A stretch of DNA of 64,000 nt, taken from the NCBI GenBank assembly GCA_035529435.1, contig DATKWS010000113.1, positions 13,001-77,000 on the forward strand, read 5' to 3'. This stretch comes from Patescibacteria group bacterium (GTDB lineage Bacteria; Krumholzibacteriota; Krumholzibacteriia; Krumholzibacteriales; Krumholzibacteriaceae). This document shows positions 1-64,000 of this stretch, one piece after another. Position 1 is the stretch's first letter; each line of letters opens with the position of its first letter. Made by a program: the position numbers and the translations under genes. The notes beneath the pieces are model-generated. The model did not search any database and had not been told where the DNA came from. It saw only the letters and a list, made by a program, of their open reading frames with translations.

Positions 1-80
1 TGTTCGGCGCAAACGTGGTACGTATCGTATCCGGCGGGCTGTTCGTGCTGTTCGGCGTCCTGATACTCTTCGGCAAGTGA
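1..80 (+). CDS. 3' fragment of a membrane protein gene (start lies outside the window)
   Basis: Open frame from the window edge reads ...VRIVSGGLFVLFGVLILFGK and stops at TGA 78-80. The hydrophobic C-terminus is TM-like. No identification is possible. Confidence 0.25.
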   Translation, partial: FGANVVRIVSGGLFVLFGVLILFGK

Positions 81-127
81 ACGGACGCCCGTGCCGCAGT
101 TGCGTGGCGGGTGGACGGGGGGGTGAG

Positions 128-388
128 CTACTCCTCGATCACCTTGTACACCTTGTCGTGAGTCCTGACGCGTCCGCCCACCTTGATCCCGACATTCGTA
201 CCGGCACCGGCCTCTTCGACCGAGTCATGCTCGATCTGCAGCGACCCCACCGTTTCGACGAAATCGGTCGTGTGCCCGTGGAAATGGAGCTTGTCTCCGA
301 CCTTGATCCCCTCGGCGGTGATCTCGATCGCCACAACTCCTATCTTCGAGAAGTAATCGGCCACCCTTCCAACTTCGATCTCTTTCAT
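128..388 (-). CDS. small EF-Tu domain-II-like beta-barrel protein (stand-alone)
   Basis: The 86-aa ORF carries GTNVGIKV...GRV..HDKVY motifs reminiscent of translation-factor domain 2. This is a sequence-pattern inference only. Confidence 0.45.
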   Translation of the reverse strand: MKEIEVGRVADYFSKIGVVAIEITAEGIKVGDKLHFHGHTTDFVETVGSLQIEHDSVEEAGAGTNVGIKVGGRVRTHDKVYKVIEE

Positions 389-505
389 ATCCCGCTCCTT
401 TCAAGGTCAACAGGACCGGAAGTGAATGTATCGTGCGATGCGTCGACTGTAGAAGACCGGCATTATTTTGACAAGAGATTTCAGGTGGAACCATGCGGAC
501 CGGCG

Positions 506-2656
506 TCAGAACCGTATCACCGTTCCCCCGAGCCGTTCATACCGCGGATCGCAGCTGAACAGCAGTACCTGGTGCCGCTCGGAAAAGTCCCTCACCAGAT
601 CCCACGCCCGGTCCCTGCGATCGGGGTCGAAATGGACGAACGGATCGTCGAGAAGAACGGGCTGCGGGTCCCGGTCGCCGAGAAGCTCGACGACGGCCAG
701 GCGTACGGCGAAGTAGATCTGATCCCGCGTGCCCTGGCTCAGCATCTCCGGTGATACCCGCCCGGGGGCGCCGCCGGGATCATGTCCCGCGGGACCGCCG
801 CCCGCCGCCGGTGCCACCTCGATCCGGACGGTGACGGGATCAACGTACACCGTCCCGTACCGCCCGCCGGTGATGACGGAGAGGTAGCGGCCGGCCACGG
901 GAGGGAGCCGCCCGGCGAGGAGCCCGGCGACCGTGCCGCGGGCCTCATCGAGCGTATCGATGATACAATCGATGATCGCGGATCTGCGGCGGACACGTTC
1001 GAGCGCTTCCCGCGTGGAGGATAGGCGCTCCCGCGCGAGATTCACATCCCCGTGCGGAAGCGCCGCCAACTCGCGCTCCATCGATGCTATCCGCCCGTCG
1101 AGCTCGCGGGCCCGGCGTTCCGTGCGCTCGATCTCTTTTTCGAGGTTCAGCAGACCGGGTGCGTCGAGGCGAAACGGCTCCAGTGCCGTGAGCTTCTCGC
1201 GGGAGGCGTGCCATTGCGCCGAGAGCCTCATGAATTGATCGTTCAACGACTCGAGAATCGCCGCCTCATCTTCCCTCTCCCCCGGCGTCCCGGCGGACAC
1301 GGATCCGGCAACCTCTTGCGCCGCACGGGGCGCGCCGTCACGTCCCCGCGCCGTTTCCTGGAGGCGGATTTCGGCCTCATGCGACTCATGCCGCCATGCA
1401 CGGAATGCATGCAGCAGCTCGCGTGATCGATCCAGCGGGCGATCCCCGGCCCACACGAGCCTCTCACGCCCGAGCCGATCGAGCTCCTGCCGGTGCTCCG
1501 CACGTACGCCGGCGTCGCTTCCACCCCCCCGCCGGGCGAGCGCCCACACGACGAGCACGACACCGAGCGCCACCGCCGCGGCGAACGCGATTCCCCGAAG
1601 CGCCCATCCGGCGATCCCCCCCGCGATGAGCACCGCGCCGGCGATCAATACCGCACGGGACGGGCGCGCCGCGGGCTGCGCGACGCGAATATCGATCTCC
1701 CTCCGGAGGATGTCTTCCCGCTCGAGATCACGCTGCATCCTCTCCAGCGCCGGCTCGTCGCACCCCAGAAGAAACGGCGGGAATCCGCTCCCCCGTTCAC
1801 GCAGACGTTCCTGCTCCGCACGCAACTCCTCCATACGCGCCCTGCGCTGCTGCAGCCCGCGCATACGATCCTCCGTCTCCGCGACCGTTCGATGCAGCGC
1901 CGCGTACTCCCCGGCACGTTCCTGCTGTTTTTTCAGGAGCTCCAGCCCGATCCGTTCCCGTTCCCGGCGCGCGTCGGAGAGCGTTCGGAGCAGTGCCGCC
2001 CGGCGCTCCTCGACCGATTGCGCCTCCTGCAGTTCCACCCCGTATGCCTTCACCTCCTCCGTGTACCGCTTGAGCGGTCCCCAGTTCTCGCGATTGGCGG
2101 GCCGGTCGAGCCCCCGGCGGAGTTCCGCCCGCAGGTCCTCGATCTCCCGCCTGGCCTGCGCCGGGCCCACCCTGCCCCATCCACCGCTGAGGATCTCCTC
2201 GAGACGCTCGCCGAGATCGGTCCGCCCATCGGCGACCCGCGCCATCTCTTCCTGCCGGATCCCGCATACCCGAACGAACAGCTGCTCGTCCGGCACGACG
2301 AGCGCATCCGCGAGGTAGCGATCCACGTCACGCCCGCTTCTGAAATGGTCCGTCTCATCGCCGCGGTAGAGGTACTGCCTGTGTTCGTTGAAATCGCGGA
2401 CGACGCGGATCCGTTCACCGCCGACTTCGATCCGGAGCTCTATCCGGGGTTGCGCCTCGCTCCCCCAGTGACGCATGGCGAGCAGATCCCGCTTTTTCGA
2501 GGAGGCGTCCTGGTACAGGCCGGCGATCATGGCGCGCATCATGCTGCTCTTTCCCCCCTCGTTGGGGGCGATGATCACGTTCAAGCCCGGATCGAGCGCG
2601 ATATCGGCCTTTGCGAAGGCGAGGAAATTCCGTATGCCTATGCTGATGATACGCAT
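506..2656 (-). CDS. SMC/SbcC-like ABC-type ATPase with long coiled coil and a central transmembrane hairpin (YhaN/SbcE-like)
   Basis: N-terminal P-loop NEGGKSS. Long Arg/Glu-rich coiled-coil regions. Hydrophobic segment AVLIAGAVLIAGGIAGWAL...VALGVVLVVWALA in mid-protein. C-terminal D-loop/Walker B region LLDDPFVHFD. Lies immediately downstream of a Mre11/SbcD-like phosphoesterase gene. Confidence 0.75.
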   Translation of the reverse strand: MRIISIGIRNFLAFAKADIALDPGLNVIIAPNEGGKSSMMRAMIAGLYQDASSKKRDLLAMRHWGSEAQPRIELRIEVGGERIRVVRDFNEHRQYLYRGDETDHFRSGRDVDRYLADALVVPDEQLFVRVCGIRQEEMARVADGRTDLGERLEEILSGGWGRVGPAQARREIEDLRAELRRGLDRPANRENWGPLKRYTEEVKAYGVELQEAQSVEERRAALLRTLSDARRERERIGLELLKKQQERAGEYAALHRTVAETEDRMRGLQQRRARMEELRAEQERLRERGSGFPPFLLGCDEPALERMQRDLEREDILRREIDIRVAQPAARPSRAVLIAGAVLIAGGIAGWALRGIAFAAAVALGVVLVVWALARRGGGSDAGVRAEHRQELDRLGRERLVWAGDRPLDRSRELLHAFRAWRHESHEAEIRLQETARGRDGAPRAAQEVAGSVSAGTPGEREDEAAILESLNDQFMRLSAQWHASREKLTALEPFRLDAPGLLNLEKEIERTERRARELDGRIASMERELAALPHGDVNLARERLSSTREALERVRRRSAIIDCIIDTLDEARGTVAGLLAGRLPPVAGRYLSVITGGRYGTVYVDPVTVRIEVAPAAGGGPAGHDPGGAPGRVSPEMLSQGTRDQIYFAVRLAVVELLGDRDPQPVLLDDPFVHFDPDRRDRAWDLVRDFSERHQVLLFSCDPRYERLGGTVIRF

Positions 2657-2671
2657 CTGTTCACCTATCCG

Positions 2672-3820
2672 TCACCGCAGAAGATTTCGTCCCTGAAAGA
2701 GCTGATACCCGATCTGAAGCGCCTCCTCGAGACACCGGCGTTCATCCCCCTCCGCCCGATCGATGCGCTCGAGGAGAAGGCGCACGAAGCTTCCCGCCAC
2801 GGTCCCCTCGGGGACGGCGAGGATCACATCGCGCGAAATCTCCCGTGCGTGCACCTCGCCGGTAAACCGCACCGAGAAGTACCGCTCGACCAGCATCTCG
2901 AGGGCCAGCTCGGGATCGATCACCGCCCCCCCTTCGAGCACTCCCGACGGTGCGACATCGAGAACGAGATCGCTATCGGCGGCAGCCCGCTCCAGAATGC
3001 GGGCAACGAGCTGCTCGGTGCTCCCGATTCCCGTGCAATCGATCGTGACGGCCTCGATGTGCCTCCGTCCGACCGCGATACGTTCGATCGACGCCGCTTC
3101 CCCCGAAAAAGTGACGGATACCACCGAGCCGGCGCCGGTCTGGTCCCGCGCGATCAGCTCCGGGGAACCGCTGTACACCACCGGCGGCCCGGCGGCCCTC
3201 ACGACGTTGTACGAATGCCAGTGCCCCAGCGCGGCGTAATCGAAGCCGGGCGGCAGCTCGTCGAGCCTGATCGGATTCTCCCGTGGATCGTGATCGGCCG
3301 ATGCCCCCGCCACCGAGCCGTGGGCCATCGCGACATTCCACCGCATCTCCCGTTCGGGGACGAGTCCGGCGACGAGATTCGCCGCTTCATGCGGCGATGT
3401 GAGGGGATTGCCGTGCACGGCAAGCGAGAGGTCGGGAAAGGTGACGACCCGGCGCTCCGGTGTAAGAATCGAGACGTTGCCGGCGCCCTCGAATCGATCC
3501 CGCTCACGTTCGTAGACACTCCCCGGCGCCCAGTAGTCGTGGCTCCCCGGAAGTATCACCACCCGGCACGCCGGTCCGGCGGCCGCGAGACACCGGATGG
3601 CAAAGGCCACGTCGCGCTCCGGAACCGCATAGGCGTCGTCGAACAGGTCGCCGGCGACGAGCAGTACCCCGTATCCATTCTCTCCCGCGATCCGTGTGAC
3701 GCGTTCGAAGGTCTCCCGCACGGTGCGCCGCTGCTCCGCCCCCCTCTCCCCGAGAAATTCGAACGGCGCGCCTATATGCACATCACCGGTATGAAGTATG
3801 CGAATCGAATCCATAAGCAA
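2672..3820 (-). CDS. Mre11/SbcD-like calcineurin-type metallophosphoesterase (DNA repair exonuclease family, YhaO-like)
   Basis: N-terminal ILHTGDVHIG metallophosphoesterase motif I, then GDLFD and GNHD-like (GSHDYW) motifs. Operon partner of the SMC-like ATPase. Confidence 0.75.
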   Translation of the reverse strand: MLMDSIRILHTGDVHIGAPFEFLGERGAEQRRTVRETFERVTRIAGENGYGVLLVAGDLFDDAYAVPERDVAFAIRCLAAAGPACRVVILPGSHDYWAPGSVYERERDRFEGAGNVSILTPERRVVTFPDLSLAVHGNPLTSPHEAANLVAGLVPEREMRWNVAMAHGSVAGASADHDPRENPIRLDELPPGFDYAALGHWHSYNVVRAAGPPVVYSGSPELIARDQTGAGSVVSVTFSGEAASIERIAVGRRHIEAVTIDCTGIGSTEQLVARILERAAADSDLVLDVAPSGVLEGGAVIDPELALEMLVERYFSVRFTGEVHAREISRDVILAVPEGTVAGSFVRLLLERIDRAEGDERRCLEEALQIGYQLFQGRNLLR

Positions 3821-3853
3821 ATCCTCGTCGCCCCTCGGCGGTGCGAGCCGGCT

Positions 3854-4660
3854 CTATGACGCGGCGGTACGCCCGGCCCGCTCAAGCCGCATCCGCTCGA
3901 ACAGGGCACCGATGTAATCCCGCCCCTCCACCGCGCGCTCGGGATCGACCTCCAGCTCGAGAATCGGCGGCCGGCGACACTCGAGCAGGAGATTCACCAG
4001 TGTTTCGAAATCCACCGTGCCCCGCCCCGGCGGAAGATGATCGTCGGAGAGGCCGTCATTATCGTGCAGGTGGATCGCCGCGATATCATCCCCGAGGCTG
4101 CGCCACCACCGCCGCACCGCGAGCTGCGAGTAGACGTTCGTGTGTCCCGTATCGAGACAGAACGCGACGGCGCCGGGATCCGGCAGAAGATTCCTCAGGT
4201 GATGGAGTACCTCGGGACGATCGTCCCAGGTATTCTCGAGAGCGATCTGCACGCCCCGGGCCCGCGCATTCTCGACGAGGCGCGGCATCCTGCGGCTCCA
4301 GTTGCCGAACCAGTACCGGCGACCGATACGTGAGTACTGCGGGAGGTACCCGGTATGCATCACCATCAGCGCTCCGCCGAGTGCGGCCGTCACCTCGATC
4401 GCCCGCTCGAGGCAGCGAATCGAGTACCGTGAAATGCCCTCGTCGATACTCGCCACATCGAGACCGAAGAAGGGAGCATGCGAATATATGCGGAATCCCC
4501 TCGTATCGAGCAGGCGTTTCAAACGATTGCAGTCCGAATCGGTGAGACCCATGAGAAAGTCCGTATCGGCCATCCTGACATCAGGTATGAATCCGTCACG
4601 CGATACGAGCTCCATTCTCTCCTCGAGGCTCTCGAACGGTACGCTGACGTAAAACTCCAT
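3854..4660 (-). CDS. sugar phosphate isomerase/epimerase (xylose isomerase-like TIM barrel)
   Basis: 268 aa. Pattern ...ALGGALMVMHTGY...IALEN...HLHDNDG... is typical of the AP endonuclease 2 / xylose isomerase-like fold. Confidence 0.65.
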   Translation of the reverse strand: MEFYVSVPFESLEERMELVSRDGFIPDVRMADTDFLMGLTDSDCNRLKRLLDTRGFRIYSHAPFFGLDVASIDEGISRYSIRCLERAIEVTAALGGALMVMHTGYLPQYSRIGRRYWFGNWSRRMPRLVENARARGVQIALENTWDDRPEVLHHLRNLLPDPGAVAFCLDTGHTNVYSQLAVRRWWRSLGDDIAAIHLHDNDGLSDDHLPPGRGTVDFETLVNLLLECRRPPILELEVDPERAVEGRDYIGALFERMRLERAGRTAAS

Positions 4661-4780
4661 GGCGATCCGGCCATCTTATGGTTTAAAATCGAACACGCGC
4701 ATGCGTACCGCATACGCTGCGGCTGGCGCACGTCCGCCCGTGATCGCACCACACACGCTCGGACCGGCGCACACTCACCC

Positions 4781-4809
4781 TTGACCGCACCGGTAAAGAT
4801 TTATATGCT
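4781..4809 (+). promoter_or_regulatory. sigma70-like promoter candidate for ftcD (TTGACC-N17-TATGCT)
   Basis: TTGACC at 4781-4786, a 17-nt spacer, then TATGCT at 4804-4809. AAGGAG RBS lies about 12 nt before the ATG at 4857. Confidence 0.3.
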
Positions 4810-4856
4810 TCATGCATAGTGCCAGAATTCGACGTCCAAGACAAGGAGTGTTGCGA

Positions 4857-6536
4857 ATGATGAAACTGGTTGAATGCGTCCCCAACTTCAGCGAGGGCCG
4901 CGACACGGCCAAGATCGACCAGATCACGGCCGAGATCGACGCAACCGAGGGCGTCAAGCTGCTCGACGTCGACCCGGGAAAGGACACGAACAGGACGGTT
5001 GTCACCTTTATCGGCACGCCGGACGCCGCCGTGGAAGCCGCATTCAAGGCGATCGCAAAGGCGGCGACGGTCCTCGACATGGCCAGGCACACCGGGGCGC
5101 ACGCACGCATGGGCGCCACCGACGTGTGCCCGTTCGTTCCCGTGGCCGGCGTCACGATGGAAGACTGCGCCGAACTGGCGCGAAAACTGGGCCGGCGCGT
5201 CGGTGAAGAGCTGGGCATCCCGGTCTACCTGTACGAGGAGGCCGCCTCACGCCCGGAACGGAGGAACCTCGCAACGGTGCGTGCGGGCGAGTACGAGGGG
5301 CTCGCCGAACGGTTGAAGGATCCCGAATGGAAGCCCGACTTCGGGCCGGCCACGTTCAATGCGAAAACAGGGGCGACGGCGATCGGCGCGCGCGAGTTCC
5401 TGATCGCGTACAATATCAATCTCAATACGAGGGACCAGGCCGTGGCCCGCGAGATCGCATTCGCCATCCGCGAGAAGGGACGGCTGAAACGTGACGCTTC
5501 GGGGGCGCTGGTGCGCGATGAGAAAGGCAAAAACCTGCGGCAACCGGGTATGTTCAAGGCCTGCAAGGCGGTCGGGTGGTACATGGAGGACTTCGGGCGG
5601 GCCCAGATATCGATCAACCTCGTCAATTACAAGATCACGCCGCCGCACACCGTCTTCGACGAATCGTGCAGGATAGCCACCGAGCTGGGCGCCCGCGTGA
5701 CGGGGAGCGAGCTGGTCGGACTGATCCCGCTCGAGGCGATGCTCCAGGCGGGCAGGCATTACCTGAAAAAACTCGGCAAGACAACGGGCGTGCCGGAATC
5801 CGAGCTGATTCACACGGCGGTTCTCTCGCTCGGTCTCAACGATCTCCACCCGTTCGAGCCGGACAGGAAAATCATCGAGTACCAGTTCCGTGTGCAGCCC
5901 GCACTCGCGGGTATGACGGTGAACGCGTTCGCCGATATCCTCTCGACCGACGCCCCGGCCCCCGGGGGCGGCAGCGTTTCGGCACTCTGCGGCGCGCTGA
6001 GCGGCGCGCTGTCGGCGATGGTCGCGGCCCTCACGCACGGAAAGACGGGGTACGAGAAAAGCTTCGACGAGATGGAGCGGATCGGGATCGAGGGACAGCG
6101 CCTCAAGGACGAATTCCTCGCCGACGTCGACCGTGACACCGATGCGTTCAACCGGGTGATGGATGCGATGCGTCTCCCGAAAAAGACCGACGAGGAACAG
6201 GCGGCGAGGGCCGCGGCGATCGAGGAGGCCACGAGGGAAGCCACCCTGGTGCCATTCGGCGTCCTCAGGCGCACCCGTGAGGCGGCGGAGCTCGCCCGCG
6301 CCGTCGCCGAGTCGGGCAACAGGAACTCGGTGAGCGATGCGGGGGTGGCGGCCTTGAACGCGCGGGCCGCGGCCGAGGGCGCGTATCTCAATGTCAAGAT
6401 CAACCTGCCCGGAATCGGGGATAAAAAATTGAGGAGCGATACCCTCTCGGAGGCAGGGACGATCCGCGCCGAGGTCGTCGCGCACACAGATGAAACGATG
6501 CGCATCGTCGAGCGCACGCTGAACGAACGGAAATAG
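4857..6536 (+). CDS. ftcD: formimidoyltransferase-cyclodeaminase (glutamate formimidoyltransferase + formiminotetrahydrofolate cyclodeaminase)
   Basis: N-terminus MKLVECVPNFSEGR is the hallmark of the formiminotransferase domain. C-terminal half carries the cyclodeaminase GGGSVSALCGALSGAL motif. Start moved to the ATG at 4857, downstream of the track start, because an RBS precedes it. Confidence 0.85.
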   Translation: MMKLVECVPNFSEGRDTAKIDQITAEIDATEGVKLLDVDPGKDTNRTVVTFIGTPDAAVEAAFKAIAKAATVLDMARHTGAHARMGATDVCPFVPVAGVTMEDCAELARKLGRRVGEELGIPVYLYEEAASRPERRNLATVRAGEYEGLAERLKDPEWKPDFGPATFNAKTGATAIGAREFLIAYNINLNTRDQAVAREIAFAIREKGRLKRDASGALVRDEKGKNLRQPGMFKACKAVGWYMEDFGRAQISINLVNYKITPPHTVFDESCRIATELGARVTGSELVGLIPLEAMLQAGRHYLKKLGKTTGVPESELIHTAVLSLGLNDLHPFEPDRKIIEYQFRVQPALAGMTVNAFADILSTDAPAPGGGSVSALCGALSGALSAMVAALTHGKTGYEKSFDEMERIGIEGQRLKDEFLADVDRDTDAFNRVMDAMRLPKKTDEEQAARAAAIEEATREATLVPFGVLRRTREAAELARAVAESGNRNSVSDAGVAALNARAAAEGAYLNVKINLPGIGDKKLRSDTLSEAGTIRAEVVAHTDETMRIVERTLNERK

Positions 6537-6608
6537 CACCACCATGAATGAAACGCCGGGCGCCCGCGGTCGTGCGGCCCGCGGGAAAGTCCGGATGAGG
6601 AGCATGCG

Positions 6609-7883
6609 GTGATCAATCTCGATACGGGAAATATAAATAACTTCCTGCGGGAAGAAGAGCTCGCGGGGATTATGTCGAAAGCCCTCTCGGGTCTCGGATC
6701 GTTGAACCGCCGGGAAGGCGCCGGTTCGGACATGCTCGGCTGGATCGATCTTCCCCGGACACCGCAGCGCGAGCTCGAAGCGATCAACGATGCCGCCAAG
6801 CGCATACAGGACGAGAACGATTGTCTCGTCGTCGTCGGGATAGGGGGTTCGTACCTCGGCGCCCGCGCCGCGATCGAGGCCCTGCGCCGGGATGCACCCT
6901 TTCCGGTACTGTTCGCGGGCAACAATATCTCGCCGGAGTACCATGACCATCTGCTCGCCGCCCTCGAAAACAAGCGGTTCGCGCTCTGCGTGATCTCGAA
7001 GTCGGGAACCACCACCGAACCCGCAATCGCCTTCCGCATTCTGAGGAAACGATTGATAGAGCAATTCGGCCGGGAAGCTTTGGCGAAACGGGTCTTCGCA
7101 GTCACGGATCCCGCGGGCGGCGCGCTGCGTGCCATGGCGGAGACGATGCGGTTCACGAGCTTCGCGATTCCACCCGATGTGGGCGGGCGGTACAGCGTCC
7201 TCTCCCCCGTCGGGCTCCTCCCGATCGCGGTGTCCGGGATCAACATCATGGAGATGATGACCGGCGCGTCTTCGGCGTTGAACCTCTATACGCGCGAAAA
7301 AAGCGGCAACACGGCCCTCCGGTATGCCGCGCGGCGCATTCTCCTGCACGAGAAGGGAATCCAGATCGAGGTCCTCTCGACATTTCACCCCGAGCTCGCG
7401 TTCCTCTGCGAGTGGTGGAAGCAGCTCACCGGCGAATCGGAAGGTAAGGCCGGGAAGGGGCTCTTCCCCGCCTCGACCGTCATGACCACCGACCTCCACT
7501 CGATCGGACAGTACCTGCAGGAGGGAAACAGCCGCCTCCTCGAGACGTTCCTCACCGCCCTGCAACCCCGGAGCGATCTCGTCGTTTCTCCCGACGAGGA
7601 GGATCTCGACGGCCTCAATTTCCTGGCGGGAAAAAACCTCGGCGAGATCAACCAGAAGGCGTTCCAGGGGACGTTCGAGGCACACGCGGCGGGAGGGCGG
7701 CCCGTCATGGCGATCGAGATGCCGTCAGTTACCGCGGGGAGCATCGGACATCTCTTCATTTTCTTCGAGGTCGCCGTGGCCGTATCGGGACGCCTCCTCG
7801 GGATCAACCCGTTCGACCAGCCGGGGGTCGAGGAGTACAAGACGCGCATGTTCAGGCTGCTCGGCAAGCCGGGAGTGTCGTGA
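6609..7883 (+). CDS. pgi: glucose-6-phosphate isomerase
   Basis: VVVGIGGSYLGARA and ISKSGTTTEP motifs of the PGI SIS domains. About 424 aa. Confidence 0.85.
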   Translation: MINLDTGNINNFLREEELAGIMSKALSGLGSLNRREGAGSDMLGWIDLPRTPQRELEAINDAAKRIQDENDCLVVVGIGGSYLGARAAIEALRRDAPFPVLFAGNNISPEYHDHLLAALENKRFALCVISKSGTTTEPAIAFRILRKRLIEQFGREALAKRVFAVTDPAGGALRAMAETMRFTSFAIPPDVGGRYSVLSPVGLLPIAVSGINIMEMMTGASSALNLYTREKSGNTALRYAARRILLHEKGIQIEVLSTFHPELAFLCEWWKQLTGESEGKAGKGLFPASTVMTTDLHSIGQYLQEGNSRLLETFLTALQPRSDLVVSPDEEDLDGLNFLAGKNLGEINQKAFQGTFEAHAAGGRPVMAIEMPSVTAGSIGHLFIFFEVAVAVSGRLLGINPFDQPGVEEYKTRMFRLLGKPGVS

Positions 7884-8929
7884 TGCACGGGCGAGTCCCC
7901 GGCGGGCTGAAATCATTCGTCACCGTGCTGCTCGCGCTGCCGCTCGCACTCCTGTATGGCTGTGAATCCCAGGCCCCTTACACGGCCGACACATTCGTCA
8001 TGGGAACGCAGGCCTGGGTGACACTGTACGGCTACGGCGAAAAGGAGGCGGAACCGATCGCCGCGGAAGCGCTCCGCGAACTGCACCGCATCGAGGCGGT
8101 CATGAGCACGTGGCGCCCGGCGAGCGAGATCTCACGCCTGAACGGCGCCGCCGACGGCACGATGCGGACCGTTTCACGCGAGCTCTTCACCGTGGTCGAC
8201 AGCGCCTTCTACTATGCCGCCGTGACCGGCGGCGCCTTCGACATCACGGCACGGCCGCTCGTCAGACTCTGGGGATTTCAGGGAGGCGAGCCGCGGCTCC
8301 CGTCCGAGGACGAGATCGCCGGCGCCCTCGAGCGGGTCGGGTACGGGCGCGTTGCGCTCGATGCTTCGATGCCCGGCATCGCGCTCCCCGCAGGAATGGA
8401 GCTCGACCTCGCCGGTATCGCCAAGGGATACGCCGTCGACCGGTGCGTGGCGCTGCTCGCCGAGCGCGGCGTCACGAGCGCGCTCGTCAATCTCGGCGGC
8501 AACATATACGCGCTCGGCGCGCCGCCGGGAAAGCGCGGATGGACGATCGGCATACGCGATCCCCATGGGGGGCTGAGCACCGTCGGCGCCCTCACGCTGA
8601 AGGATGCGGCCGTGGCGACCTCGGGAAACTACGAGAACTTCGTCGAGATCGAGGGAGCACGCTACGGTCATATCATCGATCCGCACACGGGACGAACCGT
8701 CGATCACGTTCTCAGCGTAACGGTCGTCGCCCCGACCGCACTGGCCTCCGACGCCCTCTCGACCGGCCTGTTCGTCCTCGGGGGCGGGCGGGGAAGCGAT
8801 CTCGTCCGGCGGCTGTCGGGCGTCAGGGCCCTCTTCGCCGAGCCGGCGGACGGACGGATCATGTACCGTACGGCAGGTGATTTCGGCGACGCGCTCGAGC
8901 TCGATGGAGAGATCGTCCAGGCACAGTAA
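7880..8929 (+). CDS. apbE: FAD:protein FMN transferase (ApbE family lipoprotein)
   Basis: Signal peptide with lipobox (LLYGC). The motifs GGAFDITARPLV, DLAGIAKGYAVD and ALVNLGGNI are ApbE hallmarks. Start codon overlaps the pgi stop. Confidence 0.8.
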   Translation: MMHGRVPGGLKSFVTVLLALPLALLYGCESQAPYTADTFVMGTQAWVTLYGYGEKEAEPIAAEALRELHRIEAVMSTWRPASEISRLNGAADGTMRTVSRELFTVVDSAFYYAAVTGGAFDITARPLVRLWGFQGGEPRLPSEDEIAGALERVGYGRVALDASMPGIALPAGMELDLAGIAKGYAVDRCVALLAERGVTSALVNLGGNIYALGAPPGKRGWTIGIRDPHGGLSTVGALTLKDAAVATSGNYENFVEIEGARYGHIIDPHTGRTVDHVLSVTVVAPTALASDALSTGLFVLGGGRGSDLVRRLSGVRALFAEPADGRIMYRTAGDFGDALELDGEIVQAQ

Positions 8930-9270
8930 GTCACGCACCACTCGCTGTTCGAATGAGATGGCCGCGTATGGTTTTCACACCGTGGCTCGATTCGGCGCGG
9001 CATTCAAACGGCGGGCACACGGCATGCCGTATAATTTTATATATATTTTTCTTGACCGGTATTTCGGGGCCTTCTCCGGTGAAGCGCCGGCCTCATCTTT
9101 CAGGGCATCCCGAAGCCCTTCGCGGCCTCACGGCACGCCGATAACCGGCACCCCCGGTAATTTTATCAAAATGTGCCGCGTTTGAGCGTTCAGTGCGATC
9201 GTGCGCCGCGTAAATATCGCATGGTATACTGGAGGCGGTTGCACGATGGGGGGATGACGGGAGGTGTGAG

Positions 9271-10686
9271 ATGGCCGCGAAGTCGGCTCAAGTACATTCA
9301 CTGAAAACATCGATTCGCTCCAAGTCTGAGAAGCGTCTCTCCGACGGCGATCTGCTCGCCCGGCTCGAGAAGAGCCGCGGAACGGAGCGCGCGTTGCAGC
9401 GCAGGATCGTGCTCGATCTCGCCGAGGTCGAACGGCGCAGGCTCTATTTGCCGAGAGGATACGGCTCGCTCTTCGAGTTCTGCACCGATTATTTACACTA
9501 TTCTCGCTCCTCGGCGGGACGGCGGATCAGCGCCGCACGGTGCATCGCGCTCTTTCCCCGGATGGCAGAGATGTTCGAGCGGGGGGAATGTGATCTCACC
9601 GTGCTCGCGGCGATCGCCGGGATCGTGACGAAGGAGAACTGCGCGGAGATCGTATCGTGGCTCAGGGGGAAGACGCTCAGGGAGGTCGAGGCATTCGCCC
9701 AGCGGCGGCAGCCGGGTCGAGCGGTCAGGGATCAGGTCCGGCAGATATATGTCATGAGCGTAAAGCAGGATACGAAGATTGATGGAGATCCGCCGTCTTC
9801 GAATGAATCACCGACGCCGGATACGGCGCCCCGGAACGGCGCTGAGCCCCCCGCGGCGGATACGAAGAATGCCGATCCCGGCGAGGTTGCAGAATTGCAT
9901 CACTATCTCGGATTTACTCCCAGCGCTGGGACTAAAACGGCGCAACTGGTTAATAACACGTCAGTTAAAAATCGAGGGGTGCGCTCCGGTTCCGGCGACG
10001 GCTCCAGCAGCGCCACGGCCTCCATGAGTGCTTCACCGGTGGAGCGCGTCGTTGTCGATCGGAAGTTCAAGCTCCAGTTCGCCGTGGATCCGGCGTTCAT
10101 GGTGAAGTTCAAGAGAGTAAGATCTCTTCTTTCTACTAAGTACCCAAATTTAAGTAACTTCGAGATGCTCTTCGATATCCTCATGACCGAGTACCTCGAT
10201 CGCCATAGCCCGGAAAGGCGGCTCGAAAGGCGGAACGCCCGCAAAAAACGCGCTGCGGGAAAAAAGAATACATCGGGGAGCGCAGCGACTCGGGACCCGG
10301 AACATGCTACACCGAATCGAAACGGCGAGCCGGTCCCATTACACGATACGCACCGAAAAGAAGCGGTGGAACCCGCCTGCGGGAGCCCATCCGATGACGT
10401 GTGTCGGGGAGAGAACCCGGCTCCCGCGAAGCGAAACCGCTACATCCCACCGGCGGTCAGGGACGAGGTGTTCGCACGTGACGACGGCAGGTGCACGTTC
10501 GTCAGCGACAACGGCAAACGGTGCAACTCTTTATGGAACCTTCAGATAGATCATATCATTCCATTCGCGAAGGGCGGAGATAGCTCTCCCGGCAATCTGA
10601 GGCTCCTCTGCGCACGGCATAATATTTCAGAGGCCGAACGGGAATACGGAGCGGAGCTCATGAAAAAATTCCGCCAGCGAGAATAA
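9271..10686 (+). CDS. DUF222-domain HNH endonuclease (13E12-repeat-like selfish element protein)
   Basis: N-terminal DUF222-like region (LDLAEVERRRLYLPRGYGSLFEFCTDYL). C-terminal HNH motif (CTFVSDNGKRC...IDHIIPFAKGG...N...CARHN). GGGAGG RBS before the ATG. An internal ~300-bp low-GC patch lies at 9890-10200. Confidence 0.75.
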   Translation: MAAKSAQVHSLKTSIRSKSEKRLSDGDLLARLEKSRGTERALQRRIVLDLAEVERRRLYLPRGYGSLFEFCTDYLHYSRSSAGRRISAARCIALFPRMAEMFERGECDLTVLAAIAGIVTKENCAEIVSWLRGKTLREVEAFAQRRQPGRAVRDQVRQIYVMSVKQDTKIDGDPPSSNESPTPDTAPRNGAEPPAADTKNADPGEVAELHHYLGFTPSAGTKTAQLVNNTSVKNRGVRSGSGDGSSSATASMSASPVERVVVDRKFKLQFAVDPAFMVKFKRVRSLLSTKYPNLSNFEMLFDILMTEYLDRHSPERRLERRNARKKRAAGKKNTSGSAATRDPEHATPNRNGEPVPLHDTHRKEAVEPACGSPSDDVCRGENPAPAKRNRYIPPAVRDEVFARDDGRCTFVSDNGKRCNSLWNLQIDHIIPFAKGGDSSPGNLRLLCARHNISEAEREYGAELMKKFRQRE

Positions 10687-10757
10687 AAACAGGTTATCCA
10701 GCGTGTGGCAATGCTCATTACATCGAGCATATGACAAGCGACGATCCAAGACTTTTA

Positions 10758-10790
10758 TTGACATGATAATTGCTTTTATAATAATTGGAA
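10758..10790 (+). promoter_or_regulatory. AT-rich promoter-like region upstream of the DUF488 gene (TTGACA ... TATAAT)
   Basis: TTGACA at 10758-10763 and TATAAT at 10777-10782. The spacer is only 13 nt, with an alternative ATAATT at 17 nt. Confidence 0.2.
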
Positions 10791-10818
10791 GGAGCCAATT
10801 ATCTTTCAGGAAAAAGCT

Positions 10819-11277
10819 GTGGCAAAAGAAGCTAAAATAAGAAACAGCCTGTATACGATCGGCTATGAAGGCAGAAACATGGCTGATTTTATTTCATGCT
10901 TGAAGTCGTCGAATATATCCATTGTGCTCGACGTGCGAGAAACTCCGATTTCGCGCAAGAAGGGATTCTCAAAGTCTGCTCTCAAGACCGAGTTGGAGAA
11001 AGAAGGACTCGCTTATTTTCACATGCGAGAGCTGGGCAGCCCGAAAGATATGAGAAGGAAGCTGTACGAAGATCAGGACTATGATTTTTTCTTTCGGTCT
11101 TTTATCGCATATCTGAAAAGTAAACAAAGCCATCTTGAAAAGGCCTATGCTCTTGCGTTCAAATCCACGTGCTGTTTGATGTGCTACGAGAAACAGGCGG
11201 AAAAATGCCATCGATCCGTAGTAGCTCAAAAAATCGCCGAATGTGACGGAAGGGGACTCTCCGTCATTCATATATAA
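10819..11277 (+). CDS. DUF488 family protein
   Basis: 152 aa with GTG start. N-terminal LYTIGYEG...DVRE.P.S pattern and overall architecture match DUF488 (YeaO-like). Lies inside the low-GC island. Confidence 0.6.
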   Translation: MAKEAKIRNSLYTIGYEGRNMADFISCLKSSNISIVLDVRETPISRKKGFSKSALKTELEKEGLAYFHMRELGSPKDMRRKLYEDQDYDFFFRSFIAYLKSKQSHLEKAYALAFKSTCCLMCYEKQAEKCHRSVVAQKIAECDGRGLSVIHI

Positions 11278-11635
11278 CCCCTGGCTATTGTGCAAAACGG
11301 CTCAGCTCAGCTTTTTTAATCGTAATAAGGATAAAACAGATTCTCCTGCAAGAATGAACCTCTCTGCAATGGGCACAAATTACCCATTATCGATTGGGAA
11401 ATCGGTCAAGCCTATCGAAGCTGGAGATATAGATATCAAAGCAAGGATCTTCTATTAGCCAAGATCAGAGAAAAATGGCTTTTAATGATGTGTTCCGACA
11501 AGAAGGATACTCATTTCTTTGTTGGAAACATGCAGCGATTCAGAAAGAATTTCATGGTCCTCGGCGTGTTCTATCCTCCAAAAATATAAAATCTCCATAC
11601 AGCGTTTGAATATAATCCGCATCGCATATCTACTG

Positions 11636-14600
11636 CTAAGATTTAAGTATTATATGTAGTAGATTTTCTTCGACTTTCGGATACAGGGCATCGATTTCCT
11701 TCTGGATTTCGATGGTCCTCTCGAGCGCGGTGACGATGCGGCAGTAGGTCTTTATATCGTCCATGCCGAGCTGCCGCTCGCGGCGATCCTTGAGCCACTT
11801 CTCGCAGACCTGATACCCGCCGATCTGATATTCCCAGACATCCCGCCGAACCGGAGCGAAGTACTGTGTCTTGTTGATATAAACACGTTCTTCTTGTGGA
11901 TCATACCGGAATCCCGTGTTCTTGTTCTTTGCAACGCTATTGTCGCCTTTTCCTTCGAATTGGGCTGAAGGTGTATCGAGCTCTGGCGAATTGAGCAGAT
12001 GCAGGGAGGTCAGTCTCATCCCCAAAGCAGCAAGTATCCGAAAGAGCTTAGTGTCCGTCGTGAACGGCAAGCGTGGGAAATCCATCCGCAGAAACTCAGA
12101 GTATTTCGTGCGGTAGGCTGGGGAGTAGAGGACTGCGTATATGTAGTTAAAAATCTCCTCGGGCGCTGGTTCCCCACCGTATGCCTGCGCCAGCGCTGCG
12201 ACGAACTTTGGATTCAGGTTCAGCTTGCGTTCGGACGTCTCGTATTGCGAGAAAAGGGCGCTGCGGTCGGCGGTGGGGTAAAGGTACAACGGAAAGAGAA
12301 AAGCATTATTGGAAGTCTTCGGCGAAATCAGGATTTTCTCCGAAATATGTTGCGTCACGAGAGCGTGCCTAAAGGACTCTCCTTTTGTTAATCGTGATGT
12401 AATGAGCGCCAGATTTTCCCCCGCAAGCATGTGGCGCATGACTTTCGGACGGGGCATGCAGATGAAACCGCGCGACCGCCCAGTATAATAAGTGAAACGT
12501 TTGTCGAAAGGACGGTAGAGGATCGGGACAATCTTATCCTCGGTCGGTCCGGACTCCAACAAGTCCTTTTGTGCTAGTGCCACCTTCCAATCTCGTGAAT
12601 CTTTGCTTAGACCATATCCTTGACGAGCCAATTCAGGGTCCATCCTCGAAAAGACAGTCACTGTTTTCCATAGCTCTTTCGCAGACCAATGGATTGTCAA
12701 AGCGTCACGTGCTGTGAATAGACCTACAACATTCACAGGAAATATCTCGGGTACGCACTTGAACCGTCGGTACATGGTTCCGAGCGTATGGTCATGCGGC
12801 ACAAACAAATAAAATGGTTGCACAGGCTTTAAATCTGTCCACTCGGTTTGCTTCAGTTGATGCATGTTAAGCCAGTCATATTTTCTGTCTCTTAATCCCC
12901 ATAGGTCAACATTCCTAACAACGGCATCATTCTTCTCTTTACAGCCATCCTTGATGAAAAAGGCAATAGCTACCCCCTGCCGAATGTCGAAGACGTTTTG
13001 ATCATGGCTGCCGTCCGGGCAGCTTTCTTTTTTAAGTGAGTTTCCGTGTAGATTAAGTATGTAAATTTCGTCGAATGTTCGCATAAGGCTTTGGCGCATG
13101 CCTCGGAAGGTTGGGTTATCTAGATATGAATGATTCGTAATCATTCCAAAAACCCCGCGACCTGCCTGCTCGATCTTCCACTGAGCAAATCGCAGGAACT
13201 TCACATAGTCGTCTTGAAGCCCCCTTGGATTCCTTTCGCCGAGTGGTTCTCCGTCCACCTGCTTATAGTCGTCTATTAGGCCTGTTATCCATTTCCCTCT
13301 ATTAGATGAATCATACGAATACGGTGGATTCCCCAGCACAACGAGTATCTTCTGCTCCTTCTTGACCTCCCCGGCGAGGTGGGATTCCTCGGCAAGCGAG
13401 GAGAAACCGGGAAGGCGGCTCTGCTCGAGCTCCTCCATATCAAGCGTATTGGTCAGGTAGAACTTCACGCGCTCGTCATCGGCGAGACGGTGACCGAGTT
13501 CTTCGAGAAAAAACGACATTTTCAAGTGCCCAACGGCGTACGGCGCCATCATCAGCTCAAAAGCATAGAAGTTTTTCAGGATATGATTGCGTATAAATTC
13601 CTCCCGCCCGCCGGAGCCGTACTTTGCCTCGAATTCTTTGACCGCCTCCTGGGCGGCGCGCGCGACAAAGGTCATCGTGCCCGCCGCGGGATCGAGCAAT
13701 GTGACCCCCTCGGATGCGAGCCCGTCGGGCATATCGAATTTTTCTTTGAGAATATGATTCAGCGATCGGACGATATATGACACAACCGGTTCAGGAGTGT
13801 AATAGACCCCCCGGCGCTCGCGTTCCTCGGGATCGTACCGGGCCAGGAATGTCTCGTAGAAATGAACGATCGGATCGCTTCCCTTCCCCTCGTGATAGTA
13901 GCGATCGAGGAGTCCGGGAGCATCCGCGACTGCCAGGACCCCGGAGATATCATCCACGATCCATTCGAGCTCGGCGGGCGGCTCTTCCAGTGAAATGAAC
14001 CGGAACACATCACGCAGAATGCCGATGGTATGCGGTATCTTGTAAAATGCCGCGCGGCGGTTGAATCCATCCCCCGAGCGCGTCCGCGCCGCAAAGAGCC
14101 CATAGGTAATCGTCTGCGCGTAGAGATCGGCGAAGTCGTGCGGCGTGAGCTCACCGATCAGGTACGTCCGGAACGTCTCGTAGAATCCGAGCAGCTTTCC
14201 CTCCGAACCCGCCTGCTCCTCGATGAGCTGCTGCTCGGTGACATCGCGCAGGAAGCGCGTGCGTTTCGCCAGCTCCACGGCGAGCGTTTCGGCGTTGTAC
14301 ATTTGCGGTAGTGAAAAATCGAGAAAATGCTCGAGCAATGCCCAAAGCTCGTCGGGCTTCTCGATCGGCGGGGTAGTGCGAACCTGGTTCAGAATCATGG
14401 GCCGCGCCGCCAGCACCGATTCGACGAGCTCCCCGTTTCGGTACAGCCGGAACTCGAGAAAATTGGTGAGGATCAGGTTGGCGAACGTGCCGAGGTAGCG
14501 CTGAAGCTGCCCGGACCGCTCGATTTCGCCCAGCCGCTCCTCCGTCGGTTTCTTGGCTTCGATATAGCCGATGATCCGGTCCGTGCCGTTCCAGATGCGG

Positions 14601-14842
14601 AAATCCGGGTTCCCCGCCTCGGTTGGTTTCGGCAGCGTCGTCACGTGGACATCCGTGCGGCCCGTGGCCTTCGCGATCTCTTCGAGGAGTTCACCGAGCG
14701 ATCCGTAGAAGCTCTCCTCCCGCGCGTCGCCCCTGAGGGCGACATCGGAGAGGCCTTCGAGATACTTTTTGAATATCGCTTTTTTGCCCATGCTGATTAA
14801 GCCCCATAAAAAATTTTCGTGTATTGGGTAATAATACCGCAA
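11636..14842 (-). CDS. single-polypeptide Type IIL/IIG restriction-modification enzyme, MmeI-like (PD-ExK endonuclease + gamma-class N6-adenine methyltransferase + target recognition domain)
   Basis: 1068 aa. N-terminal PD...ExK nuclease motif (NPDFRIW...IIGYIEAKKP). SAM-binding motif I (LLDPAAGTMTF). Catalytic motif IV (LGNPPY). Long C-terminal specificity region. GC is far lower than in the flanking genes. Confidence 0.7.
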   Translation of the reverse strand: MRYYYPIHENFLWGLISMGKKAIFKKYLEGLSDVALRGDAREESFYGSLGELLEEIAKATGRTDVHVTTLPKPTEAGNPDFRIWNGTDRIIGYIEAKKPTEERLGEIERSGQLQRYLGTFANLILTNFLEFRLYRNGELVESVLAARPMILNQVRTTPPIEKPDELWALLEHFLDFSLPQMYNAETLAVELAKRTRFLRDVTEQQLIEEQAGSEGKLLGFYETFRTYLIGELTPHDFADLYAQTITYGLFAARTRSGDGFNRRAAFYKIPHTIGILRDVFRFISLEEPPAELEWIVDDISGVLAVADAPGLLDRYYHEGKGSDPIVHFYETFLARYDPEERERRGVYYTPEPVVSYIVRSLNHILKEKFDMPDGLASEGVTLLDPAAGTMTFVARAAQEAVKEFEAKYGSGGREEFIRNHILKNFYAFELMMAPYAVGHLKMSFFLEELGHRLADDERVKFYLTNTLDMEELEQSRLPGFSSLAEESHLAGEVKKEQKILVVLGNPPYSYDSSNRGKWITGLIDDYKQVDGEPLGERNPRGLQDDYVKFLRFAQWKIEQAGRGVFGMITNHSYLDNPTFRGMRQSLMRTFDEIYILNLHGNSLKKESCPDGSHDQNVFDIRQGVAIAFFIKDGCKEKNDAVVRNVDLWGLRDRKYDWLNMHQLKQTEWTDLKPVQPFYLFVPHDHTLGTMYRRFKCVPEIFPVNVVGLFTARDALTIHWSAKELWKTVTVFSRMDPELARQGYGLSKDSRDWKVALAQKDLLESGPTEDKIVPILYRPFDKRFTYYTGRSRGFICMPRPKVMRHMLAGENLALITSRLTKGESFRHALVTQHISEKILISPKTSNNAFLFPLYLYPTADRSALFSQYETSERKLNLNPKFVAALAQAYGGEPAPEEIFNYIYAVLYSPAYRTKYSEFLRMDFPRLPFTTDTKLFRILAALGMRLTSLHLLNSPELDTPSAQFEGKGDNSVAKNKNTGFRYDPQEERVYINKTQYFAPVRRDVWEYQIGGYQVCEKWLKDRRERQLGMDDIKTYCRIVTALERTIEIQKEIDALYPKVEENLLHIILKS

Positions 14843-14878
14843 GAACAGGATATCCGAAAACCATATTTTGTGCAGTCT

Positions 14879-15586
14879 TTATTCCGTTTCCGCGGGAGGC
14901 TCGTCATCGAGCGCTCCGGTGAACCAGTTCCGGTGGATCACGCAGCTCGCGCAGTCGTGTTCCTTGCGGATCAGCGGGGTGCGCCCGGCACGCTCGGCGA
15001 GCCTGATCTCCGCCTGGTTCATGAGACCGAGCAGCACGCCCAGCACGATGAAGGCGCCGGGCGGGAGGATCATGAGGAGCAGCGGCAGGTACGACGGTCC
15101 CATGATCGACACGTTGAAGATCGTGCCGTTTCCGAGGAGTTCCCTGATCGCGCCGATCAAGACGAGCGACACGGTGAATCCGAGCCCCATCCCGAGGCCG
15201 TCGATCATTGAAAGGCCGATCGAGTTCTTCGAGGCGAACGCCTCGGCGCGGCCGAGAATGATGCAGTTCACCACGATCAGCGGGATGAACAGCCCGAGGC
15301 TCTTGTGGAGTGCGTGGAAGTAGCCGTTCATCACGAGGTCGACGATCGTGACGAAGGTCGCGATCGTCACGATGAAGGCGGGAATGCGGACCTTTTTCGG
15401 TATGACTCCCCTGAGGCCCGCGATCGCGGAGTTGGAACAGACGAGCACGAAGGTCGCGGCGAGCCCCATCCCGATGCCGTTCTCGGCGGTCGTCGTGACG
15501 GCCAGGGTCGGGCAGAGGCCGAGGACGAGACGGAAGATCGGATTCTCGCTCCAGAGTCCCTTTATCAACTCCTTGCCTGCGCTCAT
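14879..15586 (-). CDS. rnfE: Rnf electron transport complex subunit E
   Basis: Polytopic membrane protein with MGLAATFVLVCSN and LFIPLIVVNCII motifs of the RnfE/NqrD family. Last gene of the rnfABCDGE block. Confidence 0.85.
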   Translation of the reverse strand: MSAGKELIKGLWSENPIFRLVLGLCPTLAVTTTAENGIGMGLAATFVLVCSNSAIAGLRGVIPKKVRIPAFIVTIATFVTIVDLVMNGYFHALHKSLGLFIPLIVVNCIILGRAEAFASKNSIGLSMIDGLGMGLGFTVSLVLIGAIRELLGNGTIFNVSIMGPSYLPLLLMILPPGAFIVLGVLLGLMNQAEIRLAERAGRTPLIRKEHDCASCVIHRNWFTGALDDEPPAETE

Positions 15587-15589
15587 ACG

Positions 15590-16285
15590 TTACTCCTTGG
15601 AGTCGCCCTTCCCGCCTGACGTGGTGTCGGCGGATCCACCGGTGCCCGCGCCGTCCGTTTCACACGGATCGATCCCTTGCATGGCGGGCGGTGAAATCTC
15701 GTCCGCGCTCCCGGGACCGAGTATCTCGGTCCGGTGCCCGGCGAAGAACTCGAGACCCCGCGCGACGGCGTGGGTCACCGCACGCGAGGAGATCGTCGCC
15801 CCCGTGATCTGCTTGAAGGTGCCGCCGTCCTTGACGACATCCCACGTTTCCGGGTTGGAGAAACTTGCGCCCTTATAGTTGGCCCTGAACTCCTCCGTCT
15901 CGATCTTGGCGCCGAGGCCGGGGGTTTCGCGGTGCTGGAGTATCTGTATCCCCTGCACGACACCGGCCGTATCGACGCCCACCATGATCTCGATCTCTCC
16001 GGAATAGCCGTTGGGAGCGACGACGGGGAACGCGACACCCACGATCGCACCGTCTTTCCGCCCCCGGTAGAATATCACATCGGCCTCGCCGTTCTTTACA
16101 ACCTTCGTATCCTTGTCGGGATCGTTGTCGTACGGCGGAAGCACCGAGCGCACGGCGCTCATCTTCTCTTCCTTGAGGGCATTCTGTATCGGTTCGGCCG
16201 TTTTCTGGCTGACGAAGGCGAGGACCCCCGCCGAAACGGCGGCGATGACCGTCAGCACCAGGCACAGCCGGAATATTTCCTTCAT
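15590..16285 (-). CDS. rnfG: Rnf complex subunit G (FMN-binding)
   Basis: N-terminal TM anchor, then an FMN_bind-like region (GATISSRAV, flavinylation Ser/Thr context). Position in the rnf operon. Confidence 0.8.
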   Translation of the reverse strand: MKEIFRLCLVLTVIAAVSAGVLAFVSQKTAEPIQNALKEEKMSAVRSVLPPYDNDPDKDTKVVKNGEADVIFYRGRKDGAIVGVAFPVVAPNGYSGEIEIMVGVDTAGVVQGIQILQHRETPGLGAKIETEEFRANYKGASFSNPETWDVVKDGGTFKQITGATISSRAVTHAVARGLEFFAGHRTEILGPGSADEISPPAMQGIDPCETDGAGTGGSADTTSGGKGDSKE

Positions 16286-16341
16286 TGCTCGAACACCTCC
16301 ATCGGCCGCGATCTCTTCACCACGGCCTCAGTACAAATACG

Positions 16342-17412
16342 TCATGCCGCCGCCTTCTTCTTCACGGCGCCGAATACGGCGGGCTTCGTGTACCGGTCGA
16401 TCAGGGGCGTCGTTGCGTTCATCAACAGGATGGCGAAACTCACCCCTTCCGGGTATGCGCCGAACAGTCGTATCACGACCGTGATGACCCCGCAGCCGAA
16501 TCCGAAGATTAGCATCCCCCTCGGCGTGATAGGACTCGTCACGTAATCGGTCGCCATGAAGAGCGCCCCTATGAAGAGACCTCCCGTGATCACGTGAAAA
16601 CTCGGGTTTGCGTATCTGGTCGGATCGGCCAGATGGAATATGCCCGTCAGGGCCCAGACCGTCAGGATATATGACGCGGGCGTATGCCACGATATGACCT
16701 TTTTCGCTATGAGAAATATGCCTCCGAGAACGAGGAGCACCACGGAGACTTCGCCGAGACAGCCGGCGCGGTTGCCGATCAGAAGATCGATCCACTCCCG
16801 CTGTGAGAGGTGCAGATCGATCCGCCCCTGGGATAATAGGCTCTCCCGCATCCGGCTGAGCGGCGTGGCGGTGGTGACGGCGCTCATGCCCCACTTGGAC
16901 GGGGTCACCCACCGCGCCGTCATCTGTACGGGGAACGATATGAGCAACACGACGCGCCCGACCAGCGCCGGGTTGAACGGATTGTACCCGAGACCGCCGT
17001 ATATCTGTTTGGCGATGACGATCGCGAAGAAGGTCCCCACGAGGATCATCCACCACGGGCTCGTGGCGGGAAGGTTCAATGCGAGGAGCAACCCCGTGAG
17101 AACGGCGCTGCAGTCGCGGACCGCGACCCGCCGTTTCGCGATGCGCTGCCAGAGCAGCTCGAATATCACGGCCGAGACGACCGAGATCACGATAACCCTG
17201 ACGGCGGCCAGCCCGAACACGAAGACGGAGAAGAGCGTCACCGGCACGAGGGCGTAGATGACGAGCCTCATGATGTCCCCGACCGCCTGCCCCCCGTGCA
17301 TGTGCGGAGAGGAGCTGACGAGGAATCGCGGACCCACCTCGGGTTTTTTCTCCGTCGGCTGTTTACCTTCGGGTTTTGTTTCCGGTGCCTTCTCCTCCAC
17401 CGATACCTCCAA
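16342..17412 (-). CDS. rnfD: Rnf complex subunit D
   Basis: Polytopic NqrB/RnfD family membrane protein (SSPHMH, GLGYNPFNPAL, FMATDYVTSP motifs). The true start may be an internal Met because the N-terminal 25 aa are Lys/Glu-rich. Confidence 0.8.
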   Translation of the reverse strand: MEVSVEEKAPETKPEGKQPTEKKPEVGPRFLVSSSPHMHGGQAVGDIMRLVIYALVPVTLFSVFVFGLAAVRVIVISVVSAVIFELLWQRIAKRRVAVRDCSAVLTGLLLALNLPATSPWWMILVGTFFAIVIAKQIYGGLGYNPFNPALVGRVVLLISFPVQMTARWVTPSKWGMSAVTTATPLSRMRESLLSQGRIDLHLSQREWIDLLIGNRAGCLGEVSVVLLVLGGIFLIAKKVISWHTPASYILTVWALTGIFHLADPTRYANPSFHVITGGLFIGALFMATDYVTSPITPRGMLIFGFGCGVITVVIRLFGAYPEGVSFAILLMNATTPLIDRYTKPAVFGAVKKKAAA

Positions 17413-17479
17413 ACGGGCGGAATTCCGAATCCGCCGTCTCCCGCTGACCTGCGGTCCATCTATCGCACGGCCGGGAGCG

Positions 17480-18805
17480 CTACCCGGCTCTCTTCGCCTT
17501 CTTTCTCACCTCCGCCTTGGCGCGGCGGAAGTGGTGCACGAGGGGCCTGCGCGACGGGCACACATAGGCGCAGCAGCCGCACTCGATGCAGTCGAGTACA
17601 TTGAACTCATCCGTCTTGTCGAACGCCATGCGCTCCGCGAAAATGCTGAGCGCGGAGGGATTGAGGCGCATCGGGCAGGCCGTCACGCATTTGCCGCACC
17701 GTATGCAGGGGTCGTTCACGTACTGCGGAATCTCGTCGCGGCGCAGGAACACGACACCACTCGTGCCCTTCGTGACCGATGCCCCGAGAGAGTACTGGGC
17801 GACCCCCATCATGGGACCGCCGCTGATAACCTTGCCCGTGTCCCCGCTGATGCCGCCGCAGAACCTCACGAGATCCTCGAATGACGCGCCGATCCGGGCC
17901 AGGATATTCTTCGGCTCGGCGACACCGCTTCCCGTGACGGTGACGACACGCTGTATGAGCGGCCTGCCGAACCGGACCGCCTCGTATGCCGCGAAACAGG
18001 TTCCGACGTTCTGCACCAGGACGCCGGCATCCATCGGCAATCCCCCCGTCGGCACCTTCCGGTGCGTGATCGAATAGATCAGCTGCTTCTCGGCGCCCTG
18101 GGGGTACAGCACATTGACGGCGGCGACACTGAAGCCCTTCCGGTCCGCGGAGCGGGATCGCATCGTCTCTATCGCATCCGGTTTATTCTTCTCGATACTC
18201 ACGACGACCCGTTCGACGCCGAGAACCCGTGCGAAGAGCGCCGCTCCCTCGATAATCTCATCGGCCCGCTCCACCATCAGCCGGTGGTCGGCGGTGAGAA
18301 ACGGCTCGCATTCGGCGCCGTTCACGATCAGAATATTTATTTTTTTATGTTCCGGAGGGGAGAGCTTTACATGCGTGGGAAACGTGGCCCCTCCCATGCC
18401 GACAAGCCCGCCACCCTGCACGAGCTTCTTGATCTCATCCGGCCCGAGAGAATCGGTATTCCGCTCGACGTTGCACCCCTCGGCCCATGCATCCTCGCCG
18501 TCGGGCTCGATTACCGCGGCGGGCATATCGGTGCCGACGGGATGCGGGAACATGTCGATCGACTTCACGGTCCCCGAGGTGGGTGCATGGACGGGGGCGG
18601 ACACGAACGCCTTCGCCTCCGCGATCACCTGCCCTTTACGCACCGTATCGCCCTTCTTGACAATAGGTTCCGGTGGTGCGCCGAGGTTCTGCGTGAAATA
18701 AACGACGAGCTGCTCCGGCAGGGGCATCTCCTCTATCGCCCTCCGGTCGGCGAGCTCCTTGTTGTACGCGGGATGCACGCCCCCGGCAAACGCTCCATAC
18801 GCCAT
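17480..18805 (-). CDS. rnfC: Rnf complex subunit C (NADH-binding, 2x[4Fe-4S])
   Basis: 441 aa with the RnfC/NqrF-like fold and two ferredoxin-type Cys clusters near the C-terminus (CIRCGKCVTACP and CIECGCCAYVCP). Confidence 0.85.
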   Translation of the reverse strand: MAYGAFAGGVHPAYNKELADRRAIEEMPLPEQLVVYFTQNLGAPPEPIVKKGDTVRKGQVIAEAKAFVSAPVHAPTSGTVKSIDMFPHPVGTDMPAAVIEPDGEDAWAEGCNVERNTDSLGPDEIKKLVQGGGLVGMGGATFPTHVKLSPPEHKKINILIVNGAECEPFLTADHRLMVERADEIIEGAALFARVLGVERVVVSIEKNKPDAIETMRSRSADRKGFSVAAVNVLYPQGAEKQLIYSITHRKVPTGGLPMDAGVLVQNVGTCFAAYEAVRFGRPLIQRVVTVTGSGVAEPKNILARIGASFEDLVRFCGGISGDTGKVISGGPMMGVAQYSLGASVTKGTSGVVFLRRDEIPQYVNDPCIRCGKCVTACPMRLNPSALSIFAERMAFDKTDEFNVLDCIECGCCAYVCPSRRPLVHHFRRAKAEVRKKAKRAG

Positions 18806-19632
18806 TACCCCTCACCCCCCACCGCATGCCGTTCATCGGGGATGTCCGCACCGCCCGCATGAATCGTATTCATCGGACATACCCCGGCCACCAGGGCGGG
18901 AATCTCGGCCTCGTAATTCACCACGGCGAGGTTGTCCTCCATGACGATCGCCCCCTCGGGGGCCTCCTTGACGCAGCGCTGGCAGCCGATGCACCCCACC
19001 TGGCAGTACCTGCGGACTTTGCCCCCCTTGTCGTGAGACGAACAGAGGATGTGGACCGTCCTCTCGTAGGGGACCATCTTGATGATCCCCTTGGGACAGG
19101 CGCCGACACACGTGGTGCACCCCGTGCACTTCTCCGGATCGACGCGCGCGAGACCGCTCGGCAGCATTTCGATCGCACCGAAGGGGCAGATACCGGCGCA
19201 GGTCCTGAGTCCGAGGCACCCGTACGAACACGCCTTGTCTCCGCCGAACAGCATCGCCGCAGAGGTGCAATCGTACACTCCATTGTAAAAAAATCGCTTC
19301 CGGGCGACCTGGTCGTCGCCGTTGCAGAGAACGAGCGCAACCTTCCGCACACCGCCCCCCTCGTACTCGATACCCATGATGCGTGCCACCTGCTGCGCGA
19401 CGGCCCCGCCGCCGACCGGGCAGGCGTCGACCCCGGCCTTTCCCTCGGCGATGCGGCGTGCCAGCTCCGAACAGCCGGGAAACCCGCATGCGCCGCAATT
19501 GGCGCCGGGAAGCGCCTCCTCGATCTCTTCAACCTTGGGATCGACCTTGACCGCGAAGGCGCGGGCCGCCAGCGCGAGCCCGAAGCCGGCGATGAGCGCG
19601 AGACCGGCGAGTGCGATGATGGCGGTCAGCAT
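18805..19632 (-). CDS. rnfB: Rnf complex subunit B (Fe-S)
   Basis: N-terminal TM helix, then CGACGFPGC cluster and several 4Fe-4S ferredoxin CxxCxxCxxxCP motifs. Confidence 0.85.
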   Translation of the reverse strand: MLTAIIALAGLALIAGFGLALAARAFAVKVDPKVEEIEEALPGANCGACGFPGCSELARRIAEGKAGVDACPVGGGAVAQQVARIMGIEYEGGGVRKVALVLCNGDDQVARKRFFYNGVYDCTSAAMLFGGDKACSYGCLGLRTCAGICPFGAIEMLPSGLARVDPEKCTGCTTCVGACPKGIIKMVPYERTVHILCSSHDKGGKVRRYCQVGCIGCQRCVKEAPEGAIVMEDNLAVVNYEAEIPALVAGVCPMNTIHAGGADIPDERHAVGGEG

Positions 19633-19648
19633 GGTGCAGGCATTCCTC

Positions 19649-20230
19649 TCAGATCTTCACGAGTCCCGTGAATCCCATAAATGCGAGGGACAGGAGCCCG
19701 GCCGTGATCAGGGCGATCGCGGTGCCGCGAAACGGCAGCGGCGTATCGCACAGATCGATCCGCTCCCTGAGTCCCGAGAACAGGATCATTGCAAGTCCGA
19801 ATCCGACCGCCGCCCCGAAACCGAACACCGTCGTCTCGAGCAGCGAGTACTCCTTCTGTATATTCAGCACCGCCACACCGAGCACGGCGCAATTCGTCGT
19901 TATGAGGGGAAGGTAGATCCCGAGCGCCTTGTAGAGGGCCGGGCTCAATTTCTGGAGCGCGAGCTCGACGAGCTGCACGAGACTCGCGATGACGAGGATG
20001 AATGTCACGGTCTGCAGGTAGACGAGATTGAAGGGGGCAAGGACGAACCGGTAGATCAGCCACGTGGCGACCGACGCCATCGTCATGACGAACACCACCG
20101 CGCCGCTCATTCCCGCCGCCGTCTGGAACCGGCGGGATACGCCGAGAAACGGGCAGAGTCCGAGGAATCGCAGCAAGACGTAGTTATTGACCAGAACGGC
20201 GCTGATAATGATGAGGAGAAGTTTTACCAC
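19649..20230 (-). CDS. rnfA: Rnf complex subunit A
   Basis: 193-aa polytopic protein of the RnfA/NqrE family ([29 protein letters not shown]). First gene of the operon. Confidence 0.85.
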
Positions 20231-20481
20231 AGGTCCTCGCCCGGTTATCTATCCATCATGCGGTCAATCTCTTCCGCACCGGCCGGTAATGGGAAAAATC
20301 GGGGGAAATGTACTACGGGCCCTGAAAAAAATCAAGCTCATTCCCCGGATAGAGGGGATTCTCTTTCAGATTCGCGGTCCGGCGGCCCGGTGGAATGCGG
20401 TCATTGTGCGCTACGGCTCTCCCGGGGGAGCACCTCCGTCCCGCCGGCGTTCCGGCACACACGCAAGAAAAGGCTTGGCCG

Positions 20482-20510
20482 TTGACTTGATTGATGGTAT
20501 CTATTACATT
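20482..20510 (+). promoter_or_regulatory. sigma70-like promoter candidate (TTGACT-N17-TACATT) upstream of the FemAB-like gene
   Basis: TTGACT at 20482-20487, a 17-nt spacer, then TACATT at 20505-20510. Located in the divergent intergenic region between rnfA and the 20526 gene. Confidence 0.3.
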
Positions 20511-20525
20511 CGCACTGGGTAGTTT

Positions 20526-21539
20526 GTGATGAACCATGATTCTCTTCCCATAACCGTAGAGGCGCAGCCGACCGAATATATGGATTGCACGGTACTCGAT
20601 TATCAGTCTCTCGACAAGCCGGCCTGGGAGAAACTCTCGCGGAACGGCTCGTTTTTTCATACCCACCAGTGGATGAGGATCTGCATCGATGGTCTCTCAC
20701 CCGGCGTCGAAGGCATCTTCCTGTGCGGATTTGAAAACGGCGTTCTCGTGGCCGGCATGCCGGCGATCGTCACGAAGCGTTTCGGGCTGCGCTCATTCTA
20801 CGCCATGCCGTTCGGCACATACGGCGAAGCGGTATTCGATCCCTCGCTCGGCGCCGACCGGCGCACGGATTTTTACCGCTATCTCCTCGATTACCTGCGG
20901 GAGCACAGATTCTCGAGAATCGCAATCACCGACTTCGACGGTACCCTCGACGGCCTTGCCACATCGCCACTCAGGCGGGAGCGGTGTTTCACGCACATCA
21001 TCAGCCTCAACGGAAACGAGGAGCACAATCCGCCCGACAAGAAGGTCAACGGGCACATACGCGCCGGCCAGCGGGCGGAAACCGACATCCAGCGCCTCAC
21101 GAGCCGCGAACAGCTCGACGAGTTTTTCGCACTCTACGAACTGACCGAGGGACGCCACGGCCGCAGGAGACCGCTCTACAGCAAGGAATTCTTCGCGGGC
21201 ATCCTGCGGTACCTCGGGGATTCCGATACGCTCTACTGGAATTGCCTGATCTCGGAAGGCGCGATGATCGGTTCCTGTATCAACTTCATCTTCAACCGGT
21301 CCCTCTTCAACTGGCAGACGGTATCGGACTACAAGAGCCGGCACCTGAAACCGAACCACGTACTGCTCGCCGATGCGATCCAGCGGGGAGTGGAAGCGGG
21401 GGTGAAGCAGGTGAACCTCGGTGCATCGCCCCACGACGCGCAGGGACTGATCGATTACAAGGAACGCTGGGGGGGCGTCCGTGTCGATTACGACTGCTAC
21501 TACTTCGATTCCTGGATACGCCGCCTGGTGAAGCGCTAG
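20526..21539 (+). CDS. FemAB-like / GNAT-fold acyltransferase (peptidoglycan interpeptide bridge family-like)
   Basis: 337 aa. Overall pattern HTHQWMRICIDGLS ... NWQTVSDY ... KERWGG is typical of FemAB/Acetyltransf_6-type proteins. Called by family pattern recall only. Confidence 0.55.
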   Translation: MMNHDSLPITVEAQPTEYMDCTVLDYQSLDKPAWEKLSRNGSFFHTHQWMRICIDGLSPGVEGIFLCGFENGVLVAGMPAIVTKRFGLRSFYAMPFGTYGEAVFDPSLGADRRTDFYRYLLDYLREHRFSRIAITDFDGTLDGLATSPLRRERCFTHIISLNGNEEHNPPDKKVNGHIRAGQRAETDIQRLTSREQLDEFFALYELTEGRHGRRRPLYSKEFFAGILRYLGDSDTLYWNCLISEGAMIGSCINFIFNRSLFNWQTVSDYKSRHLKPNHVLLADAIQRGVEAGVKQVNLGASPHDAQGLIDYKERWGGVRVDYDCYYFDSWIRRLVKR

Positions 21540-21546
21540 CACCCAC

Positions 21547-22449
21547 TCACAATCCACGCATCCATTCGTTTCGGAGAAATTGCTCCGGTCTCTCCAGCGC
21601 CAGCGCGACCTCCGCGAGGAGCCGTTCCCTGTCCTTCATGAGGGTCCCCGCCAGGGCAAGATAATTGGAGGCATGGTTGCTCCGGAAGATGCACCGCTCC
21701 GTCTCGAGGCCCTCGATCATCCGGCCGAGCTCCCTGCAGTTGTCGAACGGCGTGCTGAACGAGAAATGCGGCGGCATTGCGCGCGCGTATCGCTCCCCGT
21801 GCGGGCCGGGCATCAGCGTCAGCGCCGAGAGATAGCGGGGCTGGATGCCGTTCACGAGGCGGGCCGTCGCTGCGGCGTGGCGCTCCAGTCCGCCCCTGCC
21901 GGCGAGTCCCAGAATCACGGTGACGGAGAGCTTCATCCCCGCCTCGTGCGCCCGCCGGCACCCCTCGATCATCTCCGCGGGGGTGGCCCCCTTGCCGATC
22001 CGCGCGAGGAGATCGGGATCTCCCGTTTCGACTCCGTAGTAGAGAATCGAGAGCCCCTTCTCACGGAGCCCGCGCAATCCGGCCGCCGTCTTCGAGAGGA
22101 GGTTCTGCGGCGTCGCGTACGCGGCGACCCTCTGCAGGCGGGGGAACGATTGACCGATATATTCGAGAATACGTTCGAGTTTTTCGACCGAAAGCACGAG
22201 CGCATCCCCATCGGCGAGAAAGATCCGCCGCGTATCGGGCCGGAGCCGCGCGGCCGCGTCTATATCGGCCCGCAGCTCGTCCCACGGTTTTGTCCTGAAA
22301 CGCTTCCCCTTGTACATGTAGCAGAAGCGGCACCCGTTGTGGGAGCAGCCGATCGTCGCCTGGAGTATCAGTGAACGCGCCTCGCTGGGCGGACGGTAGA
22401 CCGGTTCGTCGTAGTGCAGCATCGTTTCGATTCCATTCCGGCGTTCCAC
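21547..22449 (-). CDS. radical SAM domain protein (unusual Cx4Cx2C motif)
   Basis: 300 aa. N-terminal GCSHNGCRFCY Cys triad. Glycine-rich SAM-binding stretch ILYYGVETGDPDLL. Partial TIM-barrel radical SAM layout. Confidence 0.65.
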   Translation of the reverse strand: MERRNGIETMLHYDEPVYRPPSEARSLILQATIGCSHNGCRFCYMYKGKRFRTKPWDELRADIDAAARLRPDTRRIFLADGDALVLSVEKLERILEYIGQSFPRLQRVAAYATPQNLLSKTAAGLRGLREKGLSILYYGVETGDPDLLARIGKGATPAEMIEGCRRAHEAGMKLSVTVILGLAGRGGLERHAAATARLVNGIQPRYLSALTLMPGPHGERYARAMPPHFSFSTPFDNCRELGRMIEGLETERCIFRSNHASNYLALAGTLMKDRERLLAEVALALERPEQFLRNEWMRGL

Positions 22450-22816
22450 GAATGACGCTCGTGATTCCCTCCACGCGGACGGTGAGAAAACAGCCGGTGA
22501 TTATTCCATCGTCCGATTCCCGTACACGCGGTTCATTATAATCGCGTCGCTTACGCATGACAACAACGAAGTTCTTTATTTGTATACGGATGCGGGCGTC
22601 CGCCGATTACCATGCTATTGCACCGCGCCATATTCCGGATAGATCATAATTATTTATATATACAGGCCCGATACCGGTTAACCGAGATAATTTATAATAA
22701 ATCTTTGCACGGATCATGTTTTGATGGTATAGTTCCGACGAGATGTACTTCGTGTTCATGACACCGGTTTCTTCTCAATATGTATAGCATTCGACTTTAC
22801 GGGAAAGGAGCAGGAC

Positions 22817-23278
22817 ATGCAACGGATACAGAAAAACAGGATCGGGTATGCAGGCATGATACTCGTGCAATCCCTATTTCTGCGAGAGGGTATCACCTGC
22901 GAGACGGCCGAGGGGATCATCGATCTCGAAGTACAACTGACCAAGCCGAAACGGAAATTCGGGGTTCTCGTCGTCACCAATTTAAGGCCGAAGAAGGCGG
23001 GCGGCAAAGGCAAGGAGGCCCTCGACTGGTGGATACCGATCAAGAACGAGGCCGACTTTATCGTCTGTGTCGACCTCAGCACCCTGCGGGTGTGGATCTT
23101 CGGCGCGGCGGAGATGTCCAGGTTCGCGCAACAGCGTTCGAAGAACAAATTGCATTTCTACATGTACACCGATAACGCAGTCGCCCTTCGCGGTAAAAAG
23201 GCGTCGAAATTCGATTACGAATTCGAGAGTTACCGCCTCGAGAACAGAATTTACCGGGGAGTCTTCGACAGGAAGTAG
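22817..23278 (+). CDS. hypothetical protein (possible degenerate restriction-endonuclease-like fold)
   Basis: 153-aa ORF in a locally AT-rich patch with an AGGAGCAGG RBS before the ATG. N-terminal GYAGMILVQSLFLREG...AEGIIDLEV resembles the first half of Hjc/YraN-type PD-(D/E)xK folds. No clear ExK is present. Confidence 0.4.
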   Translation: MQRIQKNRIGYAGMILVQSLFLREGITCETAEGIIDLEVQLTKPKRKFGVLVVTNLRPKKAGGKGKEALDWWIPIKNEADFIVCVDLSTLRVWIFGAAEMSRFAQQRSKNKLHFYMYTDNAVALRGKKASKFDYEFESYRLENRIYRGVFDRK

Positions 23279-23346
23279 AGCGGGGTATCGTGCCGCTCCG
23301 GCGGCCGGTTCACCGGCGTGGTGTTCCTATCCGGCATGATACGATC

Positions 23347-24330
23347 ATGGCGTTCCGTAATCGATTCGGTTGGTCATTTTCGCGCGAATCGATGTTCGAT
23401 GCGTGTATGCGCCGGTACTACCTCCACTACTACCTCAGCTGGAACGGCTGGAATGCCGGTGCACCCGCAGTCGCGCGGGAAGCATTCAAGCTGAAGCGCC
23501 TCGTCTCCCTCCCGCTCTGGCGCGGTCAACTCGTTCACTACATCGCCGGCAAGGTCCTGCAATCGATGAGGAGGAAGGGACGGATCCCCGACCTGCGGGA
23601 TGTCGTGAAATACATGAACGAGCGCTTTCAGCACCAGCTCGCCTTCTCGGAATCCAGGCGATACCTCACGGAACCGAAAAAGCGTGGAGGCAAGCTCAAT
23701 ATAGACTGGCTTGCCCTGTTCGAACACGAGTACGGAAGAATTCTCGATCCGGGGCTCATCGAGCGGGCGCGCACGGAGTGCGTGCAGGCGATCGAGGGGT
23801 TGTTCCAGAGTCCCATGCTCCGGCGAGCCGCGGAGACCGACAGCAGCCGCTGGGTCGTCGAGGATCTCGATCACGCGGAGTTCTCGCAGAGCTTCTCGTT
23901 CGACGGCGTCACCGTCTATATAAAAACCGATTTTCTCTTCCGGGATAACGACGGTACGCTCTGCATCGTCGACTGGAAGACGAACCGTGGTTCCCGCCCG
24001 GGGGACGGCGCCGAACACAAGGAGCCGGATGCGGCGGTTCAGCTCGGCGTGTACGGGTACTATGCGGCGACGGTGCTCTCGGTGCCGGCGGACATGATCA
24101 GGCTCTACGAGGTCAACCTGCTGCGCGGCGGGACCGTTACCGAGCACGCCGTCCGTGAGGAGATGATCGAACGTTTCAGGACCCATATCGCGGGTGGAAT
24201 CGCGAAGCTCTCGTCGGTACTCGTTGGCGGCGACCGTGAGCGGAATGAACCGACGGCGGCCGATCACTTCCCGGCGATCGTCAACGGAAGATGCAACACC
24301 TGCAACTTTCTCCGCATATGCAAGGACTGA
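23347..24330 (+). CDS. Cas4/RecB-like PD-(D/E)xK nuclease with 4Fe-4S cluster Cys ligands
   Basis: N-terminal Cys (FDACMRRYY). Catalytic IVDWKTN (D...K) block. C-terminal CNTCNFLRIC (Cx2Cx5C). Together these make the classic Cas4/AddB-type Cys arrangement. Start moved to the ATG at 23347 (MAFRNRFGW). Confidence 0.65.
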   Translation: MAFRNRFGWSFSRESMFDACMRRYYLHYYLSWNGWNAGAPAVAREAFKLKRLVSLPLWRGQLVHYIAGKVLQSMRRKGRIPDLRDVVKYMNERFQHQLAFSESRRYLTEPKKRGGKLNIDWLALFEHEYGRILDPGLIERARTECVQAIEGLFQSPMLRRAAETDSSRWVVEDLDHAEFSQSFSFDGVTVYIKTDFLFRDNDGTLCIVDWKTNRGSRPGDGAEHKEPDAAVQLGVYGYYAATVLSVPADMIRLYEVNLLRGGTVTEHAVREEMIERFRTHIAGGIAKLSSVLVGGDRERNEPTAADHFPAIVNGRCNTCNFLRICKD

Positions 24331-24350
24331 ACCGGTAGGTCCCCCACGAT

Positions 24351-25526
24351 TCAACGGGGTGATAGATCACCGACGATCCGCCGGTACAGCGCCGTATTCG
24401 TGATTCCCTCGGTCGAGATCGCGAGGATCACGCTCGATCGATCGAGCCCGAGCGCCTCGCGCACGCCCTCTCCATTCTTGCTCGAGCACAGCTCCATGAG
24501 CGCGGCGACACCCGCAGCGCCCGACTCGCCCGAGGTGACGCCGCTCGCGGCGAGGTACCGCAGCGCTTCGAAGCAGCGCTCATCGCCGATCGTGACGAAC
24601 GCATCGATTCCACGGTCGATGTACGGCCACGCGATGCTCGAGAGCGTCCCGCAGTTGAGACCGGCCATGTGCGACCGGTGCGGCCCGGGTACGGTGACGG
24701 GATGTCCGGCCCGTATCGAGGCGAACGCGCACGCCGCACCCTCCGGCTCCACTCCGGCGATCCGGGGCCGCGAGCGTCTCTTCCCCGCCCGGTAGAAACG
24801 AACGGCCGATGCGGCGAGAGAGCCGACGCCGATCTGGATGATGACGAGATCGGGATCGGGCGCCCCGAGCGCGGCACGCTGTTCCTCGATCTCCCAGAAC
24901 AGTGTCCAGTACCCCTCGACGATCCACGAGGGAATCGTCTCGTATCCGGCCCACGCGGTATCCTGGATCAGCCACGACCCGGAATCGCCGCCGCGGGTGG
25001 AGGCCCCGGCGGCGGCAGCCACTGCCGCATCGTAGTCGCCGTCGATGACGGTCACCACTGCTCCCTCGGACTCGATCGCCCCGATCCGTTCGACGATCGT
25101 TGCCGCCGGCATGAAAACGCGCGCGCCGAATCCGAACCACGCGGCGACCCGTGCGACCGCCCTCCCGTGGTTGCCGTCCGTGGCGGTGACCAGCGTGATG
25201 CGGCCGAGGGCACGAAGGCGTTCGCGCAACGTCGAAAGGGTATCCCATCCGCCGACGAGACCGGGGGCACGTTCCGCTATCGCCCGGTAGACGCCCCAGG
25301 AGGCGCCGAGGATCTTGAACGCGGGAAGACCGAGCCGCTCCGATTCGTCCTTGATCCATACCCGCCCGACGCCGAAACGCCGCGCCGCGGACTCACCGAG
25401 ATCCACCAGCGGTGTCGCACGGTACGCAGGGAGCTTTCGGTGAAACACGAGGGGAGCATCGGTCGCCCCCTCCCCCCCCACATCAAGAACCGCCCGTTTG
25501 TTGTATATCGTGACACCCATCTCCAT
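24351..25526 (-). CDS. dpaL: diaminopropionate ammonia-lyase (PLP-dependent)
   Basis: Blocks KDESERLGLPAFKILGASWG, TATDGNHGRAVA, QDTAWAGYETIPSWIVEGY and ISTEG align with E. coli YgeX/DpaL. Start placed at the internal Met (MEMGV...), giving a 58-aa shorter product than the track ORF. Confidence 0.8.
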   Translation of the reverse strand: MEMGVTIYNKRAVLDVGGEGATDAPLVFHRKLPAYRATPLVDLGESAARRFGVGRVWIKDESERLGLPAFKILGASWGVYRAIAERAPGLVGGWDTLSTLRERLRALGRITLVTATDGNHGRAVARVAAWFGFGARVFMPAATIVERIGAIESEGAVVTVIDGDYDAAVAAAAGASTRGGDSGSWLIQDTAWAGYETIPSWIVEGYWTLFWEIEEQRAALGAPDPDLVIIQIGVGSLAASAVRFYRAGKRRSRPRIAGVEPEGAACAFASIRAGHPVTVPGPHRSHMAGLNCGTLSSIAWPYIDRGIDAFVTIGDERCFEALRYLAASGVTSGESGAAGVAALMELCSSKNGEGVREALGLDRSSVILAISTEGITNTALYRRIVGDLSPR

Positions 25527-25783
25527 CACGCGGAGCGCCCGGCTCCATTCTCCTCCCGTCTCCGCCTCCAGCGGCCGCAGTGCTGATCGCGGCCGCACAC
25601 GATCGGAAGTCCGCGCTCCTTTCGCGGCGCCGACCGCATGCACCGGCATCATACCGGACCGTCGCGGCGGGCGGGGAGTGAAATCTTCCCGTGTCGCCAT
25701 TTTCCCCTGGCAATGAGGCGGGATCGGGCGGATACTACGGGAAAACGACGCGCGTGACCATGCTCGACGGAGAGGGAGGCGGT

Positions 25784-28330
25784 ATGAAGAACGGCGATCT
25801 ATTCAAGAAATGGGGAATATTCCACAAGGGCACCGATTCCCGCAGCATCATGTACGACTTCGCCAACCATCTCGAGTATTCTCTCTCGAAGGATAAGTAC
25901 ACCGCCACGATGCGCGACATGTTCCATTCGCTCGCCCTCACGGCGCGCGATCGTATAATCGAGCAATGGATACGCACGCAGCAGTCATACTACGACCAGG
26001 ACGTCAAGCGCGTCTACTACCTCTCCGCCGAGTACCTCATGGGGCGGGCCCTCATCAACAACCTGATCAATCTCGAGATGTACGATGAGGCACGCACGGC
26101 GATGAAGAATCTCCACCTCGACCTCGACGATCTCGTCGAACAGGAACCGGACGCCGGGCTCGGGAACGGCGGGCTGGGGCGGCTCGCCGCGTGCTTTCTC
26201 GACTCGCTGGCGGCCCTCGAGATACCCGCCTACGGCTACGGGATCAGGTACGAGTTCGGTATCTTCGAGCAGGCGATCCGGGATCTCGGCCAGGTCGAGC
26301 TTCCCGATGCCTGGCTGAAGTACGGAAATCCATGGGAGATCGAACGGCCCGAGTACAGTTTCACCGTCAAGTTCTACGGGAGGACGCACGATGCGGTGTG
26401 GCCGGACGGACGGCTCAAGGTCGAATGGGTCGACACGAGCGACGTCGTCGGCATCGCCTACGATACGCCGATCTGCGGGTACGACAACAAGACGGTCAAT
26501 ACGCTCCGGCTCTGGTCGTCACGCGCCTCGAAGGATTTCGATCTTACCTACTTCCAGCACGGCGACTACCTCAAGGCCGTCGAGGAGAAAAACCTCTCGG
26601 AGAATATCTCCAAGGTTCTCTACCCGAACGACAATAATTTCCTGGGCAAGGAGCTCCGGCTCAAGCAGCAATACTTCTTCGTATCCTGCTCGGTACAGGA
26701 TATCGTACGGCGGTACCTCGTCAAGCACCTCTCGTTCGACACGTTTCCCGAGAAGGCGGCCATCCAGCTCAACGACACCCACCCCTCGCTCGCCATAGTG
26801 GAACTGATGCGCATCCTCATGGACGAGCACCGCCTCGACTGGGGCGAGGCGTGGCACATCACGAAGCGGACATGCGCCTACACAAACCACACGATCCTTG
26901 CCGAGGCGCTCGAGGAGTGGCCCGTCGCGATGTTCGGCGCACTCCTGCCCCGCCACCTCCAGATCATCTACGAGATAAACCGCCGCTTTCTCCGGGATGT
27001 CTCGGTTCACTACGTCGGGGATACCGACCGGCTCCGCCGCATGTCGATCATCAAGGAGGACCCGGAGAAGAAGATCCGCATGTCGCACCTCGCCATCGTC
27101 GGTTCCCACGCGGTGAACGGCGTGTCGGAACTCCACACGCACCTCTTGAGGAGCAGGGTGTTTCGCGATTTCGAGGATATCGCTCCCGGGGTAATCCAGA
27201 ACATAACGAACGGCATCACACCCCGCCGGTGGCTCCTCGCGGCCAATCCGCGCCTCGCCGCGCTGATCACGGAGCGCATCGGCAAGCACTGGATCAAGGA
27301 CCTCGAGGAGCTCAGGCGGATCGAGCAATTCGCCGAGGAGGATGCGTTCCAATCCCGATTCCACGAGATCAAGCAAAGCAACAAGGAGGACCTCGCCGCC
27401 CTCACGAGGAATATCACGGGATTCGACATCGATCCGGCCACGATCTTCGATGTGCAGGTCAAGCGTATTCACGAATACAAACGGCAACTGCTCAACATCC
27501 TCCATGTCATCCACTGCTGGCTGCGCCTCAAGGAGGATCGAGAATTCGGCATGTATCCCTGCACCTTCATTTTCGGCGGCAAGACGGCGCCCGATTACTA
27601 TACGTCCAAGATGGTGATACGGCTGATCTGCCACGTTGCCGAGCTGATCAATCGCGATCCGGCGACCAACCAGACGATCAAGGTCGTTTTCCTTCCCAAC
27701 TATCGCGTCTCGCTGGCCGAAAAGGTGATCCCCGCCGCGGACATCGCCGAGCAGATCTCGACGGCTGGATTCGAGGCCTCGGGTACCGGTAACATGAAAT
27801 TCGCCCTGAACGGCGCGCTCACGATCGGCACCCTCGATGGCGCGAACCTCGAAATCATGGAGGAGGCCGGCTCCGATAACTTCTTCGCCTTCGGGCTGGC
27901 GCCCGAAGCGGTCGAAGAACTGCGCACATCATACGATCCACGCGTGTATCTCCGGAACGACCCCGTTCTCGTCCGCGCCGTCAGCCTCGTCCACGACGGT
28001 TTCTTCTCGCCCGAGGCGCCCGACCTGTTCCGTTCCCTCGCCGACTACCTCACGCAGAAAGATCCGTACTACGTTCTCGCCGATTTCGAGAGTTACCGGC
28101 ACTGCCGCGAGCGGGCGTACGCAACCTACCCGGACCGGCGCATCTGGACGCGGAAAGCGATTCTGAATGTCGCCCGGATGGGGAAGTTCTCCTCCGATCG
28201 CGCCGTTCTCGAGTACAACAAGCGGATCTGGCATGCGGAATCCCTTACCGTCAAACAGAAAATGCCGCGACGCAACGACCGGGCCACCGGGGTCAAGACG
28301 GCGTCCGGAACTCTCCACACGAGCGAGTGA
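25784..28330 (+). CDS. glgP: glycogen/alpha-glucan phosphorylase
   Basis: Conserved GYGIRYEFGIF, QLNDTHPSLAI and TNHTILAEALE motifs, plus the PLP-Lys region GTGNMKFALNGALTIGTLDGANLEI. Start chosen at the ATG at 25784 (MKNGDLF), with a GGAGAGGGAGG RBS. Confidence 0.85.
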   Translation: MKNGDLFKKWGIFHKGTDSRSIMYDFANHLEYSLSKDKYTATMRDMFHSLALTARDRIIEQWIRTQQSYYDQDVKRVYYLSAEYLMGRALINNLINLEMYDEARTAMKNLHLDLDDLVEQEPDAGLGNGGLGRLAACFLDSLAALEIPAYGYGIRYEFGIFEQAIRDLGQVELPDAWLKYGNPWEIERPEYSFTVKFYGRTHDAVWPDGRLKVEWVDTSDVVGIAYDTPICGYDNKTVNTLRLWSSRASKDFDLTYFQHGDYLKAVEEKNLSENISKVLYPNDNNFLGKELRLKQQYFFVSCSVQDIVRRYLVKHLSFDTFPEKAAIQLNDTHPSLAIVELMRILMDEHRLDWGEAWHITKRTCAYTNHTILAEALEEWPVAMFGALLPRHLQIIYEINRRFLRDVSVHYVGDTDRLRRMSIIKEDPEKKIRMSHLAIVGSHAVNGVSELHTHLLRSRVFRDFEDIAPGVIQNITNGITPRRWLLAANPRLAALITERIGKHWIKDLEELRRIEQFAEEDAFQSRFHEIKQSNKEDLAALTRNITGFDIDPATIFDVQVKRIHEYKRQLLNILHVIHCWLRLKEDREFGMYPCTFIFGGKTAPDYYTSKMVIRLICHVAELINRDPATNQTIKVVFLPNYRVSLAEKVIPAADIAEQISTAGFEASGTGNMKFALNGALTIGTLDGANLEIMEEAGSDNFFAFGLAPEAVEELRTSYDPRVYLRNDPVLVRAVSLVHDGFFSPEAPDLFRSLADYLTQKDPYYVLADFESYRHCRERAYATYPDRRIWTRKAILNVARMGKFSSDRAVLEYNKRIWHAESLTVKQKMPRRNDRATGVKTASGTLHTSE

Positions 28331-28353
28331 CCATCAGAAAATGTCATAATTTC

Positions 28354-28390
28354 TTGACAGGTGCCGTGCCCGTTGCCTTATTATCTAATC
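28354..28390 (+). promoter_or_regulatory. promoter candidate (TTGACA-N17/18-TTATTA) followed by ~160-nt structured leader
   Basis: TTGACA at 28354-28359. The leader contains a 9-bp stem (ACGGCACAC / GTGTGCCGT) at about 28417-28488. Confidence 0.25.
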
Positions 28391-28553
28391 TAACTTTCAC
28401 AACTCAAATGTCATGCAGAAGTCCGACGGCACACTTCACGTTGGAAAGGGGGTTCAGAAGAACGGTTGTTTGCATACGCAGCCGGTGTGCCGTTCCATGC
28501 GAACACCAGAGAAGCAGTACCGGAAAGAATGCTCACCGGGAGGAGGGTGGTGC

Positions 28554-29162
28554 ATGAAGCCGAATTCGATTACCGCACTCGTGGCCTGACTGCTCGTCGC
28601 CTTCGCGATCCCGGTGGGTACGCGGGCCCGGCAGGCCGCTTTCAGCATCAACGGGGGGATCGCCGGCCTGACCGGCGATGGAAGCGAGTACTGGAATCGG
28701 GGATTCACCGCCGGTGGGAACGGTTTCTTCACGATATCATCGTACGTCATGCTGGGAGTGCGCGTGTCGTACAACCGGTGGACGCCCGATGATGATATGC
28801 TTGTCGGTGATCTCGGATATGCCGGCATCGATTGGGAGGTCTCCGGTTCACGATCCGCCGTGGAGATCGCGCCGTCATTGAGATTTCTCGCACCGGCGAG
28901 CGAGGCATCCCCCGTCACTTTCTTTGCGCAGATCGGGGTGGGATTGTACATCATGGATGCGGAAACGGCGATCACGGCCTCGTATGCGGGCCGGACCGAA
29001 ACATACACCGGCAAGAGATCGGAAGACAGGATCGGCGTGACTTTCGGAGCGGGAATCGATATCGGGTACATAGAGATTCTACCTCTGTACACCGTGGTGG
29101 CGACGGATGAGGAATCGACAGGTTACTATTCGATAAGTGCCGGTGCCGTATTTTCGTTCTGA
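28554..29162 (+). CDS. outer-membrane beta-barrel protein with an in-frame TGA inside the signal peptide (possible pseudogene, or expressed from a downstream start)
   Basis: Reading from ATG 28554 gives MKPNSITALVA-TGA-LLVAFAIPVGTRARQAAFS...; the stop is at 28587-28589. The downstream body shows alternating amphipathic strands and a C-terminal ...AVFSF aromatic residue typical of OMPs. A GGAGGAGGGTGG RBS precedes ATG 28554. Confidence 0.5.
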
Positions 29163-29365
29163 CCGGAGCGGCGGGCGTACACGGAAATGGTCGCCATCGA
29201 GTCGTACAAAGATTTTGAGCTTGTTTTAAGCTTGTCTCGAACTCCGCATTTTGTATATTTCGGTTGCGAAGGAACAGTCCGCCACATGATCAACGAACCG
29301 TATCGGACTCCTCGACGCCGACCGCAGAATAACCCCACCGGCACGTTCGAAAAGGAGCGCCTCGC

Positions 29366-31129
29366 ATGAAACACGGAACCTTGACCTCGGTCCCGCTCTT
29401 CGCCCTCGTTTCACTCATCGCCGTACTGGCGTGCTCGTGCAGCGACGACTCGACCGGACCGCGGCCCTCACCCGAGACCGAGGAACCGCCCTGGGAGATC
29501 ATCACCACGGGCGTGACGTTCAACGCCGTCTGGGCTGCCTCGGCGCGTGACCGTTACGCCGTCGGGGCGAGCGGCGTCATCATGCATTACGACGGTCAGC
29601 GCTGGAGTGCCATGCGGAGCGGCACGACGAAGGACCTGTACGCCGTCTGGGGGGTGGATCGATCCGAGATGTACACCGTCGGTGAGGGAGGAAAGATTCT
29701 CAGGTACGACGGGAGTGAATGGCTCGCAATAAACAGCGGGGTGCCGTTCGATCTGTACGGTGTCTGGGGTACCGCCGGGGACGATGTCTACGCGGTGGGG
29801 GCGTGGGGATCGATCCTCCACTACGACGGGACCGGTTGGGCCGAGATGGCAAGCGGCACGAACGAGCATCTGCACGGTATCGCGGGCGGCCCGTCGGGTA
29901 TTGTGGCCGTGGGCGACAACGGTACGGTACGCCGATACTTCAACGCCTCATGGGAAACGGTCACGACCAGTGCCTCCGAGCATTTTCGTTCCGTCTGGAT
30001 CAGCGCCGACGGTGAGTGGTTCATCGCCGGGACGAACGGCACGATCATGACGTACGACATTCAGAGCGGTACGGGCGGCACGGTGACGCCGACATCGCAC
30101 CACCTCACCGGCGTGCACGGCGACGACGGCGACAACATCTATGCGGTAGGGGACGACGGAACGATTCTCCACTTCGATGGAACCGATTGGAATGCCGAAG
30201 CCGCCGGCACGCAGAACGACCTTCACGGAGTCTGGTGCGGCGACGGCGGTAAAGCGAGTGCCACCGGTTCGGTCGGTACGATCCTTACGGACTACGGCGC
30301 CGGCTGGACAATCTCGATCGAGGGGATCACGGCGAGTGACCTGACGGCGCTCTGGGGCGACACGACGAACTGCGCCTTTGCCGTGGGTAGGAATGGAACA
30401 ATCTTCCATTACGACGGATCCGCCTGGAGCACGATGGCAACCGGCAATTCATCGGCGCTCAATGACATCTGGGGATTTTCCGGTTCCGCTATTTTCGTCA
30501 TCGAGAATCCGAGCACCATCCTGCACTACGACGGCGCGGACTGGAGCCCGATGCCGAGTGGTACACCGTACTGGCTCGCCGGCCTATGGGGAAGCGCCGG
30601 CGACGATCTCTTCGCCGTCGGACTGTTCGGCACGATCGTCCATTACAACGGTACGGCGTGGAGCACGATGGCGACGATCACGTCAAACAACCTGTACGCA
30701 GTCTGGGGCAGCGCCGGCGACGATGTGTACGCCGCCGGCGATGTCGGCACGCTCCTGTACTACGGGGGATCGGGGTGGAGCGGCAGAACGAGCAACACGT
30801 TCCAGTTCCTCATCGACATATGGGGCAGCTCGCCCGATGATATCTTCGCCGCGGGGAGCATGGGCACGATCGTGCACTACAACGGGACGAATTGGATGGA
30901 GATGCAAACCGGCACCCTGAAGGATCTCACCTGTATCTGGGGAACATCCGCTGGGCACATCTTCTCGGCGGGGTCGGCCGGAACCGTCATCCGCTACGAC
31001 GGCACCGAATGGAGCGATATCTCGAGCCGTCTCCCCATCACGTTCACCGGCATCTGGGAGGACCCGGACGGCAACCTCTTCGCGGTCGGTGAATGGGGCA
31101 CCATCCTCCGGTACAATCCTCCGGATTGA
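29366..31129 (+). CDS. lipoprotein with ~12 tandem ~47-aa beta-propeller-type repeats (Ycf48/BNR-like)
   Basis: Signal peptide plus lipobox (LAC). Repeated unit G.ILHYDG..W..M.SGT..DL..VWG.S.DDVYAVG..GTI recurs across the whole protein. The DNA is correspondingly repetitive. Confidence 0.65.
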   Translation: MKHGTLTSVPLFALVSLIAVLACSCSDDSTGPRPSPETEEPPWEIITTGVTFNAVWAASARDRYAVGASGVIMHYDGQRWSAMRSGTTKDLYAVWGVDRSEMYTVGEGGKILRYDGSEWLAINSGVPFDLYGVWGTAGDDVYAVGAWGSILHYDGTGWAEMASGTNEHLHGIAGGPSGIVAVGDNGTVRRYFNASWETVTTSASEHFRSVWISADGEWFIAGTNGTIMTYDIQSGTGGTVTPTSHHLTGVHGDDGDNIYAVGDDGTILHFDGTDWNAEAAGTQNDLHGVWCGDGGKASATGSVGTILTDYGAGWTISIEGITASDLTALWGDTTNCAFAVGRNGTIFHYDGSAWSTMATGNSSALNDIWGFSGSAIFVIENPSTILHYDGADWSPMPSGTPYWLAGLWGSAGDDLFAVGLFGTIVHYNGTAWSTMATITSNNLYAVWGSAGDDVYAAGDVGTLLYYGGSGWSGRTSNTFQFLIDIWGSSPDDIFAAGSMGTIVHYNGTNWMEMQTGTLKDLTCIWGTSAGHIFSAGSAGTVIRYDGTEWSDISSRLPITFTGIWEDPDGNLFAVGEWGTILRYNPPD

Positions 31130-31144
31130 GCGATCGGTCCGAAG

Positions 31145-32209
31145 CTACATCCCGACAATGGCATCGACCAGCCCGTCGGCGCCGAACCTGACCGGATCCG
31201 TCGCGGGGAGGCCGGTCTCCGCGTGCGCGCCGGCGACGGCTTCGCGCGCGCTCTTCTCATCGAGATCGAATGTGTTGAGGGCAAGTCCCACAACGGGAAC
31301 CTTCCTGATCCCCCTGATCGCTTCCTCGTATAATGCTATGAGGGCCGGCAGCGGCGGTATCGGAACCGTGTAGTTGCGAACGACGGTCCGCGTCGGCTGG
31401 TGACACAGGATCAAGCCGCGGGGCAGCCCACCGGCCATCATACCCACCGTGACCCCCGCGTACCCCGGGTGAATGATCGATCCCTGGCCCTCGAGAATCA
31501 CGTAATCGTTCCCCGCGGCGTTCTCGAGGATGAGCCGCTCGGTCGCCCCGCCGATGAAATCCGCGACCACGCGATCAACCGGTATGCCGCTTCCCGTTAT
31601 CATGATACCGGTCTGGCCCGACGCGGCGAATCCGGCCCGGCGGCCGCGGGATGCGAGCCCGCGCACGATCTCCATCGCCGAGGTCATCTTGCCCGTGTTG
31701 CAGTCGGAACCGACGGTCAGTATCACCGGGCAGAACGGACACTCCTCGCCCGATGAGACACCGAGGTCCGGCGGCGGCCTGCGCACATCCCACATGACGA
31801 CGCCGGCGGAGCGGGCCAGCCGGACGAGCTCTCCGTCCTCGTTGAGAAACCGGTGCATGCCGTTTATTACATGGAGACGCGCCGAGAGCGCCGCAACGAT
31901 CACGGTCCGTTCCCCGTCCGTCAACATGCCGCCGCGCGGCGCCGTTCCCAAAACGAGCATATCGGGATCATGGGCGAGCGATGCCTCCAGCGAGGATACA
32001 ATCGGGATGTCCCCCCCGAATCCGAGCGCCTCCTGGACCGTGGAGGGTGCGCGGCTGGAATCGATGACGGCGACCACCTCGTCCGGGATGTACCGGATGA
32101 GGCACACGGCCGTCTTCGCGCCGAGGGGTGAAAAACACCCCTCGGCGAGAATCGTCATACGGCGTTTGCCCGGTTCCACGGGAAGCGGATAGAAGCGATC
32201 CGTCGGCAT
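31145..32209 (-). CDS. DUF1611 family protein
   Basis: About 354 aa. Pattern LGTAPRGG...ILTVGSDCNTGKMTSA...ILEGQGSI matches the DUF1611 (PF07755) architecture. Start placed at MPTDRFY with an AGGGGATAGG RBS. Confidence 0.6.
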   Translation of the reverse strand: MPTDRFYPLPVEPGKRRMTILAEGCFSPLGAKTAVCLIRYIPDEVVAVIDSSRAPSTVQEALGFGGDIPIVSSLEASLAHDPDMLVLGTAPRGGMLTDGERTVIVAALSARLHVINGMHRFLNEDGELVRLARSAGVVMWDVRRPPPDLGVSSGEECPFCPVILTVGSDCNTGKMTSAMEIVRGLASRGRRAGFAASGQTGIMITGSGIPVDRVVADFIGGATERLILENAAGNDYVILEGQGSIIHPGYAGVTVGMMAGGLPRGLILCHQPTRTVVRNYTVPIPPLPALIALYEEAIRGIRKVPVVGLALNTFDLDEKSAREAVAGAHAETGLPATDPVRFGADGLVDAIVGM

Positions 32210-32210
32210 C

Positions 32211-33224
32211 CTATCCCCTTTGTTCGTACTCGTTGGCGATATCCCCCATGACGTTCTCGATGACGTCCTCAAGCGTGACGACGCCGGTGAATTCATGCGA
32301 TTCGTCCACGACGATGGCCATATGGAACGATATCTCCTTCATCATGATGAGGAGCCGCTCGGCGGAGTCGTCCTGATTCGCGAACGGGGGAGGCTGCATG
32401 ACCGTCTCGAGCGACTCGCCCCCATCGAGGCCGAGGAGATCGAAGAGCGACACGACGCCGACGACACGTTTCTCATTCCCGGCCGCGGTGATCGGAAACC
32501 GCGAGAAGGTGTGTTTGTTCGCCTCGGCAACCACCTCGCCGACCGATGCGGTCACCGGGAAAAAAACAACCCGATCGCGGGGCACCATCAGTTCCCGTGC
32601 ATCGACGCTCCTGAATCGGAATATCCTGTCGATGATCAGACGCTCCTTCCGCTCGGCCGCTCCCTCCTCTTTGCCCCGCCGGTACAGGTAGATCAGTTCC
32701 TCGCGCGAGGAGATGAGGTTGAAATGCTGCTCGCGGGCACCCGAAAGACGGAGGAGCGACCGCGCGAGAACGGTCGCGGTCCAAACGAGCGGCCACAGAA
32801 CGTACGACATGATCTGGAGTAGCGGGGCGGTGATGATCGAGACGCGATCGGCATGGTAGAGAAATGCCGATTTCGGTATCACCTCGGCGAATATCAGGAT
32901 GAGCGGGGTCATGACGATCGTCGCCACGACCGCGCCGGAAGAACCGAACAGCGAAACGGCGAGCGTCGTTGCGGCGGCCGTGCACACGATCACCGATATG
33001 TTCGTCCCCACGAGCACGACGCTGAAGAACCACTCGGAAGATGCGAGCATGCGTTCGAGCACGCGCGCCCGCCACGAGCCCTGCTTGGCACGGTGGCGCA
33101 GCCGCACCTTGCTGCAGGAAACGACGGCCGTCTCCGAACCCGCGAAAAATGCGGCGAGCAGCAATGTCACGACAACCAGTATGACGGCGCTAAGTGGCGA
33201 CATCCCACTCCCCCGCATCGGCAA
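32211..33224 (-). CDS. HlyC/CorC family transporter (DUF21/CNNM TM domain + CBS pair)
   Basis: N-terminal DUF21 membrane domain (FFAGSETA, IPKS). Tandem CBS domains. It is one of two adjacent paralogues. Confidence 0.75.
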   Translation of the reverse strand: MPMRGSGMSPLSAVILVVVTLLLAAFFAGSETAVVSCSKVRLRHRAKQGSWRARVLERMLASSEWFFSVVLVGTNISVIVCTAAATTLAVSLFGSSGAVVATIVMTPLILIFAEVIPKSAFLYHADRVSIITAPLLQIMSYVLWPLVWTATVLARSLLRLSGAREQHFNLISSREELIYLYRRGKEEGAAERKERLIIDRIFRFRSVDARELMVPRDRVVFFPVTASVGEVVAEANKHTFSRFPITAAGNEKRVVGVVSLFDLLGLDGGESLETVMQPPPFANQDDSAERLLIMMKEISFHMAIVVDESHEFTGVVTLEDVIENVMGDIANEYEQRG

Positions 33225-34494
33225 TCCATTCTATCTTGATCTTGTTGATCCGCGTCGGTTCGGCCGAAAGTACCAGAAACCTGAAGCCCTCGAATATGAA
33301 CGATTCCCCCCCCCGCGGTATCTTCCCGATATGCTCGACGAGATATCCCGCGACCGTTTCGACCTCACGCGAATCCAGGGTGGTCTCGAATATCTCGTTG
33401 AGATCCTTGAGAAGCATCGATCCCTCGGCGACGATGCTGTTATCACCGCTCCGAAGGAACTCCTCGACACGTGGTTCGCGACGGTCGCGGATCTGGCCGA
33501 AGATTTCCTCGAGGATATCCTCGAGCGTCGCAATGCCGTCGAACGATCCGAACTCGTCGACGACCATGACCATGTGCTGTCTCGCCGCGATCAGCTCCCC
33601 GAAGAGCTCCCGTATCTTCTTGCTGTCCGGAGCGAAGAGTGCGGGACGCATGATATCTCGAAGCGAGACGCGCTCCTCACGCGAATAGCGCAGGAGATCC
33701 TTCGCGAGGAGCAAGCCGACGATCTGGTCGCTCTGCCCCTCGTAGAGGGGAATGCGGCTGAATCCGCGGTCACGTACCTGGATGATCGTCTCGTTGAGGC
33801 CCGTGCCCACATCGAGAGAAAAGACCTCTACCCGCGGCGTCATGATCTCTCGCACGGTCGTCTCGCTGAAAAGAAAGAGTTTGGTGAGGAGCTGCGTCTC
33901 GAAGCGATCGAACAATCCCTCGTGGTGCCCCAGTTCCACCGCCGTGGCGAGCTCGCGGGCGCCGTATACATCACTGCTGTCGCCGAAGATGCGCCGGCTC
34001 CGATCGACGGCGATTCCGGCGATGCCGTTGAGGATCAGACGCACCGGCGTCAAAGCGATCATGAGAAGCCTCAGCAGCGGTACCGCCGCCACGGCGAAGG
34101 TGACGGCGTTCTTCATGGCGAGGCTCTTCGGCGTTATCTCGCCGAAAACGAGGATCAGGAAGATCATGACGATCATCGCGAACCCGACGCCTTTTTCCCC
34201 GAAAAGGCTTATGGCGAGCGCCGTGACGGCGCTCGTGCTCGCGATATTCACGAGAAGATTGCCGAAGAGTATGGTAACGAGGAGCATGCGCGGCTCGCGA
34301 AGGAGCGCCGCGATCGCCCGCCTGCGCTTCCCCCCACTCTCCAGTTCCAGAACGGAGAACCGCGAAAGGGAGAAAAACGCCGCTTCCGAACCGGAGAAGA
34401 ATGCCGAAAAGAAGAGCAGGACGGCAACCAGCGCAACAAGAGGAAGATGATCACTGAACCGCACCGTATCGTTCACATCCCTCGCGCAAAGCAC
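33190..34494 (-). CDS. HlyC/CorC family transporter (DUF21 + CBS pair + CorC_HlyC C-terminal domain)
   Basis: FFSGSEAAFFS, GEITPKSLA, CBS pair and C-terminal transporter-associated domain. 434 aa. Confidence 0.75.
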   Translation of the reverse strand: MLCARDVNDTVRFSDHLPLVALVAVLLFFSAFFSGSEAAFFSLSRFSVLELESGGKRRRAIAALLREPRMLLVTILFGNLLVNIASTSAVTALAISLFGEKGVGFAMIVMIFLILVFGEITPKSLAMKNAVTFAVAAVPLLRLLMIALTPVRLILNGIAGIAVDRSRRIFGDSSDVYGARELATAVELGHHEGLFDRFETQLLTKLFLFSETTVREIMTPRVEVFSLDVGTGLNETIIQVRDRGFSRIPLYEGQSDQIVGLLLAKDLLRYSREERVSLRDIMRPALFAPDSKKIRELFGELIAARQHMVMVVDEFGSFDGIATLEDILEEIFGQIRDRREPRVEEFLRSGDNSIVAEGSMLLKDLNEIFETTLDSREVETVAGYLVEHIGKIPRGGESFIFEGFRFLVLSAEPTRINKIKIEWIADAGEWDVAT

Positions 34495-34548
34495 CCCGCT
34501 CGGGAAGAGAATTCCTCGTCATACACGCTCCACGAATATCCGGTGCAC

Positions 34549-35451
34549 CTAGTCTTCCAGGAGTTCTTGAAACCGCTCCTCGGCTATGGCGGCTTCCTCG
34601 CTGTAGGGATATTCCTTGCGCAACCGTTTCACCACACCGGCGGCTATCTCCTCCTCACCGATCTGTTCGTACGCAATGGCCATTCTGAGAAGTACGGCCG
34701 GCACCTTCCTGCCCCGCGGGTACTGCTGGAGAATCAGGGCGAACTCGTTGAGCGCATCGAAGTATTTCTGTTGCTCGATAAAACTCTCTCCCCGTATGAA
34801 CCGAACCTCCTCACCGAGAGGATGGTCGGGATACGCGTCGAAAAAGACGTCCGATTCCTCCAGCGCGAGCTGGTAGTCCCTCCGGCTGAAATCGAGGTAG
34901 ATCTGACGGTGAATCTCCTCCGGTGGGGGAACGGATGATCCGCCGCCCAAACGGATCCGGGTGGTATCCGCCTCGGCGAGTCCCGGACCCGTCGTCACAC
35001 CGGCCGTGTCGGGGTGGATCGCATCGATGCCGGGCACCCCCTCCCCCGTTACGCCCTCACCCGCAATCCCGCCGCCGGCCCCCAACGAATCGCCCACCGC
35101 GGTCCTTCCCGATGCCGGTGGACGTGGCTCGTACCGGTAGGTGCTGGAAACACCCATCTCGGCGAGCGCCTGCTGGAGCGCATTGATCTGATCCTTGAGT
35201 TCCTCGAGATCGAGCTTCAGCTGCGCGTTGAAGGACCGGCCGATCTGCTGCTGCTCCACGAGCGTCTTCTCGAGCAGGTAGACGCGCCGCTGGAGTTTCG
35301 CATTCTCCCCCAGCAGCGAGTCGATCTTGATCGAGGACTCGATCGTTTCGCGCGGCATCTGGACGAACTTGCGCCCCCAGCAGCCCCCGAACAGGACGGT
35401 CCCCATAATCAGGAGCATGCACGCTCCACCGAGATTTCGCTTCATGTACAT
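34549..35451 (-). CDS. ybgF: Tol-Pal system protein YbgF/CpoB (coiled coil + TPR)
   Basis: Signal peptide, N-terminal coiled coil (LQRRVYLLEKTLVEQQQ), and a C-terminal TPR-like region (YQLALEE...AYEQIGE). Immediately downstream of pal. Confidence 0.7.
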   Translation of the reverse strand: MYMKRNLGGACMLLIMGTVLFGGCWGRKFVQMPRETIESSIKIDSLLGENAKLQRRVYLLEKTLVEQQQIGRSFNAQLKLDLEELKDQINALQQALAEMGVSSTYRYEPRPPASGRTAVGDSLGAGGGIAGEGVTGEGVPGIDAIHPDTAGVTTGPGLAEADTTRIRLGGGSSVPPPEEIHRQIYLDFSRRDYQLALEESDVFFDAYPDHPLGEEVRFIRGESFIEQQKYFDALNEFALILQQYPRGRKVPAVLLRMAIAYEQIGEEEIAAGVVKRLRKEYPYSEEAAIAEERFQELLED

Positions 35452-35461
35452 TATCCGGTCG

Positions 35462-35980
35462 CTACTGAATCACCATGTGCGCGCGGCGGTTCTTCGCCCA
35501 CGCCGTCTCGTCGTGTCCGAACGTAAAGGGCCGTTCCTCCCCGTAGCTCACCATGGAGAGGCGCACGCTCGGAATGCCGTACGCGGTGTAGAAATCCATG
35601 ACCGCCTTCGCGCGTTTCTCCCCCAGAGCGAGGTTGTACTCGTTGGTTCCGCGTTCATCACAATGGCCCTCGATGAGGATCTTCGCCTCAACGTCAGCGA
35701 GTATGAGCTCCGCGTTCTGAGACAGTACCTTTTTGTATTCCGCCTTGATATCATACTTGTCGAAATCGAAAAAGATGTCGTTGAGAACGATCGGCTCTAT
35801 CTCTTCTTCCTCGATATCCACGGGCTCCTGTTCCTCCATCTCCACGGGAGGCGGAGGAGGAGGTGCGATCTCCTCGATCGGTTTTTCCATCTCTTCCACC
35901 GGAACAGTTACCTTCTTGGCACATGAAGGAAGCACGAGCATGAGAGCGAGCACGATTACCAACCATCCATACCGTGGCAT
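35462..35980 (-). CDS. pal: peptidoglycan-associated lipoprotein Pal (OmpA-like domain)
   Basis: Lipoprotein signal ([20 protein letters not shown]). The OmpA_C region carries the [12 protein letters not shown]...[24 protein letters not shown] motif. Start placed at the Met preceding the signal peptide, with a GGAGGTGAA RBS. Confidence 0.8.
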   Translation of the reverse strand: [172 protein letters not shown]

Positions 35981-36216
35981 CCAGTTCACCTCCGTGTTTA
36001 GGATCTCCCACCCTTCTCTGCGTACCATTCTCCCTCGACCTCTCGAACGAAAGCGCGCCACTCCTTCAATCCGCTTCCCGCCGGCCCCGCCGAGAGGATC
36101 ACCACGATCGCGCCGGAGCGCGAATCGCACCGGAGAGTATCATACCGATATCCCGTCCGATTGAAAACAGAAAATTACATATTTTTTTACCACCCCCGAT
36201 CGCCGGCCCGCAACCG

Positions 36217-37479
36217 CTACCGGTCCTCTCCCCGGTCCGCGGGAAGCAGGGACCAGGCTGCCGATTCACCCTGGACGAGGCGGCGCTTGTTCCCCGACTC
36301 GGTGTCGATGACCACGATCCACGGATTGCCGCCGTAACGCACCGTCGCCGCGAGATGCCTCCCATCCGGCGCCCATACCGGATCCTCGTAACTCAGATAG
36401 TCCTCGAACAGCGTGTCCTCCACCATGCCGTCGGGGGTGATGAGCCTCAACCGGTACAGGTCGTTTTCCCGCGAGACATAGGCGATCGCATCCCCGGTCG
36501 GCGACCATGCCGGCGATGTATTGTACGAGCCGCGACGCGAGAGGCGTCGCACGCCGCCGCCGAAACGATCCATCACGTATATCTGCGGCGTCAGCGTCCG
36601 ATCGCTCACGAAGGCGATTTCGTTCCCGTTCGGCGACCACGCCGGCGAACAGTCGATGGCGCGGTTCCTCGTCAGGCGCCGCACGATCTTTCCCGCCGAG
36701 TTCACGAGATAGATCTCGCTGTTGCCGCTCACGCTCAGCGACATGGTGATCTCGTCGCGGCCGGGAAAGTAATCCCCCGCCACGTTCAGACCCTTCCGGT
36801 GGGATATCATGTACCGTTTTCCGTGCGCAAGATCGACGAGGTAGCAATCGGGGTTGTCCCGCCGGTACGACGTGAAGCAGAACCGCTGATCGTCGAGCCA
36901 GACGGGAGAAACGGCGAGTTCCCCCGTGGTGATCTGCCGTTCTCCATTCCCGTCGTAATCGATAACGAAGAGATTCTTTACATCCCCCTCCCTCCTGCAG
37001 AAGAGCAGCCGCGTCGTCGCTATGCCCTTTTCACCGATCAGGAAGTAACAGATCTCGTCGCTCAGCCGGTGGGCGACCGCACGCTCGGCGTCCCGCTCGA
37101 ACCGGTACCGTTTGCTGAAAATGATCTCCCTGCTGGAGAAATCGAGCAGGTTCGCATCGAGTACGTACCCCTCCCCGCTTCGCGCCAACGCCCCCTCGAA
37201 CAGCGCCGCCGCCGTCACTCCCCCCCCGAGCGAATCGACCGTGCCGGTTACACGGATCGGCTCGAAGACATCGGTATATTCGAGATCCTTGATCAGCACG
37301 GTCGTGATGTAGCGGGCAATCCTGTCGACAGTTGCAACGGCCGGCTCGATCTCATTGACCACGATCGGTATCTCGCCGCGGCCGCCCTTCTCGGTCTGCA
37401 GGTAGATATCGGTCTGAGCGAACACCGCCCGGGGCAGCAGCGCGAGTACCATGATCATTACCAGTGCACGCATGTTCAA
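36217..37479 (-). CDS. tolB: Tol-Pal system beta-propeller protein TolB
   Basis: Signal peptide, N-terminal TolB_N-like region, then repeated PD40/WD40-like SP.WSPDG / AWSPNG / PAWSPTG / PVWAPDG blades. Confidence 0.85.
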   Translation of the reverse strand: MNMRALVMIMVLALLPRAVFAQTDIYLQTEKGGRGEIPIVVNEIEPAVATVDRIARYITTVLIKDLEYTDVFEPIRVTGTVDSLGGGVTAAALFEGALARSGEGYVLDANLLDFSSREIIFSKRYRFERDAERAVAHRLSDEICYFLIGEKGIATTRLLFCRREGDVKNLFVIDYDGNGERQITTGELAVSPVWLDDQRFCFTSYRRDNPDCYLVDLAHGKRYMISHRKGLNVAGDYFPGRDEITMSLSVSGNSEIYLVNSAGKIVRRLTRNRAIDCSPAWSPNGNEIAFVSDRTLTPQIYVMDRFGGGVRRLSRRGSYNTSPAWSPTGDAIAYVSRENDLYRLRLITPDGMVEDTLFEDYLSYEDPVWAPDGRHLAATVRYGGNPWIVVIDTESGNKRRLVQGESAAWSLLPADRGEDR

Positions 37480-38102
37480 TCCCTCTGAACAAAGGTGAAG
37501 TGGATACCAAGATAGGAATCACCGAACGCCTTGGGGAGCGGTGGAAACGGCGCCGAGCTGCGGACGGCCCTGAGTGCCGACCGATCGAAATAGGAGGAGC
37601 CCGAGCCGCGTTCGATCCGTGCATCCCGCACCTGTCCGTCGCGGTCCAGACGGAAGTACACCACGCAGCTCAGTCCCTCGGGGCCGCCCGACGTGCCCGC
37701 AAACCAGTTCTGGGACACCTTGCGTTCGATCGCCTCGAGGTAGTACGAGAAGGGGAAGCGGGGCGCGTCGACGACAAGAGATGTCGTCTCGGGCGTCTCC
37801 TTGCCGACGGAGAGGTCCATCGGTTCCTCCTGCTTCGGCGCCTCCGGTTCCTTCTTCACTTCTTTCTTCTTCTCTGTTTTCGGTTTCGGCTTCGCCGGTG
37901 CAGGCTTTGTTTCCTTCTTTTCCTCAACCACGACCGGCTTTTCGTCGGCCGCCTCCTGCTTCGCCCGCACGACCGGCTGCAGTATCTTGACGGAATAGAT
38001 GCTCCGGGGCAATCGCATCTCGGGAACCACACGGAACAGATAGAACAGGGCGCAGAACATCACGAGATGAACGAGAATGGATATGAAAAGGGAAAGCCTC
38101 AT
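37476..38102 (-). CDS. tolA: TolA/TonB-family energy-transducer (N-terminal TM anchor, Pro/Lys/Glu-rich linker, TonB_C-like domain)
   Basis: TM helix (LFISILVHLVMFCALFYLF). KPAPAKPKPKTEKKKEVKKEPEAPKQEE linker. C-terminal FSYYLEAIERKV...RDARIERGSG fold. Sits between tolR and tolB. Confidence 0.6.
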   Translation of the reverse strand: MRLSLFISILVHLVMFCALFYLFRVVPEMRLPRSIYSVKILQPVVRAKQEAADEKPVVVEEKKETKPAPAKPKPKTEKKKEVKKEPEAPKQEEPMDLSVGKETPETTSLVVDAPRFPFSYYLEAIERKVSQNWFAGTSGGPEGLSCVVYFRLDRDGQVRDARIERGSGSSYFDRSALRAVRSSAPFPPLPKAFGDSYLGIHFTFVQRD

Positions 38103-38120
38103 GCCCCTCCACCACGTGAG

Positions 38121-38519
38121 CTACGACAGATCCTCCTGCTCGGCGATGAGGCCGAGGTCCTCGATACCGAGCATCTTGATCCGCGCGATCACCCGCATCA
38201 TCATTCCGTACCGGGCATCCTTGTCACCGCGGAGAAATATACGGGGCGGGTTGCTTTCAAGTTCTTTGCGCAGTTCGGCCGCGAACTCCTCCCACGCAAC
38301 GGGGCGTTTGCCGATGAAAATGGCCCCGTTCGCGTCGACCGAGATCGTCACACCCTCCTGTTCCTCTATCACCTTCGCTTCCGCTTTGGGTAGATTGAGC
38401 CTGACGCCCGCCTGGAGGAATGGCGCCGTCAGCATGAAAACGATGAGCAGTACCATCATCACGTCGACAAGGTTGGTGATATTCACCTCTGCCAGTGAGG
38501 AATAACGCGTGCGCTTCAT
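38121..38519 (-). CDS. tolR: ExbD/TolR biopolymer transport protein
   Basis: Single TM segment (LVDVMMVLLIVFML). Periplasmic ExbD-fold motif (VTISVDANGAIFIG). Start set at MKRTRYSS. Confidence 0.8.
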   Translation of the reverse strand: MKRTRYSSLAEVNITNLVDVMMVLLIVFMLTAPFLQAGVRLNLPKAEAKVIEEQEGVTISVDANGAIFIGKRPVAWEEFAAELRKELESNPPRIFLRGDKDARYGMMMRVIARIKMLGIEDLGLIAEQEDLS

Positions 38520-38599
38520 GTATGCTCCCTTCGTTTCCCTGACCGGGACCATTCGATCAAAACGGTCCCGATCTCTCCTCTCATCACAATTTGGAGCAA

Positions 38600-39268
38600 T
38601 TACCGCCTTTCAAGGAGACGGCCGCGTAGTCGTGCGGCGAATACCAGCAGTTCGTCCTCCTTGCGGCGAATCACCCTGAGTAGGTAGTTGTACCCGACCA
38701 CCGCCGGGATCGCCGCTCCGAGACCGAAGATCGTCGTGATGAGCGCCTCGGCGATACCCGGACCGACGACGTAGAGGTTCGCCGAGCCGCGAACCCCCAT
38801 ACTGAGAAACGAGCTCATGATGCCCCACACCGTTCCGAGCAGGCCGAGAAATGGGGATATCGTAGCCGTCGTCGCGAGGAATACGAGGTATGATTCCCAA
38901 TCTGAAACGATCCGCGTGATGGTCGAGTCGAGATACTTTTCGATCACGTTGGGATCCCGCAACTCATCGGCATTACCTTCATTGACGACGGCGGAAACCA
39001 GCTGGGCCTCCGCACTGTCGGGAAGCCGCTCCAGGCCGTGATCGAGCCCGGTCAGATGCTTTGTTTCATTGAACAACGAAATAAAATGCGCTCCTTGTCG
39101 CTTTGACCGCCTGAAAAATCTAAATTTTTCCACCATAATTGTCCATGATACGACGGACAGGACGACGAGAATCACCAATATCGTTTTCGCCAGTGCTCCG
39201 GTATGCGCAATCAGCCCGGAGAAACTGTCGGATACCTGAAGAAAGATCGGAACACCCTCAAACCCCAT
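38600..39268 (-). CDS. tolQ: MotA/TolQ/ExbB proton channel protein
   Basis: Three TM segments and the conserved C-terminal LGLLGTVWGIMSSF motif. Start placed at MGFEGVPIFLQ. Confidence 0.8.
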   Translation of the reverse strand: MGFEGVPIFLQVSDSFSGLIAHTGALAKTILVILVVLSVVSWTIMVEKFRFFRRSKRQGAHFISLFNETKHLTGLDHGLERLPDSAEAQLVSAVVNEGNADELRDPNVIEKYLDSTITRIVSDWESYLVFLATTATISPFLGLLGTVWGIMSSFLSMGVRGSANLYVVGPGIAEALITTIFGLGAAIPAVVGYNYLLRVIRRKEDELLVFAARLRGRLLERR

Positions 39269-39650
39269 TGCGAAGCCTCCTTTCCCGACGTCACGGGGCA
39301 CATTACCATTGTACCCAATAGCGGTCAAGTTAGTTTCAATCTGTATCCACTGTGCGAAACGCCGCGGATCGCGTTCCAACGGGAACTTTCCCGCCGCTCG
39401 AACGTAACATACAGTGAGCAAACAAGTAAAGTTCTGCCCCGGTGCGGGCGGGAATACTGAGGGGATACAGGAACAGAATATGCCACTCCTTTCAATCGAA
39501 GAACGATATCGAGAAAGGTTGTTTGATGTGTGTTGACCTTGTAAAAAACGCCGATAACGGTTATACTATGAAAGAGTGGGGATTTCCGACGCCCCGGCGC
39601 GGAAAAACCACATCTGACGGAAAACGCAAAACCACCCCTGCTGAGAAGGA

Positions 39651-41483
39651 GTGAGAACAATGAAACGCCTGCTAACGCTCTTCCTTCTGGCTGTCCTGAT
39701 CGTGTCCCTGTTGTCCATGAATTCCTTCGCCCGTGCGTTCGAGTTGAAGAAATCGCGGAACGTCGCGGCGGTCACCGGGGACGATCTCGATGTGTCCGTG
39801 AGGCTGATAGGCGGCAAGGGCGCCGTGCTGAAGCCGGGACATGCTATCAATATCACCTTCCAAACCAGCAGGGACGCGTACGTCGTGCTGTACAACATCG
39901 ACAGCGAAGGATACGTACACCTGCTCTTCCCCGAGGACGGCAAACCGAAGATGGTGAAGGGACGCACGGTGTACTTTCTGCCCGAACCGGGAGAGGGAAC
40001 CTACTGGGAGGTCGGAGGCACGACGGGCATCGAGTATGTTCACGCATTCGCCGTATCCGATCGCAACATGCTCAAGGAAGAGGAACTCTACTTTCTCGCG
40101 CAGAGCAGAGAACTCGCCGAGGAGAAAAAGCTCAAAATCGACATGGATCCGTTCCTCGCCTTCAACATGATCGATGAAGAGGTACTGGTCGATGCGGCGA
40201 ACGCGGATCCGGCAACGGACTACACCTACTTCTACGTGAACCGCACGGTGGACTATCCGCGGTACCTCTGCGTCAAGTGTCACGGCACGGACAAGATAGC
40301 GGATCCCTATGCGATGGAATGCCCCGAGATCGTAATCGAGCGGGCCGCCTACGAGGAGGATCTGCATTACCCGTACCCGGAAATCTACCAGGTCAGGCAC
40401 GTGGGCGAGGAGGTCGATGAGGACTACTATACCTCGTCCGATTACGCGGAACGGGCAACGGACGATTGGGACGACGAGAACGAAGACAGCAACGTCTACC
40501 TCTCGATATACTACACCGACGCCGATTACCCGTACCGCATGTACTACCCGCACTACCGGTACTACGTCGCGTACCATTACCCCTACTACATGGATTGGTG
40601 GTGGGATTTCGGCTGGTCGTTCTACTGGACCGACTACTATTACTACCACTGGCCGTTCTACTCCTGGTACAATCCGTACTATTACCAATGGGCATACTCC
40701 TACCACTGGAATCCGTACCGGTGGCACGACTGGGATGGCTGCTACGCCGACAACTACCGCTACCGCGGCATCCACGGCGACCGGAATTTCGCGAAACGCA
40801 ACCTGCACTACACATCGACGGTCAACCGCATACGGCGCAAGGAAACGATCCTCGCAAGCCGCCTGACGCAGAAACGCCTCGATACGGCCGCGCGTACGCG
40901 GATCAACAGAACCATGCTGGACAAATCGAGGCTCGCGGACCGCGCGAGGCGGGGGGATGTCACGACCCGCGCGACCCGGTACCGGGATGATGGAACGACC
41001 GCCCGGAACAGGGACATCGAGCGGAGGGTCGTGTATGGGCGCGACAGAATGACGCGCCGGGAATCGACGACGAGATCGAGGGAAATCCGGGAGTCACGGG
41101 ACCCGCGTCTCAGGAAGGACAGCTCGGGCAGGACGATCCAGAGGGGAACCGAACGGACGACCGAGAGGCGCGATACCGGCAGGAACGTGAAACGGCCGAG
41201 CCCGGAACGCGGATCCACGAAGGGCAGGGCGGTCGATAGATCGAAGTCCGGGAAATCGTCCCGCTCGGTCGATAAACCGGCCAAGCGCGATAACACATCG
41301 CCGCGGTCCTCATCACGATCCATCAACAGGAGCTCTTCGACGCGGCAGTCCTCGCCCTCGACCGTGAGGCGCAGCGCCTCATCGAGCGGACGGTCCACGC
41401 CGACCCGGTCATCCGGCAGCCGGTCGGGATCATCGGGCGGATCCCGATCGTCGGGCGGGAGCGGTGGCTCCAAGAGAAAATAG
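39651..41483 (+). CDS. secreted protein: DUF4384-like N-domain + acidic stretch + Tyr/Trp/His/Pro-rich aromatic block + ~270-aa Arg/Ser/Thr-rich basic tail
   Basis: Signal peptide MKRLLTLFLLAVLIVSLLS. A VVLYNIDSEGYVHLLFP block typical of DUF4384. Extreme composition: YYPHYRYYVAYHYPYYMDWWWDFGWSFYWTDYYYYHWPFYSWYNPYYYQWAYSYHWNPYRWHDW, then RS/RT/RD repeats running to the C-terminal GSGGSKRK. Confidence 0.6.
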   Translation: MRTMKRLLTLFLLAVLIVSLLSMNSFARAFELKKSRNVAAVTGDDLDVSVRLIGGKGAVLKPGHAINITFQTSRDAYVVLYNIDSEGYVHLLFPEDGKPKMVKGRTVYFLPEPGEGTYWEVGGTTGIEYVHAFAVSDRNMLKEEELYFLAQSRELAEEKKLKIDMDPFLAFNMIDEEVLVDAANADPATDYTYFYVNRTVDYPRYLCVKCHGTDKIADPYAMECPEIVIERAAYEEDLHYPYPEIYQVRHVGEEVDEDYYTSSDYAERATDDWDDENEDSNVYLSIYYTDADYPYRMYYPHYRYYVAYHYPYYMDWWWDFGWSFYWTDYYYYHWPFYSWYNPYYYQWAYSYHWNPYRWHDWDGCYADNYRYRGIHGDRNFAKRNLHYTSTVNRIRRKETILASRLTQKRLDTAARTRINRTMLDKSRLADRARRGDVTTRATRYRDDGTTARNRDIERRVVYGRDRMTRRESTTRSREIRESRDPRLRKDSSGRTIQRGTERTTERRDTGRNVKRPSPERGSTKGRAVDRSKSGKSSRSVDKPAKRDNTSPRSSSRSINRSSSTRQSSPSTVRRSASSSGRSTPTRSSGSRSGSSGGSRSSGGSGGSKRK

Positions 41484-41520
41484 CGCCCCGCCGTACGGCG
41501 AAACGATAGCGTACATTACA

Positions 41521-41560
41521 TCACGCCGCTGCACACACGAACAGCGGCGTGTTTGTCTGT
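41521..41560 (+). terminator. rho-independent terminator candidate (10-bp perfect stem CACGCCGCTG/CAGCGGCGTG + TTTGTCTGTC)
   Basis: Hairpin at 41521-41550, followed by a T-rich tract. About 40 nt after the stop of the 39651-41483 gene, in a convergent intergenic region. Confidence 0.5.
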
Positions 41561-41632
41561 CGGAATCCCCGATCGGTTCGGTTGCAGGGGTAAATGCCGC
41601 TGCGTTCCGACGCACGGCGGCGGCCACCATGT

Positions 41633-42808
41633 TCAGGCGCGCCGGTAGGCATCGAGCAGGAACCGGTACCGCGCGCCCCCCGCAGTATTGATGACGATGA
41701 TCCGGGACGATGGATCGATCGTCCCTTCCGACACGAGCGCCTTGCACCCCGCCCATGCGGCGGCGCCCTCGGGTGATGGGAATATCCCCTCGGATGATGC
41801 AATCTCCCCCACCGCCCGCATGATCTCCTCGTCGGGAACCGCCACGGCCGCCCCCCTGCTTTCCCGCAGTGCGCGGAGAATGAGCCGGTCCGCACGCGTG
41901 GCGGGCACCCGGATACCGGAGGCAACGGTCACCGGATTGTCGAACGGTTCGGCACATTCCGCGCCGCACCGGAACGCGCGGACGAGCGGCGCGCAGCCGG
42001 TCGACTGCACGACGGCGAGACGCGGCTTCGCGCCCTCCAGCCATCCCAATGATTCGAGCTCTTCATACGCCTTCCAGATCGCCACGATCCCGGTTCCCCC
42101 TCCCGTCGGAAACAGTATCCAATCGGGTGACTCGCGGCCACACTGCGCCGCTATCTCGAAAGCGATCGTTTTCTTTCCCTCGACGCGACACGGCTCGCGG
42201 AAGGTGCTCAGAACAGCGGCGCGTTCGAGATGCGGCTCCGCCTCCATACGCCGCGCCGCATCGGGAAGTATACCGGGTACCTCCTCGACACGCGCCCCGT
42301 AGGCGCGGCACTCCTCGGCGACGCCCGGCGGGGTTTCCACGGGTATGAAGATCGTACAGTCGATCCCCGCGGCGGCCCCGTATGCGGCCAGTGCCAGACC
42401 GGCGTTCCCGGCCGACGGAAGATACGCTCTCTTGAGACCGAGGTCACGCAGCCGCGACACCGCCACGGCCATCCCCCGCGCCTTGAATGATCCGGTGGGG
42501 TTTCGGGACTCGTCCTTTATGAAGAGCCGCGGCGCACCGATCGCCGAGCCGAGGCGCCGCGCGTGCAGCATCGGCGTATTTCCCTCACCCAGCGAGACCT
42601 CTTCGCGAAACGGCGGGAGAAGCCGCCGGAACCGCCAGACACCGGGTCCATCACCGAAGAATGCTATGCGGTCGACGTTCTTCCGTACGAGTCCCAGATC
42701 ATAGACGGCGAGGAGCGGAGAGGCGCACGCGGGACACTCCCCGGCGCGGGAGCCGGCCGGAACCTCCCGTTCGCATCCGCTGCACCGGTATCCATCGAGA
42801 ATCTGCAT
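41633..42808 (-). CDS. thrC: threonine synthase (PLP-dependent, with N-terminal Zn-ribbon)
   Basis: N-terminal CSGC...CPAC zinc ribbon. PLP-Lys motif SFKARG. GNAGLALAAYGAAAG glycine-rich loop. Confidence 0.8.
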   Translation of the reverse strand: MQILDGYRCSGCEREVPAGSRAGECPACASPLLAVYDLGLVRKNVDRIAFFGDGPGVWRFRRLLPPFREEVSLGEGNTPMLHARRLGSAIGAPRLFIKDESRNPTGSFKARGMAVAVSRLRDLGLKRAYLPSAGNAGLALAAYGAAAGIDCTIFIPVETPPGVAEECRAYGARVEEVPGILPDAARRMEAEPHLERAAVLSTFREPCRVEGKKTIAFEIAAQCGRESPDWILFPTGGGTGIVAIWKAYEELESLGWLEGAKPRLAVVQSTGCAPLVRAFRCGAECAEPFDNPVTVASGIRVPATRADRLILRALRESRGAAVAVPDEEIMRAVGEIASSEGIFPSPEGAAAWAGCKALVSEGTIDPSSRIIVINTAGGARYRFLLDAYRRA

Positions 42809-42849
42809 GGTACCTCCCGAAGCTGCTTGAAAAGAATCGTGTATCAGTT

Positions 42850-43662
42850 ATGCTTATCCGGCCCTGCGTTGTCAACGAAACTATCGATGTCATGGAGTGG
42901 ATATCTCGATCCGGAATCCTGCTCGGCACCGTCCCCGCCCTCGGGGCCGTGGCGCCCGAGCTCCGCGTCTGGTGCACATCACGGCCGGGCGGCACGAGCC
43001 CCCATCCCTACGACAGCCTGAACCTCGGATCGGGGACGGGAGACCGGCCGGAACATGTTCGTGAAAACCGGCATCGGCTTCTGAGTGTGCTCGCCATTCC
43101 ACCGGAGCGCGTCGCACGCTGCGTCCAGGTGCACGGTTCGCGTGTCGCGATCGTGCATGGTGGGGGTACCCGGCGCGAAACGGACGGTCTCATCACGACG
43201 GCGAGGCGCCTCGCCCTCGCGATCAGTACCGCCGATTGCTACCCGGTGGCCGTGTACGCGCCCTCGGAAAAGGTGCTGGCGGCCCTGCACGTCGGGCGGA
43301 GCGGCGCCGCGCTCGGTATCATACGAACGGCCATCGAAACGATGGAGGACCGCTACTCGATAGATACACGGGGGACCCTCGCCGTCATCGGGGCCGGAAT
43401 CTGCAGGCGGTGCTACACCGTGTACCCGGAAACGGCGGCCCGCTTTCCCGCGAAGTACATTCACCGGCGCAACGACGCGTACTATCTCGATCTGCTTTCA
43501 CACTGCACAAACCAGCTCCTCGAGGGCGGATTGAAACGGCGCAACATCTTTCGCGCCGATCTCTGCACATCCTGCAATCACGAACTGTTCTACTCACACC
43601 GCCGGGATCACGGCAGAACCGGCCGGCACTGGATGCTGGCGATGATCGAACCGTCACCCTAG
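42850..43662 (+). CDS. pgeF: peptidoglycan editing factor PgeF / YfiH (DUF152, laccase-domain purine nucleoside phosphorylase family)
   Basis: Blocks PYDSLNLGSGTGDRPEHVRENRHRL, TADCYPVAVY and CTSCNHELFYSHRRDHGRTGR align with E. coli YfiH. Start chosen at the ATG at 42850. Confidence 0.7.
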   Translation: MLIRPCVVNETIDVMEWISRSGILLGTVPALGAVAPELRVWCTSRPGGTSPHPYDSLNLGSGTGDRPEHVRENRHRLLSVLAIPPERVARCVQVHGSRVAIVHGGGTRRETDGLITTARRLALAISTADCYPVAVYAPSEKVLAALHVGRSGAALGIIRTAIETMEDRYSIDTRGTLAVIGAGICRRCYTVYPETAARFPAKYIHRRNDAYYLDLLSHCTNQLLEGGLKRRNIFRADLCTSCNHELFYSHRRDHGRTGRHWMLAMIEPSP

Positions 43663-43973
43663 CGTCCGCGCCCCCCCAGCTTCCTTCTGACAGATTCGAT
43701 CTTTCCCTGCATCGTCAGGGGCGCATCGAGCCGGTCATCCACGATCACGGTCGTCAACACACGCTTGGCTCCATGCTCGAAAGGGACATGATGCATCCGC
43801 CGGACGGCCTCCAGGATGACCGTGAGGTCCCCCTCGAGAATCGTCGCCATCGGTGTCAGCTGAAACTTCACGCCCTCCGTATGCTCCAGTATCTCCTGGC
43901 ACTTCGCCACAGAGGAGCTCATGCTGGTAGAACCGGTGCCGACCGGAACGACCGAAACGGAACAGACCGCCAT
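43659..43973 (-). CDS. MTH1187/YkoF family (DUF77) thiamine-binding-like protein
   Basis: About 104 aa starting at MAVCSVSVVPVGTGSTSMSS. Typical DUF77 ferredoxin-like tandem half-domain. Confidence 0.65.
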   Translation of the reverse strand: MAVCSVSVVPVGTGSTSMSSSVAKCQEILEHTEGVKFQLTPMATILEGDLTVILEAVRRMHHVPFEHGAKRVLTTVIVDDRLDAPLTMQGKIESVRRKLGGRGR

Positions 43974-44174
43974 AATGCACCTCCACCGTACTGCTCGCCA
44001 CCCGCTCCCGCGCGCCGGAATACCCTGCGGCACGAGCCGGAGCGGCCGAGGCGCGGGTCGGAGATCCCCCGCACCAACCGATCAAACTCCCATACATCGT
44101 ACCAATGATCTGATTGACTTCGCCACCCTTAACCGGTATTCTCACCCTGCGATCATGCGAGAGAGGACGGATCG

Positions 44175-45326
44175 ATGCGCGGTAAGACAACGGATGAGAT
44201 AAAACCCTTCATCGTCATGGACGTTCTCGAACGGGCCCTCGCGCTCGAGCGGACCGGCCGTTCTATCGTGCACCTCGAAATCGGCGAGCCCGATTTCGCC
44301 ACGCCGCCCGCAATCGTCGACGCCTGTATCGAGGCGCTGAAAAATGGAGAAACCCACTACACGGACAGCAGGGGAATCCCGGGTCTCCGTGCTGCAATCG
44401 CCTCGTACTACGAACGACGCTACGGCGTGAAGATCACCGAAGATCGGGTTCTCGTCACGATGGGCGTCTCCCCGGCGCTCCTCCTCGTCCTGTCTATCCT
44501 GATAGAGGAGAATGGCGACGAGATCCTGCTCGGTAATCCGTACTATCCCTGCTACCCGAATTTCATCAGGTACATGCATGGAACGCCGCGCTTCATCTTT
44601 TCGGAGGCGGCGGACGGATTTCAGCTGAAACCGGCGGCCGTCGAAGGGGCGATCACCCCGAAGACGCACGCGATCATGATCAACTCACCATCGAATCCTA
44701 CGGGTACGCTGATGCCGCGCGACGACCTCGAGGCGATCTGTAATCTGGGCGTGGCCGTCATCAGTGACGAGATATACCACGGGCTCGTATACAACGAAAC
44801 GGAACATACGGCCCTGGAGTTCACCGAGAACGCGTTCGTACTGAACGGATTTTCCAAGCTCTTCGCAATGACCGGGTGGCGCCTCGGATACATCATCGCC
44901 CCGAAACGAGCCGTGAGACGCCTGCACATACTTCTCCAGAACATTTTCATATCACCGAATGCCTTCGTACAGCACGCGGGAATAGCGGCATTAACCAAGA
45001 AACACCCGGAGATCGAGGAAATGAGGCAGAAGTACGACGCCCGCCGGCGTTACCTGCTTCGTGAACTCCCGAAACTCGGGCTCCGGTATGCATTGGAGCC
45101 GAGAGGAGCATTTTACTTCTTTGTTGATACCTCTCATATCGACAATGATTCGCTCCGGCTCGCCTTCGACATACTGGAGAAAGCGGACGTCGCCCTCACA
45201 CCCGGCATCGATTTCGGAGACCGCGGCGAGGGTCACCTGAGGATATCGTATGCGAATTCGCTCGTGAACATCACCGAAGGCGTGCGGAGACTGGGCGTCT
45301 ATCTCACCGAGCGCGGTGCGCTGTGA
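44175..45326 (+). CDS. class I/II pyridoxal-phosphate aminotransferase (aspartate aminotransferase family)
   Basis: INSPSNPTG and NGFSKLFAMTGWRLGY (PLP-Lys) motifs. 383 aa. Confidence 0.8.
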   Translation: MRGKTTDEIKPFIVMDVLERALALERTGRSIVHLEIGEPDFATPPAIVDACIEALKNGETHYTDSRGIPGLRAAIASYYERRYGVKITEDRVLVTMGVSPALLLVLSILIEENGDEILLGNPYYPCYPNFIRYMHGTPRFIFSEAADGFQLKPAAVEGAITPKTHAIMINSPSNPTGTLMPRDDLEAICNLGVAVISDEIYHGLVYNETEHTALEFTENAFVLNGFSKLFAMTGWRLGYIIAPKRAVRRLHILLQNIFISPNAFVQHAGIAALTKKHPEIEEMRQKYDARRRYLLRELPKLGLRYALEPRGAFYFFVDTSHIDNDSLRLAFDILEKADVALTPGIDFGDRGEGHLRISYANSLVNITEGVRRLGVYLTERGAL

Positions 45327-45363
45327 TCGCGGCGGCCGGCAACGGGAAAAAGGGGGAGAACGT

Positions 45364-46044
45364 ATGAAACACACTATCCGGCTGGCAGCGGCGGCCCTCA
45401 TCGTCATGGTCCCCTGGACAGCCGCGCGATCCTTCCCGATCGGCGTCTCGGCGCGCGCGGGCATCGGCGTCAGTTACTACTCGATGACCGAGCTGGACGA
45501 TCATTTCGCCGTCGTCGCCCGCGACTTCGACATGATCATGCCGGAGCTGTCGAAGGGCGTGAACGTGATGCTGCAGGGACGGGTATGGTTTTTCGATTTC
45601 ATCGCGATCTCGGGCGGCTTCGCGCACTTCTGGGGCGAATCGAAACTCGATATCGGTGAAGTTTCTCCCATCACCTACAAGGCGCCGGCGAACGTGTACA
45701 CGATCGGAGGCGCGGTGCGCGCATTCTCCGTCACCGATGTGCTCGATGTCAACCTCGGGATCAACGGCTGCTTCGCGAAATCGACATTCGGCACCAACCT
45801 GTTGACGCCGCGCAGGCTGAGCGAGTACAAGGGAAACGATTGGGGATTCGAGCTGATCGCGGAGGCGGCCAGCAACTTCCTGTATCCCGTCGAGATCGGC
45901 GTTCAGATGGGGTACCGCCGTCTCACGGTGGACCACTTCGAGGACAAATTCGGTGATACCGCCCTCTTTCCCGAATCGACAACGGAGATCAAGCTCGATT
46001 ACGGCGGTCCCTTCCTTTTTCTCACCGCGGGCATACGCCTGTAA
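45364..46044 (+). CDS. secreted hypothetical protein (beta-rich, possible outer-membrane protein)
   Basis: Signal peptide MKHTIRLAAAALIVMVPWTAARS after the ATG at 45364. Alternating hydrophobic pattern. No family recognised. Confidence 0.45.
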   Translation: MKHTIRLAAAALIVMVPWTAARSFPIGVSARAGIGVSYYSMTELDDHFAVVARDFDMIMPELSKGVNVMLQGRVWFFDFIAISGGFAHFWGESKLDIGEVSPITYKAPANVYTIGGAVRAFSVTDVLDVNLGINGCFAKSTFGTNLLTPRRLSEYKGNDWGFELIAEAASNFLYPVEIGVQMGYRRLTVDHFEDKFGDTALFPESTTEIKLDYGGPFLFLTAGIRL

Positions 46045-46111
46045 GAACGGATTGACAATTCATCCGCCGTTCACTACCTTAACAACCTGGTAATGCGAAG
46101 GAACGGCCGGT

Positions 46112-46576
46112 ATGAAACTATCGAAAACAATCAAAAAATCGGCGATACGACTGCAGCTGCGTGCCGCAACGAAGGGTGAAGCTCTCGAGGAGCTGGTCGA
46201 CCTGCTCTGCTCGGCGTACAGGCTGAAACACCGGAAAGAGATTCTCGAAGCGATCCTCCAGCGCGAGAAAAAGCAGAGCACCGGTGTGGGAATGGGACTC
46301 GCCGTACCCCATGCGAAGACGCCGGTCGTCAGGAAGCTGTATGTTGCGTTCGCGAGCCACCGGAACGGAATCGATTTCGATTCGACGGACGGCGAGAAGG
46401 CCTGTCTCTTCTTCATCCTCGTTTCGCCCCGGGACGTCTCGGGTCCGCACATCAAGGCGCTCGCCAGCATCTCACGTCTCGTCAAGCACGAGGAGTTTAG
46501 AAAGGTACTGCTCTCGTGCCCTGATGAAAAGAGCTTTTTCGACCTGGTCAAAAAAGCGGAAGCGAAGTACCTGTAG
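46112..46576 (+). CDS. PTS EIIA type-2 (PtsN/fructose-mannitol EIIA family) protein
   Basis: 154 aa with the GMGLAVPHAKT active-site His context and overall EIIA-2 layout. Confidence 0.7.
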   Translation: MKLSKTIKKSAIRLQLRAATKGEALEELVDLLCSAYRLKHRKEILEAILQREKKQSTGVGMGLAVPHAKTPVVRKLYVAFASHRNGIDFDSTDGEKACLFFILVSPRDVSGPHIKALASISRLVKHEEFRKVLLSCPDEKSFFDLVKKAEAKYL

Positions 46577-46598
46577 CCGCATACGTGGAGAGAACATC

Positions 46599-47054
46599 GT
46601 GACAATCCGGGATTACATGGAACGGGATTTTCTGTCGGTATCTCCCCACGCTCCCCTGCGGGAGGTTGCGAGGCTCTTCTTCGAGACGGGCGAATCGTTG
46701 ATACCGGTCACCGAGAGCGATGGCACCCTGGTCGGTGTGATCGATATCGATGATTTCCTGTTGATATTCCTCCCCGAGTATATCGACCTCATACGGAACA
46801 TCGACTTCGTGCACGATTTCGGCGCGCTCGAGAAAAGCTCCTTCTCGATCGAGGAAAAGCTCTTCGTCGCCGAGGATCTGATGCGCGAGGACGTTCCGTT
46901 CCTCGATGAGAACGACAGCGTGATGAAGGCCGCCGCCGCCCTGCACAAGCTCGACCTGTCGCGCATGCCCGTCGTGAACGCCAACCGCCTCGTCGGCATG
47001 ATCAGCAAAAACGACGTCTGCAGGGCCCTCTACGAGATGAAAGGTGAGCAGTGA
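46599..47054 (+). CDS. CBS domain pair protein
   Basis: Two CBS motifs (IPVTESDGTLVGVIDIDD and MPVVNANRLVGMISKND). GTG start in frame at 46599, or ATG at 46617. Stop overlaps the next gene start. Confidence 0.65.
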   Translation: MTIRDYMERDFLSVSPHAPLREVARLFFETGESLIPVTESDGTLVGVIDIDDFLLIFLPEYIDLIRNIDFVHDFGALEKSSFSIEEKLFVAEDLMREDVPFLDENDSVMKAAAALHKLDLSRMPVVNANRLVGMISKNDVCRALYEMKGEQ

Positions 47055-48391
47055 CGACTCACGCGGTAACGGCACTCGTGATCTTTCTCGTCTCGTACGT
47101 TCTCATCATCACCGAGAGAATCCACCGTACCAAGATTGCCATCATGGGCGCCGTTCTCCTCGTCGTGTTCCGTGTCATGCCCCAGGGACGGGCCTTCGCG
47201 AGGATAGATTTCAACACGATCGGGCTCCTGACAGGCATGATGCTCCTCATCAGCGTGATAAAGGAGACCGGCATCTTCAGCTACGTCGCGATCAAGATCG
47301 CGAAGCGGACGAGGGGCGACGGCTGGCGGATACTGCTCTGGTTTTCGATCTTCACGGCCATCGCGTCCGCGCTCCTCGACAACGTCACGACGGTGCTCCT
47401 GATCGCACCGATAACGATCCTGATCGCCGAGATGCTCGATATCCCGCCCTTCCCGTTCCTGATCGCGGAGATTCTCGCATCGAACATCGGCGGCACGGCG
47501 ACGCTTATCGGTGATCCGCCCAACATTCTGATCGGAAGCGCCACCGATCTCTCCTTTCTCGACTTTCTGTCGCATCTCGGACCCGTCGCGGTCGTCGTGT
47601 TCGCCGTCACGCTGCTGTTCATACGGTTTTTCTTCCGTGCACGACTCACCCGGACGAACGTCGATTACGAACGCACCGTATCGGGAATGGATGAAACAAA
47701 GGTGATCAAGGATAGAACACTCCTCAAGCGCAGCCTGATCGTGCTGGGAATCACGATCATCGGATTTGTCATGCACGACACCCTGGGGCTCAAGCCGGCC
47801 ACCGTGGCGCTCGCCGGCGGGGGTGCGCTCCTGATATGGAGCGGGACGGATATCGAAAAACGCCTCGAGGAGATCGAATGGCCGACTCTTTTTTTCTTCA
47901 TGGGACTCTTCGTGCTGGTCGGCGGTCTCGAGGAGGTCGGCTTCCTCGAGAGGCTGGCCGGCGGCGTGCTCGAGATAAGCAGCAATATCGTCCTGCTCTG
48001 CATGGCCGTGCTGTGGATATCGGCGATCACCTCCTCGTTCCTCGATAACATACCGTTCGTCGCGGCCATGATCCCGCTCCTCGCCCGGATCAGCACGGCC
48101 CTGTTCCCCAACACGGAAGGTCTCGATGAAGCCGCCTACCATCTGTACTACATGGAACGGTCCATGCCGCTCTGGTGGAGCCTGGCCCTCGGCGCGTGCC
48201 TCGGCGGCAATGGCACCCTGATCGGCGCCTCGGCCAATGTGGTCATCGCCGGATTCAGCGAAAAGACGAAAAGCCCCCTGAACTTCAGGAACTATTTCCG
48301 CTACGGTTTCCCCCTTATGCTCATCTCGATCGCCATCTCGTGCGTGTACGTTCTTATCCGGTACCTTCTCCTCCGCCAGCCCGTGCCGTAA
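47051..48391 (+). CDS. ArsB/NhaD-superfamily anion permease
   Basis: 446-aa polytopic protein with a duplicated LLDNVTTVLLIAP / FLDNIPFVAAMIP pattern characteristic of the ArsB_NhaD permease family. Confidence 0.75.
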   Translation: MTTHAVTALVIFLVSYVLIITERIHRTKIAIMGAVLLVVFRVMPQGRAFARIDFNTIGLLTGMMLLISVIKETGIFSYVAIKIAKRTRGDGWRILLWFSIFTAIASALLDNVTTVLLIAPITILIAEMLDIPPFPFLIAEILASNIGGTATLIGDPPNILIGSATDLSFLDFLSHLGPVAVVVFAVTLLFIRFFFRARLTRTNVDYERTVSGMDETKVIKDRTLLKRSLIVLGITIIGFVMHDTLGLKPATVALAGGGALLIWSGTDIEKRLEEIEWPTLFFFMGLFVLVGGLEEVGFLERLAGGVLEISSNIVLLCMAVLWISAITSSFLDNIPFVAAMIPLLARISTALFPNTEGLDEAAYHLYYMERSMPLWWSLALGACLGGNGTLIGASANVVIAGFSEKTKSPLNFRNYFRYGFPLMLISIAISCVYVLIRYLLLRQPVP

Positions 48392-48439
48392 CGGTCGATT
48401 CCTGCTACCATGCGGCGCCGCGCCCCCAGGCCGTGGATG

Positions 48440-48472
48440 GCACGAGAAACGGGGAGGCGAATCGCCTCCCCG
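48440..48472 (-). terminator. rho-independent terminator candidate (stem CGGGGAGGCG/CGCCTCCCCG) with TTTCTCG tail on minus strand
   Basis: Perfect 10-bp stem at 48450-48472 with a 3-nt loop, followed on the minus strand by TTTCTCGTG. Downstream of the 48536 gene in a convergent gap. Confidence 0.45.
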
Positions 48473-48535
48473 CCGCACATCGATTCCCGGTTCGGAACCT
48501 GATCACTCTCGGGAATCCCCGCTTCTTTGCCGCTC

Positions 48536-49099
48536 CTAGATCTTCACGCGGCCGCATTCGGCACCGGCGTTCCGGCGGCCGTGTTGACCACCCCGCGGGG
48601 GCCGCGCACCGTGCGCCGGAGAGGACATCATACATCCTCCGCGTCTCATCGAACCGCGCTCACCGTGCACACGGGAATGCATGAGACCCGTCTCATCGAA
48701 TCCCCGCCCGGCGTGATGCCGCCGGAGAAACTGCTTCCACTGATCGTCGTTCAGCACCTTTCGAACCGCGAGCAGATGGTCGAGCCTGCGCTTTTCGATT
48801 CTCTCACGCACATCGGCGATCTTTTCGACCAAGCGCTCGAGCTCGGCCCGGTCGGGCTCGCCGTCCCGCAATTCCGTGTGCATTGTGAGGCGGAGCTTTC
48901 GCTGTTCCGCCCGGAGATCGATCATCTCGAGGCGGTGCTCTATCCGCGCCTTCTCGAACTGCTCGATCTGGTCCTTGTCCAGGCCGAGGTCCCGCATACC
49001 GCGTTCGCCGCACCGTTCGCCCCCCTGTGCCACAACGGTGCCCGACAGCAGCAGCGTGAGCACCAGAACCGTAAAGATAATTATGCTCTTTCTCATCAC
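48536..49099 (-). CDS. Spy/CpxP/ZraP-family periplasmic stress protein (LTxxQ motifs) with Arg/Gly/His-rich tail
   Basis: Signal peptide, LGLDKDQIEQ and LNDDQWKQF (LTxxQ-like) motifs, then a Gly/Arg/His-rich C-terminal extension. Confidence 0.6.
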   Translation of the reverse strand: MMRKSIIIFTVLVLTLLLSGTVVAQGGERCGERGMRDLGLDKDQIEQFEKARIEHRLEMIDLRAEQRKLRLTMHTELRDGEPDRAELERLVEKIADVRERIEKRRLDHLLAVRKVLNDDQWKQFLRRHHAGRGFDETGLMHSRVHGERGSMRRGGCMMSSPAHGARPPRGGQHGRRNAGAECGRVKI

Positions 49100-49620
49100 A
49101 TGCCTTCTTTTCTTCCGGGATGTCGACCGAATTCCTCCGTCCGGCGATGGAATCCGGTGTGCATCCTCTTCTGTAACAGGTGTAACAATTGCTCTCTCTC
49201 CCCGGGATCGAGGATCTCGTGGACGCGAAGGAGCCGTTTCATGAGCAATTTTTCCAGCTCTCCCTGGATCGCTGAGATCTCATCGATCTTGTCCATGATC
49301 GCGCCTTGATCGGGACGTTCCGCGTTGAGCAACTCGATGAGCGCTCCCCTCGCGACCGCGAGGCGTTCTCTGAGATCCACCGTTTCGTCATGCAAATCAT
49401 CGAAAATCCGCCCGACGCGGACCATTTTTTCCTGGGGCAGACCCATGCGCCGTCCCAGGTGCATGCCCCTCCTGCCGGCAGGCATCCTCTCGTCCTGGTA
49501 CTCGCTCTCCCCGGTGAAACGCCCGCGAAGCGCCAATCCGTACACCAGCGAACCCGCCACGGCGAAGTTGAACGCCAATGAGACGATCAGAATCACCTTC
49601 CACCTATTCCCTCCGTTCAT
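49096..49620 (-). CDS. membrane-anchored periplasmic protein (possible heavy-metal/envelope stress sensor, CpxP-like helical)
   Basis: Start at MNGGNRWKVILIVSLAFNFAVAG (TM anchor), followed by a helical Glu/Arg/Leu-rich domain. Downstream of the ECF/anti-sigma pair. Family assignment is weak. Confidence 0.4.
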   Translation of the reverse strand: MNGGNRWKVILIVSLAFNFAVAGSLVYGLALRGRFTGESEYQDERMPAGRRGMHLGRRMGLPQEKMVRVGRIFDDLHDETVDLRERLAVARGALIELLNAERPDQGAIMDKIDEISAIQGELEKLLMKRLLRVHEILDPGEREQLLHLLQKRMHTGFHRRTEEFGRHPGRKEGM

Positions 49621-50077
49621 CACCGCCTCCTTCCGTGACTTCCATGATAAGATCGCCCATCGATCCGGGTGGGAACTCGTCGAGGTACTCGAGCTCGAGA
49701 ACGGCCAGCCGCTGCTCGGCGCTCGGCCGCTCGTAGAGCTTCGTGAGGAACGTCCCCGCGAAGATGCCGAGAACGAGGACAGCAGCCGCGGCAACCGGTA
49801 CCGCGGCCCTGATGAATCCAGCGAACCGGTTCCGCCGTGCCGGCTCCACGATGCCGTCCATGACATCCTGCGTCAGCAACCGTGGCGGCTCCAGCTCGCC
49901 GATTTCACGATGGAGCGTGAACGTCTCCCGCAAAACCTCCCGGGCCATCCGGCAGCTCTCGCAGCTCTGGAGGTGCCCCTCGAGGGCTTCAAGCAGGGAA
50001 CGATCGATCTCTCCATCGATCTCCCGCGAGAGCAACTTTCGATAATCGCTGCAATCCATCAGTGACTCCTTCTCCAT
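49604..50077 (-). CDS. anti-sigma factor (zf-HC2 domain, single TM)
   Basis: CSDYRKLLSREIDGEID...LEGHLQSCESC zinc-finger anti-sigma motif, then a TM segment AAVPVAAAAVLVLGIFAG. Confidence 0.7.
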   Translation of the reverse strand: MEKESLMDCSDYRKLLSREIDGEIDRSLLEALEGHLQSCESCRMAREVLRETFTLHREIGELEPPRLLTQDVMDGIVEPARRNRFAGFIRAAVPVAAAAVLVLGIFAGTFLTKLYERPSAEQRLAVLELEYLDEFPPGSMGDLIMEVTEGGGDERRE

Positions 50078-50161
50078 CTACTATGAACGCTGTAAATGCC
50101 GGAATCTTGCGCACAACATGTGCAATTTGCATATGTCCATTATTGATAATAAATTATAATG

Positions 50162-50734
50162 CTAATCCTTCCCGGCCCTGAACGCCTTGAGCTCGCGTGC
50201 CAGGCGCTCACGCGCCCTGAATATGATCGATTCGACCGCCGCGACGCTCCGGCCCATGATCCCGGCTATCTCGCGATACGAAAATCCCCTCCCCACCCTG
50301 AGCTCGATGGCGGCCCTCCAGTCGGCAGGCAGGCCGGCGAGCGCACGCATGTAGGCATGCTGCAACTCGCGCCGTTCCGCGTACGCGGCCGGGTCGGCGT
50401 CGGCCGCCCCCGATGGCGGCTGGAATCCGACCTCCACGGCCTGTTCCAGTGAGGACTCGGGTCGCGCCGTGCGCTTGCGGGAAAGGCTGATGGCCAGATT
50501 GGTCGCGATCCGGTACAGGAAAGTGCGGAACGAGGCTGTCGGACGGTACCGGTGCGCGGAACGGTAGACATTGACGAAGAGCTGCTGCGCGAGATCTTCC
50601 GCGTCCTCGCGGTTCCCCGTCGAACGGAGAAAGAAATTATAGATTTCACCCTGGTATTTCTCGACGAGAAGGCGGAATGCGTGCGTATCTCCCTCGGCGA
50701 CCAACCGCATCACGCCTGCATCATCATCGATCAT
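50162..50734 (-). CDS. RNA polymerase sigma-70 factor, ECF subfamily
   Basis: Region 2 (FRLLVEKYQGEIYNFFLR, DLAQQLFVNVYR) and region 4 HTH (FSYREIAGIMGRSVAAVESIIFRAR). Start set at MIDDDAGVM, immediately after the stop of the upstream MBL gene. Confidence 0.8.
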   Translation of the reverse strand: MIDDDAGVMRLVAEGDTHAFRLLVEKYQGEIYNFFLRSTGNREDAEDLAQQLFVNVYRSAHRYRPTASFRTFLYRIATNLAISLSRKRTARPESSLEQAVEVGFQPPSGAADADPAAYAERRELQHAYMRALAGLPADWRAAIELRVGRGFSYREIAGIMGRSVAAVESIIFRARERLARELKAFRAGKD

Positions 50735-51582
50735 GCGTTCCCCATGTCGATCTCCTCGGCCACCTCGAACCTGCCGCCGTCGGCCCTCCTCACGGTGCAT
50801 GCAGGAATGACGGGGTCGTGCTCGAAGAAGAGGATCCATCCCTCGTCCGCGGCGAGCCCGAGAATGCGCCGCTTCTCCTCGAGCGTTTCGAGAGGAAGAT
50901 GGTCGAATGACATGATATAGGGAAGATTCACGTGGGACGCGAGCGGGATCAGATCGCCGCAGTAGAGGAGCCTCTCTCCGTTTGATTCGATCAACACGAC
51001 CTGATGGCCCGGCGTGTGCCCGTTGGTCGGGATGACGGTGACACCGGGTATGATCTCCTCCTCGCCGTCGATCAGCTCGAGCATATCCTCCTCCCCGATC
51101 TTCAGGTAGTTCTCGGGGAAAAAGCTCGCCCGATCCTTCTCGTTCGGATGGAGCGCGGCCTCCCATTGCCGCCGCTGCACGTAGTGGATCGCCCGGGGGA
51201 GGGCGAGCCGTACGGCGCCGTCCGAATCGCGATAGGTGAAACCGCCGGCATGGTCGAAGTGGAGGTGGGTCGCGATCGCGTCGGTCACCGTTTCCGGATC
51301 GATTCCGGCGCCGGTGAGGGCCGGGCCCAGAGCGACGCCGTCGATGACGTAATTGCGTATCATTTTCTCGTTGAGCTTCGTTCCCGCGCCGCTGTCCACC
51401 ACGATCCGGCGGTCACCGCCCTCGATGCAGAGCGCCCGCATCGCCATGGCGATCCGGTTGTTTTCATCGGCGGGATTCGTCGTGCTCCACAGCACCTTGG
51501 GGACAACTCCGAACATCGTCCCCCCGTCGAGGCGAAAGGTGCCCGTCTCGACGGCCGTGAGCGTGAATTCTCCGATCCTCAC
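50731..51582 (-). CDS. MBL-fold metallo-hydrolase
   Basis: HLHFDHAGG His-motif and overall beta-lactamase fold pattern. 283 aa. Confidence 0.75.
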   Translation of the reverse strand: MRIGEFTLTAVETGTFRLDGGTMFGVVPKVLWSTTNPADENNRIAMAMRALCIEGGDRRIVVDSGAGTKLNEKMIRNYVIDGVALGPALTGAGIDPETVTDAIATHLHFDHAGGFTYRDSDGAVRLALPRAIHYVQRRQWEAALHPNEKDRASFFPENYLKIGEEDMLELIDGEEEIIPGVTVIPTNGHTPGHQVVLIESNGERLLYCGDLIPLASHVNLPYIMSFDHLPLETLEEKRRILGLAADEGWILFFEHDPVIPACTVRRADGGRFEVAEEIDMGNA

Positions 51583-51902
51583 CGTTCATCCTCCGTCACC
51601 ACGGCGGTTCCGTACGCGAGAAGCTCCGCCGCGTTATCCATCATCGATGCCGTCGTGAACCGCACCGTGACGATCGCATCGGCCCCCCGCGACTTCGCCT
51701 CGTCGATCATACGATCGATCGCCTGCTCGCGCGATTCGGCCATCATCTTGGTGTATTCGACGATCTCGCCTCCCGCGATATTTCGCAGGGACGCCATGAT
51801 ATCCCGGCCTATATGGCGCGCGCGGATCGAGTTGCCCCGCACGAGGCCCAGAACCTTCACGATGCGCTTTCCGGGGACCGTATCCGACGTAACCAGCAGC
51901 AT
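51579..51902 (-). CDS. YbjQ family (DUF74) protein
   Basis: About 108 aa from MLLVTSDTVPGKRIVKVLGLVRG. Start at the ATG at 51902 with an AAGGGTGG RBS. Typical YbjQ/heavy-metal-binding-like domain. Confidence 0.7.
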   Translation of the reverse strand: MLLVTSDTVPGKRIVKVLGLVRGNSIRARHIGRDIMASLRNIAGGEIVEYTKMMAESREQAIDRMIDEAKSRGADAIVTVRFTTASMMDNAAELLAYGTAVVTEDER

Positions 51903-51928
51903 TGCTACCACCCTTTCGAATAATACGG

Positions 51929-52363
51929 CTAACGCTTCACGTCCCGGTATGGGTCGCTCCGGTACTGGTGGATCCGTTCCCGTACCACCGAGACGAGAAG
52001 GAGAACGACGCCGACAATGAATACGATCAAGGCGATCTTCTGGAACGTGACACGGCCGAAGGAGCTGAACGCGCGGTACAGCTCGTATCCGACCAGCATG
52101 CCGATCCCGGCGATCATGAATATCCATGCGGTTTTTCGTTCGAGCCGGCGATAGATGCTCTTCCAGTACAGAGCCCAGAATTCATCCTGTGGGTCTTTGA
52201 TCATGATACTCTCCGTGAGCCTGTTCACTTCGCCAAGTTCCCCGAGGGTGCGCCGGCAGTCGCCGCACTCATCGAGATGTCTCTCGAACGCCGCCCGTTC
52301 CCCGCCGGTCATCTCCCCGTCTATGTAACGCATCCCGTCATGTTCCATGCGCGGACAGGTCAT
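51929..52363 (-). CDS. anti-sigma factor (zf-HC2, single TM)
   Basis: MTCPRMEHDGMRYIDGEMTGGERAAFERHLDECGDCRR matches the zf-HC2 pattern. A TM helix follows. Its start ATG overlaps the TGA of the upstream sigma gene (ATGA), consistent with translational coupling. Confidence 0.7.
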   Translation of the reverse strand: MTCPRMEHDGMRYIDGEMTGGERAAFERHLDECGDCRRTLGELGEVNRLTESIMIKDPQDEFWALYWKSIYRRLERKTAWIFMIAGIGMLVGYELYRAFSSFGRVTFQKIALIVFIVGVVLLLVSVVRERIHQYRSDPYRDVKR

Positions 52364-52953
52364 TCCGCACCATCCCCTTCCACATGCGCCTGGTCGCCGA
52401 TCCCCCGCAATGCCTTCGCCAGTGCCTTTCGCGCATAGTAAAGACGCGACATCACGGTGCCTTCTGAAATTCCGAGCGCCTCGGCGATCTCCCGGTACGA
52501 GAACTCCTGGAAGGTACGCAGCACGATCACCTCGCGGTGATCCGGGGAGAGGGCGAAGAGGGCGCGCCACACGGCCTCGATGCGCTCCTTGCGGATCATA
52601 TCGCGATCGGGCCGGTCCCTGCCGTCGGCCCTCTCGGAAAGCACATCCATCGAGATCTCGCGGCGCCGTGCCCGCATCTGTATGAAATTCAGGCACCTGT
52701 TCCGCAGAATGCGGTAGAACCAGGGGAAAAACGGGCGCTGGTCGTCGAACCGCCTGCGGGCCCGGTGGGCCGCGATGAACGCCTCCTGCGATACGTCCCT
52801 CGCATCCTCTGCATTTCCGAGCAGGCCCAGGGAGATCGCGTACGCGCGCTTCATGGTAGCGCGTACAATCACCTCGAACGCCTTGACGCTGCCGCGTTTC
52901 CACTCCCGCAGTGTCTCCCGCGGGATATCATTCGCCTTCGCGAATCTCTTCAT
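52360..52953 (-). CDS. RNA polymerase sigma-70 factor, ECF subfamily (second copy)
   Basis: Sigma70_r2 (DVSQEAFIAAHRARRRF, FFPWFYRILRNR) and sigma70_r4 (FSYREIAEALGISEGTVMSRLYYARK) regions. Confidence 0.8.
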   Translation of the reverse strand: MKRFAKANDIPRETLREWKRGSVKAFEVIVRATMKRAYAISLGLLGNAEDARDVSQEAFIAAHRARRRFDDQRPFFPWFYRILRNRCLNFIQMRARRREISMDVLSERADGRDRPDRDMIRKERIEAVWRALFALSPDHREVIVLRTFQEFSYREIAEALGISEGTVMSRLYYARKALAKALRGIGDQAHVEGDGAE

Positions 52954-53141
52954 AGATAACTACAGTTCCACGCCGTTTACTATTCAATATAAAAAGCACC
53001 CCGTGAGGGCGCATTCACTATTCATCGACATACACGGCTTCGGGCATATGTATCCCACCGGGAGCCGCACCGGAGATCCGCCGGCCCGGTCCTCCCATCC
53101 GCGCGCCTGCGCGTCACCGTCCGCCCGGACCGCACGGACTG

Positions 53142-53519
53142 CTACTTCTTCTTTTTCTCTTTTCCCTCCGCCGTGCCCTCTTCTCTCTCCTCTTTTCCGA
53201 AGGCCTGCCGTTTGGATATCTCCCCGATGATCGGCAGTTCGTACATCCGCTCCATCAGTGCCTGGTACATAGCGAAAATCCAGATCGCCAGTATGACGAG
53301 ATACAACAACAAGTTGATGATCGGTATCCAGCTGAAGATGGCCGCGAGAATGACGAAGACGATCCACAGGAGGATGGACTGCACGGCATGGAAGCGGATC
53401 AGACGATTCTCCTTTTCGATGATGAGGAAGAACACCCCGCCGAAGAAGGGTATGAAATACGCCAGAAGGCCGGCGATACCCGGCGGAATGGACGATGTTT
53501 GCTTGTTCCTGTCAGTCAT
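53142..53519 (-). CDS. DUF4870 family small membrane protein
   Basis: GLLAYFIPFFGGVFFLIIEKENRLIRFHAVQSILL pattern typical of DUF4870. Lys/Glu-rich tail. Confidence 0.6.
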   Translation of the reverse strand: MTDRNKQTSSIPPGIAGLLAYFIPFFGGVFFLIIEKENRLIRFHAVQSILLWIVFVILAAIFSWIPIINLLLYLVILAIWIFAMYQALMERMYELPIIGEISKRQAFGKEEREEGTAEGKEKKKK

Positions 53520-53614
53520 CTCTATCCCTCCCTTGCTCCAATCACGGAATTATAGACGAATGCATGCAGAATGGAAATGAAAAATCCCACCGTTCCCGGT
53601 CCGTTGTGCGCCGG

Positions 53615-54409
53615 CTAGCGGGGCACAATCGATATGCCGCCGTTCACCGTCTTGAGGTAGATGGTGCCGGTCCCGTCGCCGATCACTCCCTTGATCGAAG
53701 AACGCTTGATGCGTACCGTTTCACGAAGGTCGAGGTCCAGGCCGATCCTGCCGTTGGCGGTTCTCGCATCCAACGTTCCGCCCGCACCCTCGGGTAGTGC
53801 GAGTTCGATGCCGCCGTTGACCGTCTTGAGCTCGAGATCGCCGCCGGCGGGAAACGCGTCGATGAAACACTCGATCGCCCCGTTGACCGTGCTCGCCTCC
53901 CCCTCCCCGCTGAACGATGTGATCGTGATCGATCCATTCACCGTGCGAAAATCGAATCTTCCCTCGACAGCATCGACACTGATACCGCCGTTCGTGTTCT
54001 TGATATCGAGGATCGTGCGCGGCGGCACCTTGACCGTATAGCCGATCGTAATCGTCGTTTTGTCGCCGAATATGGAACCGAGCAGGCCGACCTGACGTAT
54101 ACGCGGACGCTCCGTGTCTATCCTTACCCGGTCCGATCCGGCTTCCACCTCGAATGTCAGCTTCTCGAGCAGCTCTCTCGCCTTCGATTTGCTCGGCGCC
54201 TTGATCTTGATCTCGGCTGACACATCGATCTCGTTTCTCTCCCAACCTTCTATCTCTATTCCGCCGTTTACGTTACGGAGAATAAACTCGACCCCTTCCA
54301 CCACATCGAACGACCGGTGCCACGTATCCTTCAGTACGTAGGCCGAGAGCGCGGCGGGTGAGGACAGGAACAGAAGAACAAGTACCAACAGTATCGTACG
54401 TTTTATCAT
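53615..54409 (-). CDS. DUF4097 (putative adhesin) beta-strand repeat protein
   Basis: Signal peptide plus repeated NGGI / TVNGSI / TVNGAIE / TVNGGIE / TANGRI / TVNGGISI units characteristic of DUF4097. Confidence 0.65.
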   Translation of the reverse strand: MIKRTILLVLVLLFLSSPAALSAYVLKDTWHRSFDVVEGVEFILRNVNGGIEIEGWERNEIDVSAEIKIKAPSKSKARELLEKLTFEVEAGSDRVRIDTERPRIRQVGLLGSIFGDKTTITIGYTVKVPPRTILDIKNTNGGISVDAVEGRFDFRTVNGSITITSFSGEGEASTVNGAIECFIDAFPAGGDLELKTVNGGIELALPEGAGGTLDARTANGRIGLDLDLRETVRIKRSSIKGVIGDGTGTIYLKTVNGGISIVPR

Positions 54410-54522
54410 CGATGGTGCCCCTCCAGGCTACCGAGCAGGTAATGTGGTTCCCGTACCGTGTATACGTGCGCCCGCAGAAATTGGTTTCCGGGGTTTGCGT
54501 ATCCCGTGCATCACCCACCTCC

Positions 54523-55650
54523 TCATTCCTTCCGATTGTTCCGTACGGCGAACTTCTTGTCGAGGCGGCCGAGACGCTTCCTGATTCCTTCACCGTATTC
54601 CAACTCCCGGTACTCGAGCATCGCGGCGCCGGAGAAGCCCTGATCCCTGATGTCGAGCGCCTTGCGAGACACCTTGTCCCGGATATAGTCCCAGAACGGA
54701 TGATCGAACGCATCGGCCGCCTCCGTGAGCTTGCCGTTCTGGACGCAGAACGCGGCGCAGCTCACAACAGGCGGGCCGTCGAAGTACGAGATGGTCGAGT
54801 TCTGTTTCACGGGCATCAGCGGACCGGTGTGGCTTCCCCGCATGAACCCGGCGACGAAGTGTCCCTTGACGTACGGACCGAGCACTTCACCGGCTGCGGG
54901 GAAATCCCCCTGCACCCGCACCAGCATGACCGGATCGTCCTTGCCCGTGTATTTGCCGGCGATGTTATGGAGGCGCGTGGTACTGACGGCGGCGGCGATC
55001 TCCCCGCCCGAGCGCGACCGGATTTTCTCCACGACGAAGCGCTGGTTGTCCCTGAGAAGCGCCGCCATATCGTATATATCCTCGGGGGCGTTGAGCACGA
55101 TGACCCGGTCTCCCTCGATGTGTTCCACATCCATGATATGGAATTCGAATCCCTTCGCCATCTTGTCGCTGAGAATCAGACCGCTGCAGAACATAGGATC
55201 GCAGAACGCGAGGTAGAGCGGTAGGCTGTACGCGCCCGGATCGGTCTTGTCCGCCGCGAAGAAGAGAAACGGCTCGTTGGGCCGCTCCTCGAACTCCATC
55301 TCGGCCACCGCCGGCCCCATCCCCTTTACATTCCCGCTGAACGCGGTCTTGAGGAGATCCTGCCCGGCTCCATAAAGTCCGATCTCCTTGGCAAGCTCGG
55401 TCCCCACCATGAAGGCGTCGAAGGCGAGCTTGTGAACCGCACTGTCGCCTTCGCCCCGATCATGGCTCATCAGTATCGCGATGTCATCGCCCGTCGAACT
55501 CAGGAAAAAATCATGAATGAGATTCGATCCCTTGTCCTCGATATACTCGCGAACCCTGTTCTTGAGACGCTCACCGGGCTTTATGTGTCCTCCGATCGAA
55601 CCGATATCCGCCTTGATCACGCTCAACGTCACCTTCATCTGAGTCGTCAC
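54523..55650 (-). CDS. fbp: bifunctional fructose-1,6-bisphosphate aldolase/phosphatase (class V FBPase)
   Basis: N-terminal KVTLSVIKADIGSIGGH hallmark. About 375-aa length. Conserved blocks through the C-terminus (GSHTGPLMPV). Confidence 0.85.
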   Translation of the reverse strand: MTTQMKVTLSVIKADIGSIGGHIKPGERLKNRVREYIEDKGSNLIHDFFLSSTGDDIAILMSHDRGEGDSAVHKLAFDAFMVGTELAKEIGLYGAGQDLLKTAFSGNVKGMGPAVAEMEFEERPNEPFLFFAADKTDPGAYSLPLYLAFCDPMFCSGLILSDKMAKGFEFHIMDVEHIEGDRVIVLNAPEDIYDMAALLRDNQRFVVEKIRSRSGGEIAAAVSTTRLHNIAGKYTGKDDPVMLVRVQGDFPAAGEVLGPYVKGHFVAGFMRGSHTGPLMPVKQNSTISYFDGPPVVSCAAFCVQNGKLTEAADAFDHPFWDYIRDKVSRKALDIRDQGFSGAAMLEYRELEYGEGIRKRLGRLDKKFAVRNNRKE

Positions 55651-55680
55651 CTTCCTTTCGTCCGAAATCCTTCTTCTCTG

Positions 55681-56454
55681 CTACACATCGATCTTCATAC
55701 CATCCTCGGCGACCACGACCGATCCGGGATAGTCTCTCCGCACCGCCTCCGCAGGATCATGTCTACCGAACACGGGATAGAGATGTACGAGCACGACCCG
55801 TCCAGCGCCGGATCGGGCCGCGAGCGTTCCGACCGCCGACGGAGTCATGTGTCCCGCCATCGGCCGGTCGTCCGGAACGGAGCATTCGGCAATCAGAAGC
55901 TCGACGTCCCGCGCGAGTTCCACCAGCGATTCCGTGTAGGCCGTATCGCCTGTATAGACGATGCTTGCTCCCCCGGCGTCGAGCCGGTACGCCAGTGCGG
56001 GGCGGCCGTCATGGTCCACCCCGGTGGCACGCACATCAACGCCTTCAGCGCTGTACACGCAACCGCCGCCCACCTCGACCAGCGTGGGATGAGCGGTCCC
56101 CGGCTCGGTCGCCGGGTACAGCGCATGCCAGCGATCGATGAAATCGACGATGCCGGTGGGGCCGTACAGCGTCAGTCCCCCCTGCCCGCCGGCGGCATCG
56201 TCTATCCTGAGTGCGGCCAGCAAATGCCCGATGCCGAGCGTATGATCGGGATGATAATGCGTGATGAACACCCGCTTCAGATCACGGAAACTCAGTCCGG
56301 ACTCTTCGAGCGCATCGGGTGTGCCGGGGCCGCAGTCGAACAGGTACCGATCATTTCCGCAACTCATCGTGAGCGAGGTCGCCCTGCGCCCCCGCGTGGG
56401 AATAATCGTCCCCGAGCCCAGAATCGTAACCTGTACAGATATCGGACCCATCAC
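55681..56454 (-). CDS. MBL-fold metallo-hydrolase (RNase Z-like)
   Basis: HYHPDHTLG motif and tRNase Z-like layout. 257 aa. Confidence 0.7.
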   Translation of the reverse strand: MMGPISVQVTILGSGTIIPTRGRRATSLTMSCGNDRYLFDCGPGTPDALEESGLSFRDLKRVFITHYHPDHTLGIGHLLAALRIDDAAGGQGGLTLYGPTGIVDFIDRWHALYPATEPGTAHPTLVEVGGGCVYSAEGVDVRATGVDHDGRPALAYRLDAGGASIVYTGDTAYTESLVELARDVELLIAECSVPDDRPMAGHMTPSAVGTLAARSGAGRVVLVHLYPVFGRHDPAEAVRRDYPGSVVVAEDGMKIDV

Positions 56455-57296
56455 TTGAAACCGTGGTCTTCGGCGGTGATAAATATTTCGAGAGATTTCT
56501 TCTCGGTGAGCCCGAGATGTTCGAAGGCATTTCCCCTGTTCACGGCGATTTCGAGATACCCCCAGCTGTTGACGAGCGCCATGAGCCTTCCTTCTTCACC
56601 CTGCTTGTAGTAGTTCATGACGCCCTTTATCCGCTTGCCCGCCACACGTATCGAAAATTCGTCCCACGGAATCTTCTCGGGAAATACCGTTGAGAGATAC
56701 TCCCCGCTGATGTTGGTTATAATGTTTCCGAAGGCATCGACATACACGGCCCTTCCCGATATTTCCCCTTCTTCATTGATAAACGGCTTTATCGGGGGAA
56801 CGATCAACACCGACTGCAGCTCGGCTCCCATCCTCTCGGGCGGTACGCCGAGTGTGAGGTGCGCGGCGATCGGGGCGAAGATATCGCGTCCGTAGAATGT
56901 CGAACCGTGGAGTTTCAGCGTGTATTCGCCCGGCTCGACGTGGTAGACCTTCTGCACGTTCCCTTTTTCGAATATCGAACTGAGGATGCCGTTGTCAGGC
57001 GCGACGAAAAAGTACCGCTCGGTCTTGACGACCAGATTCTTCCGCTTGCCCCCGACGCCCGGATCGACCACGCAGAGGAATACCGTTCCCTTCGGGAAGT
57101 ACTGATAGCTGTTGACGAGAATGAAACTTCCCTCACGAACGTCCTTGCTCGACACGTTGTGGCAGAGATCCACGATGCGGGCCTGGGGGTTGATACCGAG
57201 AATCACCCCCTTCATGACACCGAGGTACCAGTTGTGCCAGCTGAAGTCGGTCATGAGCGTGATGATCTGATTTTCAATGACCTTTTTTGTCACCAT
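56451..57296 (-). CDS. SAM hydrolase / SAM-dependent halogenase family (DUF62) protein
   Basis: N-terminal ITLMTDFSWHNWYLGVMKGVILGINP and C-terminal blocks typical of the S-adenosyl-L-methionine hydroxide adenosyltransferase family. Confidence 0.75.
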   Translation of the reverse strand: MVTKKVIENQIITLMTDFSWHNWYLGVMKGVILGINPQARIVDLCHNVSSKDVREGSFILVNSYQYFPKGTVFLCVVDPGVGGKRKNLVVKTERYFFVAPDNGILSSIFEKGNVQKVYHVEPGEYTLKLHGSTFYGRDIFAPIAAHLTLGVPPERMGAELQSVLIVPPIKPFINEEGEISGRAVYVDAFGNIITNISGEYLSTVFPEKIPWDEFSIRVAGKRIKGVMNYYKQGEEGRLMALVNSWGYLEIAVNRGNAFEHLGLTEKKSLEIFITAEDHGFK

Positions 57297-57473
57297 CTCT
57301 TCCCGCCGCCTTCACTCGACGCATCGCACCGTTACCGTCACACATACCATGGATTACGGAAATAGATTACCGAAGACCGGCTCGCCCTGTCAATCAAAAC
57401 GAAATCGGTTCGTGCGCGTCGCGGCGGGCCGCCCGGCGAGATCTCACGGACGATCCGCCGATGCACGCCCCCG

Positions 57474-58313
57474 TCAGGCGCGGTCACCGCAGGAGCGGGG
57501 GTGGGCCAGAAAACGCCTCGCACGCTGTGAGAGCGATCCGTACGCCCTGATGACCCGCCTGAGCGAGGGTATCGCCGCGATCGTCGCCCGGTACCCCTCT
57601 TCGATTATCTCGGGAGCCCTGTTGAGCGCGAACGGGCTGAACCGCTCGACGTCCGGCCGGATGACAAAATCCGCCAAACGCTCCGATGCCGCCGCGTTCC
57701 GCTGCGCGACGAATCCCGTCACCTGCATCACGACCTCGAGCATGTGGTGCGGTTCCCGGCGGACACCGCCCGTCATGCCGAGATTCACCGCTATCTTGAA
57801 CATCTCGCCGAAGCAGGCGAGAGTCCCGACCGGAAGATACTCGACGAGTCCGCCGTCGACCAGCCAGTGTCCGTCTATCTCCACGGGGCAGTAGATTTCG
57901 GGAATGCTGCTGCTCGCCTGGCACGCCACGGCGACACGCCCCTGCCGGAATACCGCTTTTTCCCCCGATGTGAGATCTGCAGCCACCACAGCCGTCGGAA
58001 TAAGGAGCTCCCCGAAATCGACGTCGCCGATCTCGCCGATGATGAACTCGCGTATCTTTTGACCGGAGAGGAATCCCATCCGGGTCAGGGTCAAGCCCGC
58101 CAGCCGCCGCCATTTCATCCCCTTGGCGGTTTCGATCAGGTCGTCACCGGACCTTCCCGCCGCACGGAGGACGGCTACGATCGAACCGCCGCTCGTACCG
58201 CTCAAAAAATCGATCGGGATACCGTGCTCCTCCAGGGCCTTGATCACGCCCGCATGGGCGACGCTCTTTGCCGTGCCGCCGCTCAGGGCCAATCCCACGG
58301 GTATCACACGCAT
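57474..58313 (-). CDS. patatin-like phospholipase
   Basis: Oxyanion GLALSGGTAKS (GxGxxG), nucleophile elbow GTSGG (GxSxG) and a catalytic DGG motif. Start at MRVIPVG with a GGAGGG RBS. Confidence 0.75.
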   Translation of the reverse strand: MRVIPVGLALSGGTAKSVAHAGVIKALEEHGIPIDFLSGTSGGSIVAVLRAAGRSGDDLIETAKGMKWRRLAGLTLTRMGFLSGQKIREFIIGEIGDVDFGELLIPTAVVAADLTSGEKAVFRQGRVAVACQASSSIPEIYCPVEIDGHWLVDGGLVEYLPVGTLACFGEMFKIAVNLGMTGGVRREPHHMLEVVMQVTGFVAQRNAAASERLADFVIRPDVERFSPFALNRAPEIIEEGYRATIAAIPSLRRVIRAYGSLSQRARRFLAHPRSCGDRA

Positions 58314-58448
58314 ACGCACCCTCCGGATGAACACATACACCCGCCCGACGATTCGGCGGATGATCATTGTCTCACAGGCGGGCGCACCGGTGCAAGATCT
58401 GAAGGGAATTACCGGATCGGTCACCGGGCTTCCCGGTGCGGATCCGCG

Positions 58449-60236
58449 CTATGATACTTCGGTGGATTCGACCAGTTTCCGGTTCGCCAGATGGAGATTC
58501 ATGTGAAAGCGGCCGTTCGAGGGTTCCAGTCCGACGGCGCGCTCGAAGTAGCGGATCGACTCCCCGTACAAGCCGCGGTTCGCGAGAAGACACCCGAGCG
58601 CATTGCAGGCGTTGCCGTCGTCGTGCCGCCTGCTCACGGCATCCCGCAGGTGCCGCTCGGCTTCATCGATACGACCCAGTTTCTCCAGCACGATCGCCAG
58701 GTTGACCTCGGCCCGGCAGTCGTGCGGCGCGAGACGGTGGGCACGGTGGAAGGCGGCCAGCGCGGCGGCGAGGTCACCGCTGCGCTGGTGGAGGCACCCG
58801 AGGCTCGCCAGAACGAGCGGATTCCCGGGCTCGACGGAGAGGAGCCGTTTGTACACGGCAAGTGCTCCCCCGTCGTTGCCGCCCATCTCGAGAATCTTGC
58901 CCTGGAGCAGGAGAAGGGCCTCGTTGCCTGGGTGCTGATCCATGGCCCGCCCGACGATTCGCTCCGCACGATCGATCGCACCCATCCTGATGCAGAGGTG
59001 CAGGGACCGCAGGTACACCCTCAGCGGCACATCGGGCAGGAACCGAAGTGTATCCAGCGTGCGCAGCGCTTCCGTCGCGTCGCCCCGCGCGAACAGGATC
59101 TCCGCGCGCACGGCCCGCGCTCCCGGCCGGTACGGATCGGCCGCCAGCGCCTCGCCGATGTACTCGAACGCCCCCTCGATATCCCCGGCCTCCCGGCACG
59201 CAACGGCCGCCCGTTCGAGCAGGCCCGCGTCCGGTCCCCCGCGTTCGATGCCAAGAAGAAAGCTTCGAAGCGCCTCTGCCGGTTCGCCGTTTTCCAGATA
59301 CGCCGCCCCGAGGTTGCAGTACAGTTCGCGCGCGTTACGCTCGACGTGGAGCGCGCATTGAAACCAGGCGATGGCATTCACTGTCATTCCGGAGCGGAGA
59401 TCGATCAATCCGCGAAGGTTCAGGAACTGCCAGCAATCGGGTACGATCTCGAGGCAGTGGGTGATCAGGCCCCGCGCCTCGTTCAGGTTCCCGAGAACGA
59501 ACAGCTGAACGGTTGTCTCGAACGCGTAGTGCACGTTCCGGCGGTGCACGGCGGGCAGCCGGGAAGCGGAGGCGAGGTAGGCGAGCGCATTGCGGTAGAT
59601 CCGCTCGCGCGGCTCCAGCCTGCCGTAATGATGAATCGTGACAGCGGCGTCGATCGTGCGCAGGCCGTGCGCCTGAAGGGCGGATTCGATCTCCTCGAAA
59701 ACGCGGCCGCGATAGCGGATCCGCTCGTCCCTCCTGAAGAGACGGACCTGCCGGCATGCGACGAAGCCCCGTGCGCCTCCCGACATCCTCGCATCGCGCG
59801 GGATCGGCTGCCAGCCGAACGTTGTCGGTTCGTTGCAGTACGTACGCTGTTCGAACGTGTATGCCGGGGCGCCAGGATGCGAGATACAATCACGGATCAC
59901 GCGATGATCGCTGCGCGCAATCTCCTCGTCGGCGTCGAGAACCAGAATCCATTCCGTGCCCGCCCGCGCCAGTGCGGCATTTCTCGCCTCGCTGAAATCA
60001 TCGCGCCACGCGAGATCGATTACCCGCGCTCCGGCGCCCCGGGCCTCGGCGCCGGTACCGCCTCCGGTCCCTGTATCGACAACGATCACCTCACCGGCCA
60101 GATCCTTGACACTCCCTATGGCGCGGCTGATCCGTGACTCCCCGTCTCCGGCGATCATGCAACAGCAGACACCACTGCGCTGCATGCCTTTAATTTTTTT
60201 GAAATCAATGACTTCTACTTTGCATCCGCGCGGCAT
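58449..60236 (-). CDS. family-2 glycosyltransferase fused to TPR repeats
   Basis: N-terminal GT-A fold (IVVDTGTGGGT, DADE motif in LVLDADEEI), followed by about 8 TPR-like repeats. Confidence 0.7.
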   Translation of the reverse strand: MPRGCKVEVIDFKKIKGMQRSGVCCCMIAGDGESRISRAIGSVKDLAGEVIVVDTGTGGGTGAEARGAGARVIDLAWRDDFSEARNAALARAGTEWILVLDADEEIARSDHRVIRDCISHPGAPAYTFEQRTYCNEPTTFGWQPIPRDARMSGGARGFVACRQVRLFRRDERIRYRGRVFEEIESALQAHGLRTIDAAVTIHHYGRLEPRERIYRNALAYLASASRLPAVHRRNVHYAFETTVQLFVLGNLNEARGLITHCLEIVPDCWQFLNLRGLIDLRSGMTVNAIAWFQCALHVERNARELYCNLGAAYLENGEPAEALRSFLLGIERGGPDAGLLERAAVACREAGDIEGAFEYIGEALAADPYRPGARAVRAEILFARGDATEALRTLDTLRFLPDVPLRVYLRSLHLCIRMGAIDRAERIVGRAMDQHPGNEALLLLQGKILEMGGNDGGALAVYKRLLSVEPGNPLVLASLGCLHQRSGDLAAALAAFHRAHRLAPHDCRAEVNLAIVLEKLGRIDEAERHLRDAVSRRHDDGNACNALGCLLANRGLYGESIRYFERAVGLEPSNGRFHMNLHLANRKLVESTEVS

Positions 60237-60449
60237 TTCCCGCCCCCGAACCGTATCTCCCGTAGATCAACGGAAATATTCACCGGGGATGCATCAAGAG
60301 ACATGCCACGCGCGCGCGGCGTGCGTGTATATCGCGACGCGGATCATTCTTCCGGGGACCTTGTGCGCGGCGATGCGCGCAACGACGTCCCGTGCCCGGG
60401 ACGGGTATGGATGCGGTGCGGCGGTGCGAGCGGCGGGCGCCCGCGAGAT

Positions 60450-60770
60450 CTATTTCTTGAAGAATCCCCCGAGATACGAAGCGTACTTCTCCGAGATGCT
60501 GCTGATCGGGAGCTCCAGAATCTCGGCGACATCGTACGAGTGGACGCGCTCGACGAGTTCCTTGAGCGCATCGAACTGCCCCTTCGTACTCTTCACGATC
60601 ATCAGTGCTTCCTCAGAGTGGTGGACCTCCCCCTTCCAGTGGTAGATCGAATTGCACGGGGAGATGATATTGATACAGGGAGCCGAACCGGATTCGATGA
60701 GCTGCATGGCGATCGTCTCGGCCTCCTCACGATTCGACGTCGTGATGAGGACGATCGTATACTCCTCCAT
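60450..60770 (-). CDS. cutA: divalent-cation tolerance protein CutA
   Basis: 106-aa CutA1 fold (PCINIISPCNSIYHWKGEV...). Confidence 0.8.
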   Translation of the reverse strand: MEEYTIVLITTSNREEAETIAMQLIESGSAPCINIISPCNSIYHWKGEVHHSEEALMIVKSTKGQFDALKELVERVHSYDVAEILELPISSISEKYASYLGGFFKK

Positions 60771-60852
60771 GGGATTCCTCCTGTCGATCGGGAAAGAGAT
60801 ATCCGGGCCATTGTAATCCGATAACCCGTATCCAACAACAGCGAAATGGTGC

Positions 60853-61073
60853 TATACCTTAATCCGTCAATACTGTCGTCGTTGATGGACCGGCCGGGCG
60901 CGTAGGGACGGCGGCCGACGGCGAGTTCCGCAGCGCACCGGCACGCCACAACGTGTGATCTCCCGGGATACAACGCTTCCGATCCGGTGCGCGAGGACTG
61001 TTTGAGACGGAGCGCCCCCGTCCCGGCGCCCGGCCACACATTCACATACACAAGAATGACGGATTAAGGTATA
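60853..61073. repeat. perfect 17-bp inverted repeat pair (TATACCTTAATCCGTCA ... TGACGGATTAAGGTATA) bracketing a 187-bp GC-rich spacer
   Basis: Arms at 60853-60869 and 61057-61073 are exact reverse complements. Both are followed by an ACTGTC word. Located in the divergent intergenic region between cutA (minus) and the phosphodiesterase gene (plus). Confidence 0.6.
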
Positions 61074-61145
61074 CTGTCATCTCCCCCACGGCGCCGCGTG
61101 CGGACGCGTCGGCCGTACCGCGCCGGTACGGAGAAAGGACAGTGC

Positions 61146-61652
61146 ATGCTTATCGCCGTTATCAGTGACACGCATGACCATCTCGGGAATCTCGACCGTG
61201 CGATGGCGCAGATCCTGGAGCGGTCGCCCGCACTCTGTTTCCATTGCGGCGATCTCTGTTCGCCGTTCGTCGTCGAACACCTCGCGCAATTTCACGGTCC
61301 CATGCACGTCGTGTTCGGCAACAACGAGGGTGACCGGTACACCATCCGGACGGTCGTGGACGGCTTCCCGAATATCACCCTGCACGGCGAAATGGGATTC
61401 GTGAAGACCGGCCATGTCGAGATCGCCTTCACCCACCGGCCCGAGTTCGCGCGGGGACTGGCCAGCACCGGGCGGTACCGGGCGGTATTCTACGGTCACA
61501 CACATCGACGGAAAACGGAGACGGTGAACGGGACCTGGCTCGTGAACCCGGGAGAGCTGATGGGACTCTTCGAATCACCCGGTTGGCTGCTGTTCGACCT
61601 CGCCGATGGGAGCGGGAGGCATTTCACGGTAAAGGGTGAGCAGGATTCGTGA
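61146..61652 (+). CDS. YfcE/MJ0936-family metallophosphoesterase (phosphodiesterase)
   Basis: MLIAVISDTHD, GDL..P, GNNEGD and GHTH motifs. Start at the ATG at 61146 with a GGAGAAAGG RBS. Confidence 0.75.
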   Translation: MLIAVISDTHDHLGNLDRAMAQILERSPALCFHCGDLCSPFVVEHLAQFHGPMHVVFGNNEGDRYTIRTVVDGFPNITLHGEMGFVKTGHVEIAFTHRPEFARGLASTGRYRAVFYGHTHRRKTETVNGTWLVNPGELMGLFESPGWLLFDLADGSGRHFTVKGEQDS

Positions 61653-61669
61653 ATGCCTCATCGAGGCGG

Positions 61670-62599
61670 TCAGTTCCCGCCGGGCGGCCCTGTCCGGAAC
61701 GTGATATCGGGGCGCCGTTCGTGCAGGAACGCGAGCGCCTCCGCCCGGCTCGGAATGCCGGCCCTGCCGCCGAGGCGCCGGCACTTCATGGCGGCCACCG
61801 CGTTGGCGAAAAGGCACATGCGGTACGGATCCCACCCCTCGAGGACGGCACAGAGGAAAGCGCCGTGAAAAACATCCCCCGCACCGGTTGTATCGACCGC
61901 GCGAACCGGGAATCCGGGGACCTCGATCATGCCATCCCCGGTCAGGGCCATGCATCCCCGCTCACCCAGCGTCACGACGGCGGCCTCGGCGCCCAGCGCG
62001 AAGATGCTCCGGAGCGCCTCCCCGGCGCCCCCGCCCTCCGATATCTGCCCGGCGAACACCTCGCTCGCCACGATGAAATCGCACAGCGGAAGAAGCTCGG
62101 CGACTCCCTCGCGCACGGTGCCGGCGTCCATGACGACGGGAATGCCCTCTTCGCGCGCGGCGCGGGCGGCGGCGCGGGCCGCCGTGGGTTCGAGACTGTC
62201 GACGAGGAGCGCGCCGGCGGAGATCACGAGACCGAGGTCGACTTCGGGCGTTTCGATGGGAGAAACCGTACCCCTCGTCCAGAGGATCGTTCTCGCGCCG
62301 GTTTCGGCATCCACCATGATGAAGGCGAACTGGGATGCGGCACCATGCTCGACGATCACGGACGAGCAGTCGACCCCCTCCGTTACGAGCTCGGAGAGCA
62401 TCCGCTCTCCGGGATAGTCGTCCCCCACCTTGCCGATAAATGAAACCGAGAGACCGAGACGCCGGGCGGTCACGGCCGCCGTCGCGGCGGGTCCACCGCC
62501 CTGCACCAGGAACTCACGAAGCTCGAGTTTCTTGTTCTGCTCCGGAAAATGCGGAATGATACCGAGATAGTCGAGGGCCGTGTATCCCAGACCGACCAT
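61670..62599 (-). CDS. PfkB-family carbohydrate/nucleoside kinase (ribokinase-like)
   Basis: GGGPAATAA glycine motif and C-terminal DTTGAGDVFHGAF anion-hole / catalytic Asp motif. Start at MVGLGYTALD. Confidence 0.75.
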   Translation of the reverse strand: MVGLGYTALDYLGIIPHFPEQNKKLELREFLVQGGGPAATAAVTARRLGLSVSFIGKVGDDYPGERMLSELVTEGVDCSSVIVEHGAASQFAFIMVDAETGARTILWTRGTVSPIETPEVDLGLVISAGALLVDSLEPTAARAAARAAREEGIPVVMDAGTVREGVAELLPLCDFIVASEVFAGQISEGGGAGEALRSIFALGAEAAVVTLGERGCMALTGDGMIEVPGFPVRAVDTTGAGDVFHGAFLCAVLEGWDPYRMCLFANAVAAMKCRRLGGRAGIPSRAEALAFLHERRPDITFRTGPPGGN

Positions 62600-62621
62600 A
62601 TCGAACCGCCGAACGCCCGTG

Positions 62622-64000
62622 TCACCGTTCCGTTTCCGCATGTCCTTTGAGATGCCGTCTGAATGCCGCCACCGATTCGACGATGAGCCACAGAACGAGT
62701 ATCAGGATCACGGAGCCCACGGCGAGGAGCGGCCAGTGCCGCTGGGCGAGGTTCGTTCCGAGCTTCATGATCATAGCGGTGAGCGTCATCGCCATCATGC
62801 CGATCATGGGGATCAGGGTATAGAGAATCGGCTTGCCGAGACGGTACAGGAAGAGGGATACGGCGAGCAGCCCGAGCGCGGCGAGAACCTGGTTGGTCGT
62901 TCCGAAGAGCTCCCAGAGCGTGAGTCCCGCCGGCTTGCCCTCCACCGTCATCAGGCTGAAATAGGCGATCCCCAGCACGGCGACGACGGCGGCGATGAAA
63001 CGATTCCGCAGCGGCCGTATACGCAATCCCTCTCCCAGCTCCTCGAGGTTGTACCTGAGGAGCCGCGTGCCCGAATCGAGTGTCGTCATCGCGAAACCAA
63101 CCGCCATCACGACGATGAAACTCCGCGCGATATCGATCGGAATCCCGATCTTCGAGATGAATGTCCCGGCTCCCATGACGAAGGCTTCCATCTTGGCCGC
63201 GAGCCCGGAGGCCGCCTGCCACGACGAGTAGCGATCGAACCATTCCGCGCGCGATACGCCCGCCGTGCAGGCGAGAAGCACTATCATCGCGAGCAGCCCC
63301 TCGGCGAGCATGCCGCCGTAACCGATCGGGAGCGCGTCACTCTCCCGGTCGAGCTGCTTCGAGGTGGTGCCGGTCGAGACGAGGCTGTGGAATCCCGAGA
63401 TGGCACCGCACGCGACGGTGATAAACAGAAAGGGAAAGAGGGGCGGCGCCCCCGTCTCTACGTGATTGATCGCGGGAGCGGTGATCGTGGGATGGAAGAC
63501 GAAGAGTCCGGCGTACATCAGGACCATGCCGATCACGAGTTGGTACGCGTTCAGGTAGTCCCGCGGTTGCAGGAGCAACCACACGGGGAGAACCGAGGCG
63601 ATGTACGCGTAGGTGATCAGGATGAACACCCAGGCGGTCTGGCCGATCCCCCGTACGGGATACCGCAGACCGAGCCAGATCGTAAGGAACATGACGATGA
63701 GCGCCACGATGGTGGCGGGCGCCAGTTTCACCCGCTTACGGTACACGAGTGAACCGACGATAACGGCGAGAACGACGAGGGCCATGACGGGAATGACCGA
63801 TTCGGGATGATGCGCGCTCGAGAAAAGCGTCGCGATGATGCGCACGAACGTACCCATGGCGAGCGACAGCACGAAGAAGATGAGGAGAAGAAAGAGGATG
63901 TGCGCCCGCGGACCGACCAGTACACGCGTGACATCGCCGATCGACCTTCCCCGGTTGCGAATCGAGATGTAGAGCGCGGAAAGATCATGGATGCAGCCGA
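62622..64000 (-). CDS. cstA: carbon starvation protein CstA (5' end lies beyond the window)
   Basis: Polytopic membrane protein. The frame stays open upstream of the track Met to the window edge (…DLSALYISIRNRGRSIGDV…), which matches the conserved CstA N-terminal region. The C-terminal blocks are also CstA-like. Confidence 0.8.
   Translation of the reverse strand, partial: GCIHDLSALYISIRNRGRSIGDVTRVLVGPRAHILFLLLIFFVLSLAMGTFVRIIATLFSSAHHPESVIPVMALVVLAVIVGSLVYRKRVKLAPATIVALIVMFLTIWLGLRYPVRGIGQTAWVFILITYAYIASVLPVWLLLQPRDYLNAYQLVIGMVLMYAGLFVFHPTITAPAINHVETGAPPLFPFLFITVACGAISGFHSLVSTGTTSKQLDRESDALPIGYGGMLAEGLLAMIVLLACTAGVSRAEWFDRYSSWQAASGLAAKMEAFVMGAGTFISKIGIPIDIARSFIVVMAVGFAMTTLDSGTRLLRYNLEELGEGLRIRPLRNRFIAAVVAVLGIAYFSLMTVEGKPAGLTLWELFGTTNQVLAALGLLAVSLFLYRLGKPILYTLIPMIGMMAMTLTAMIMKLGTNLAQRHWPLLAVGSVILILVLWLIVESVAAFRRHLKGHAETER

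Follow-up and report, generated by a model that had tools for sequence, protein, structure and literature searches.

Positions 8930-14878 of the 64,000-nt stretch of DNA analysed here (the window) are, in our assessment, very probably a lineage-specific patchwork. Its three modules would differ in age and be functionally independent, and they would have been built up and eroded in place rather than brought in by one integrase-mediated insertion. The modules are a restriction-modification (RM) enzyme, a decayed gene pair around a DUF488 protein, and an HNH endonuclease gene with its own leader.

Results

The region spans 5.9 kb and lies where the rnfABCDGE operon and the ftcD-pgi-apbE cluster face each other tail to tail. 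Pfam matches give the gene order FTCD, PGI, ApbE, HNH, DUF488 and a 1051-aa REase-MTase followed by rnfE-G-D-C-B-A, which confirms the gene content listed in the initial annotation, and the cargo is of the type claimed there, defence and selfish-element genes. The left flank is conserved: apbE (7880-8929, forward strand; Pfam ApbE E 1.8e-87) is the final gene of its cluster, convergent with the rnf operon, in a synteny kept in about 20 Krumholzibacteriota MAGs. On the right, rnfE (14879-15586, reverse strand; Pfam Rnf-Nqr E 1e-67) is the conserved last gene of rnfABCDGE; its product is 82-93% identical to RnfE of Krumholzibacteriota, and RnfB and RnfA were also identified in the operon. That the interval between them is accessory, as had been proposed, is borne out by empty sites. 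In at least 12 related Krumholzibacteriota genomes no more than about 255 nt separate rnfE from apbE, and L011, the closest outgroup on a neighbour-joining tree of RnfC+D+E in which the window and L082 are sisters, likewise has an empty site. Across the phylum, the rnfE-apbE gap contains different genes in different lineages.

Relatives that do carry the region speak to its age. L082 reads rnfE-GH5-RM-DUF488 stub-HNH pseudogene, with the same RM-DUF488-HNH order as the window and a nucleotide identity of 78.6% in the RM gene and approximately 80% in rnf. In L056 the same RM gene follows rnfE, and the gene together with its upstream region is 85.5% identical at the nucleotide level. An independent JGI assembly (L001) has the same junctions as the window, with 12 mismatches in 5051 nt. 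Because L082 has the RM-DUF488-HNH region in common with the window, and L056 has RM in the same position, the region is older than the splits from both, and all of it would have existed already in the ancestor from which this genome, L056 and L082 descend. A recent insertion does not agree with these data, as the RM gene has diverged from its L082 counterpart to the same extent as rnf; the same genes at the same place in relatives, which the initial annotation had named as evidence against an acquired island, were in part found, in L082 and L056. Later remodelling would have separated rnfE from the RM gene by a BNR gene (L056) or a GH5 gene (L082), deleted DUF488 and M19B and turned the HNH gene into a pseudogene in L082, and exchanged the central target-recognition segment of the RM enzyme between L082 and this lineage.

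Base composition is heterogeneous. Against a GC background of 0.616 ± 0.041 outside the interval (500-nt windows), strongly low GC is limited to 10687-13351 (0.37-0.49) and an 87-nt spacer at 14792-14878 (0.368), and values of 0.68-0.70 are reached only locally, in apbE. By part, GC is 0.371 in the intergenic stretch IG2, 0.438 in the DUF488 gene, 0.399 in IG3 and 0.488 in the C-terminal half of the RM gene; the N-terminal half of the RM gene (13352-14791; 0.589) and the HNH gene (0.588) both lie less than one standard deviation from background. Each of the three cargo genes nevertheless has a lower GC3 (HNH 0.68, RM 0.64, DUF488 0.50) than the flanking genes (0.81-0.89). A GC content of about 50% from 10690 to 14850, as originally reported, is thus correct only in part; the sharp drop described at the rnfE boundary has no counterpart in the computed GC profile, which shows no abrupt step there, and GC values from 0.37 to 0.59 with uneven GC3 do not describe one compositionally uniform island. 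Three stretches had also been called AT-rich and non-coding. The one at 8935-9270 has an ordinary GC of 0.57, its right-hand 230 nt being the conserved leader of the HNH gene; that at 10690-10818 is indeed AT-rich and intergenic but additionally bears a near-consensus sigma-70-like promoter; and that at 11280-11635 is not simply non-coding, as it contains a truncated PDC-M19B gene. Some segments, such as DUF488 and the intergenic regions, could be later arrivals or replacements than the N-terminal half of the RM gene. Low GC has here survived approximately 20% nucleotide divergence, which is unexpected under efficient amelioration.

Marks of mobility were sought as well. ARAGORN found no tRNA gene in the 64-kb window, and there is no integrase or recombinase among the four coding features that fill the interval, in agreement with the earlier observation that neither tRNA nor integrase is visible. 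Flanking direct repeats, suggested as a possible trace of insertion, were absent from the interval boundaries, as were terminal inverted repeats, and the region has no Rfam match. By the marks used for integrative islands, the combination of integrase, att target and direct repeats is missing, and absence from relatives together with atypical composition is present.

The largest module is the RM gene (11636-14791, reverse strand), whose 1051-aa product is, as judged from PDB, PADLOC and Pfam matches, an intact, one-chain enzyme of Type IIL and of the DrdV kind. Its reading frame is intact, and an identical 1051-aa gene is called in L001. The start is ATG 14791, conserved among homologues and used in the same JGI gene call; a TTG start at 14842 found no support from either, and the gap to the rnfE stop is 87 nt rather than the 37 nt first given. 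The domain order is N-terminal PD-(D/E)XK nuclease, helical connector, gamma-class N6-adenine methyltransferase (MTase) and Type_ISP_C target-recognition domain (TRD). The nuclease motif D63...E78-A-K80 aligns with the PD...ESK segment of DrdV, and the MTase motifs LDPAAGTMTF and GNPPYS align with the corresponding DrdV motifs I and IV; Pfam N6_Mtase and Eco57I match as well. The protein also matches PADLOC REase_MTase_IIG (E 6.4e-260), Pfam Type_ISP_C (E 6.6e-90 over aa 699-1047) and the PDB entry of DrdV, 7LO5 (E 5.3e-42 over aa 8-941), and Pfam detects no helicase, AAA or ATPase domain in the protein. At E ≤ 0.01, only DrdV, LlaBIII and LlaGI are matched in the PDB. Membership of the MmeI family was rejected, as no MmeI Pfam domain appears at E ≤ 0.001 and MmeI and BpuSI are absent from the PDB matches; the description 'MmeI-like' is right as to the Type IIL class, to which MmeI belongs, but the lineage is DrdV- or Type-ISP-like. 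A Type ISP enzyme was also rejected, since the alignment to LlaBIII and LlaGI begins only at query aa 308 (chain residues 845 and 681, respectively), the ATPase is missing and the protein has 1051 aa.

The region upstream of the RM gene (14792-14878, reverse strand) is conserved with L056 and L082 (alignment A5) and in the window directly abuts the rnfE stop. Homology with L056 extends to 14853, a possible -10 element (TATTAT) lies at 14836-14831, and no terminator-like site was found between rnfE and the RM gene. The RM gene probably has its own promoter within these conserved 87 nt, and read-through from rnf is possible in addition. By homology with DrdV, whose mechanism has been described (bioRxiv 10.1101/2021.01.06.425610), the enzyme would methylate one adenine in an asymmetric site of host DNA and would cut unmodified DNA at a fixed distance once several bound sites come together.

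Identity ranks against L082 delimit an exchanged central TRD segment at aa 600-850 (12242-12994, reverse strand). Among 119 RM homologues, the L082 protein ranks 1st over aa 1-590 (87% identity), 116th over aa 600-775, 103rd over aa 776-850 (45%) and 2nd over aa 851-1051. The window segment at aa 776-850 is closest to enzymes of unrelated genomes, with L083 and L084 being 84-96% identical over aa 776-825, and the window and L082 have no nucleotide similarity across 12186-12399. By these comparisons, the central segment is not orthologous to that of L082 and has been swapped relative to it. It would have been replaced by recombination with another family member, either in this lineage or in L082, and the 80-90% identical MTase core of the family would offer ready homology arms for such an exchange. 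Because this segment was exchanged, the recognition sequence in this lineage most likely differs from that of its sister L082. A further, unlikely proposal is that TRD-cassette exchange at a fixed chromosomal locus would be the way in which this very uniform Type IIL subfamily changes specificity in nature.

The second module lies next to the HNH gene; immediately 3′ of the HNH stop, some 44 nt are still alike in L082 (77% identity). The AT-rich stretch IG2 (10687-10818, forward strand) supplies the predicted promoter of the DUF488 gene, TTGACA-16-AATAAT at 10758-10785 (11 of 12 consensus matches in a promoter scan), and its ribosome-binding site, GGAAGGAG. The gene itself (10819-11277, forward strand) encodes 152 aa matching PADLOC PDC-M19A (E 3.7e-39) and Pfam DUF488 (E 3.6e-30) and DUF488-N3a (E 7e-8); the protein is full length compared with its nearest stand-alone homologues, which have 146-152 aa and 54-74% identity and come from many phyla. 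In L082 only a 33-aa C-terminal stub is retained. Downstream lies the truncated PDC-M19B gene (11335-11589, forward strand; PADLOC PDC-M19B E 1.1e-14, profile positions 163-241 of 252), consisting of about 84 C-terminal codons and the stop, with approximately the N-terminal two thirds missing and in-frame stops just upstream. This remnant has 43% identity with aa 178-256 of a plasmid-encoded Streptomyces protein (265 aa) whose gene adjoins a DUF488 gene, and the same pairing occurs on a Massilia plasmid. A complete PDC-M19 pair, with A and B adjacent and intact, is thus not found here, and since M19B is reduced to its C-terminal third, the pair is probably non-functional as a system. In this decayed pair the DUF488 component retains an intact reading frame and a strong predicted promoter.

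The third module, the HNH unit (approximately 9040-10700, 1.65 kb), opens with a non-coding leader (9040-9270, forward strand) that is common to six loci with differing flanking genes (nhmmer E 8e-52). An A/T-rich run is followed by box A (CTTGACCGGTATTT, 9051-9064), a hairpin with a T-run (9144-9168), the extended -10-like box C (TGGTATACT, 9222-9230) and box D (GGTTGCACGATGGGGGGATGACGGGAGGTG, 9237-9267), which includes a Shine-Dalgarno sequence. Box A and box C are 169-171 nt apart in all six loci, across a spacer of variable sequence; no ORF is conserved in the leader among them, and the consensus RNA fold is weak. The spacer 3′ of apbE (8930-9039) is not common to the other HNH-family loci, similarity among which begins only at about 9040 (alignments A1-A3), and it may be a remnant of the original apbE intergenic spacer.

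The HNH gene (9271-10686, forward strand; Pfam HNH E 3.5e-6) is intact and encodes 471 aa, with an N-terminal helical ParB/KorB-like (DUF222-like) DNA-binding domain, a disordered linker and a C-terminal HNH nuclease domain in which the catalytic His and Asn and the Cys ligands are present. An AF2 model (mean pLDDT 73.9) gives fold matches to HNH and ParB/KorB. The initial label 'HNH-DUF222' stands for the HNH domain; DUF222 is borderline, at 23.7 bits against a cut-off of 24.4, and the model makes the N-domain ParB/KorB-like in structure. Homologues P0123, P0131 and P0188 carry PF02720, and PADLOC gives the gene a weak match to a Type II REase model. The L082 ortholog is a pseudogene with two in-frame stops. 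Only one copy of the family lies within the 64-kb window; at least two further copies occur in the assembly containing L056 and two in JGI sample 3300067986, and most members sit on contigs of 1-3 kb. In the related assembly the family is multicopy, as contig sizes also suggest. In five further contexts, members are single genes amid unrelated housekeeping genes. By its behaviour, the unit would be a selfish repeated element of the REP13E12/DUF222 type that reached the neighbourhood of the defence genes independently of them.

Discussion

The GC dip invites a simpler explanation, a single low-GC island recently acquired from an AT-richer donor as one block between apbE and rnfE, and the absence of the region from many relatives, the lowered GC3 of all three cargo genes and the mixture of defence and selfish-element cargo are all in line with it. 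We nevertheless consider it very unlikely. On the genomes compared, it appears largely refuted by L082 and L056, where the same genes occupy the same place with an RM divergence close to that of rnf; GC varies from 0.37 to 0.59 inside the supposed block, which has no direct repeats, integrase or tRNA; and the parts occur apart, HNH-family members standing alone in unrelated contexts, never with this RM gene, and RM homologues occurring elsewhere without DUF488 or HNH. Such separate distribution also makes it extremely improbable that HNH, DUF488 and RM work together as a single multi-gene defence system: DUF488 and HNH are both missing from four RM homologue contexts, and RM and DUF488 from the five HNH-family contexts. 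The adjacency of the three genes here and their same order in L082, the matches of DUF488 to defence-candidate models and the weak REase match of the HNH gene would suit cooperation, but DUF488 has its conserved partner in M19B, of which the window has only a truncated copy, and the L082 RM gene is intact while DUF488 and HNH decay.

Loss rather than gain, with the region ancestral to the phylum and deleted from the empty-site genomes, has a very slim chance of being correct. The junction is variable in many lineages, with different genes, and decay is visible both in L082 and in the M19B remnant of the window. Yet RM, DUF488 and HNH are confined to the subclade of the window, L082 and L056, and the nearest outgroups, L011, L002 and L019, and deeper clades are empty or hold unrelated housekeeping genes, so that many independent clean losses would be needed; the atypical GC3 of the cargo for this genome, and an RM family that keeps about 70% identity over many phyla, as is typical of horizontal spread, also argue for gain. 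A joining of a low-GC fragment of another organism into the contig during assembly or binning is scarcely credible, even for a metagenome-assembled contig whose deposited taxonomic label is apparently wrong and whose composition changes abruptly at about 10690. L001 spans rnfG-rnfE-RM-IG3-DUF488 at 99.76% identity, two further MAGs from other samples have an orthologous RM gene after rnfE, RM and the HNH gene are linked in L082 as well, and GC shifts within a single intact, uninterrupted frame of 1051 aa.

Our preferred reading, a patchwork assembled and eroded in place, makes of this GC-dip 'island' beside a core respiratory operon a long-standing accumulation of defence and selfish modules, independent of one another and now eroding, and a worked example of how the single-insertion reading of a GC dip can mislead. 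The region documents how, in nature, orthologous loci of a DrdV-type Type IIL enzyme would have come to differ by TRD replacement, which is relevant to specificity change of such enzymes and to mining them for new recognition sites. The uncharacterised PDC-M19 (DUF488) pair is represented by a further, degraded example, and the conserved leader of the HNH gene family stands out as a subject worth study. We also entertain, as an unlikely proposal, that the HNH unit stands for a self-propagating element of an undescribed kind, present in Krumholzibacteriota and neighbouring phyla, in which a sequence-specific DNA binder fused to the nuclease would travel with a leader serving as recognition and autoregulation platform or as RNA partner and taking part in copying, and would seed permissive gaps between operons like the present one. 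In other respects this is an ordinary accessory region, and no part of it overturns current understanding.

Comparison with known systems

With classical integrative genomic and defence islands the region shares presence/absence polymorphism, atypical composition and a cargo of defence and selfish genes. It differs in being 5.9 kb long, old and mosaic, without integrase, tRNA target or flanking direct repeats, and in its location in the gap between convergent operons.

The closest characterised relative of the RM enzyme is DrdV from Deinococcus wulumuqiensis (PDB 7LO5/7LVV), likewise a single chain of approximately 1030-1050 aa with the same domain order, no translocase domain, and conserved PD...ExK, DPAxGTxTF and NPPY motifs, although sequence similarity between the two is remote. 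The window enzyme is one of a very large subfamily that is tightly conserved from phylum to phylum (68-75% identity) and that NCBI labels 'type ISP restriction/modification enzyme'. Type ISP enzymes themselves (LlaBIII, LlaGI) have homologous MTase and TRD parts (E 1e-34 to 8e-36 over aa 308-958), but the window enzyme lacks their RecA-like ATPase/translocase of about 500 aa and Mrr-type nuclease arrangement and has 1051 rather than 1400-1580 aa. The MmeI family (MmeI and the related BpuSI) resembles it as bifunctional single chains with one-strand methylation and TRD-alterable specificity, whereas its TRD is of the Type_ISP_C kind.

PDC-M19 is a PADLOC candidate system only, without demonstrated function, and comprises a DUF488 protein (A), often with an N-terminal HTH, and a protein of approximately 265-275 aa (B). 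The DUF488 protein of the window matches A and the adjoining fragment matches B, as in the adjacent pairs of the Streptomyces and Massilia plasmids; here, however, A lacks the HTH part of the profile and B is cut to its last 84 or so codons. A and B are convergent on the two plasmids examined, whereas the DUF488 gene and the M19B remnant are co-directional in the window, so that one has to assume that the pair was rearranged or was originally built differently.

The HNH unit differs from REP13E12/DUF222-HNH elements of Mycobacterium and other Actinomycetota in phylum, in a protein that falls just under the DUF222 threshold and in its conserved 230-nt leader with fixed box spacing. To our knowledge, REP13E12 is not reported to have such a leader, and in neither case is mobility established. 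Both consist of a solitary gene with a long helical N-domain and a C-terminal HNH domain, and the window family would, like REP13E12, be a repeated, assembly-breaking one, REP13E12/HNH/DUF222 having been reported as a repetitive element (PMC10589994); some members of the window family, moreover, carry a precomputed Pfam DUF222 match.

Results

The flagged interval at 8930-14878 lies between two convergent gene sets whose earlier assignments were borne out by Pfam: FTCD, PGI and ApbE on the plus strand, and rnfA-B-C-D-G-E, with rnfE last, on the minus strand. RnfE is 74-84% identical to that of about 20 Krumholzibacteriota and Latescibacterota metagenome-assembled genomes, throughout which rnfABCDGE is followed by convergent apbE-pgi-ftcD, and 90-93% identical to that of two nearer ones. 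The empty-site comparison proposed in the initial annotation was positive, rnfE standing directly beside apbE (gap of at most ~255 nt) in at least 12 of these ~20 genomes (L002, L003, L006, L008, L009, L010, L011, L012, L013, L015, L019 and L022). In a neighbour-joining tree of RnfC+D+E, the window is sister to the related genome L082 and the nearest outgroup, L011, has an empty site; a gain on the branch leading to the window, L082 and a further relative, L056, is what parsimony favours.

In other lineages the junction is occupied by unrelated genes (L004, L005, L014, L016, ~10700-11870; L018, L020, L021), among them a ~164-aa membrane protein and a Mrp/ApbC-like ATPase with a Cys/Met-metabolism PLP enzyme (lyase), which makes the rnfE-apbE gap a generally variable, permissive spot. 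The HNH and DUF488 proteins of the window are identical to P0121 and P0241, deposited at NCBI under "Patescibacteria group bacterium", a label that looks wrong, as synteny and RnfE identity (82-93%) place the sequence in Krumholzibacteriota. A metagenome scan with ApbE returned distant ApbE paralogues (best 51% identity among the matches listed) and no closer relatives, and an exact-protein look-up with ApbE gave no record.

The content of the gap is not recent. In L056 (RnfE 93% aa identity), the restriction-modification (RM) gene and ~60 nt upstream are present at 85.5% nt identity, separated from rnfE by a 2.1-kb segment with a BNR/Sortilin-type propeller gene (489-2432). L082 (RnfE 90% aa; rnf ~80% nt) has the order rnfE, GH5 mannosidase gene (4294-5898), RM (78.6% nt identity), a 33-aa C-terminal DUF488 stub and an HNH homologue interrupted by two in-frame stops (9415-10680). 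L082 and the window share 77% identity over the last HNH codons and the ~44 nt that follow, which puts their HNH genes in orthologous positions. Since L082 shares RM, DUF488 and HNH, the set was in place before the ~20% nt divergence of the lineages, which argues against a recent insertion; each lineage has gained or lost pieces since the split of the window, L056 and L082. An assembly chimera is argued against by L001, an independent JGI metagenome contig with the matching arrangement rnfG-rnfE-RM-IG3-DUF488 (IG3 being the DUF488-RM intergenic region) and 12 mismatches over 5051 nt.

Compositionally, the interval is heterogeneous. GC is 0.608 over the 64-kb window and 0.616 ± 0.041 in 500-nt windows outside the interval, within which it runs from 0.569 in the apbE-HNH spacer (8930-9270) and 0.588 in the HNH gene (9271-10686) to 0.371 in IG2 (the HNH-DUF488 intergenic region, 10687-10818), 0.438 in DUF488 (10819-11277), 0.399 in IG3 (11278-11635), 0.488 in the RM C-terminal half (11636-13351), 0.589 in its N-terminal half (13352-14791) and 0.368 in the RM-rnfE spacer (14792-14878). 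Thus the dip claimed for 10.69-14.85 kb is real, yet restricted to 10.7-13.35 kb, and the GC profile has no sharp step at rnfE, where a sharp boundary had been described. GC3 sets all three cargo genes apart (HNH 0.68, RM 0.64, DUF488 0.50 vs 0.81-0.89 in flanking genes).

Elsewhere in the window, a second low-GC patch at 22400-24330 (GC 0.46 at 22400-23000) carries a 153-aa ORF (22817-23278, plus strand), for which a Pfam search gave no match, and a 346-aa ORF of the PD-(D/E)XK nuclease superfamily (23290-24330, plus strand; PF12705, E 3e-16), and could represent a further small insertion of accessory or defence genes. A mild dip (0.51) at 39000-39500 coincides with the intergenic region upstream of a membrane-protein ORF (38600-39421, minus strand), assigned by eye as MotA/TolQ/ExbB-like, and looks like an ordinary promoter region.

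The RM gene (11636-14791, minus strand) starts at ATG 14791 and encodes 1051 aa, a start conserved in homologues and also called in an independent assembly; it lies 87 nt, and not 37 nt, from the rnfE stop. The ~90 nt upstream are conserved in all three genomes (window, L056, L082), hold a TAnTAT -10-like element and, in the window, adjoin the rnfE stop directly, with no terminator-like site between rnfE and RM. Judged from the sequence, RM would have its own promoter, with possible read-through from rnf. Pfam identified N6_Mtase, Eco57I and a full Type_ISP_C in the protein and no MmeI domains, and the PADLOC Type IIG model matched at E 6e-260. The best PDB-sequence match was DrdV (7LO5; E 5e-42, aa 8-941), followed by LlaBIII and LlaGI, whose matches begin only at aa 308. 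DrdV, a Type IIL enzyme of 1029 aa, is built from nuclease, connector, MTase and target-recognition domain (TRD), the latter two akin to their Type ISP counterparts; it methylates a single strand and, after several sites have been brought together, cleaves at a fixed distance (bioRxiv 10.1101/2021.01.06.425610). The alignment keeps the nuclease PD...E-x-K (D63, E78, K80), motif I (LDPAAGTMTF) and motif IV (GNPPYS), and the enzyme is probably active. The DrdV match, Type_ISP_C and the missing MmeI domains place it in the same class as MmeI, yet in a DrdV/ISP-like lineage, and not in the MmeI-like family to which it had been assigned.

The RM subfamily is very large and uniform, with 68-75% full-length identity across many phyla. 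The gene in the window is mosaic. When segment identities to the window protein were ranked among 119 homologues, the L082 ortholog P0003 came first over aa 1-590 (87%) and second over aa 851-1051 (69%), but 116th over aa 600-675 (47%) and aa 676-775 (64%) and 103rd over aa 776-850 (45%). Around aa 776-850, enzymes from two unrelated genomes (L083, L084) reach 84-96% identity to the window protein in sliding 50-aa windows, the best homologue over the whole segment reaching 81%. This drop in mid-protein, together with the loss of nt similarity to L082 across 12186-12399, indicates an exchange of the central TRD in which either lineage, the window's or that of L082, could have been the recipient. 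Along RM, GC3 is 0.75-0.85 over aa 1-230 and drops to 0.45-0.55 over aa 480-800. L082 and L056 share this trend, whereas in unrelated homologues GC stays host-like along the whole gene.

Measured against its closest homologues (146-152 aa, at most 74% identity), DUF488 is complete at 152 aa; it has a near-consensus promoter upstream and matches PADLOC PDC-M19A, one half of a candidate defence pair; we found no functional study of DUF488 in the literature. The partner was recovered in part from IG3, which had been described as non-coding. Pfam gave no match on IG3 translations, and tblastn against plasmids matched the C-terminus of ~265-275-aa hypothetical proteins, which adjoin DUF488 genes in both plasmids examined (Streptomyces, Massilia) and are PDC-M19B (E 1e-56 to 1e-59); a third match (Pseudomonas) overlaps a DUF488 annotation. 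Of the 252 positions of the M19B profile, the remnant at 11335-11589 covers 163-241 (E 1e-14); its product and the Streptomyces protein (aa 178-256) share 43% identity. M19B is truncated, with stops immediately upstream and no space for the missing ~170 codons; the PDC-M19 module is thus a relic, eroded further in L082. Homologues of RM elsewhere stand alone beside toxin-antitoxin, AbiU2 or DUF5677 genes, with neither DUF488 nor HNH, and DUF488 was rejected as a conserved partner of the RM family, being absent from four RM homologue contexts.

The HNH gene has a Pfam HNH domain, with DUF222 just under threshold, and literature searches on DUF222 found no functional study. Its AF2 model (44 sequences, mean pLDDT 73.9) has a confident N-domain (aa 21-165), middle element and HNH domain joined by disordered linkers, the former two being helical. 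Homologues are 33-66% identical and mostly on 1-3 kb contigs. Two copies in the L056 assembly (beside clpB and beside ssb/ahpC) and two more in one JGI sample each stand alone among housekeeping genes. All six family loci with DNA compared share a leader (window 9040-9270; L167 1886-2122; L170 2418-2654; L168 5688-5919; L172 306-540; L173 2392-2627), which consists of an A/T-rich run, box A (CTTGACnGGTATTT), a hairpin with T-run, the extended -10-like box C (TGKTATAMT), box D (GGTTGCGCGATGGGGGGAnGACGGGAGGT, including the Shine-Dalgarno) and the start codon. Boxes A and C are 169-171 nt apart in six of six loci; the C-D part is 67-78% conserved, against 57-72% nt for the coding sequence, and the spacer between boxes is only 32-55% identical. 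No small ORF is conserved in the leader, which has stops in all frames, and we do not claim a structured RNA, given the weak RNAalifold energy over six leaders (-10.2 kcal/mol) and a positive, penalising covariation term. Further copies were found neither in the window nor in 2 Mb of loci beyond known HNH-family carriers, among which L169 duplicates L168 and L171 is partial. Viral contigs gave no match, and box A, considered as a possible general promoter motif, shows no enrichment in the window. A 21-nt direct repeat upstream of the gene (9020-9040, CGGCATGCCGTATAATTTTAT; 9146-9166, CGGCACCCCCGGTAATTTTAT; 76% identical) has its first copy just before the conserved leader and its second inside it.

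Discussion

The interval is a genuine accessory region of an ordinary sort. Its outline had been drawn correctly in the initial annotation, which erred on uniformity, recency, boundary sharpness and enzyme family. The comparisons establish its phylogenetic distribution, its shared ancestry with L082 and L056 and the independence of its three modules.

As had been noted, there is no tRNA (or tmRNA) in the whole window (ARAGORN for tRNA), and Pfam found no integrase in the interval, which also holds no transposase or att-like repeat; Rfam gave no match over 8000-16000 at E <= 1. The suggested check for flanking repeats returned only short chance-level direct or inverted matches within 8800-15000, none pairing both boundaries. 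The best-supported origin is stepwise accretion with in-place turnover: pieces would have been added, by illegitimate recombination or by recombination driven by homology, to a gap between operons arranged tail to tail, where an insertion would do no harm, and later reworked in place by insertions, deletions, pseudogenisation and TRD exchange.

Only the natural TRD swap and the HNH leader merit more attention. The ends of the HNH unit show neither terminal inverted repeats nor target duplications. We read it as a self-contained, putatively mobile and selfish repeated unit like the REP13E12/DUF222 repeated element (PMC10589994). Two copies are decayed, that in L167 (2117-3400) by a frameshift ahead of the HNH motif and that in L082 by its in-frame stops, which is consistent with weak selection on a selfish gene. 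Throughout, the components are of known kinds, to which this region adds fresh members.

Follow-up and report, generated by a model that had tools for sequence, protein, structure and literature searches.

The Tol-Pal system is a core machine of the bacterial envelope and of cell division and has, to our knowledge, been studied almost entirely in Proteobacteria. CpoB (YbgF) and other tol-pal accessory proteins are soluble, Sec-exported and periplasmic, and their genes are tied to tol-pal; the same properties are predicted for the protein described here, whose gene is likewise tied to tol-pal. CpoB is built of a coiled coil plus TPRs, to which the present protein bears no similarity in sequence or fold; moreover, its gene possesses its own divergent promoter, and the cluster already includes a CpoB-like gene.

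The second described system to which the protein relates is the DUF4384 domain, which has yet to be characterised and is described mostly in fusions with kinases, caspase-like proteases or Csx30 (bioRxiv 10.1101/2022.08.17.504292; 10.1101/2025.01.12.632604; PMC7475262). In other DUF4384 proteins, too, the domain follows a signal peptide and hence lies outside the cytoplasm. For this protein, the literature on DUF4384 that we searched offers the DUF label only; we found in it no description of a CXXCH knuckle combined with an aromatic block and a polybasic tail, or of linkage to Tol-Pal. The protein that combines these features is encoded in the window, the 64-kb stretch of DNA that was analysed, and represents a real, conserved and uncharacterised exported bacterial family.

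Gene boundaries and conservation of the family

The open reading frame at 39651..41483 (+), which the sequence-only reading had taken as the gene, is confirmed and encodes 610 aa when counted from its GTG at 39651. The gene is genuine; its start is better placed at the ATG at 39660, because the Shine-Dalgarno sequence AAGGAG (39646..39651, +; read from the sequence) precedes this codon by 8 nt and because the N-termini of all homologues (MKR...) agree with it. GAAGGAG is kept in homologous loci. The likely coding sequence thus spans 39660..41483 (+), 607 aa plus the stop codon, and is matched by the 607-aa P0001 at a reported identity of 100%. A promoter scan predicted a sigma70-like promoter at 39537..39567 (+), with a −35 element TTGTAA (39539-39544), a 17-nt spacer and a −10 element TATACT (39562-39567), which would give a 5′ UTR of about 90 nt; an intergenic alignment of five loci with encoded proteins that are 46-78% identical shows CCTTGTAAAA and TATA(A/C)T without exception. 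Downstream of the gene, a 10-bp GC-rich hairpin (41522-41551, stem CACGCCGCUG/CAGCGGCGUG) followed by UUUGUCUGU forms a probable intrinsic terminator at 41522..41561 (+). This hairpin had been called a strong terminator; the hairpin is present, and a terminator of moderate strength is plausible, given a fold z-score of -2.5 for the region and a simple scanner that picked up no more than a 5-bp version. The gene is convergent with a PALP gene at 41633-42808 (-). An Rfam search of 37000-44000, which takes in the 3′ UTR and the intergenic region of 391 bp, returned zero matches.

Homologues of full length populate 107 clusters at 38-81% identity, and a family profile recovered 121 representatives at E<=1e-30 and 640 at E<=1e-10. 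Relative to a 78%-identical orthologue, the whole gene has a dN/dS of 0.185, with values of 0.10-0.26 across all six regions of the protein, demonstrating purifying selection throughout.

Long antisense open reading frames, which are common in GC-rich DNA, run along the minus strand at 39672-40808 and 40808-41473. They give some substance to the alternative that the C-terminal half is a frameshift or non-coding read-through, or that the minus-strand frame at 39672-40808 is the real gene. We regard this as barely credible. The architecture recurs with the same module order in more than 100 homologue clusters from independent assemblies, the conserved K/R end of the protein is retained, and the Pfam domain and the signal peptide both lie in the plus frame. 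The dN/dS in that frame is 0.17 across the aromatic block and 0.26 across the tail; the minus-strand frame at 39672-40808 is therefore a shadow ORF, as the sequence-only reading had judged likely. That reading had also raised the prospect that the aromatic and basic regions might be unconserved; both are conserved in more than 100 homologues. In an AT-rich relative (L087), the same design is kept with Lys replacing Arg (Lys/Asn/Tyr usage), so that the composition is selected and not an artefact of GC content.

Divergent transcription from the tol-pal genes

The gene is transcribed divergently from a Tol-Pal cluster at 34549..39268 (-), identified by the Pfam families MotA_ExbB, ExbD, TonB_2, PD40, OmpA and TPR_6/YfiO. 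All on the minus strand, the cluster comprises tolQ (38600-39268, with its ATG at 39268 and GGAGG upstream in the alignment), tolR (38121-38552), a tolA-like gene (37476-38102), tolB (36217-37479), pal (35462-36130) and the cpoB-like gene (34549-35451). Upstream of tolQ, a conserved block at 39298..39337 (-), reading GCACATTAnCATTGTAC..GGTCAAGTTAGTTTC on the plus strand and containing columns invariant in five loci, is probably the tolQ promoter or operator; both divergent promoters are conserved in the five-locus alignment.

All orthologues examined, with identities ranging between 78% and 27%, proved divergent from tolQ-tolR-tolA, except at one locus (L016), where the gene adjoins tolB-pal instead. 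Because the whole neighbourhood is syntenic within Krumholzibacteriota, only more distant lineages make the adjacency informative. The Tol linkage persists at 27-35% identity in loci that no longer share the downstream PALP/YfiH synteny, in metagenome-assembled genomes (MAGs) that carry the labels Krumholzibacteriota, Latescibacterota and Chitinivibrionia. Relatives that possess DUF4384 and the CXXCH module only (Gemmatimonadota, Eisenbacteria), and a paralogous type with an aromatic block and a basic tail (L063), are not beside tol genes. The gene linkage points to an unrecognised envelope component with a periplasmic role. In Krumholzibacteriota, Latescibacterota and lineages related to Fibrobacterota, an extra conserved gene is locked to Tol-Pal, and the envelope of these uncultured phyla may thus be built or stabilised in another way.

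Export and predicted location

A Sec signal peptide (aa 1-26; 39660..39737, +) consists of MKR, a hydrophobic core and A-R-A before F27. Its presence had been noted from the sequence, and MK(R)-hydrophobic-AxA-like N-termini were found in 57/57 aligned homologues. Outside the aromatic block, the octanol scale favours this hydrophobic core alone, and no other segment has a low translocon-scale cost (near 0 kcal/mol for the core). The signal peptide has neither a lipobox nor a twin-arginine motif. An NCBIfam search with the protein gave no match at E<=1, the T9SS CTD (TIGR04183-type) models included, and the protein shows no beta-barrel, autotransporter or lipoprotein features, nor any other recognisable signal for crossing the outer membrane. 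As such a signal and a translocon-type transmembrane segment are both missing, the default destination would be the periplasm, and this is the location that we infer. A route past the outer membrane of an unrecognised kind may exist.

An acidic head, an aromatic block and a basic C-terminal half

Following the signal peptide, a folded beta-sandwich domain (aa 40-195; 39777..40244, +) comprises DUF4384 (nt 39828-40052), two helices and an extra strand; the domain is acidic, and its fold is macroglobulin/FnIII/Ig-like. The DUF4384-like domain suggested by the sequence-only reading is matched by Pfam DUF4384 (PF14326) at E=2.3e-13, with 50.4 bits against a gathering cutoff of 27, over profile positions 2-77 of 81 and aa 60-134 (610-aa numbering, from the GTG start), and is carried by all homologues. 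Vibrio cholerae RbmA and macroglobulin (MG) domains share about 10-15% identity with the head, a generic match to a beta-sandwich fold with many functions. The acidic stretch that had been pointed out further downstream is likewise present (aa 251-279; 40410..40496, +), with 13 D/E in 29 residues, a charge of -12 and a family mean of 37% D/E. Together, the acidic N-terminal half (aa 27-279) has a charge of about -28.

The aromatic block (aa 280-365, 86 aa; 40497..40754, +) contains Y28 W11 F3 H5 P6 and displays the motifs VYLSIYY, PFWWD..WWDFGW and YYYHHWPFYSWY.P. It had been described as about 90 aa of almost only Y/W/H/P/F; the block is real at 86 aa, and the composition had been somewhat overstated, with 8 Asp included. 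Its best 60-aa stretch is 63% Y/W/F/H, compared with 27% in the next-best open reading frame of the 64-kb window; for Y+W alone, the values are 52% and 15%, respectively. The family mean for Y/W/F/H is 52% +/- 6%, and AF2 pLDDT for the block is about 30. On the Wimley-White interfacial scale, the block scores about -5 to -15 kcal/mol per 19 aa, reaching about -15 kcal/mol over some 50 consecutive windows. A transmembrane helix was considered and rejected: the summed Hessa translocon-scale energy is +15 to +25 kcal/mol in all 19-aa windows of aa 290-358, and only the interfacial and octanol scales are favourable. The block would thus be interfacial rather than transmembrane; since AF2 yields no structure for it, the hydrophobicity scales are what interfacial binding rests on.

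The basic half begins with a conserved segment (aa 366-435; 40755..40964, +) of the pattern R.IYA.R...KR.L.Y..T......R...L..SRL...R, which is predicted to be helical. Within it, R369, R375, R380 and Y384 are at least 90% conserved, AF2 places helices at 384-434 (pLDDT 53-78), and dN/dS is 0.14; some homologues carry 2-3 copies of a KRxLDYxST motif. The conserved basic helix is only weakly amphipathic. The polybasic tail (aa 436-607; 40965..41480, +) follows, with R40 S39 T18 G17 in the last 172 aa, a pI of 12 and a terminal K/R cluster, SKRK; it is predicted to be disordered (AF2 pLDDT about 35). Across the family, tails average 27% KR and 42% S/T/G, with net charges of +15 to +56. The basic tail had been put at about 270 aa; the whole basic region (aa 366-607) is 242 aa long and is, as claimed, extremely basic (pI 12.0, charge +46).

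The tail had further been described as an RS/RT/RD repeat resembling eukaryotic RS domains and protamines, a description that did not hold up. The tail has 19 RS/SR dipeptides, against 19.5 +/- 3.6 in 2000 shuffles, and neither (RS)2 or longer runs nor any RS periodicity. Adjacent basic pairs number 9 where 13.6 +/- 2.7 are expected, at a mean basic spacing of 3.5, which rejects protamine-like Arg clusters. The likeness is therefore compositional only: eukaryotic RS domains, protamines and Bacillus subtilis CotG are likewise Arg-/Ser-rich, disordered and highly basic, whereas the present tail lacks the RS runs and Arg clusters of the first two and the tandem repeats of CotG and, being exported, is out of reach of cytoplasmic kinases. 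A recent repeat expansion was also rejected, there being no DNA tandem repeats beyond one 23-nt trace. The tail was also considered as a lineage-specific sorting signal like the Fibrobacter 'basic terminal domain' (BTD), for which the identity of a folded T9SS CTD has been put forward (PMC6851124, PMC3079729). This was rejected: such a domain would be folded and about 70-90 aa long, whereas the present tail is predicted to be disordered and matches no T9SS CTD model. The broader claim that an aromatic block joined to a polybasic tail is a very unusual architecture for an exported protein stands, and the architecture is conserved and under selection.

Charge is segregated family-wide, with a mean of -24 for the head and acidic patch and of +47 for the basic half. 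Tyr-Arg interactions and charge blockiness favour phase separation, as in FUS-family and Ddx4-type proteins. A self-assembling periplasmic gel or condensate could be considered, in which the acidic head, the basic tail and Tyr/Trp (pi) plus Arg (cation) stickers would make the molecules associate head to tail or multivalently and material properties would be the function. The protein is a block polyampholyte of -28, aromatic block and +46, a pattern found family-wide; in the window protein, Arg accounts for 76-80% of the basic residues of the tail, about 45% of the aromatic block is Tyr/Trp, and both regions are predicted to be disordered. The argument is purely compositional, however, and AT-rich relatives use Lys, a weaker sticker, while the conserved short motifs of the aromatic block and basic helix suggest specific contacts over generic stickiness. 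We consider this reading, which overlaps with our preferred one set out below, quite unlikely. Irrespective of function, nature here provides an extreme case of a disordered protein that combines charge segregation with aromatic residues and arginine and has its place of work outside the cytoplasm, useful for testing ideas on phase separation, membrane interfaces and adhesion.

Mussel-foot and silaffin-type proteins are adhesive or mineralising proteins that are Tyr-rich and cationic. The resemblance of the present composition to theirs, together with the tail charge of +46, favours an extracellular matrix, adhesive or polyanion-binding protein that would engage eDNA, polyphosphate, mineral or cells and serve as a biofilm scaffold, an adhesive or a mineral nucleator; some Krumholzibacteriota have moreover been implicated in iron cycling (PMC7914226). 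Such roles would need passage across the outer membrane, for which the searches above gave no recognisable signal, making eDNA or polyphosphate binding and mineral nucleation less likely than had been thought. The gene is present in a single copy per locus behind a housekeeping-like conserved promoter, is strictly linked to tol-pal and not to biofilm, exopolysaccharide or secretion genes, and encodes a tail whose RS-domain and protamine likeness is a matter of composition. We assign the extracellular reading a low probability. The missing signal for outer-membrane crossing, the CXXCH and Cys site described below and the Tol-Pal linkage had all been overlooked in the sequence-only reading.

A CXXCH module with a third cysteine

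Between the beta-sandwich domain and the acidic patch lies a CXXCH module (aa 196-250; 40245..40409, +) with the sequence YPRYL-C204-VK-C207-H208 (nt 40269-40283), followed by DPY, C221 (nt 40320-40322) and YPYP. The YPRYLCxxCH...DPY...C site is either a putative c-type haem attachment motif or a putative Cys3His metal site. In alignment A1, C204 never varies, and conservation of C207, H208 and C221 reaches 90% or more. CxxCH plus the third Cys is present in 173/219 family proteins, from lineages labelled as five phyla, and the module is the most constrained region of the protein (dN/dS 0.097). Family members without the His have a Cys count of 2 or 4: in the 2-Cys variants (CxxCY, C221 changed to Met or lost), H208 and C221 are lost together, and in one subclade, YPCYLCGEC[DE]G..C, the His is replaced by Asp/Glu and a fourth Cys is gained. 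A CCHC zinc knuckle (C-x2-C-x4-H-x4-C) was rejected, for four coupled ligands are present but with the spacing C-x2-C-H-x10-18-C; given the Cys4 variant subclade, a non-canonical Cys3His site is possible.

The Ccm and Ccs systems require little beyond an exported, unfolded CXXCH, and His/Cys ligation occurs in low-potential sensor or sulfur-chemistry haems. The protein could be primarily a c-type haem protein, with haem covalently held by C204/C207, H208 as the proximal and C221 as the distal ligand, acting in the periplasm as a redox sensor or in electron transfer; the Tyr/Trp block might then serve radical or electron hopping or oxidative cross-linking, which would be compatible with an envelope location. 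The protein combines CXXCH (C204-V-K-C207-H208) with a Sec signal, as a c-type cytochrome would, and the breadth of conservation and the tight constraint reported above speak for this reading, as does the joint loss of H208 and C221 in the 2-Cys variants, which is expected of an axial ligand pair. The odd number of Cys argues against simple disulfides. For MAGs of Krumholzibacteriota, numerous multihaem cytochromes have been reported along with OmcS, Cyc2 and cbb3 oxidase, and the phylum hence has maturation machinery (PMC11495043, PMC7914226). A sub-threshold match of the module to the Tll0287-like family of His/Cys c-haem proteins (E=0.16) is a hint only.

Set against this, no recognisable cytochrome domain or fold was detected around the motif, and AF2 confidence over the module is only about 50. 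Pfam searches at E<=10 with the isolated module, a Gemmatimonadota module and the aromatic-plus-helix segment yielded nothing significant, and PDB sequence searches with the family profile and the isolated module yielded low-complexity or insignificant matches only. Neither ccm/ccs genes, other CXXCH proteins, CcmC/CcmF/CcsA WWD motifs nor multi-CXXCH open reading frames were found in the 64-kb window or in 87 loci, a small sample that says little. Whole Tol-linked subclades without the His, or without the entire motif, retain everything else; what the family members do in common thus does not depend on the cofactor. The subclade with Asp/Glu and a fourth Cys resembles an exchange of a Cys3His for a Cys4 metal site, or two disulfides. 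Weighing both sides, we regard a primary haem function as unlikely, if a reading of some substance. The known His/Cys-ligated c-type haem proteins (Tll0287, TsdA and the SoxA haem) have in common with the module an exported CXXCH and a nearby Cys, which here co-varies with the His; unlike them, the module shows no PAS or cytochrome fold, and its haem site is putative. The exported YPRYLCxxCH...PY...C module is found, unannotated, in hundreds of protein clusters, including those of Gemmatimonadota and Eisenbacteria. It may represent a small domain of a new kind that binds haem or metal, and would provide a first testable biochemical handle on DUF4384 proteins.

A proposed tether model and its relation to known envelope proteins

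Taken together, our preferred reading, to which we give somewhat less than an even chance, is that the protein is a soluble, periplasmic, Tol-Pal-associated envelope protein, from a family that acts together with Tol-Pal or in parallel to it in Krumholzibacteriota and neighbouring candidate phyla, positioned by its aromatic block on a membrane interface, by its tail on anionic surfaces and by its head on a partner. The aromatic block would partition into the interface of the periplasm-facing leaflet; the polybasic tail would bind anionic material of the envelope, whether the head groups of phospholipids, the carboxylates of peptidoglycan or the acidic head on an adjacent copy of the protein; and the folded head would engage a protein or glycan partner. 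The protein would thereby act as a peripheral tether, or 'glue', that supports cohesion of the outer membrane and cell wall with Tol-Pal. Several considerations run against this model: gene adjacency does not equal interaction, a +46 tail is energetically awkward for Sec translocation, and the conserved CXXCH points to redox or sensing chemistry, for which a pure tether has no use. An extended model would employ that chemistry: a new Tol-Pal accessory, found across several candidate phyla, in which a covalently attached His/Cys haem or a redox-switchable Cys3His site, together with Tyr/Trp-Arg stickers, produces a redox-responsive outer-membrane/cell-wall glue or condensate. We view the extended model as a long shot; if true, it would constitute a new physical principle of envelope tethering in diderms without Lpp.

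As a peripheral tether, the protein would invite comparison with Pal, OmpA and Lpp, the likeness being that it, too, is proposed to join membrane and wall non-covalently within the periplasm, a hypothetical functional analogy. Those tethers combine a lipid anchor or a beta-barrel with a folded, OmpA-like domain for peptidoglycan binding. Both features are absent here, and the protein would depend instead on its interfacial aromatic segment and its disordered, polycationic tail. The combination of aromatic and cationic residues is a known recipe by which Trp/Arg-rich peptides and the MARCKS effector domain bind anionic membranes. Indolicidin, tritrpticin and the MARCKS effector domain likewise combine interfacial aromatics with cations in a manner suited to such membranes; these are peptides or cytoplasmic segments of 13-25 residues, whereas here the aromatic and cationic elements are separate exported blocks of 86 and 242 residues.

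Gene, product and anatomy

The ORF listing of the window holds a 610-aa ORF at 39651–41483 (+). Because the homologues all start MK(R), the likely product is 607 aa from ATG 39660, which sits 8 nt past AAGGAG (39646–39651) in our reading of the sequence; the 607-aa numbering is used for residue positions. Downstream, at 41522–41561, a 10-bp GC-rich hairpin is followed by a U-rich stretch. The DUF4384 domain, acidic stretch, aromatic block and basic tail described in the sequence-only reading are real, as judged from the ORF listing, Pfam (DUF4384, E=2.3e-13, above the gathering score) and composition, while an NCBIfam search of the protein returned no match. The signal peptide also stands; all family members begin with MK(R), then show a hydrophobic core ahead of an AxA-type site, and none carries a lipobox or twin-arginine motif.

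An acidic patch (aa 251–279, 13 D/E per 29 residues) precedes the aromatic block (aa 280–365; Y28 W11 F3 H5 P6), whose top 60-aa window reaches 63% Y/W/F/H, as against at most 27% in the other ORFs of the 64-kb window. Within the block the motifs VYLSIYY, PFWWD..WWDFGW and YYYHHWPFYSWY.P are conserved, and aligned homologues keep P291, P297, P332 and W336 at a level of at least 90% each. The basic region (aa 366–607; pI 12.0, charge +46) opens with a conserved segment, R.IYA.R...KR.L.Y..T......R...L..SRL...R, predicted to be helical (pLDDT 53–78), and ends in a disordered tail; its C-terminal 172 aa contain R40 S39 T18 G17. The basic tail is thus present as described, at a length of ~240 aa and not the ~270 aa first estimated, and its description as an RS/RT/RD repeat did not survive shuffling (19 RS/SR dipeptides observed vs 19.5 ± 3.6). 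No DNA tandem repeats were found in the gene.

As a block polyampholyte, the mature protein carries a net charge of about −28 over the head and acidic patch, about −5 over the aromatic block and +46 over the C-terminal 242 aa, and this segregation is conserved family-wide. Charge blocks of this kind, together with Tyr/Trp–Arg contacts, could drive self-assembly into a condensate or gel, a reading that we consider rather improbable. On the translocon scale the aromatic block costs +15 to +25 kcal/mol, which rules it out as a Sec-type transmembrane segment. Its Wimley–White interfacial free energy is exceptional, falling as low as about −15 kcal/mol per 19 residues across ~50 consecutive windows.

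Conservation and selection

Searching a database of 5.8 billion non-redundant proteins recovered 107 homologous clusters, nearly all of 550–680 aa at 38–81% identity and ~90% coverage, from Candidatus Krumholzibacteriota MAGs and named solely "DUF4384 domain-containing protein". Module order is identical in every full-length member; the aromatic maximum (45–70% per 60 aa) lies near residue 290, and the tails (K/R 21–36%, S/T/G 23–49%, net charge about +18 to +70) end in a C-terminus rich in K/R. Against a 78%-identical orthologue, dN/dS was 0.17 for the beta-sandwich, 0.10 for the CXXCH module (aa 196–250), 0.13 for the acidic patch, 0.17 for the aromatic block, 0.14 for the basic helical segment and 0.26 for the tail. 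The aromatic and basic regions are therefore conserved in homologues, and an artefactual ORF is excluded, as is a real gene on the minus strand at 39672–40808, which the sequence-only reading had also thought unlikely. Two antisense ORFs, 39672–40808 (−; 378 aa) and 40808–41473 (−; 221 aa), lie wholly inside the gene; as shadow ORFs of GC-rich coding sequence, they could be mis-called by gene finders.

A 452-aa relative from an AT-rich uncultured bacterium (L087) lacks the CXXCH site and keeps the design; its aromatic block is rich in Tyr/Asn/Ile and its tail in Lys/Ser/Asn. With Tyr/Asn/Lys/Ser replacing Tyr/Trp/Arg/Ser, the same architecture is in effect "translated" compositionally for an AT-rich genome; selection, and not GC content, thus accounts for the aromatic/basic composition. 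The motif KRxLDYxST is present 2–3 times in some homologues. Homologues P0072, P0083 and P0091 carry 2–3 tandem KR(G)xLDYxSTRVKT copies aligned to aa ~375–390 of the window protein, which has one copy; the repetition suggests a short linear binding motif.

A conserved CXXCH site

Between the beta-sandwich and the acidic patch lies a module that had been overlooked: YPRYL-C204-x-x-C207-H208-(x6)-DPY-(x3)-C221-PE. C204 never varies in the alignment, and conservation reaches 90% or more for each of C207, H208 and C221. Searching 1.84 billion representative proteins with a profile gave 2441 matches at E≤1e-3, of which 640 reach E≤1e-10 and 121 reach E≤1e-30. The full architecture occurs in ~60 representatives; most others match only at profile positions ~31–225, that is, DUF4384 plus the CXXCH module, and most of these still have aromatic-rich segments (30–55% per 60 aa) and basic tails. 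When one genome was scanned for each GTDB species, the full architecture was found in MAGs labelled Krumholzibacteriota, Latescibacterota and Chitinivibrionia (Fibrobacterota), as well as in further bacteria; the module-only form turned up in Gemmatimonadota/Longimicrobiales, Eisenbacteria and a few bins labelled Gammaproteobacteria.

Among 219 proteins of at least 400 aa, 173 have CxxCH with a third Cys 10–18 residues further, after [DN]PY. The variants are CxxCY, in which the third Cys has either become Met (6) or disappeared (6); a form with four Cys (~10), in which Asp/Glu/Gly stands in place of His, a Cys is gained at the R201 position and the downstream Cys persists; two Cys only (a few); and loss of the entire motif (13). 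Loss of His is always accompanied by an even Cys count, and the four site residues are therefore functionally coupled.

The site can be read in two ways. In a c-type haem, C204 and C207 would form the thioethers and H208 and C221 would be the axial ligands; in favour are export of the motif, an odd Cys count, a His kept in most members and the multihaem cytochromes reported for Krumholzibacteriota MAGs (PMC11495043, PMC7914226). Alternatively, it would be a Cys3His structural or redox-switch metal site able to evolve to Cys4 or disulfides; in favour, a Cys4 subclade exists, no cytochrome-like fold or family was detected, and Tol-linked subclades without the site retain everything else. Maturation genes were absent from the window and every fetched locus, a sample far too small to be informative. 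For the protein as a whole, a haem-based redox or sensor role is unlikely.

In a MAG labelled Eisenbacteria, a 182-aa predicted lipoprotein (L064, 1398–1946, +) directly upstream of the DUF4384 homologue shares the YYCYDCHGYRYFDPYYDFC module and also has Tyr-rich sequence and a basic tail rich in K/S/G, but no DUF4384 domain; the CXXCH...PY...C module can therefore stand alone.

Linkage to tol-pal

On the minus strand, the neighbouring cluster from which the gene diverges consists of tolQ (38600–39268), tolR (38121–38552), tolA-like (37476–38102), tolB (36217–37479), pal (35462–36130) and a cpoB-like TPR gene (34549–35451). The gene is convergent with a PALP (threonine-synthase-like) gene, and this arrangement is identical in every orthologous contig examined directly. 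We searched 80 genome loci with the window TolQ, TolR, TolA, PALP and YfiH proteins. Divergent tolQ-tolR-tolA lie immediately upstream at all orthologous-group loci with enough upstream sequence, except that L016, an apparent exception, abuts tolB-pal instead, L043 gave a TolA-like match only, and L019, whose upstream region was not examined, gave no tolQRA match. The linkage extends to distant loci (L051–L062, L065; 27–35% identity) where downstream PALP/YfiH synteny is gone; outlasting general synteny in this way is the usual signature of functional association. No tol genes lie within 3 kb of the module-only homologues (L064–L086) or of L063, labelled Krumholzibacteriia, a paralogous type with aromatic block and basic tail. 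Linkage to tol genes is thus peculiar to this one orthologous group with the aromatic-plus-polybasic architecture.

The 391-bp tolQ/DUF4384 intergenic region contains two blocks that are invariant across loci whose proteins are merely 46–78% identical. One (39537–39567) is a sigma70-like promoter of the DUF4384 gene (TTGTAA, 17 nt, TATACT at 39539–39567); the other, GCACATTAnCATTGTAC..GGTCAAGTTAGTTTC (39298–39337), is a possible tolQ promoter or operator, located 30–70 nt upstream of that gene. An Rfam search of the region gave no family matches. The longest tolQ ORF (38600–39421, −; TTG 39421, 273 aa) is probably too long; ATG 39268, with GGAGG upstream, gives 222 aa, consistent with homologues of 222–248 aa. 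Elsewhere in the window, 45316–46044 (+) encodes a ~225–242-aa protein that is hydrophobic in an N-terminal segment and lacks Pfam matches; its place after an aminotransferase gene is conserved in the directly examined loci L001–L004 and L007.

Module-only homologues in MAGs labelled Gemmatimonadota (L069), Longimicrobiales (L074) and Gammaproteobacteria (L077) do not adjoin tol genes. By eye, those of L074 and L077 are divergent from putative DUF58 and BatA-type (N-terminal double-TM plus VWA) genes, a pair typical of MoxR-type operons, and L069 has a BatA-like gene only, upstream. The CXXCH modules (PHDYPRFLCYQCHGFRPMFDWNPY...) of four loci labelled Gammaproteobacteria (L077, L081, L083, L085) are nearly identical to those of Longimicrobiales/Gemmatimonadetes MAGs L074–L076, and the L077 neighbours are near-identical to those of L074, which suggests mislabelled or mis-binned genomes. 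A fifth such bin (L073) resembles a different Longimicrobiales type (L079).

A model and its relation to known systems

What the analysis shows is an exported, conserved protein built of modules and encoded beside Tol-Pal: its acidic head is folded and is accompanied by a cofactor site, its aromatic block is strongly interfacial, and its tail is polycationic and disordered. Given no recognisable outer-membrane-crossing signal, we infer a periplasmic location by default. The earlier proposal of an extracellular matrix protein that acts as an adhesive or binds eDNA or minerals is accordingly a minor candidate, and the alternatives overlap in part. Our best model, a tentative one, is of envelope cohesion. 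The aromatic block would sit in the interface of a periplasm-facing leaflet, the tail would bind anionic material of the envelope (head groups of phospholipids, carboxylates of peptidoglycan or the acidic heads of adjacent copies), and the MG/Ig-like head would bind a partner; jointly, they may support outer-membrane/wall cohesion alongside Tol-Pal.

The protein belongs to Pfam DUF4384, a family of no known function whose literature mentions concern kinases, orthocaspases and Csx30. It does not share the defining features of T9SS cargo or transmembrane proteins, nor those of eukaryotic RS domains and protamines, to which it had been likened. We found no published description of the architecture, the YPRYLCxxCH...PY...C module or the Tol linkage. 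We rate it an exported DUF4384/low-complexity envelope protein, a variant not previously described, with a modest chance of a genuinely new envelope-tethering or redox-sensing principle. With c-type cytochromes it shares the defining motif but not the fold, and haem binding is only putative; with CpoB-type Tol-Pal accessories, to which it is itself unrelated, it shares a parallel genomic position.
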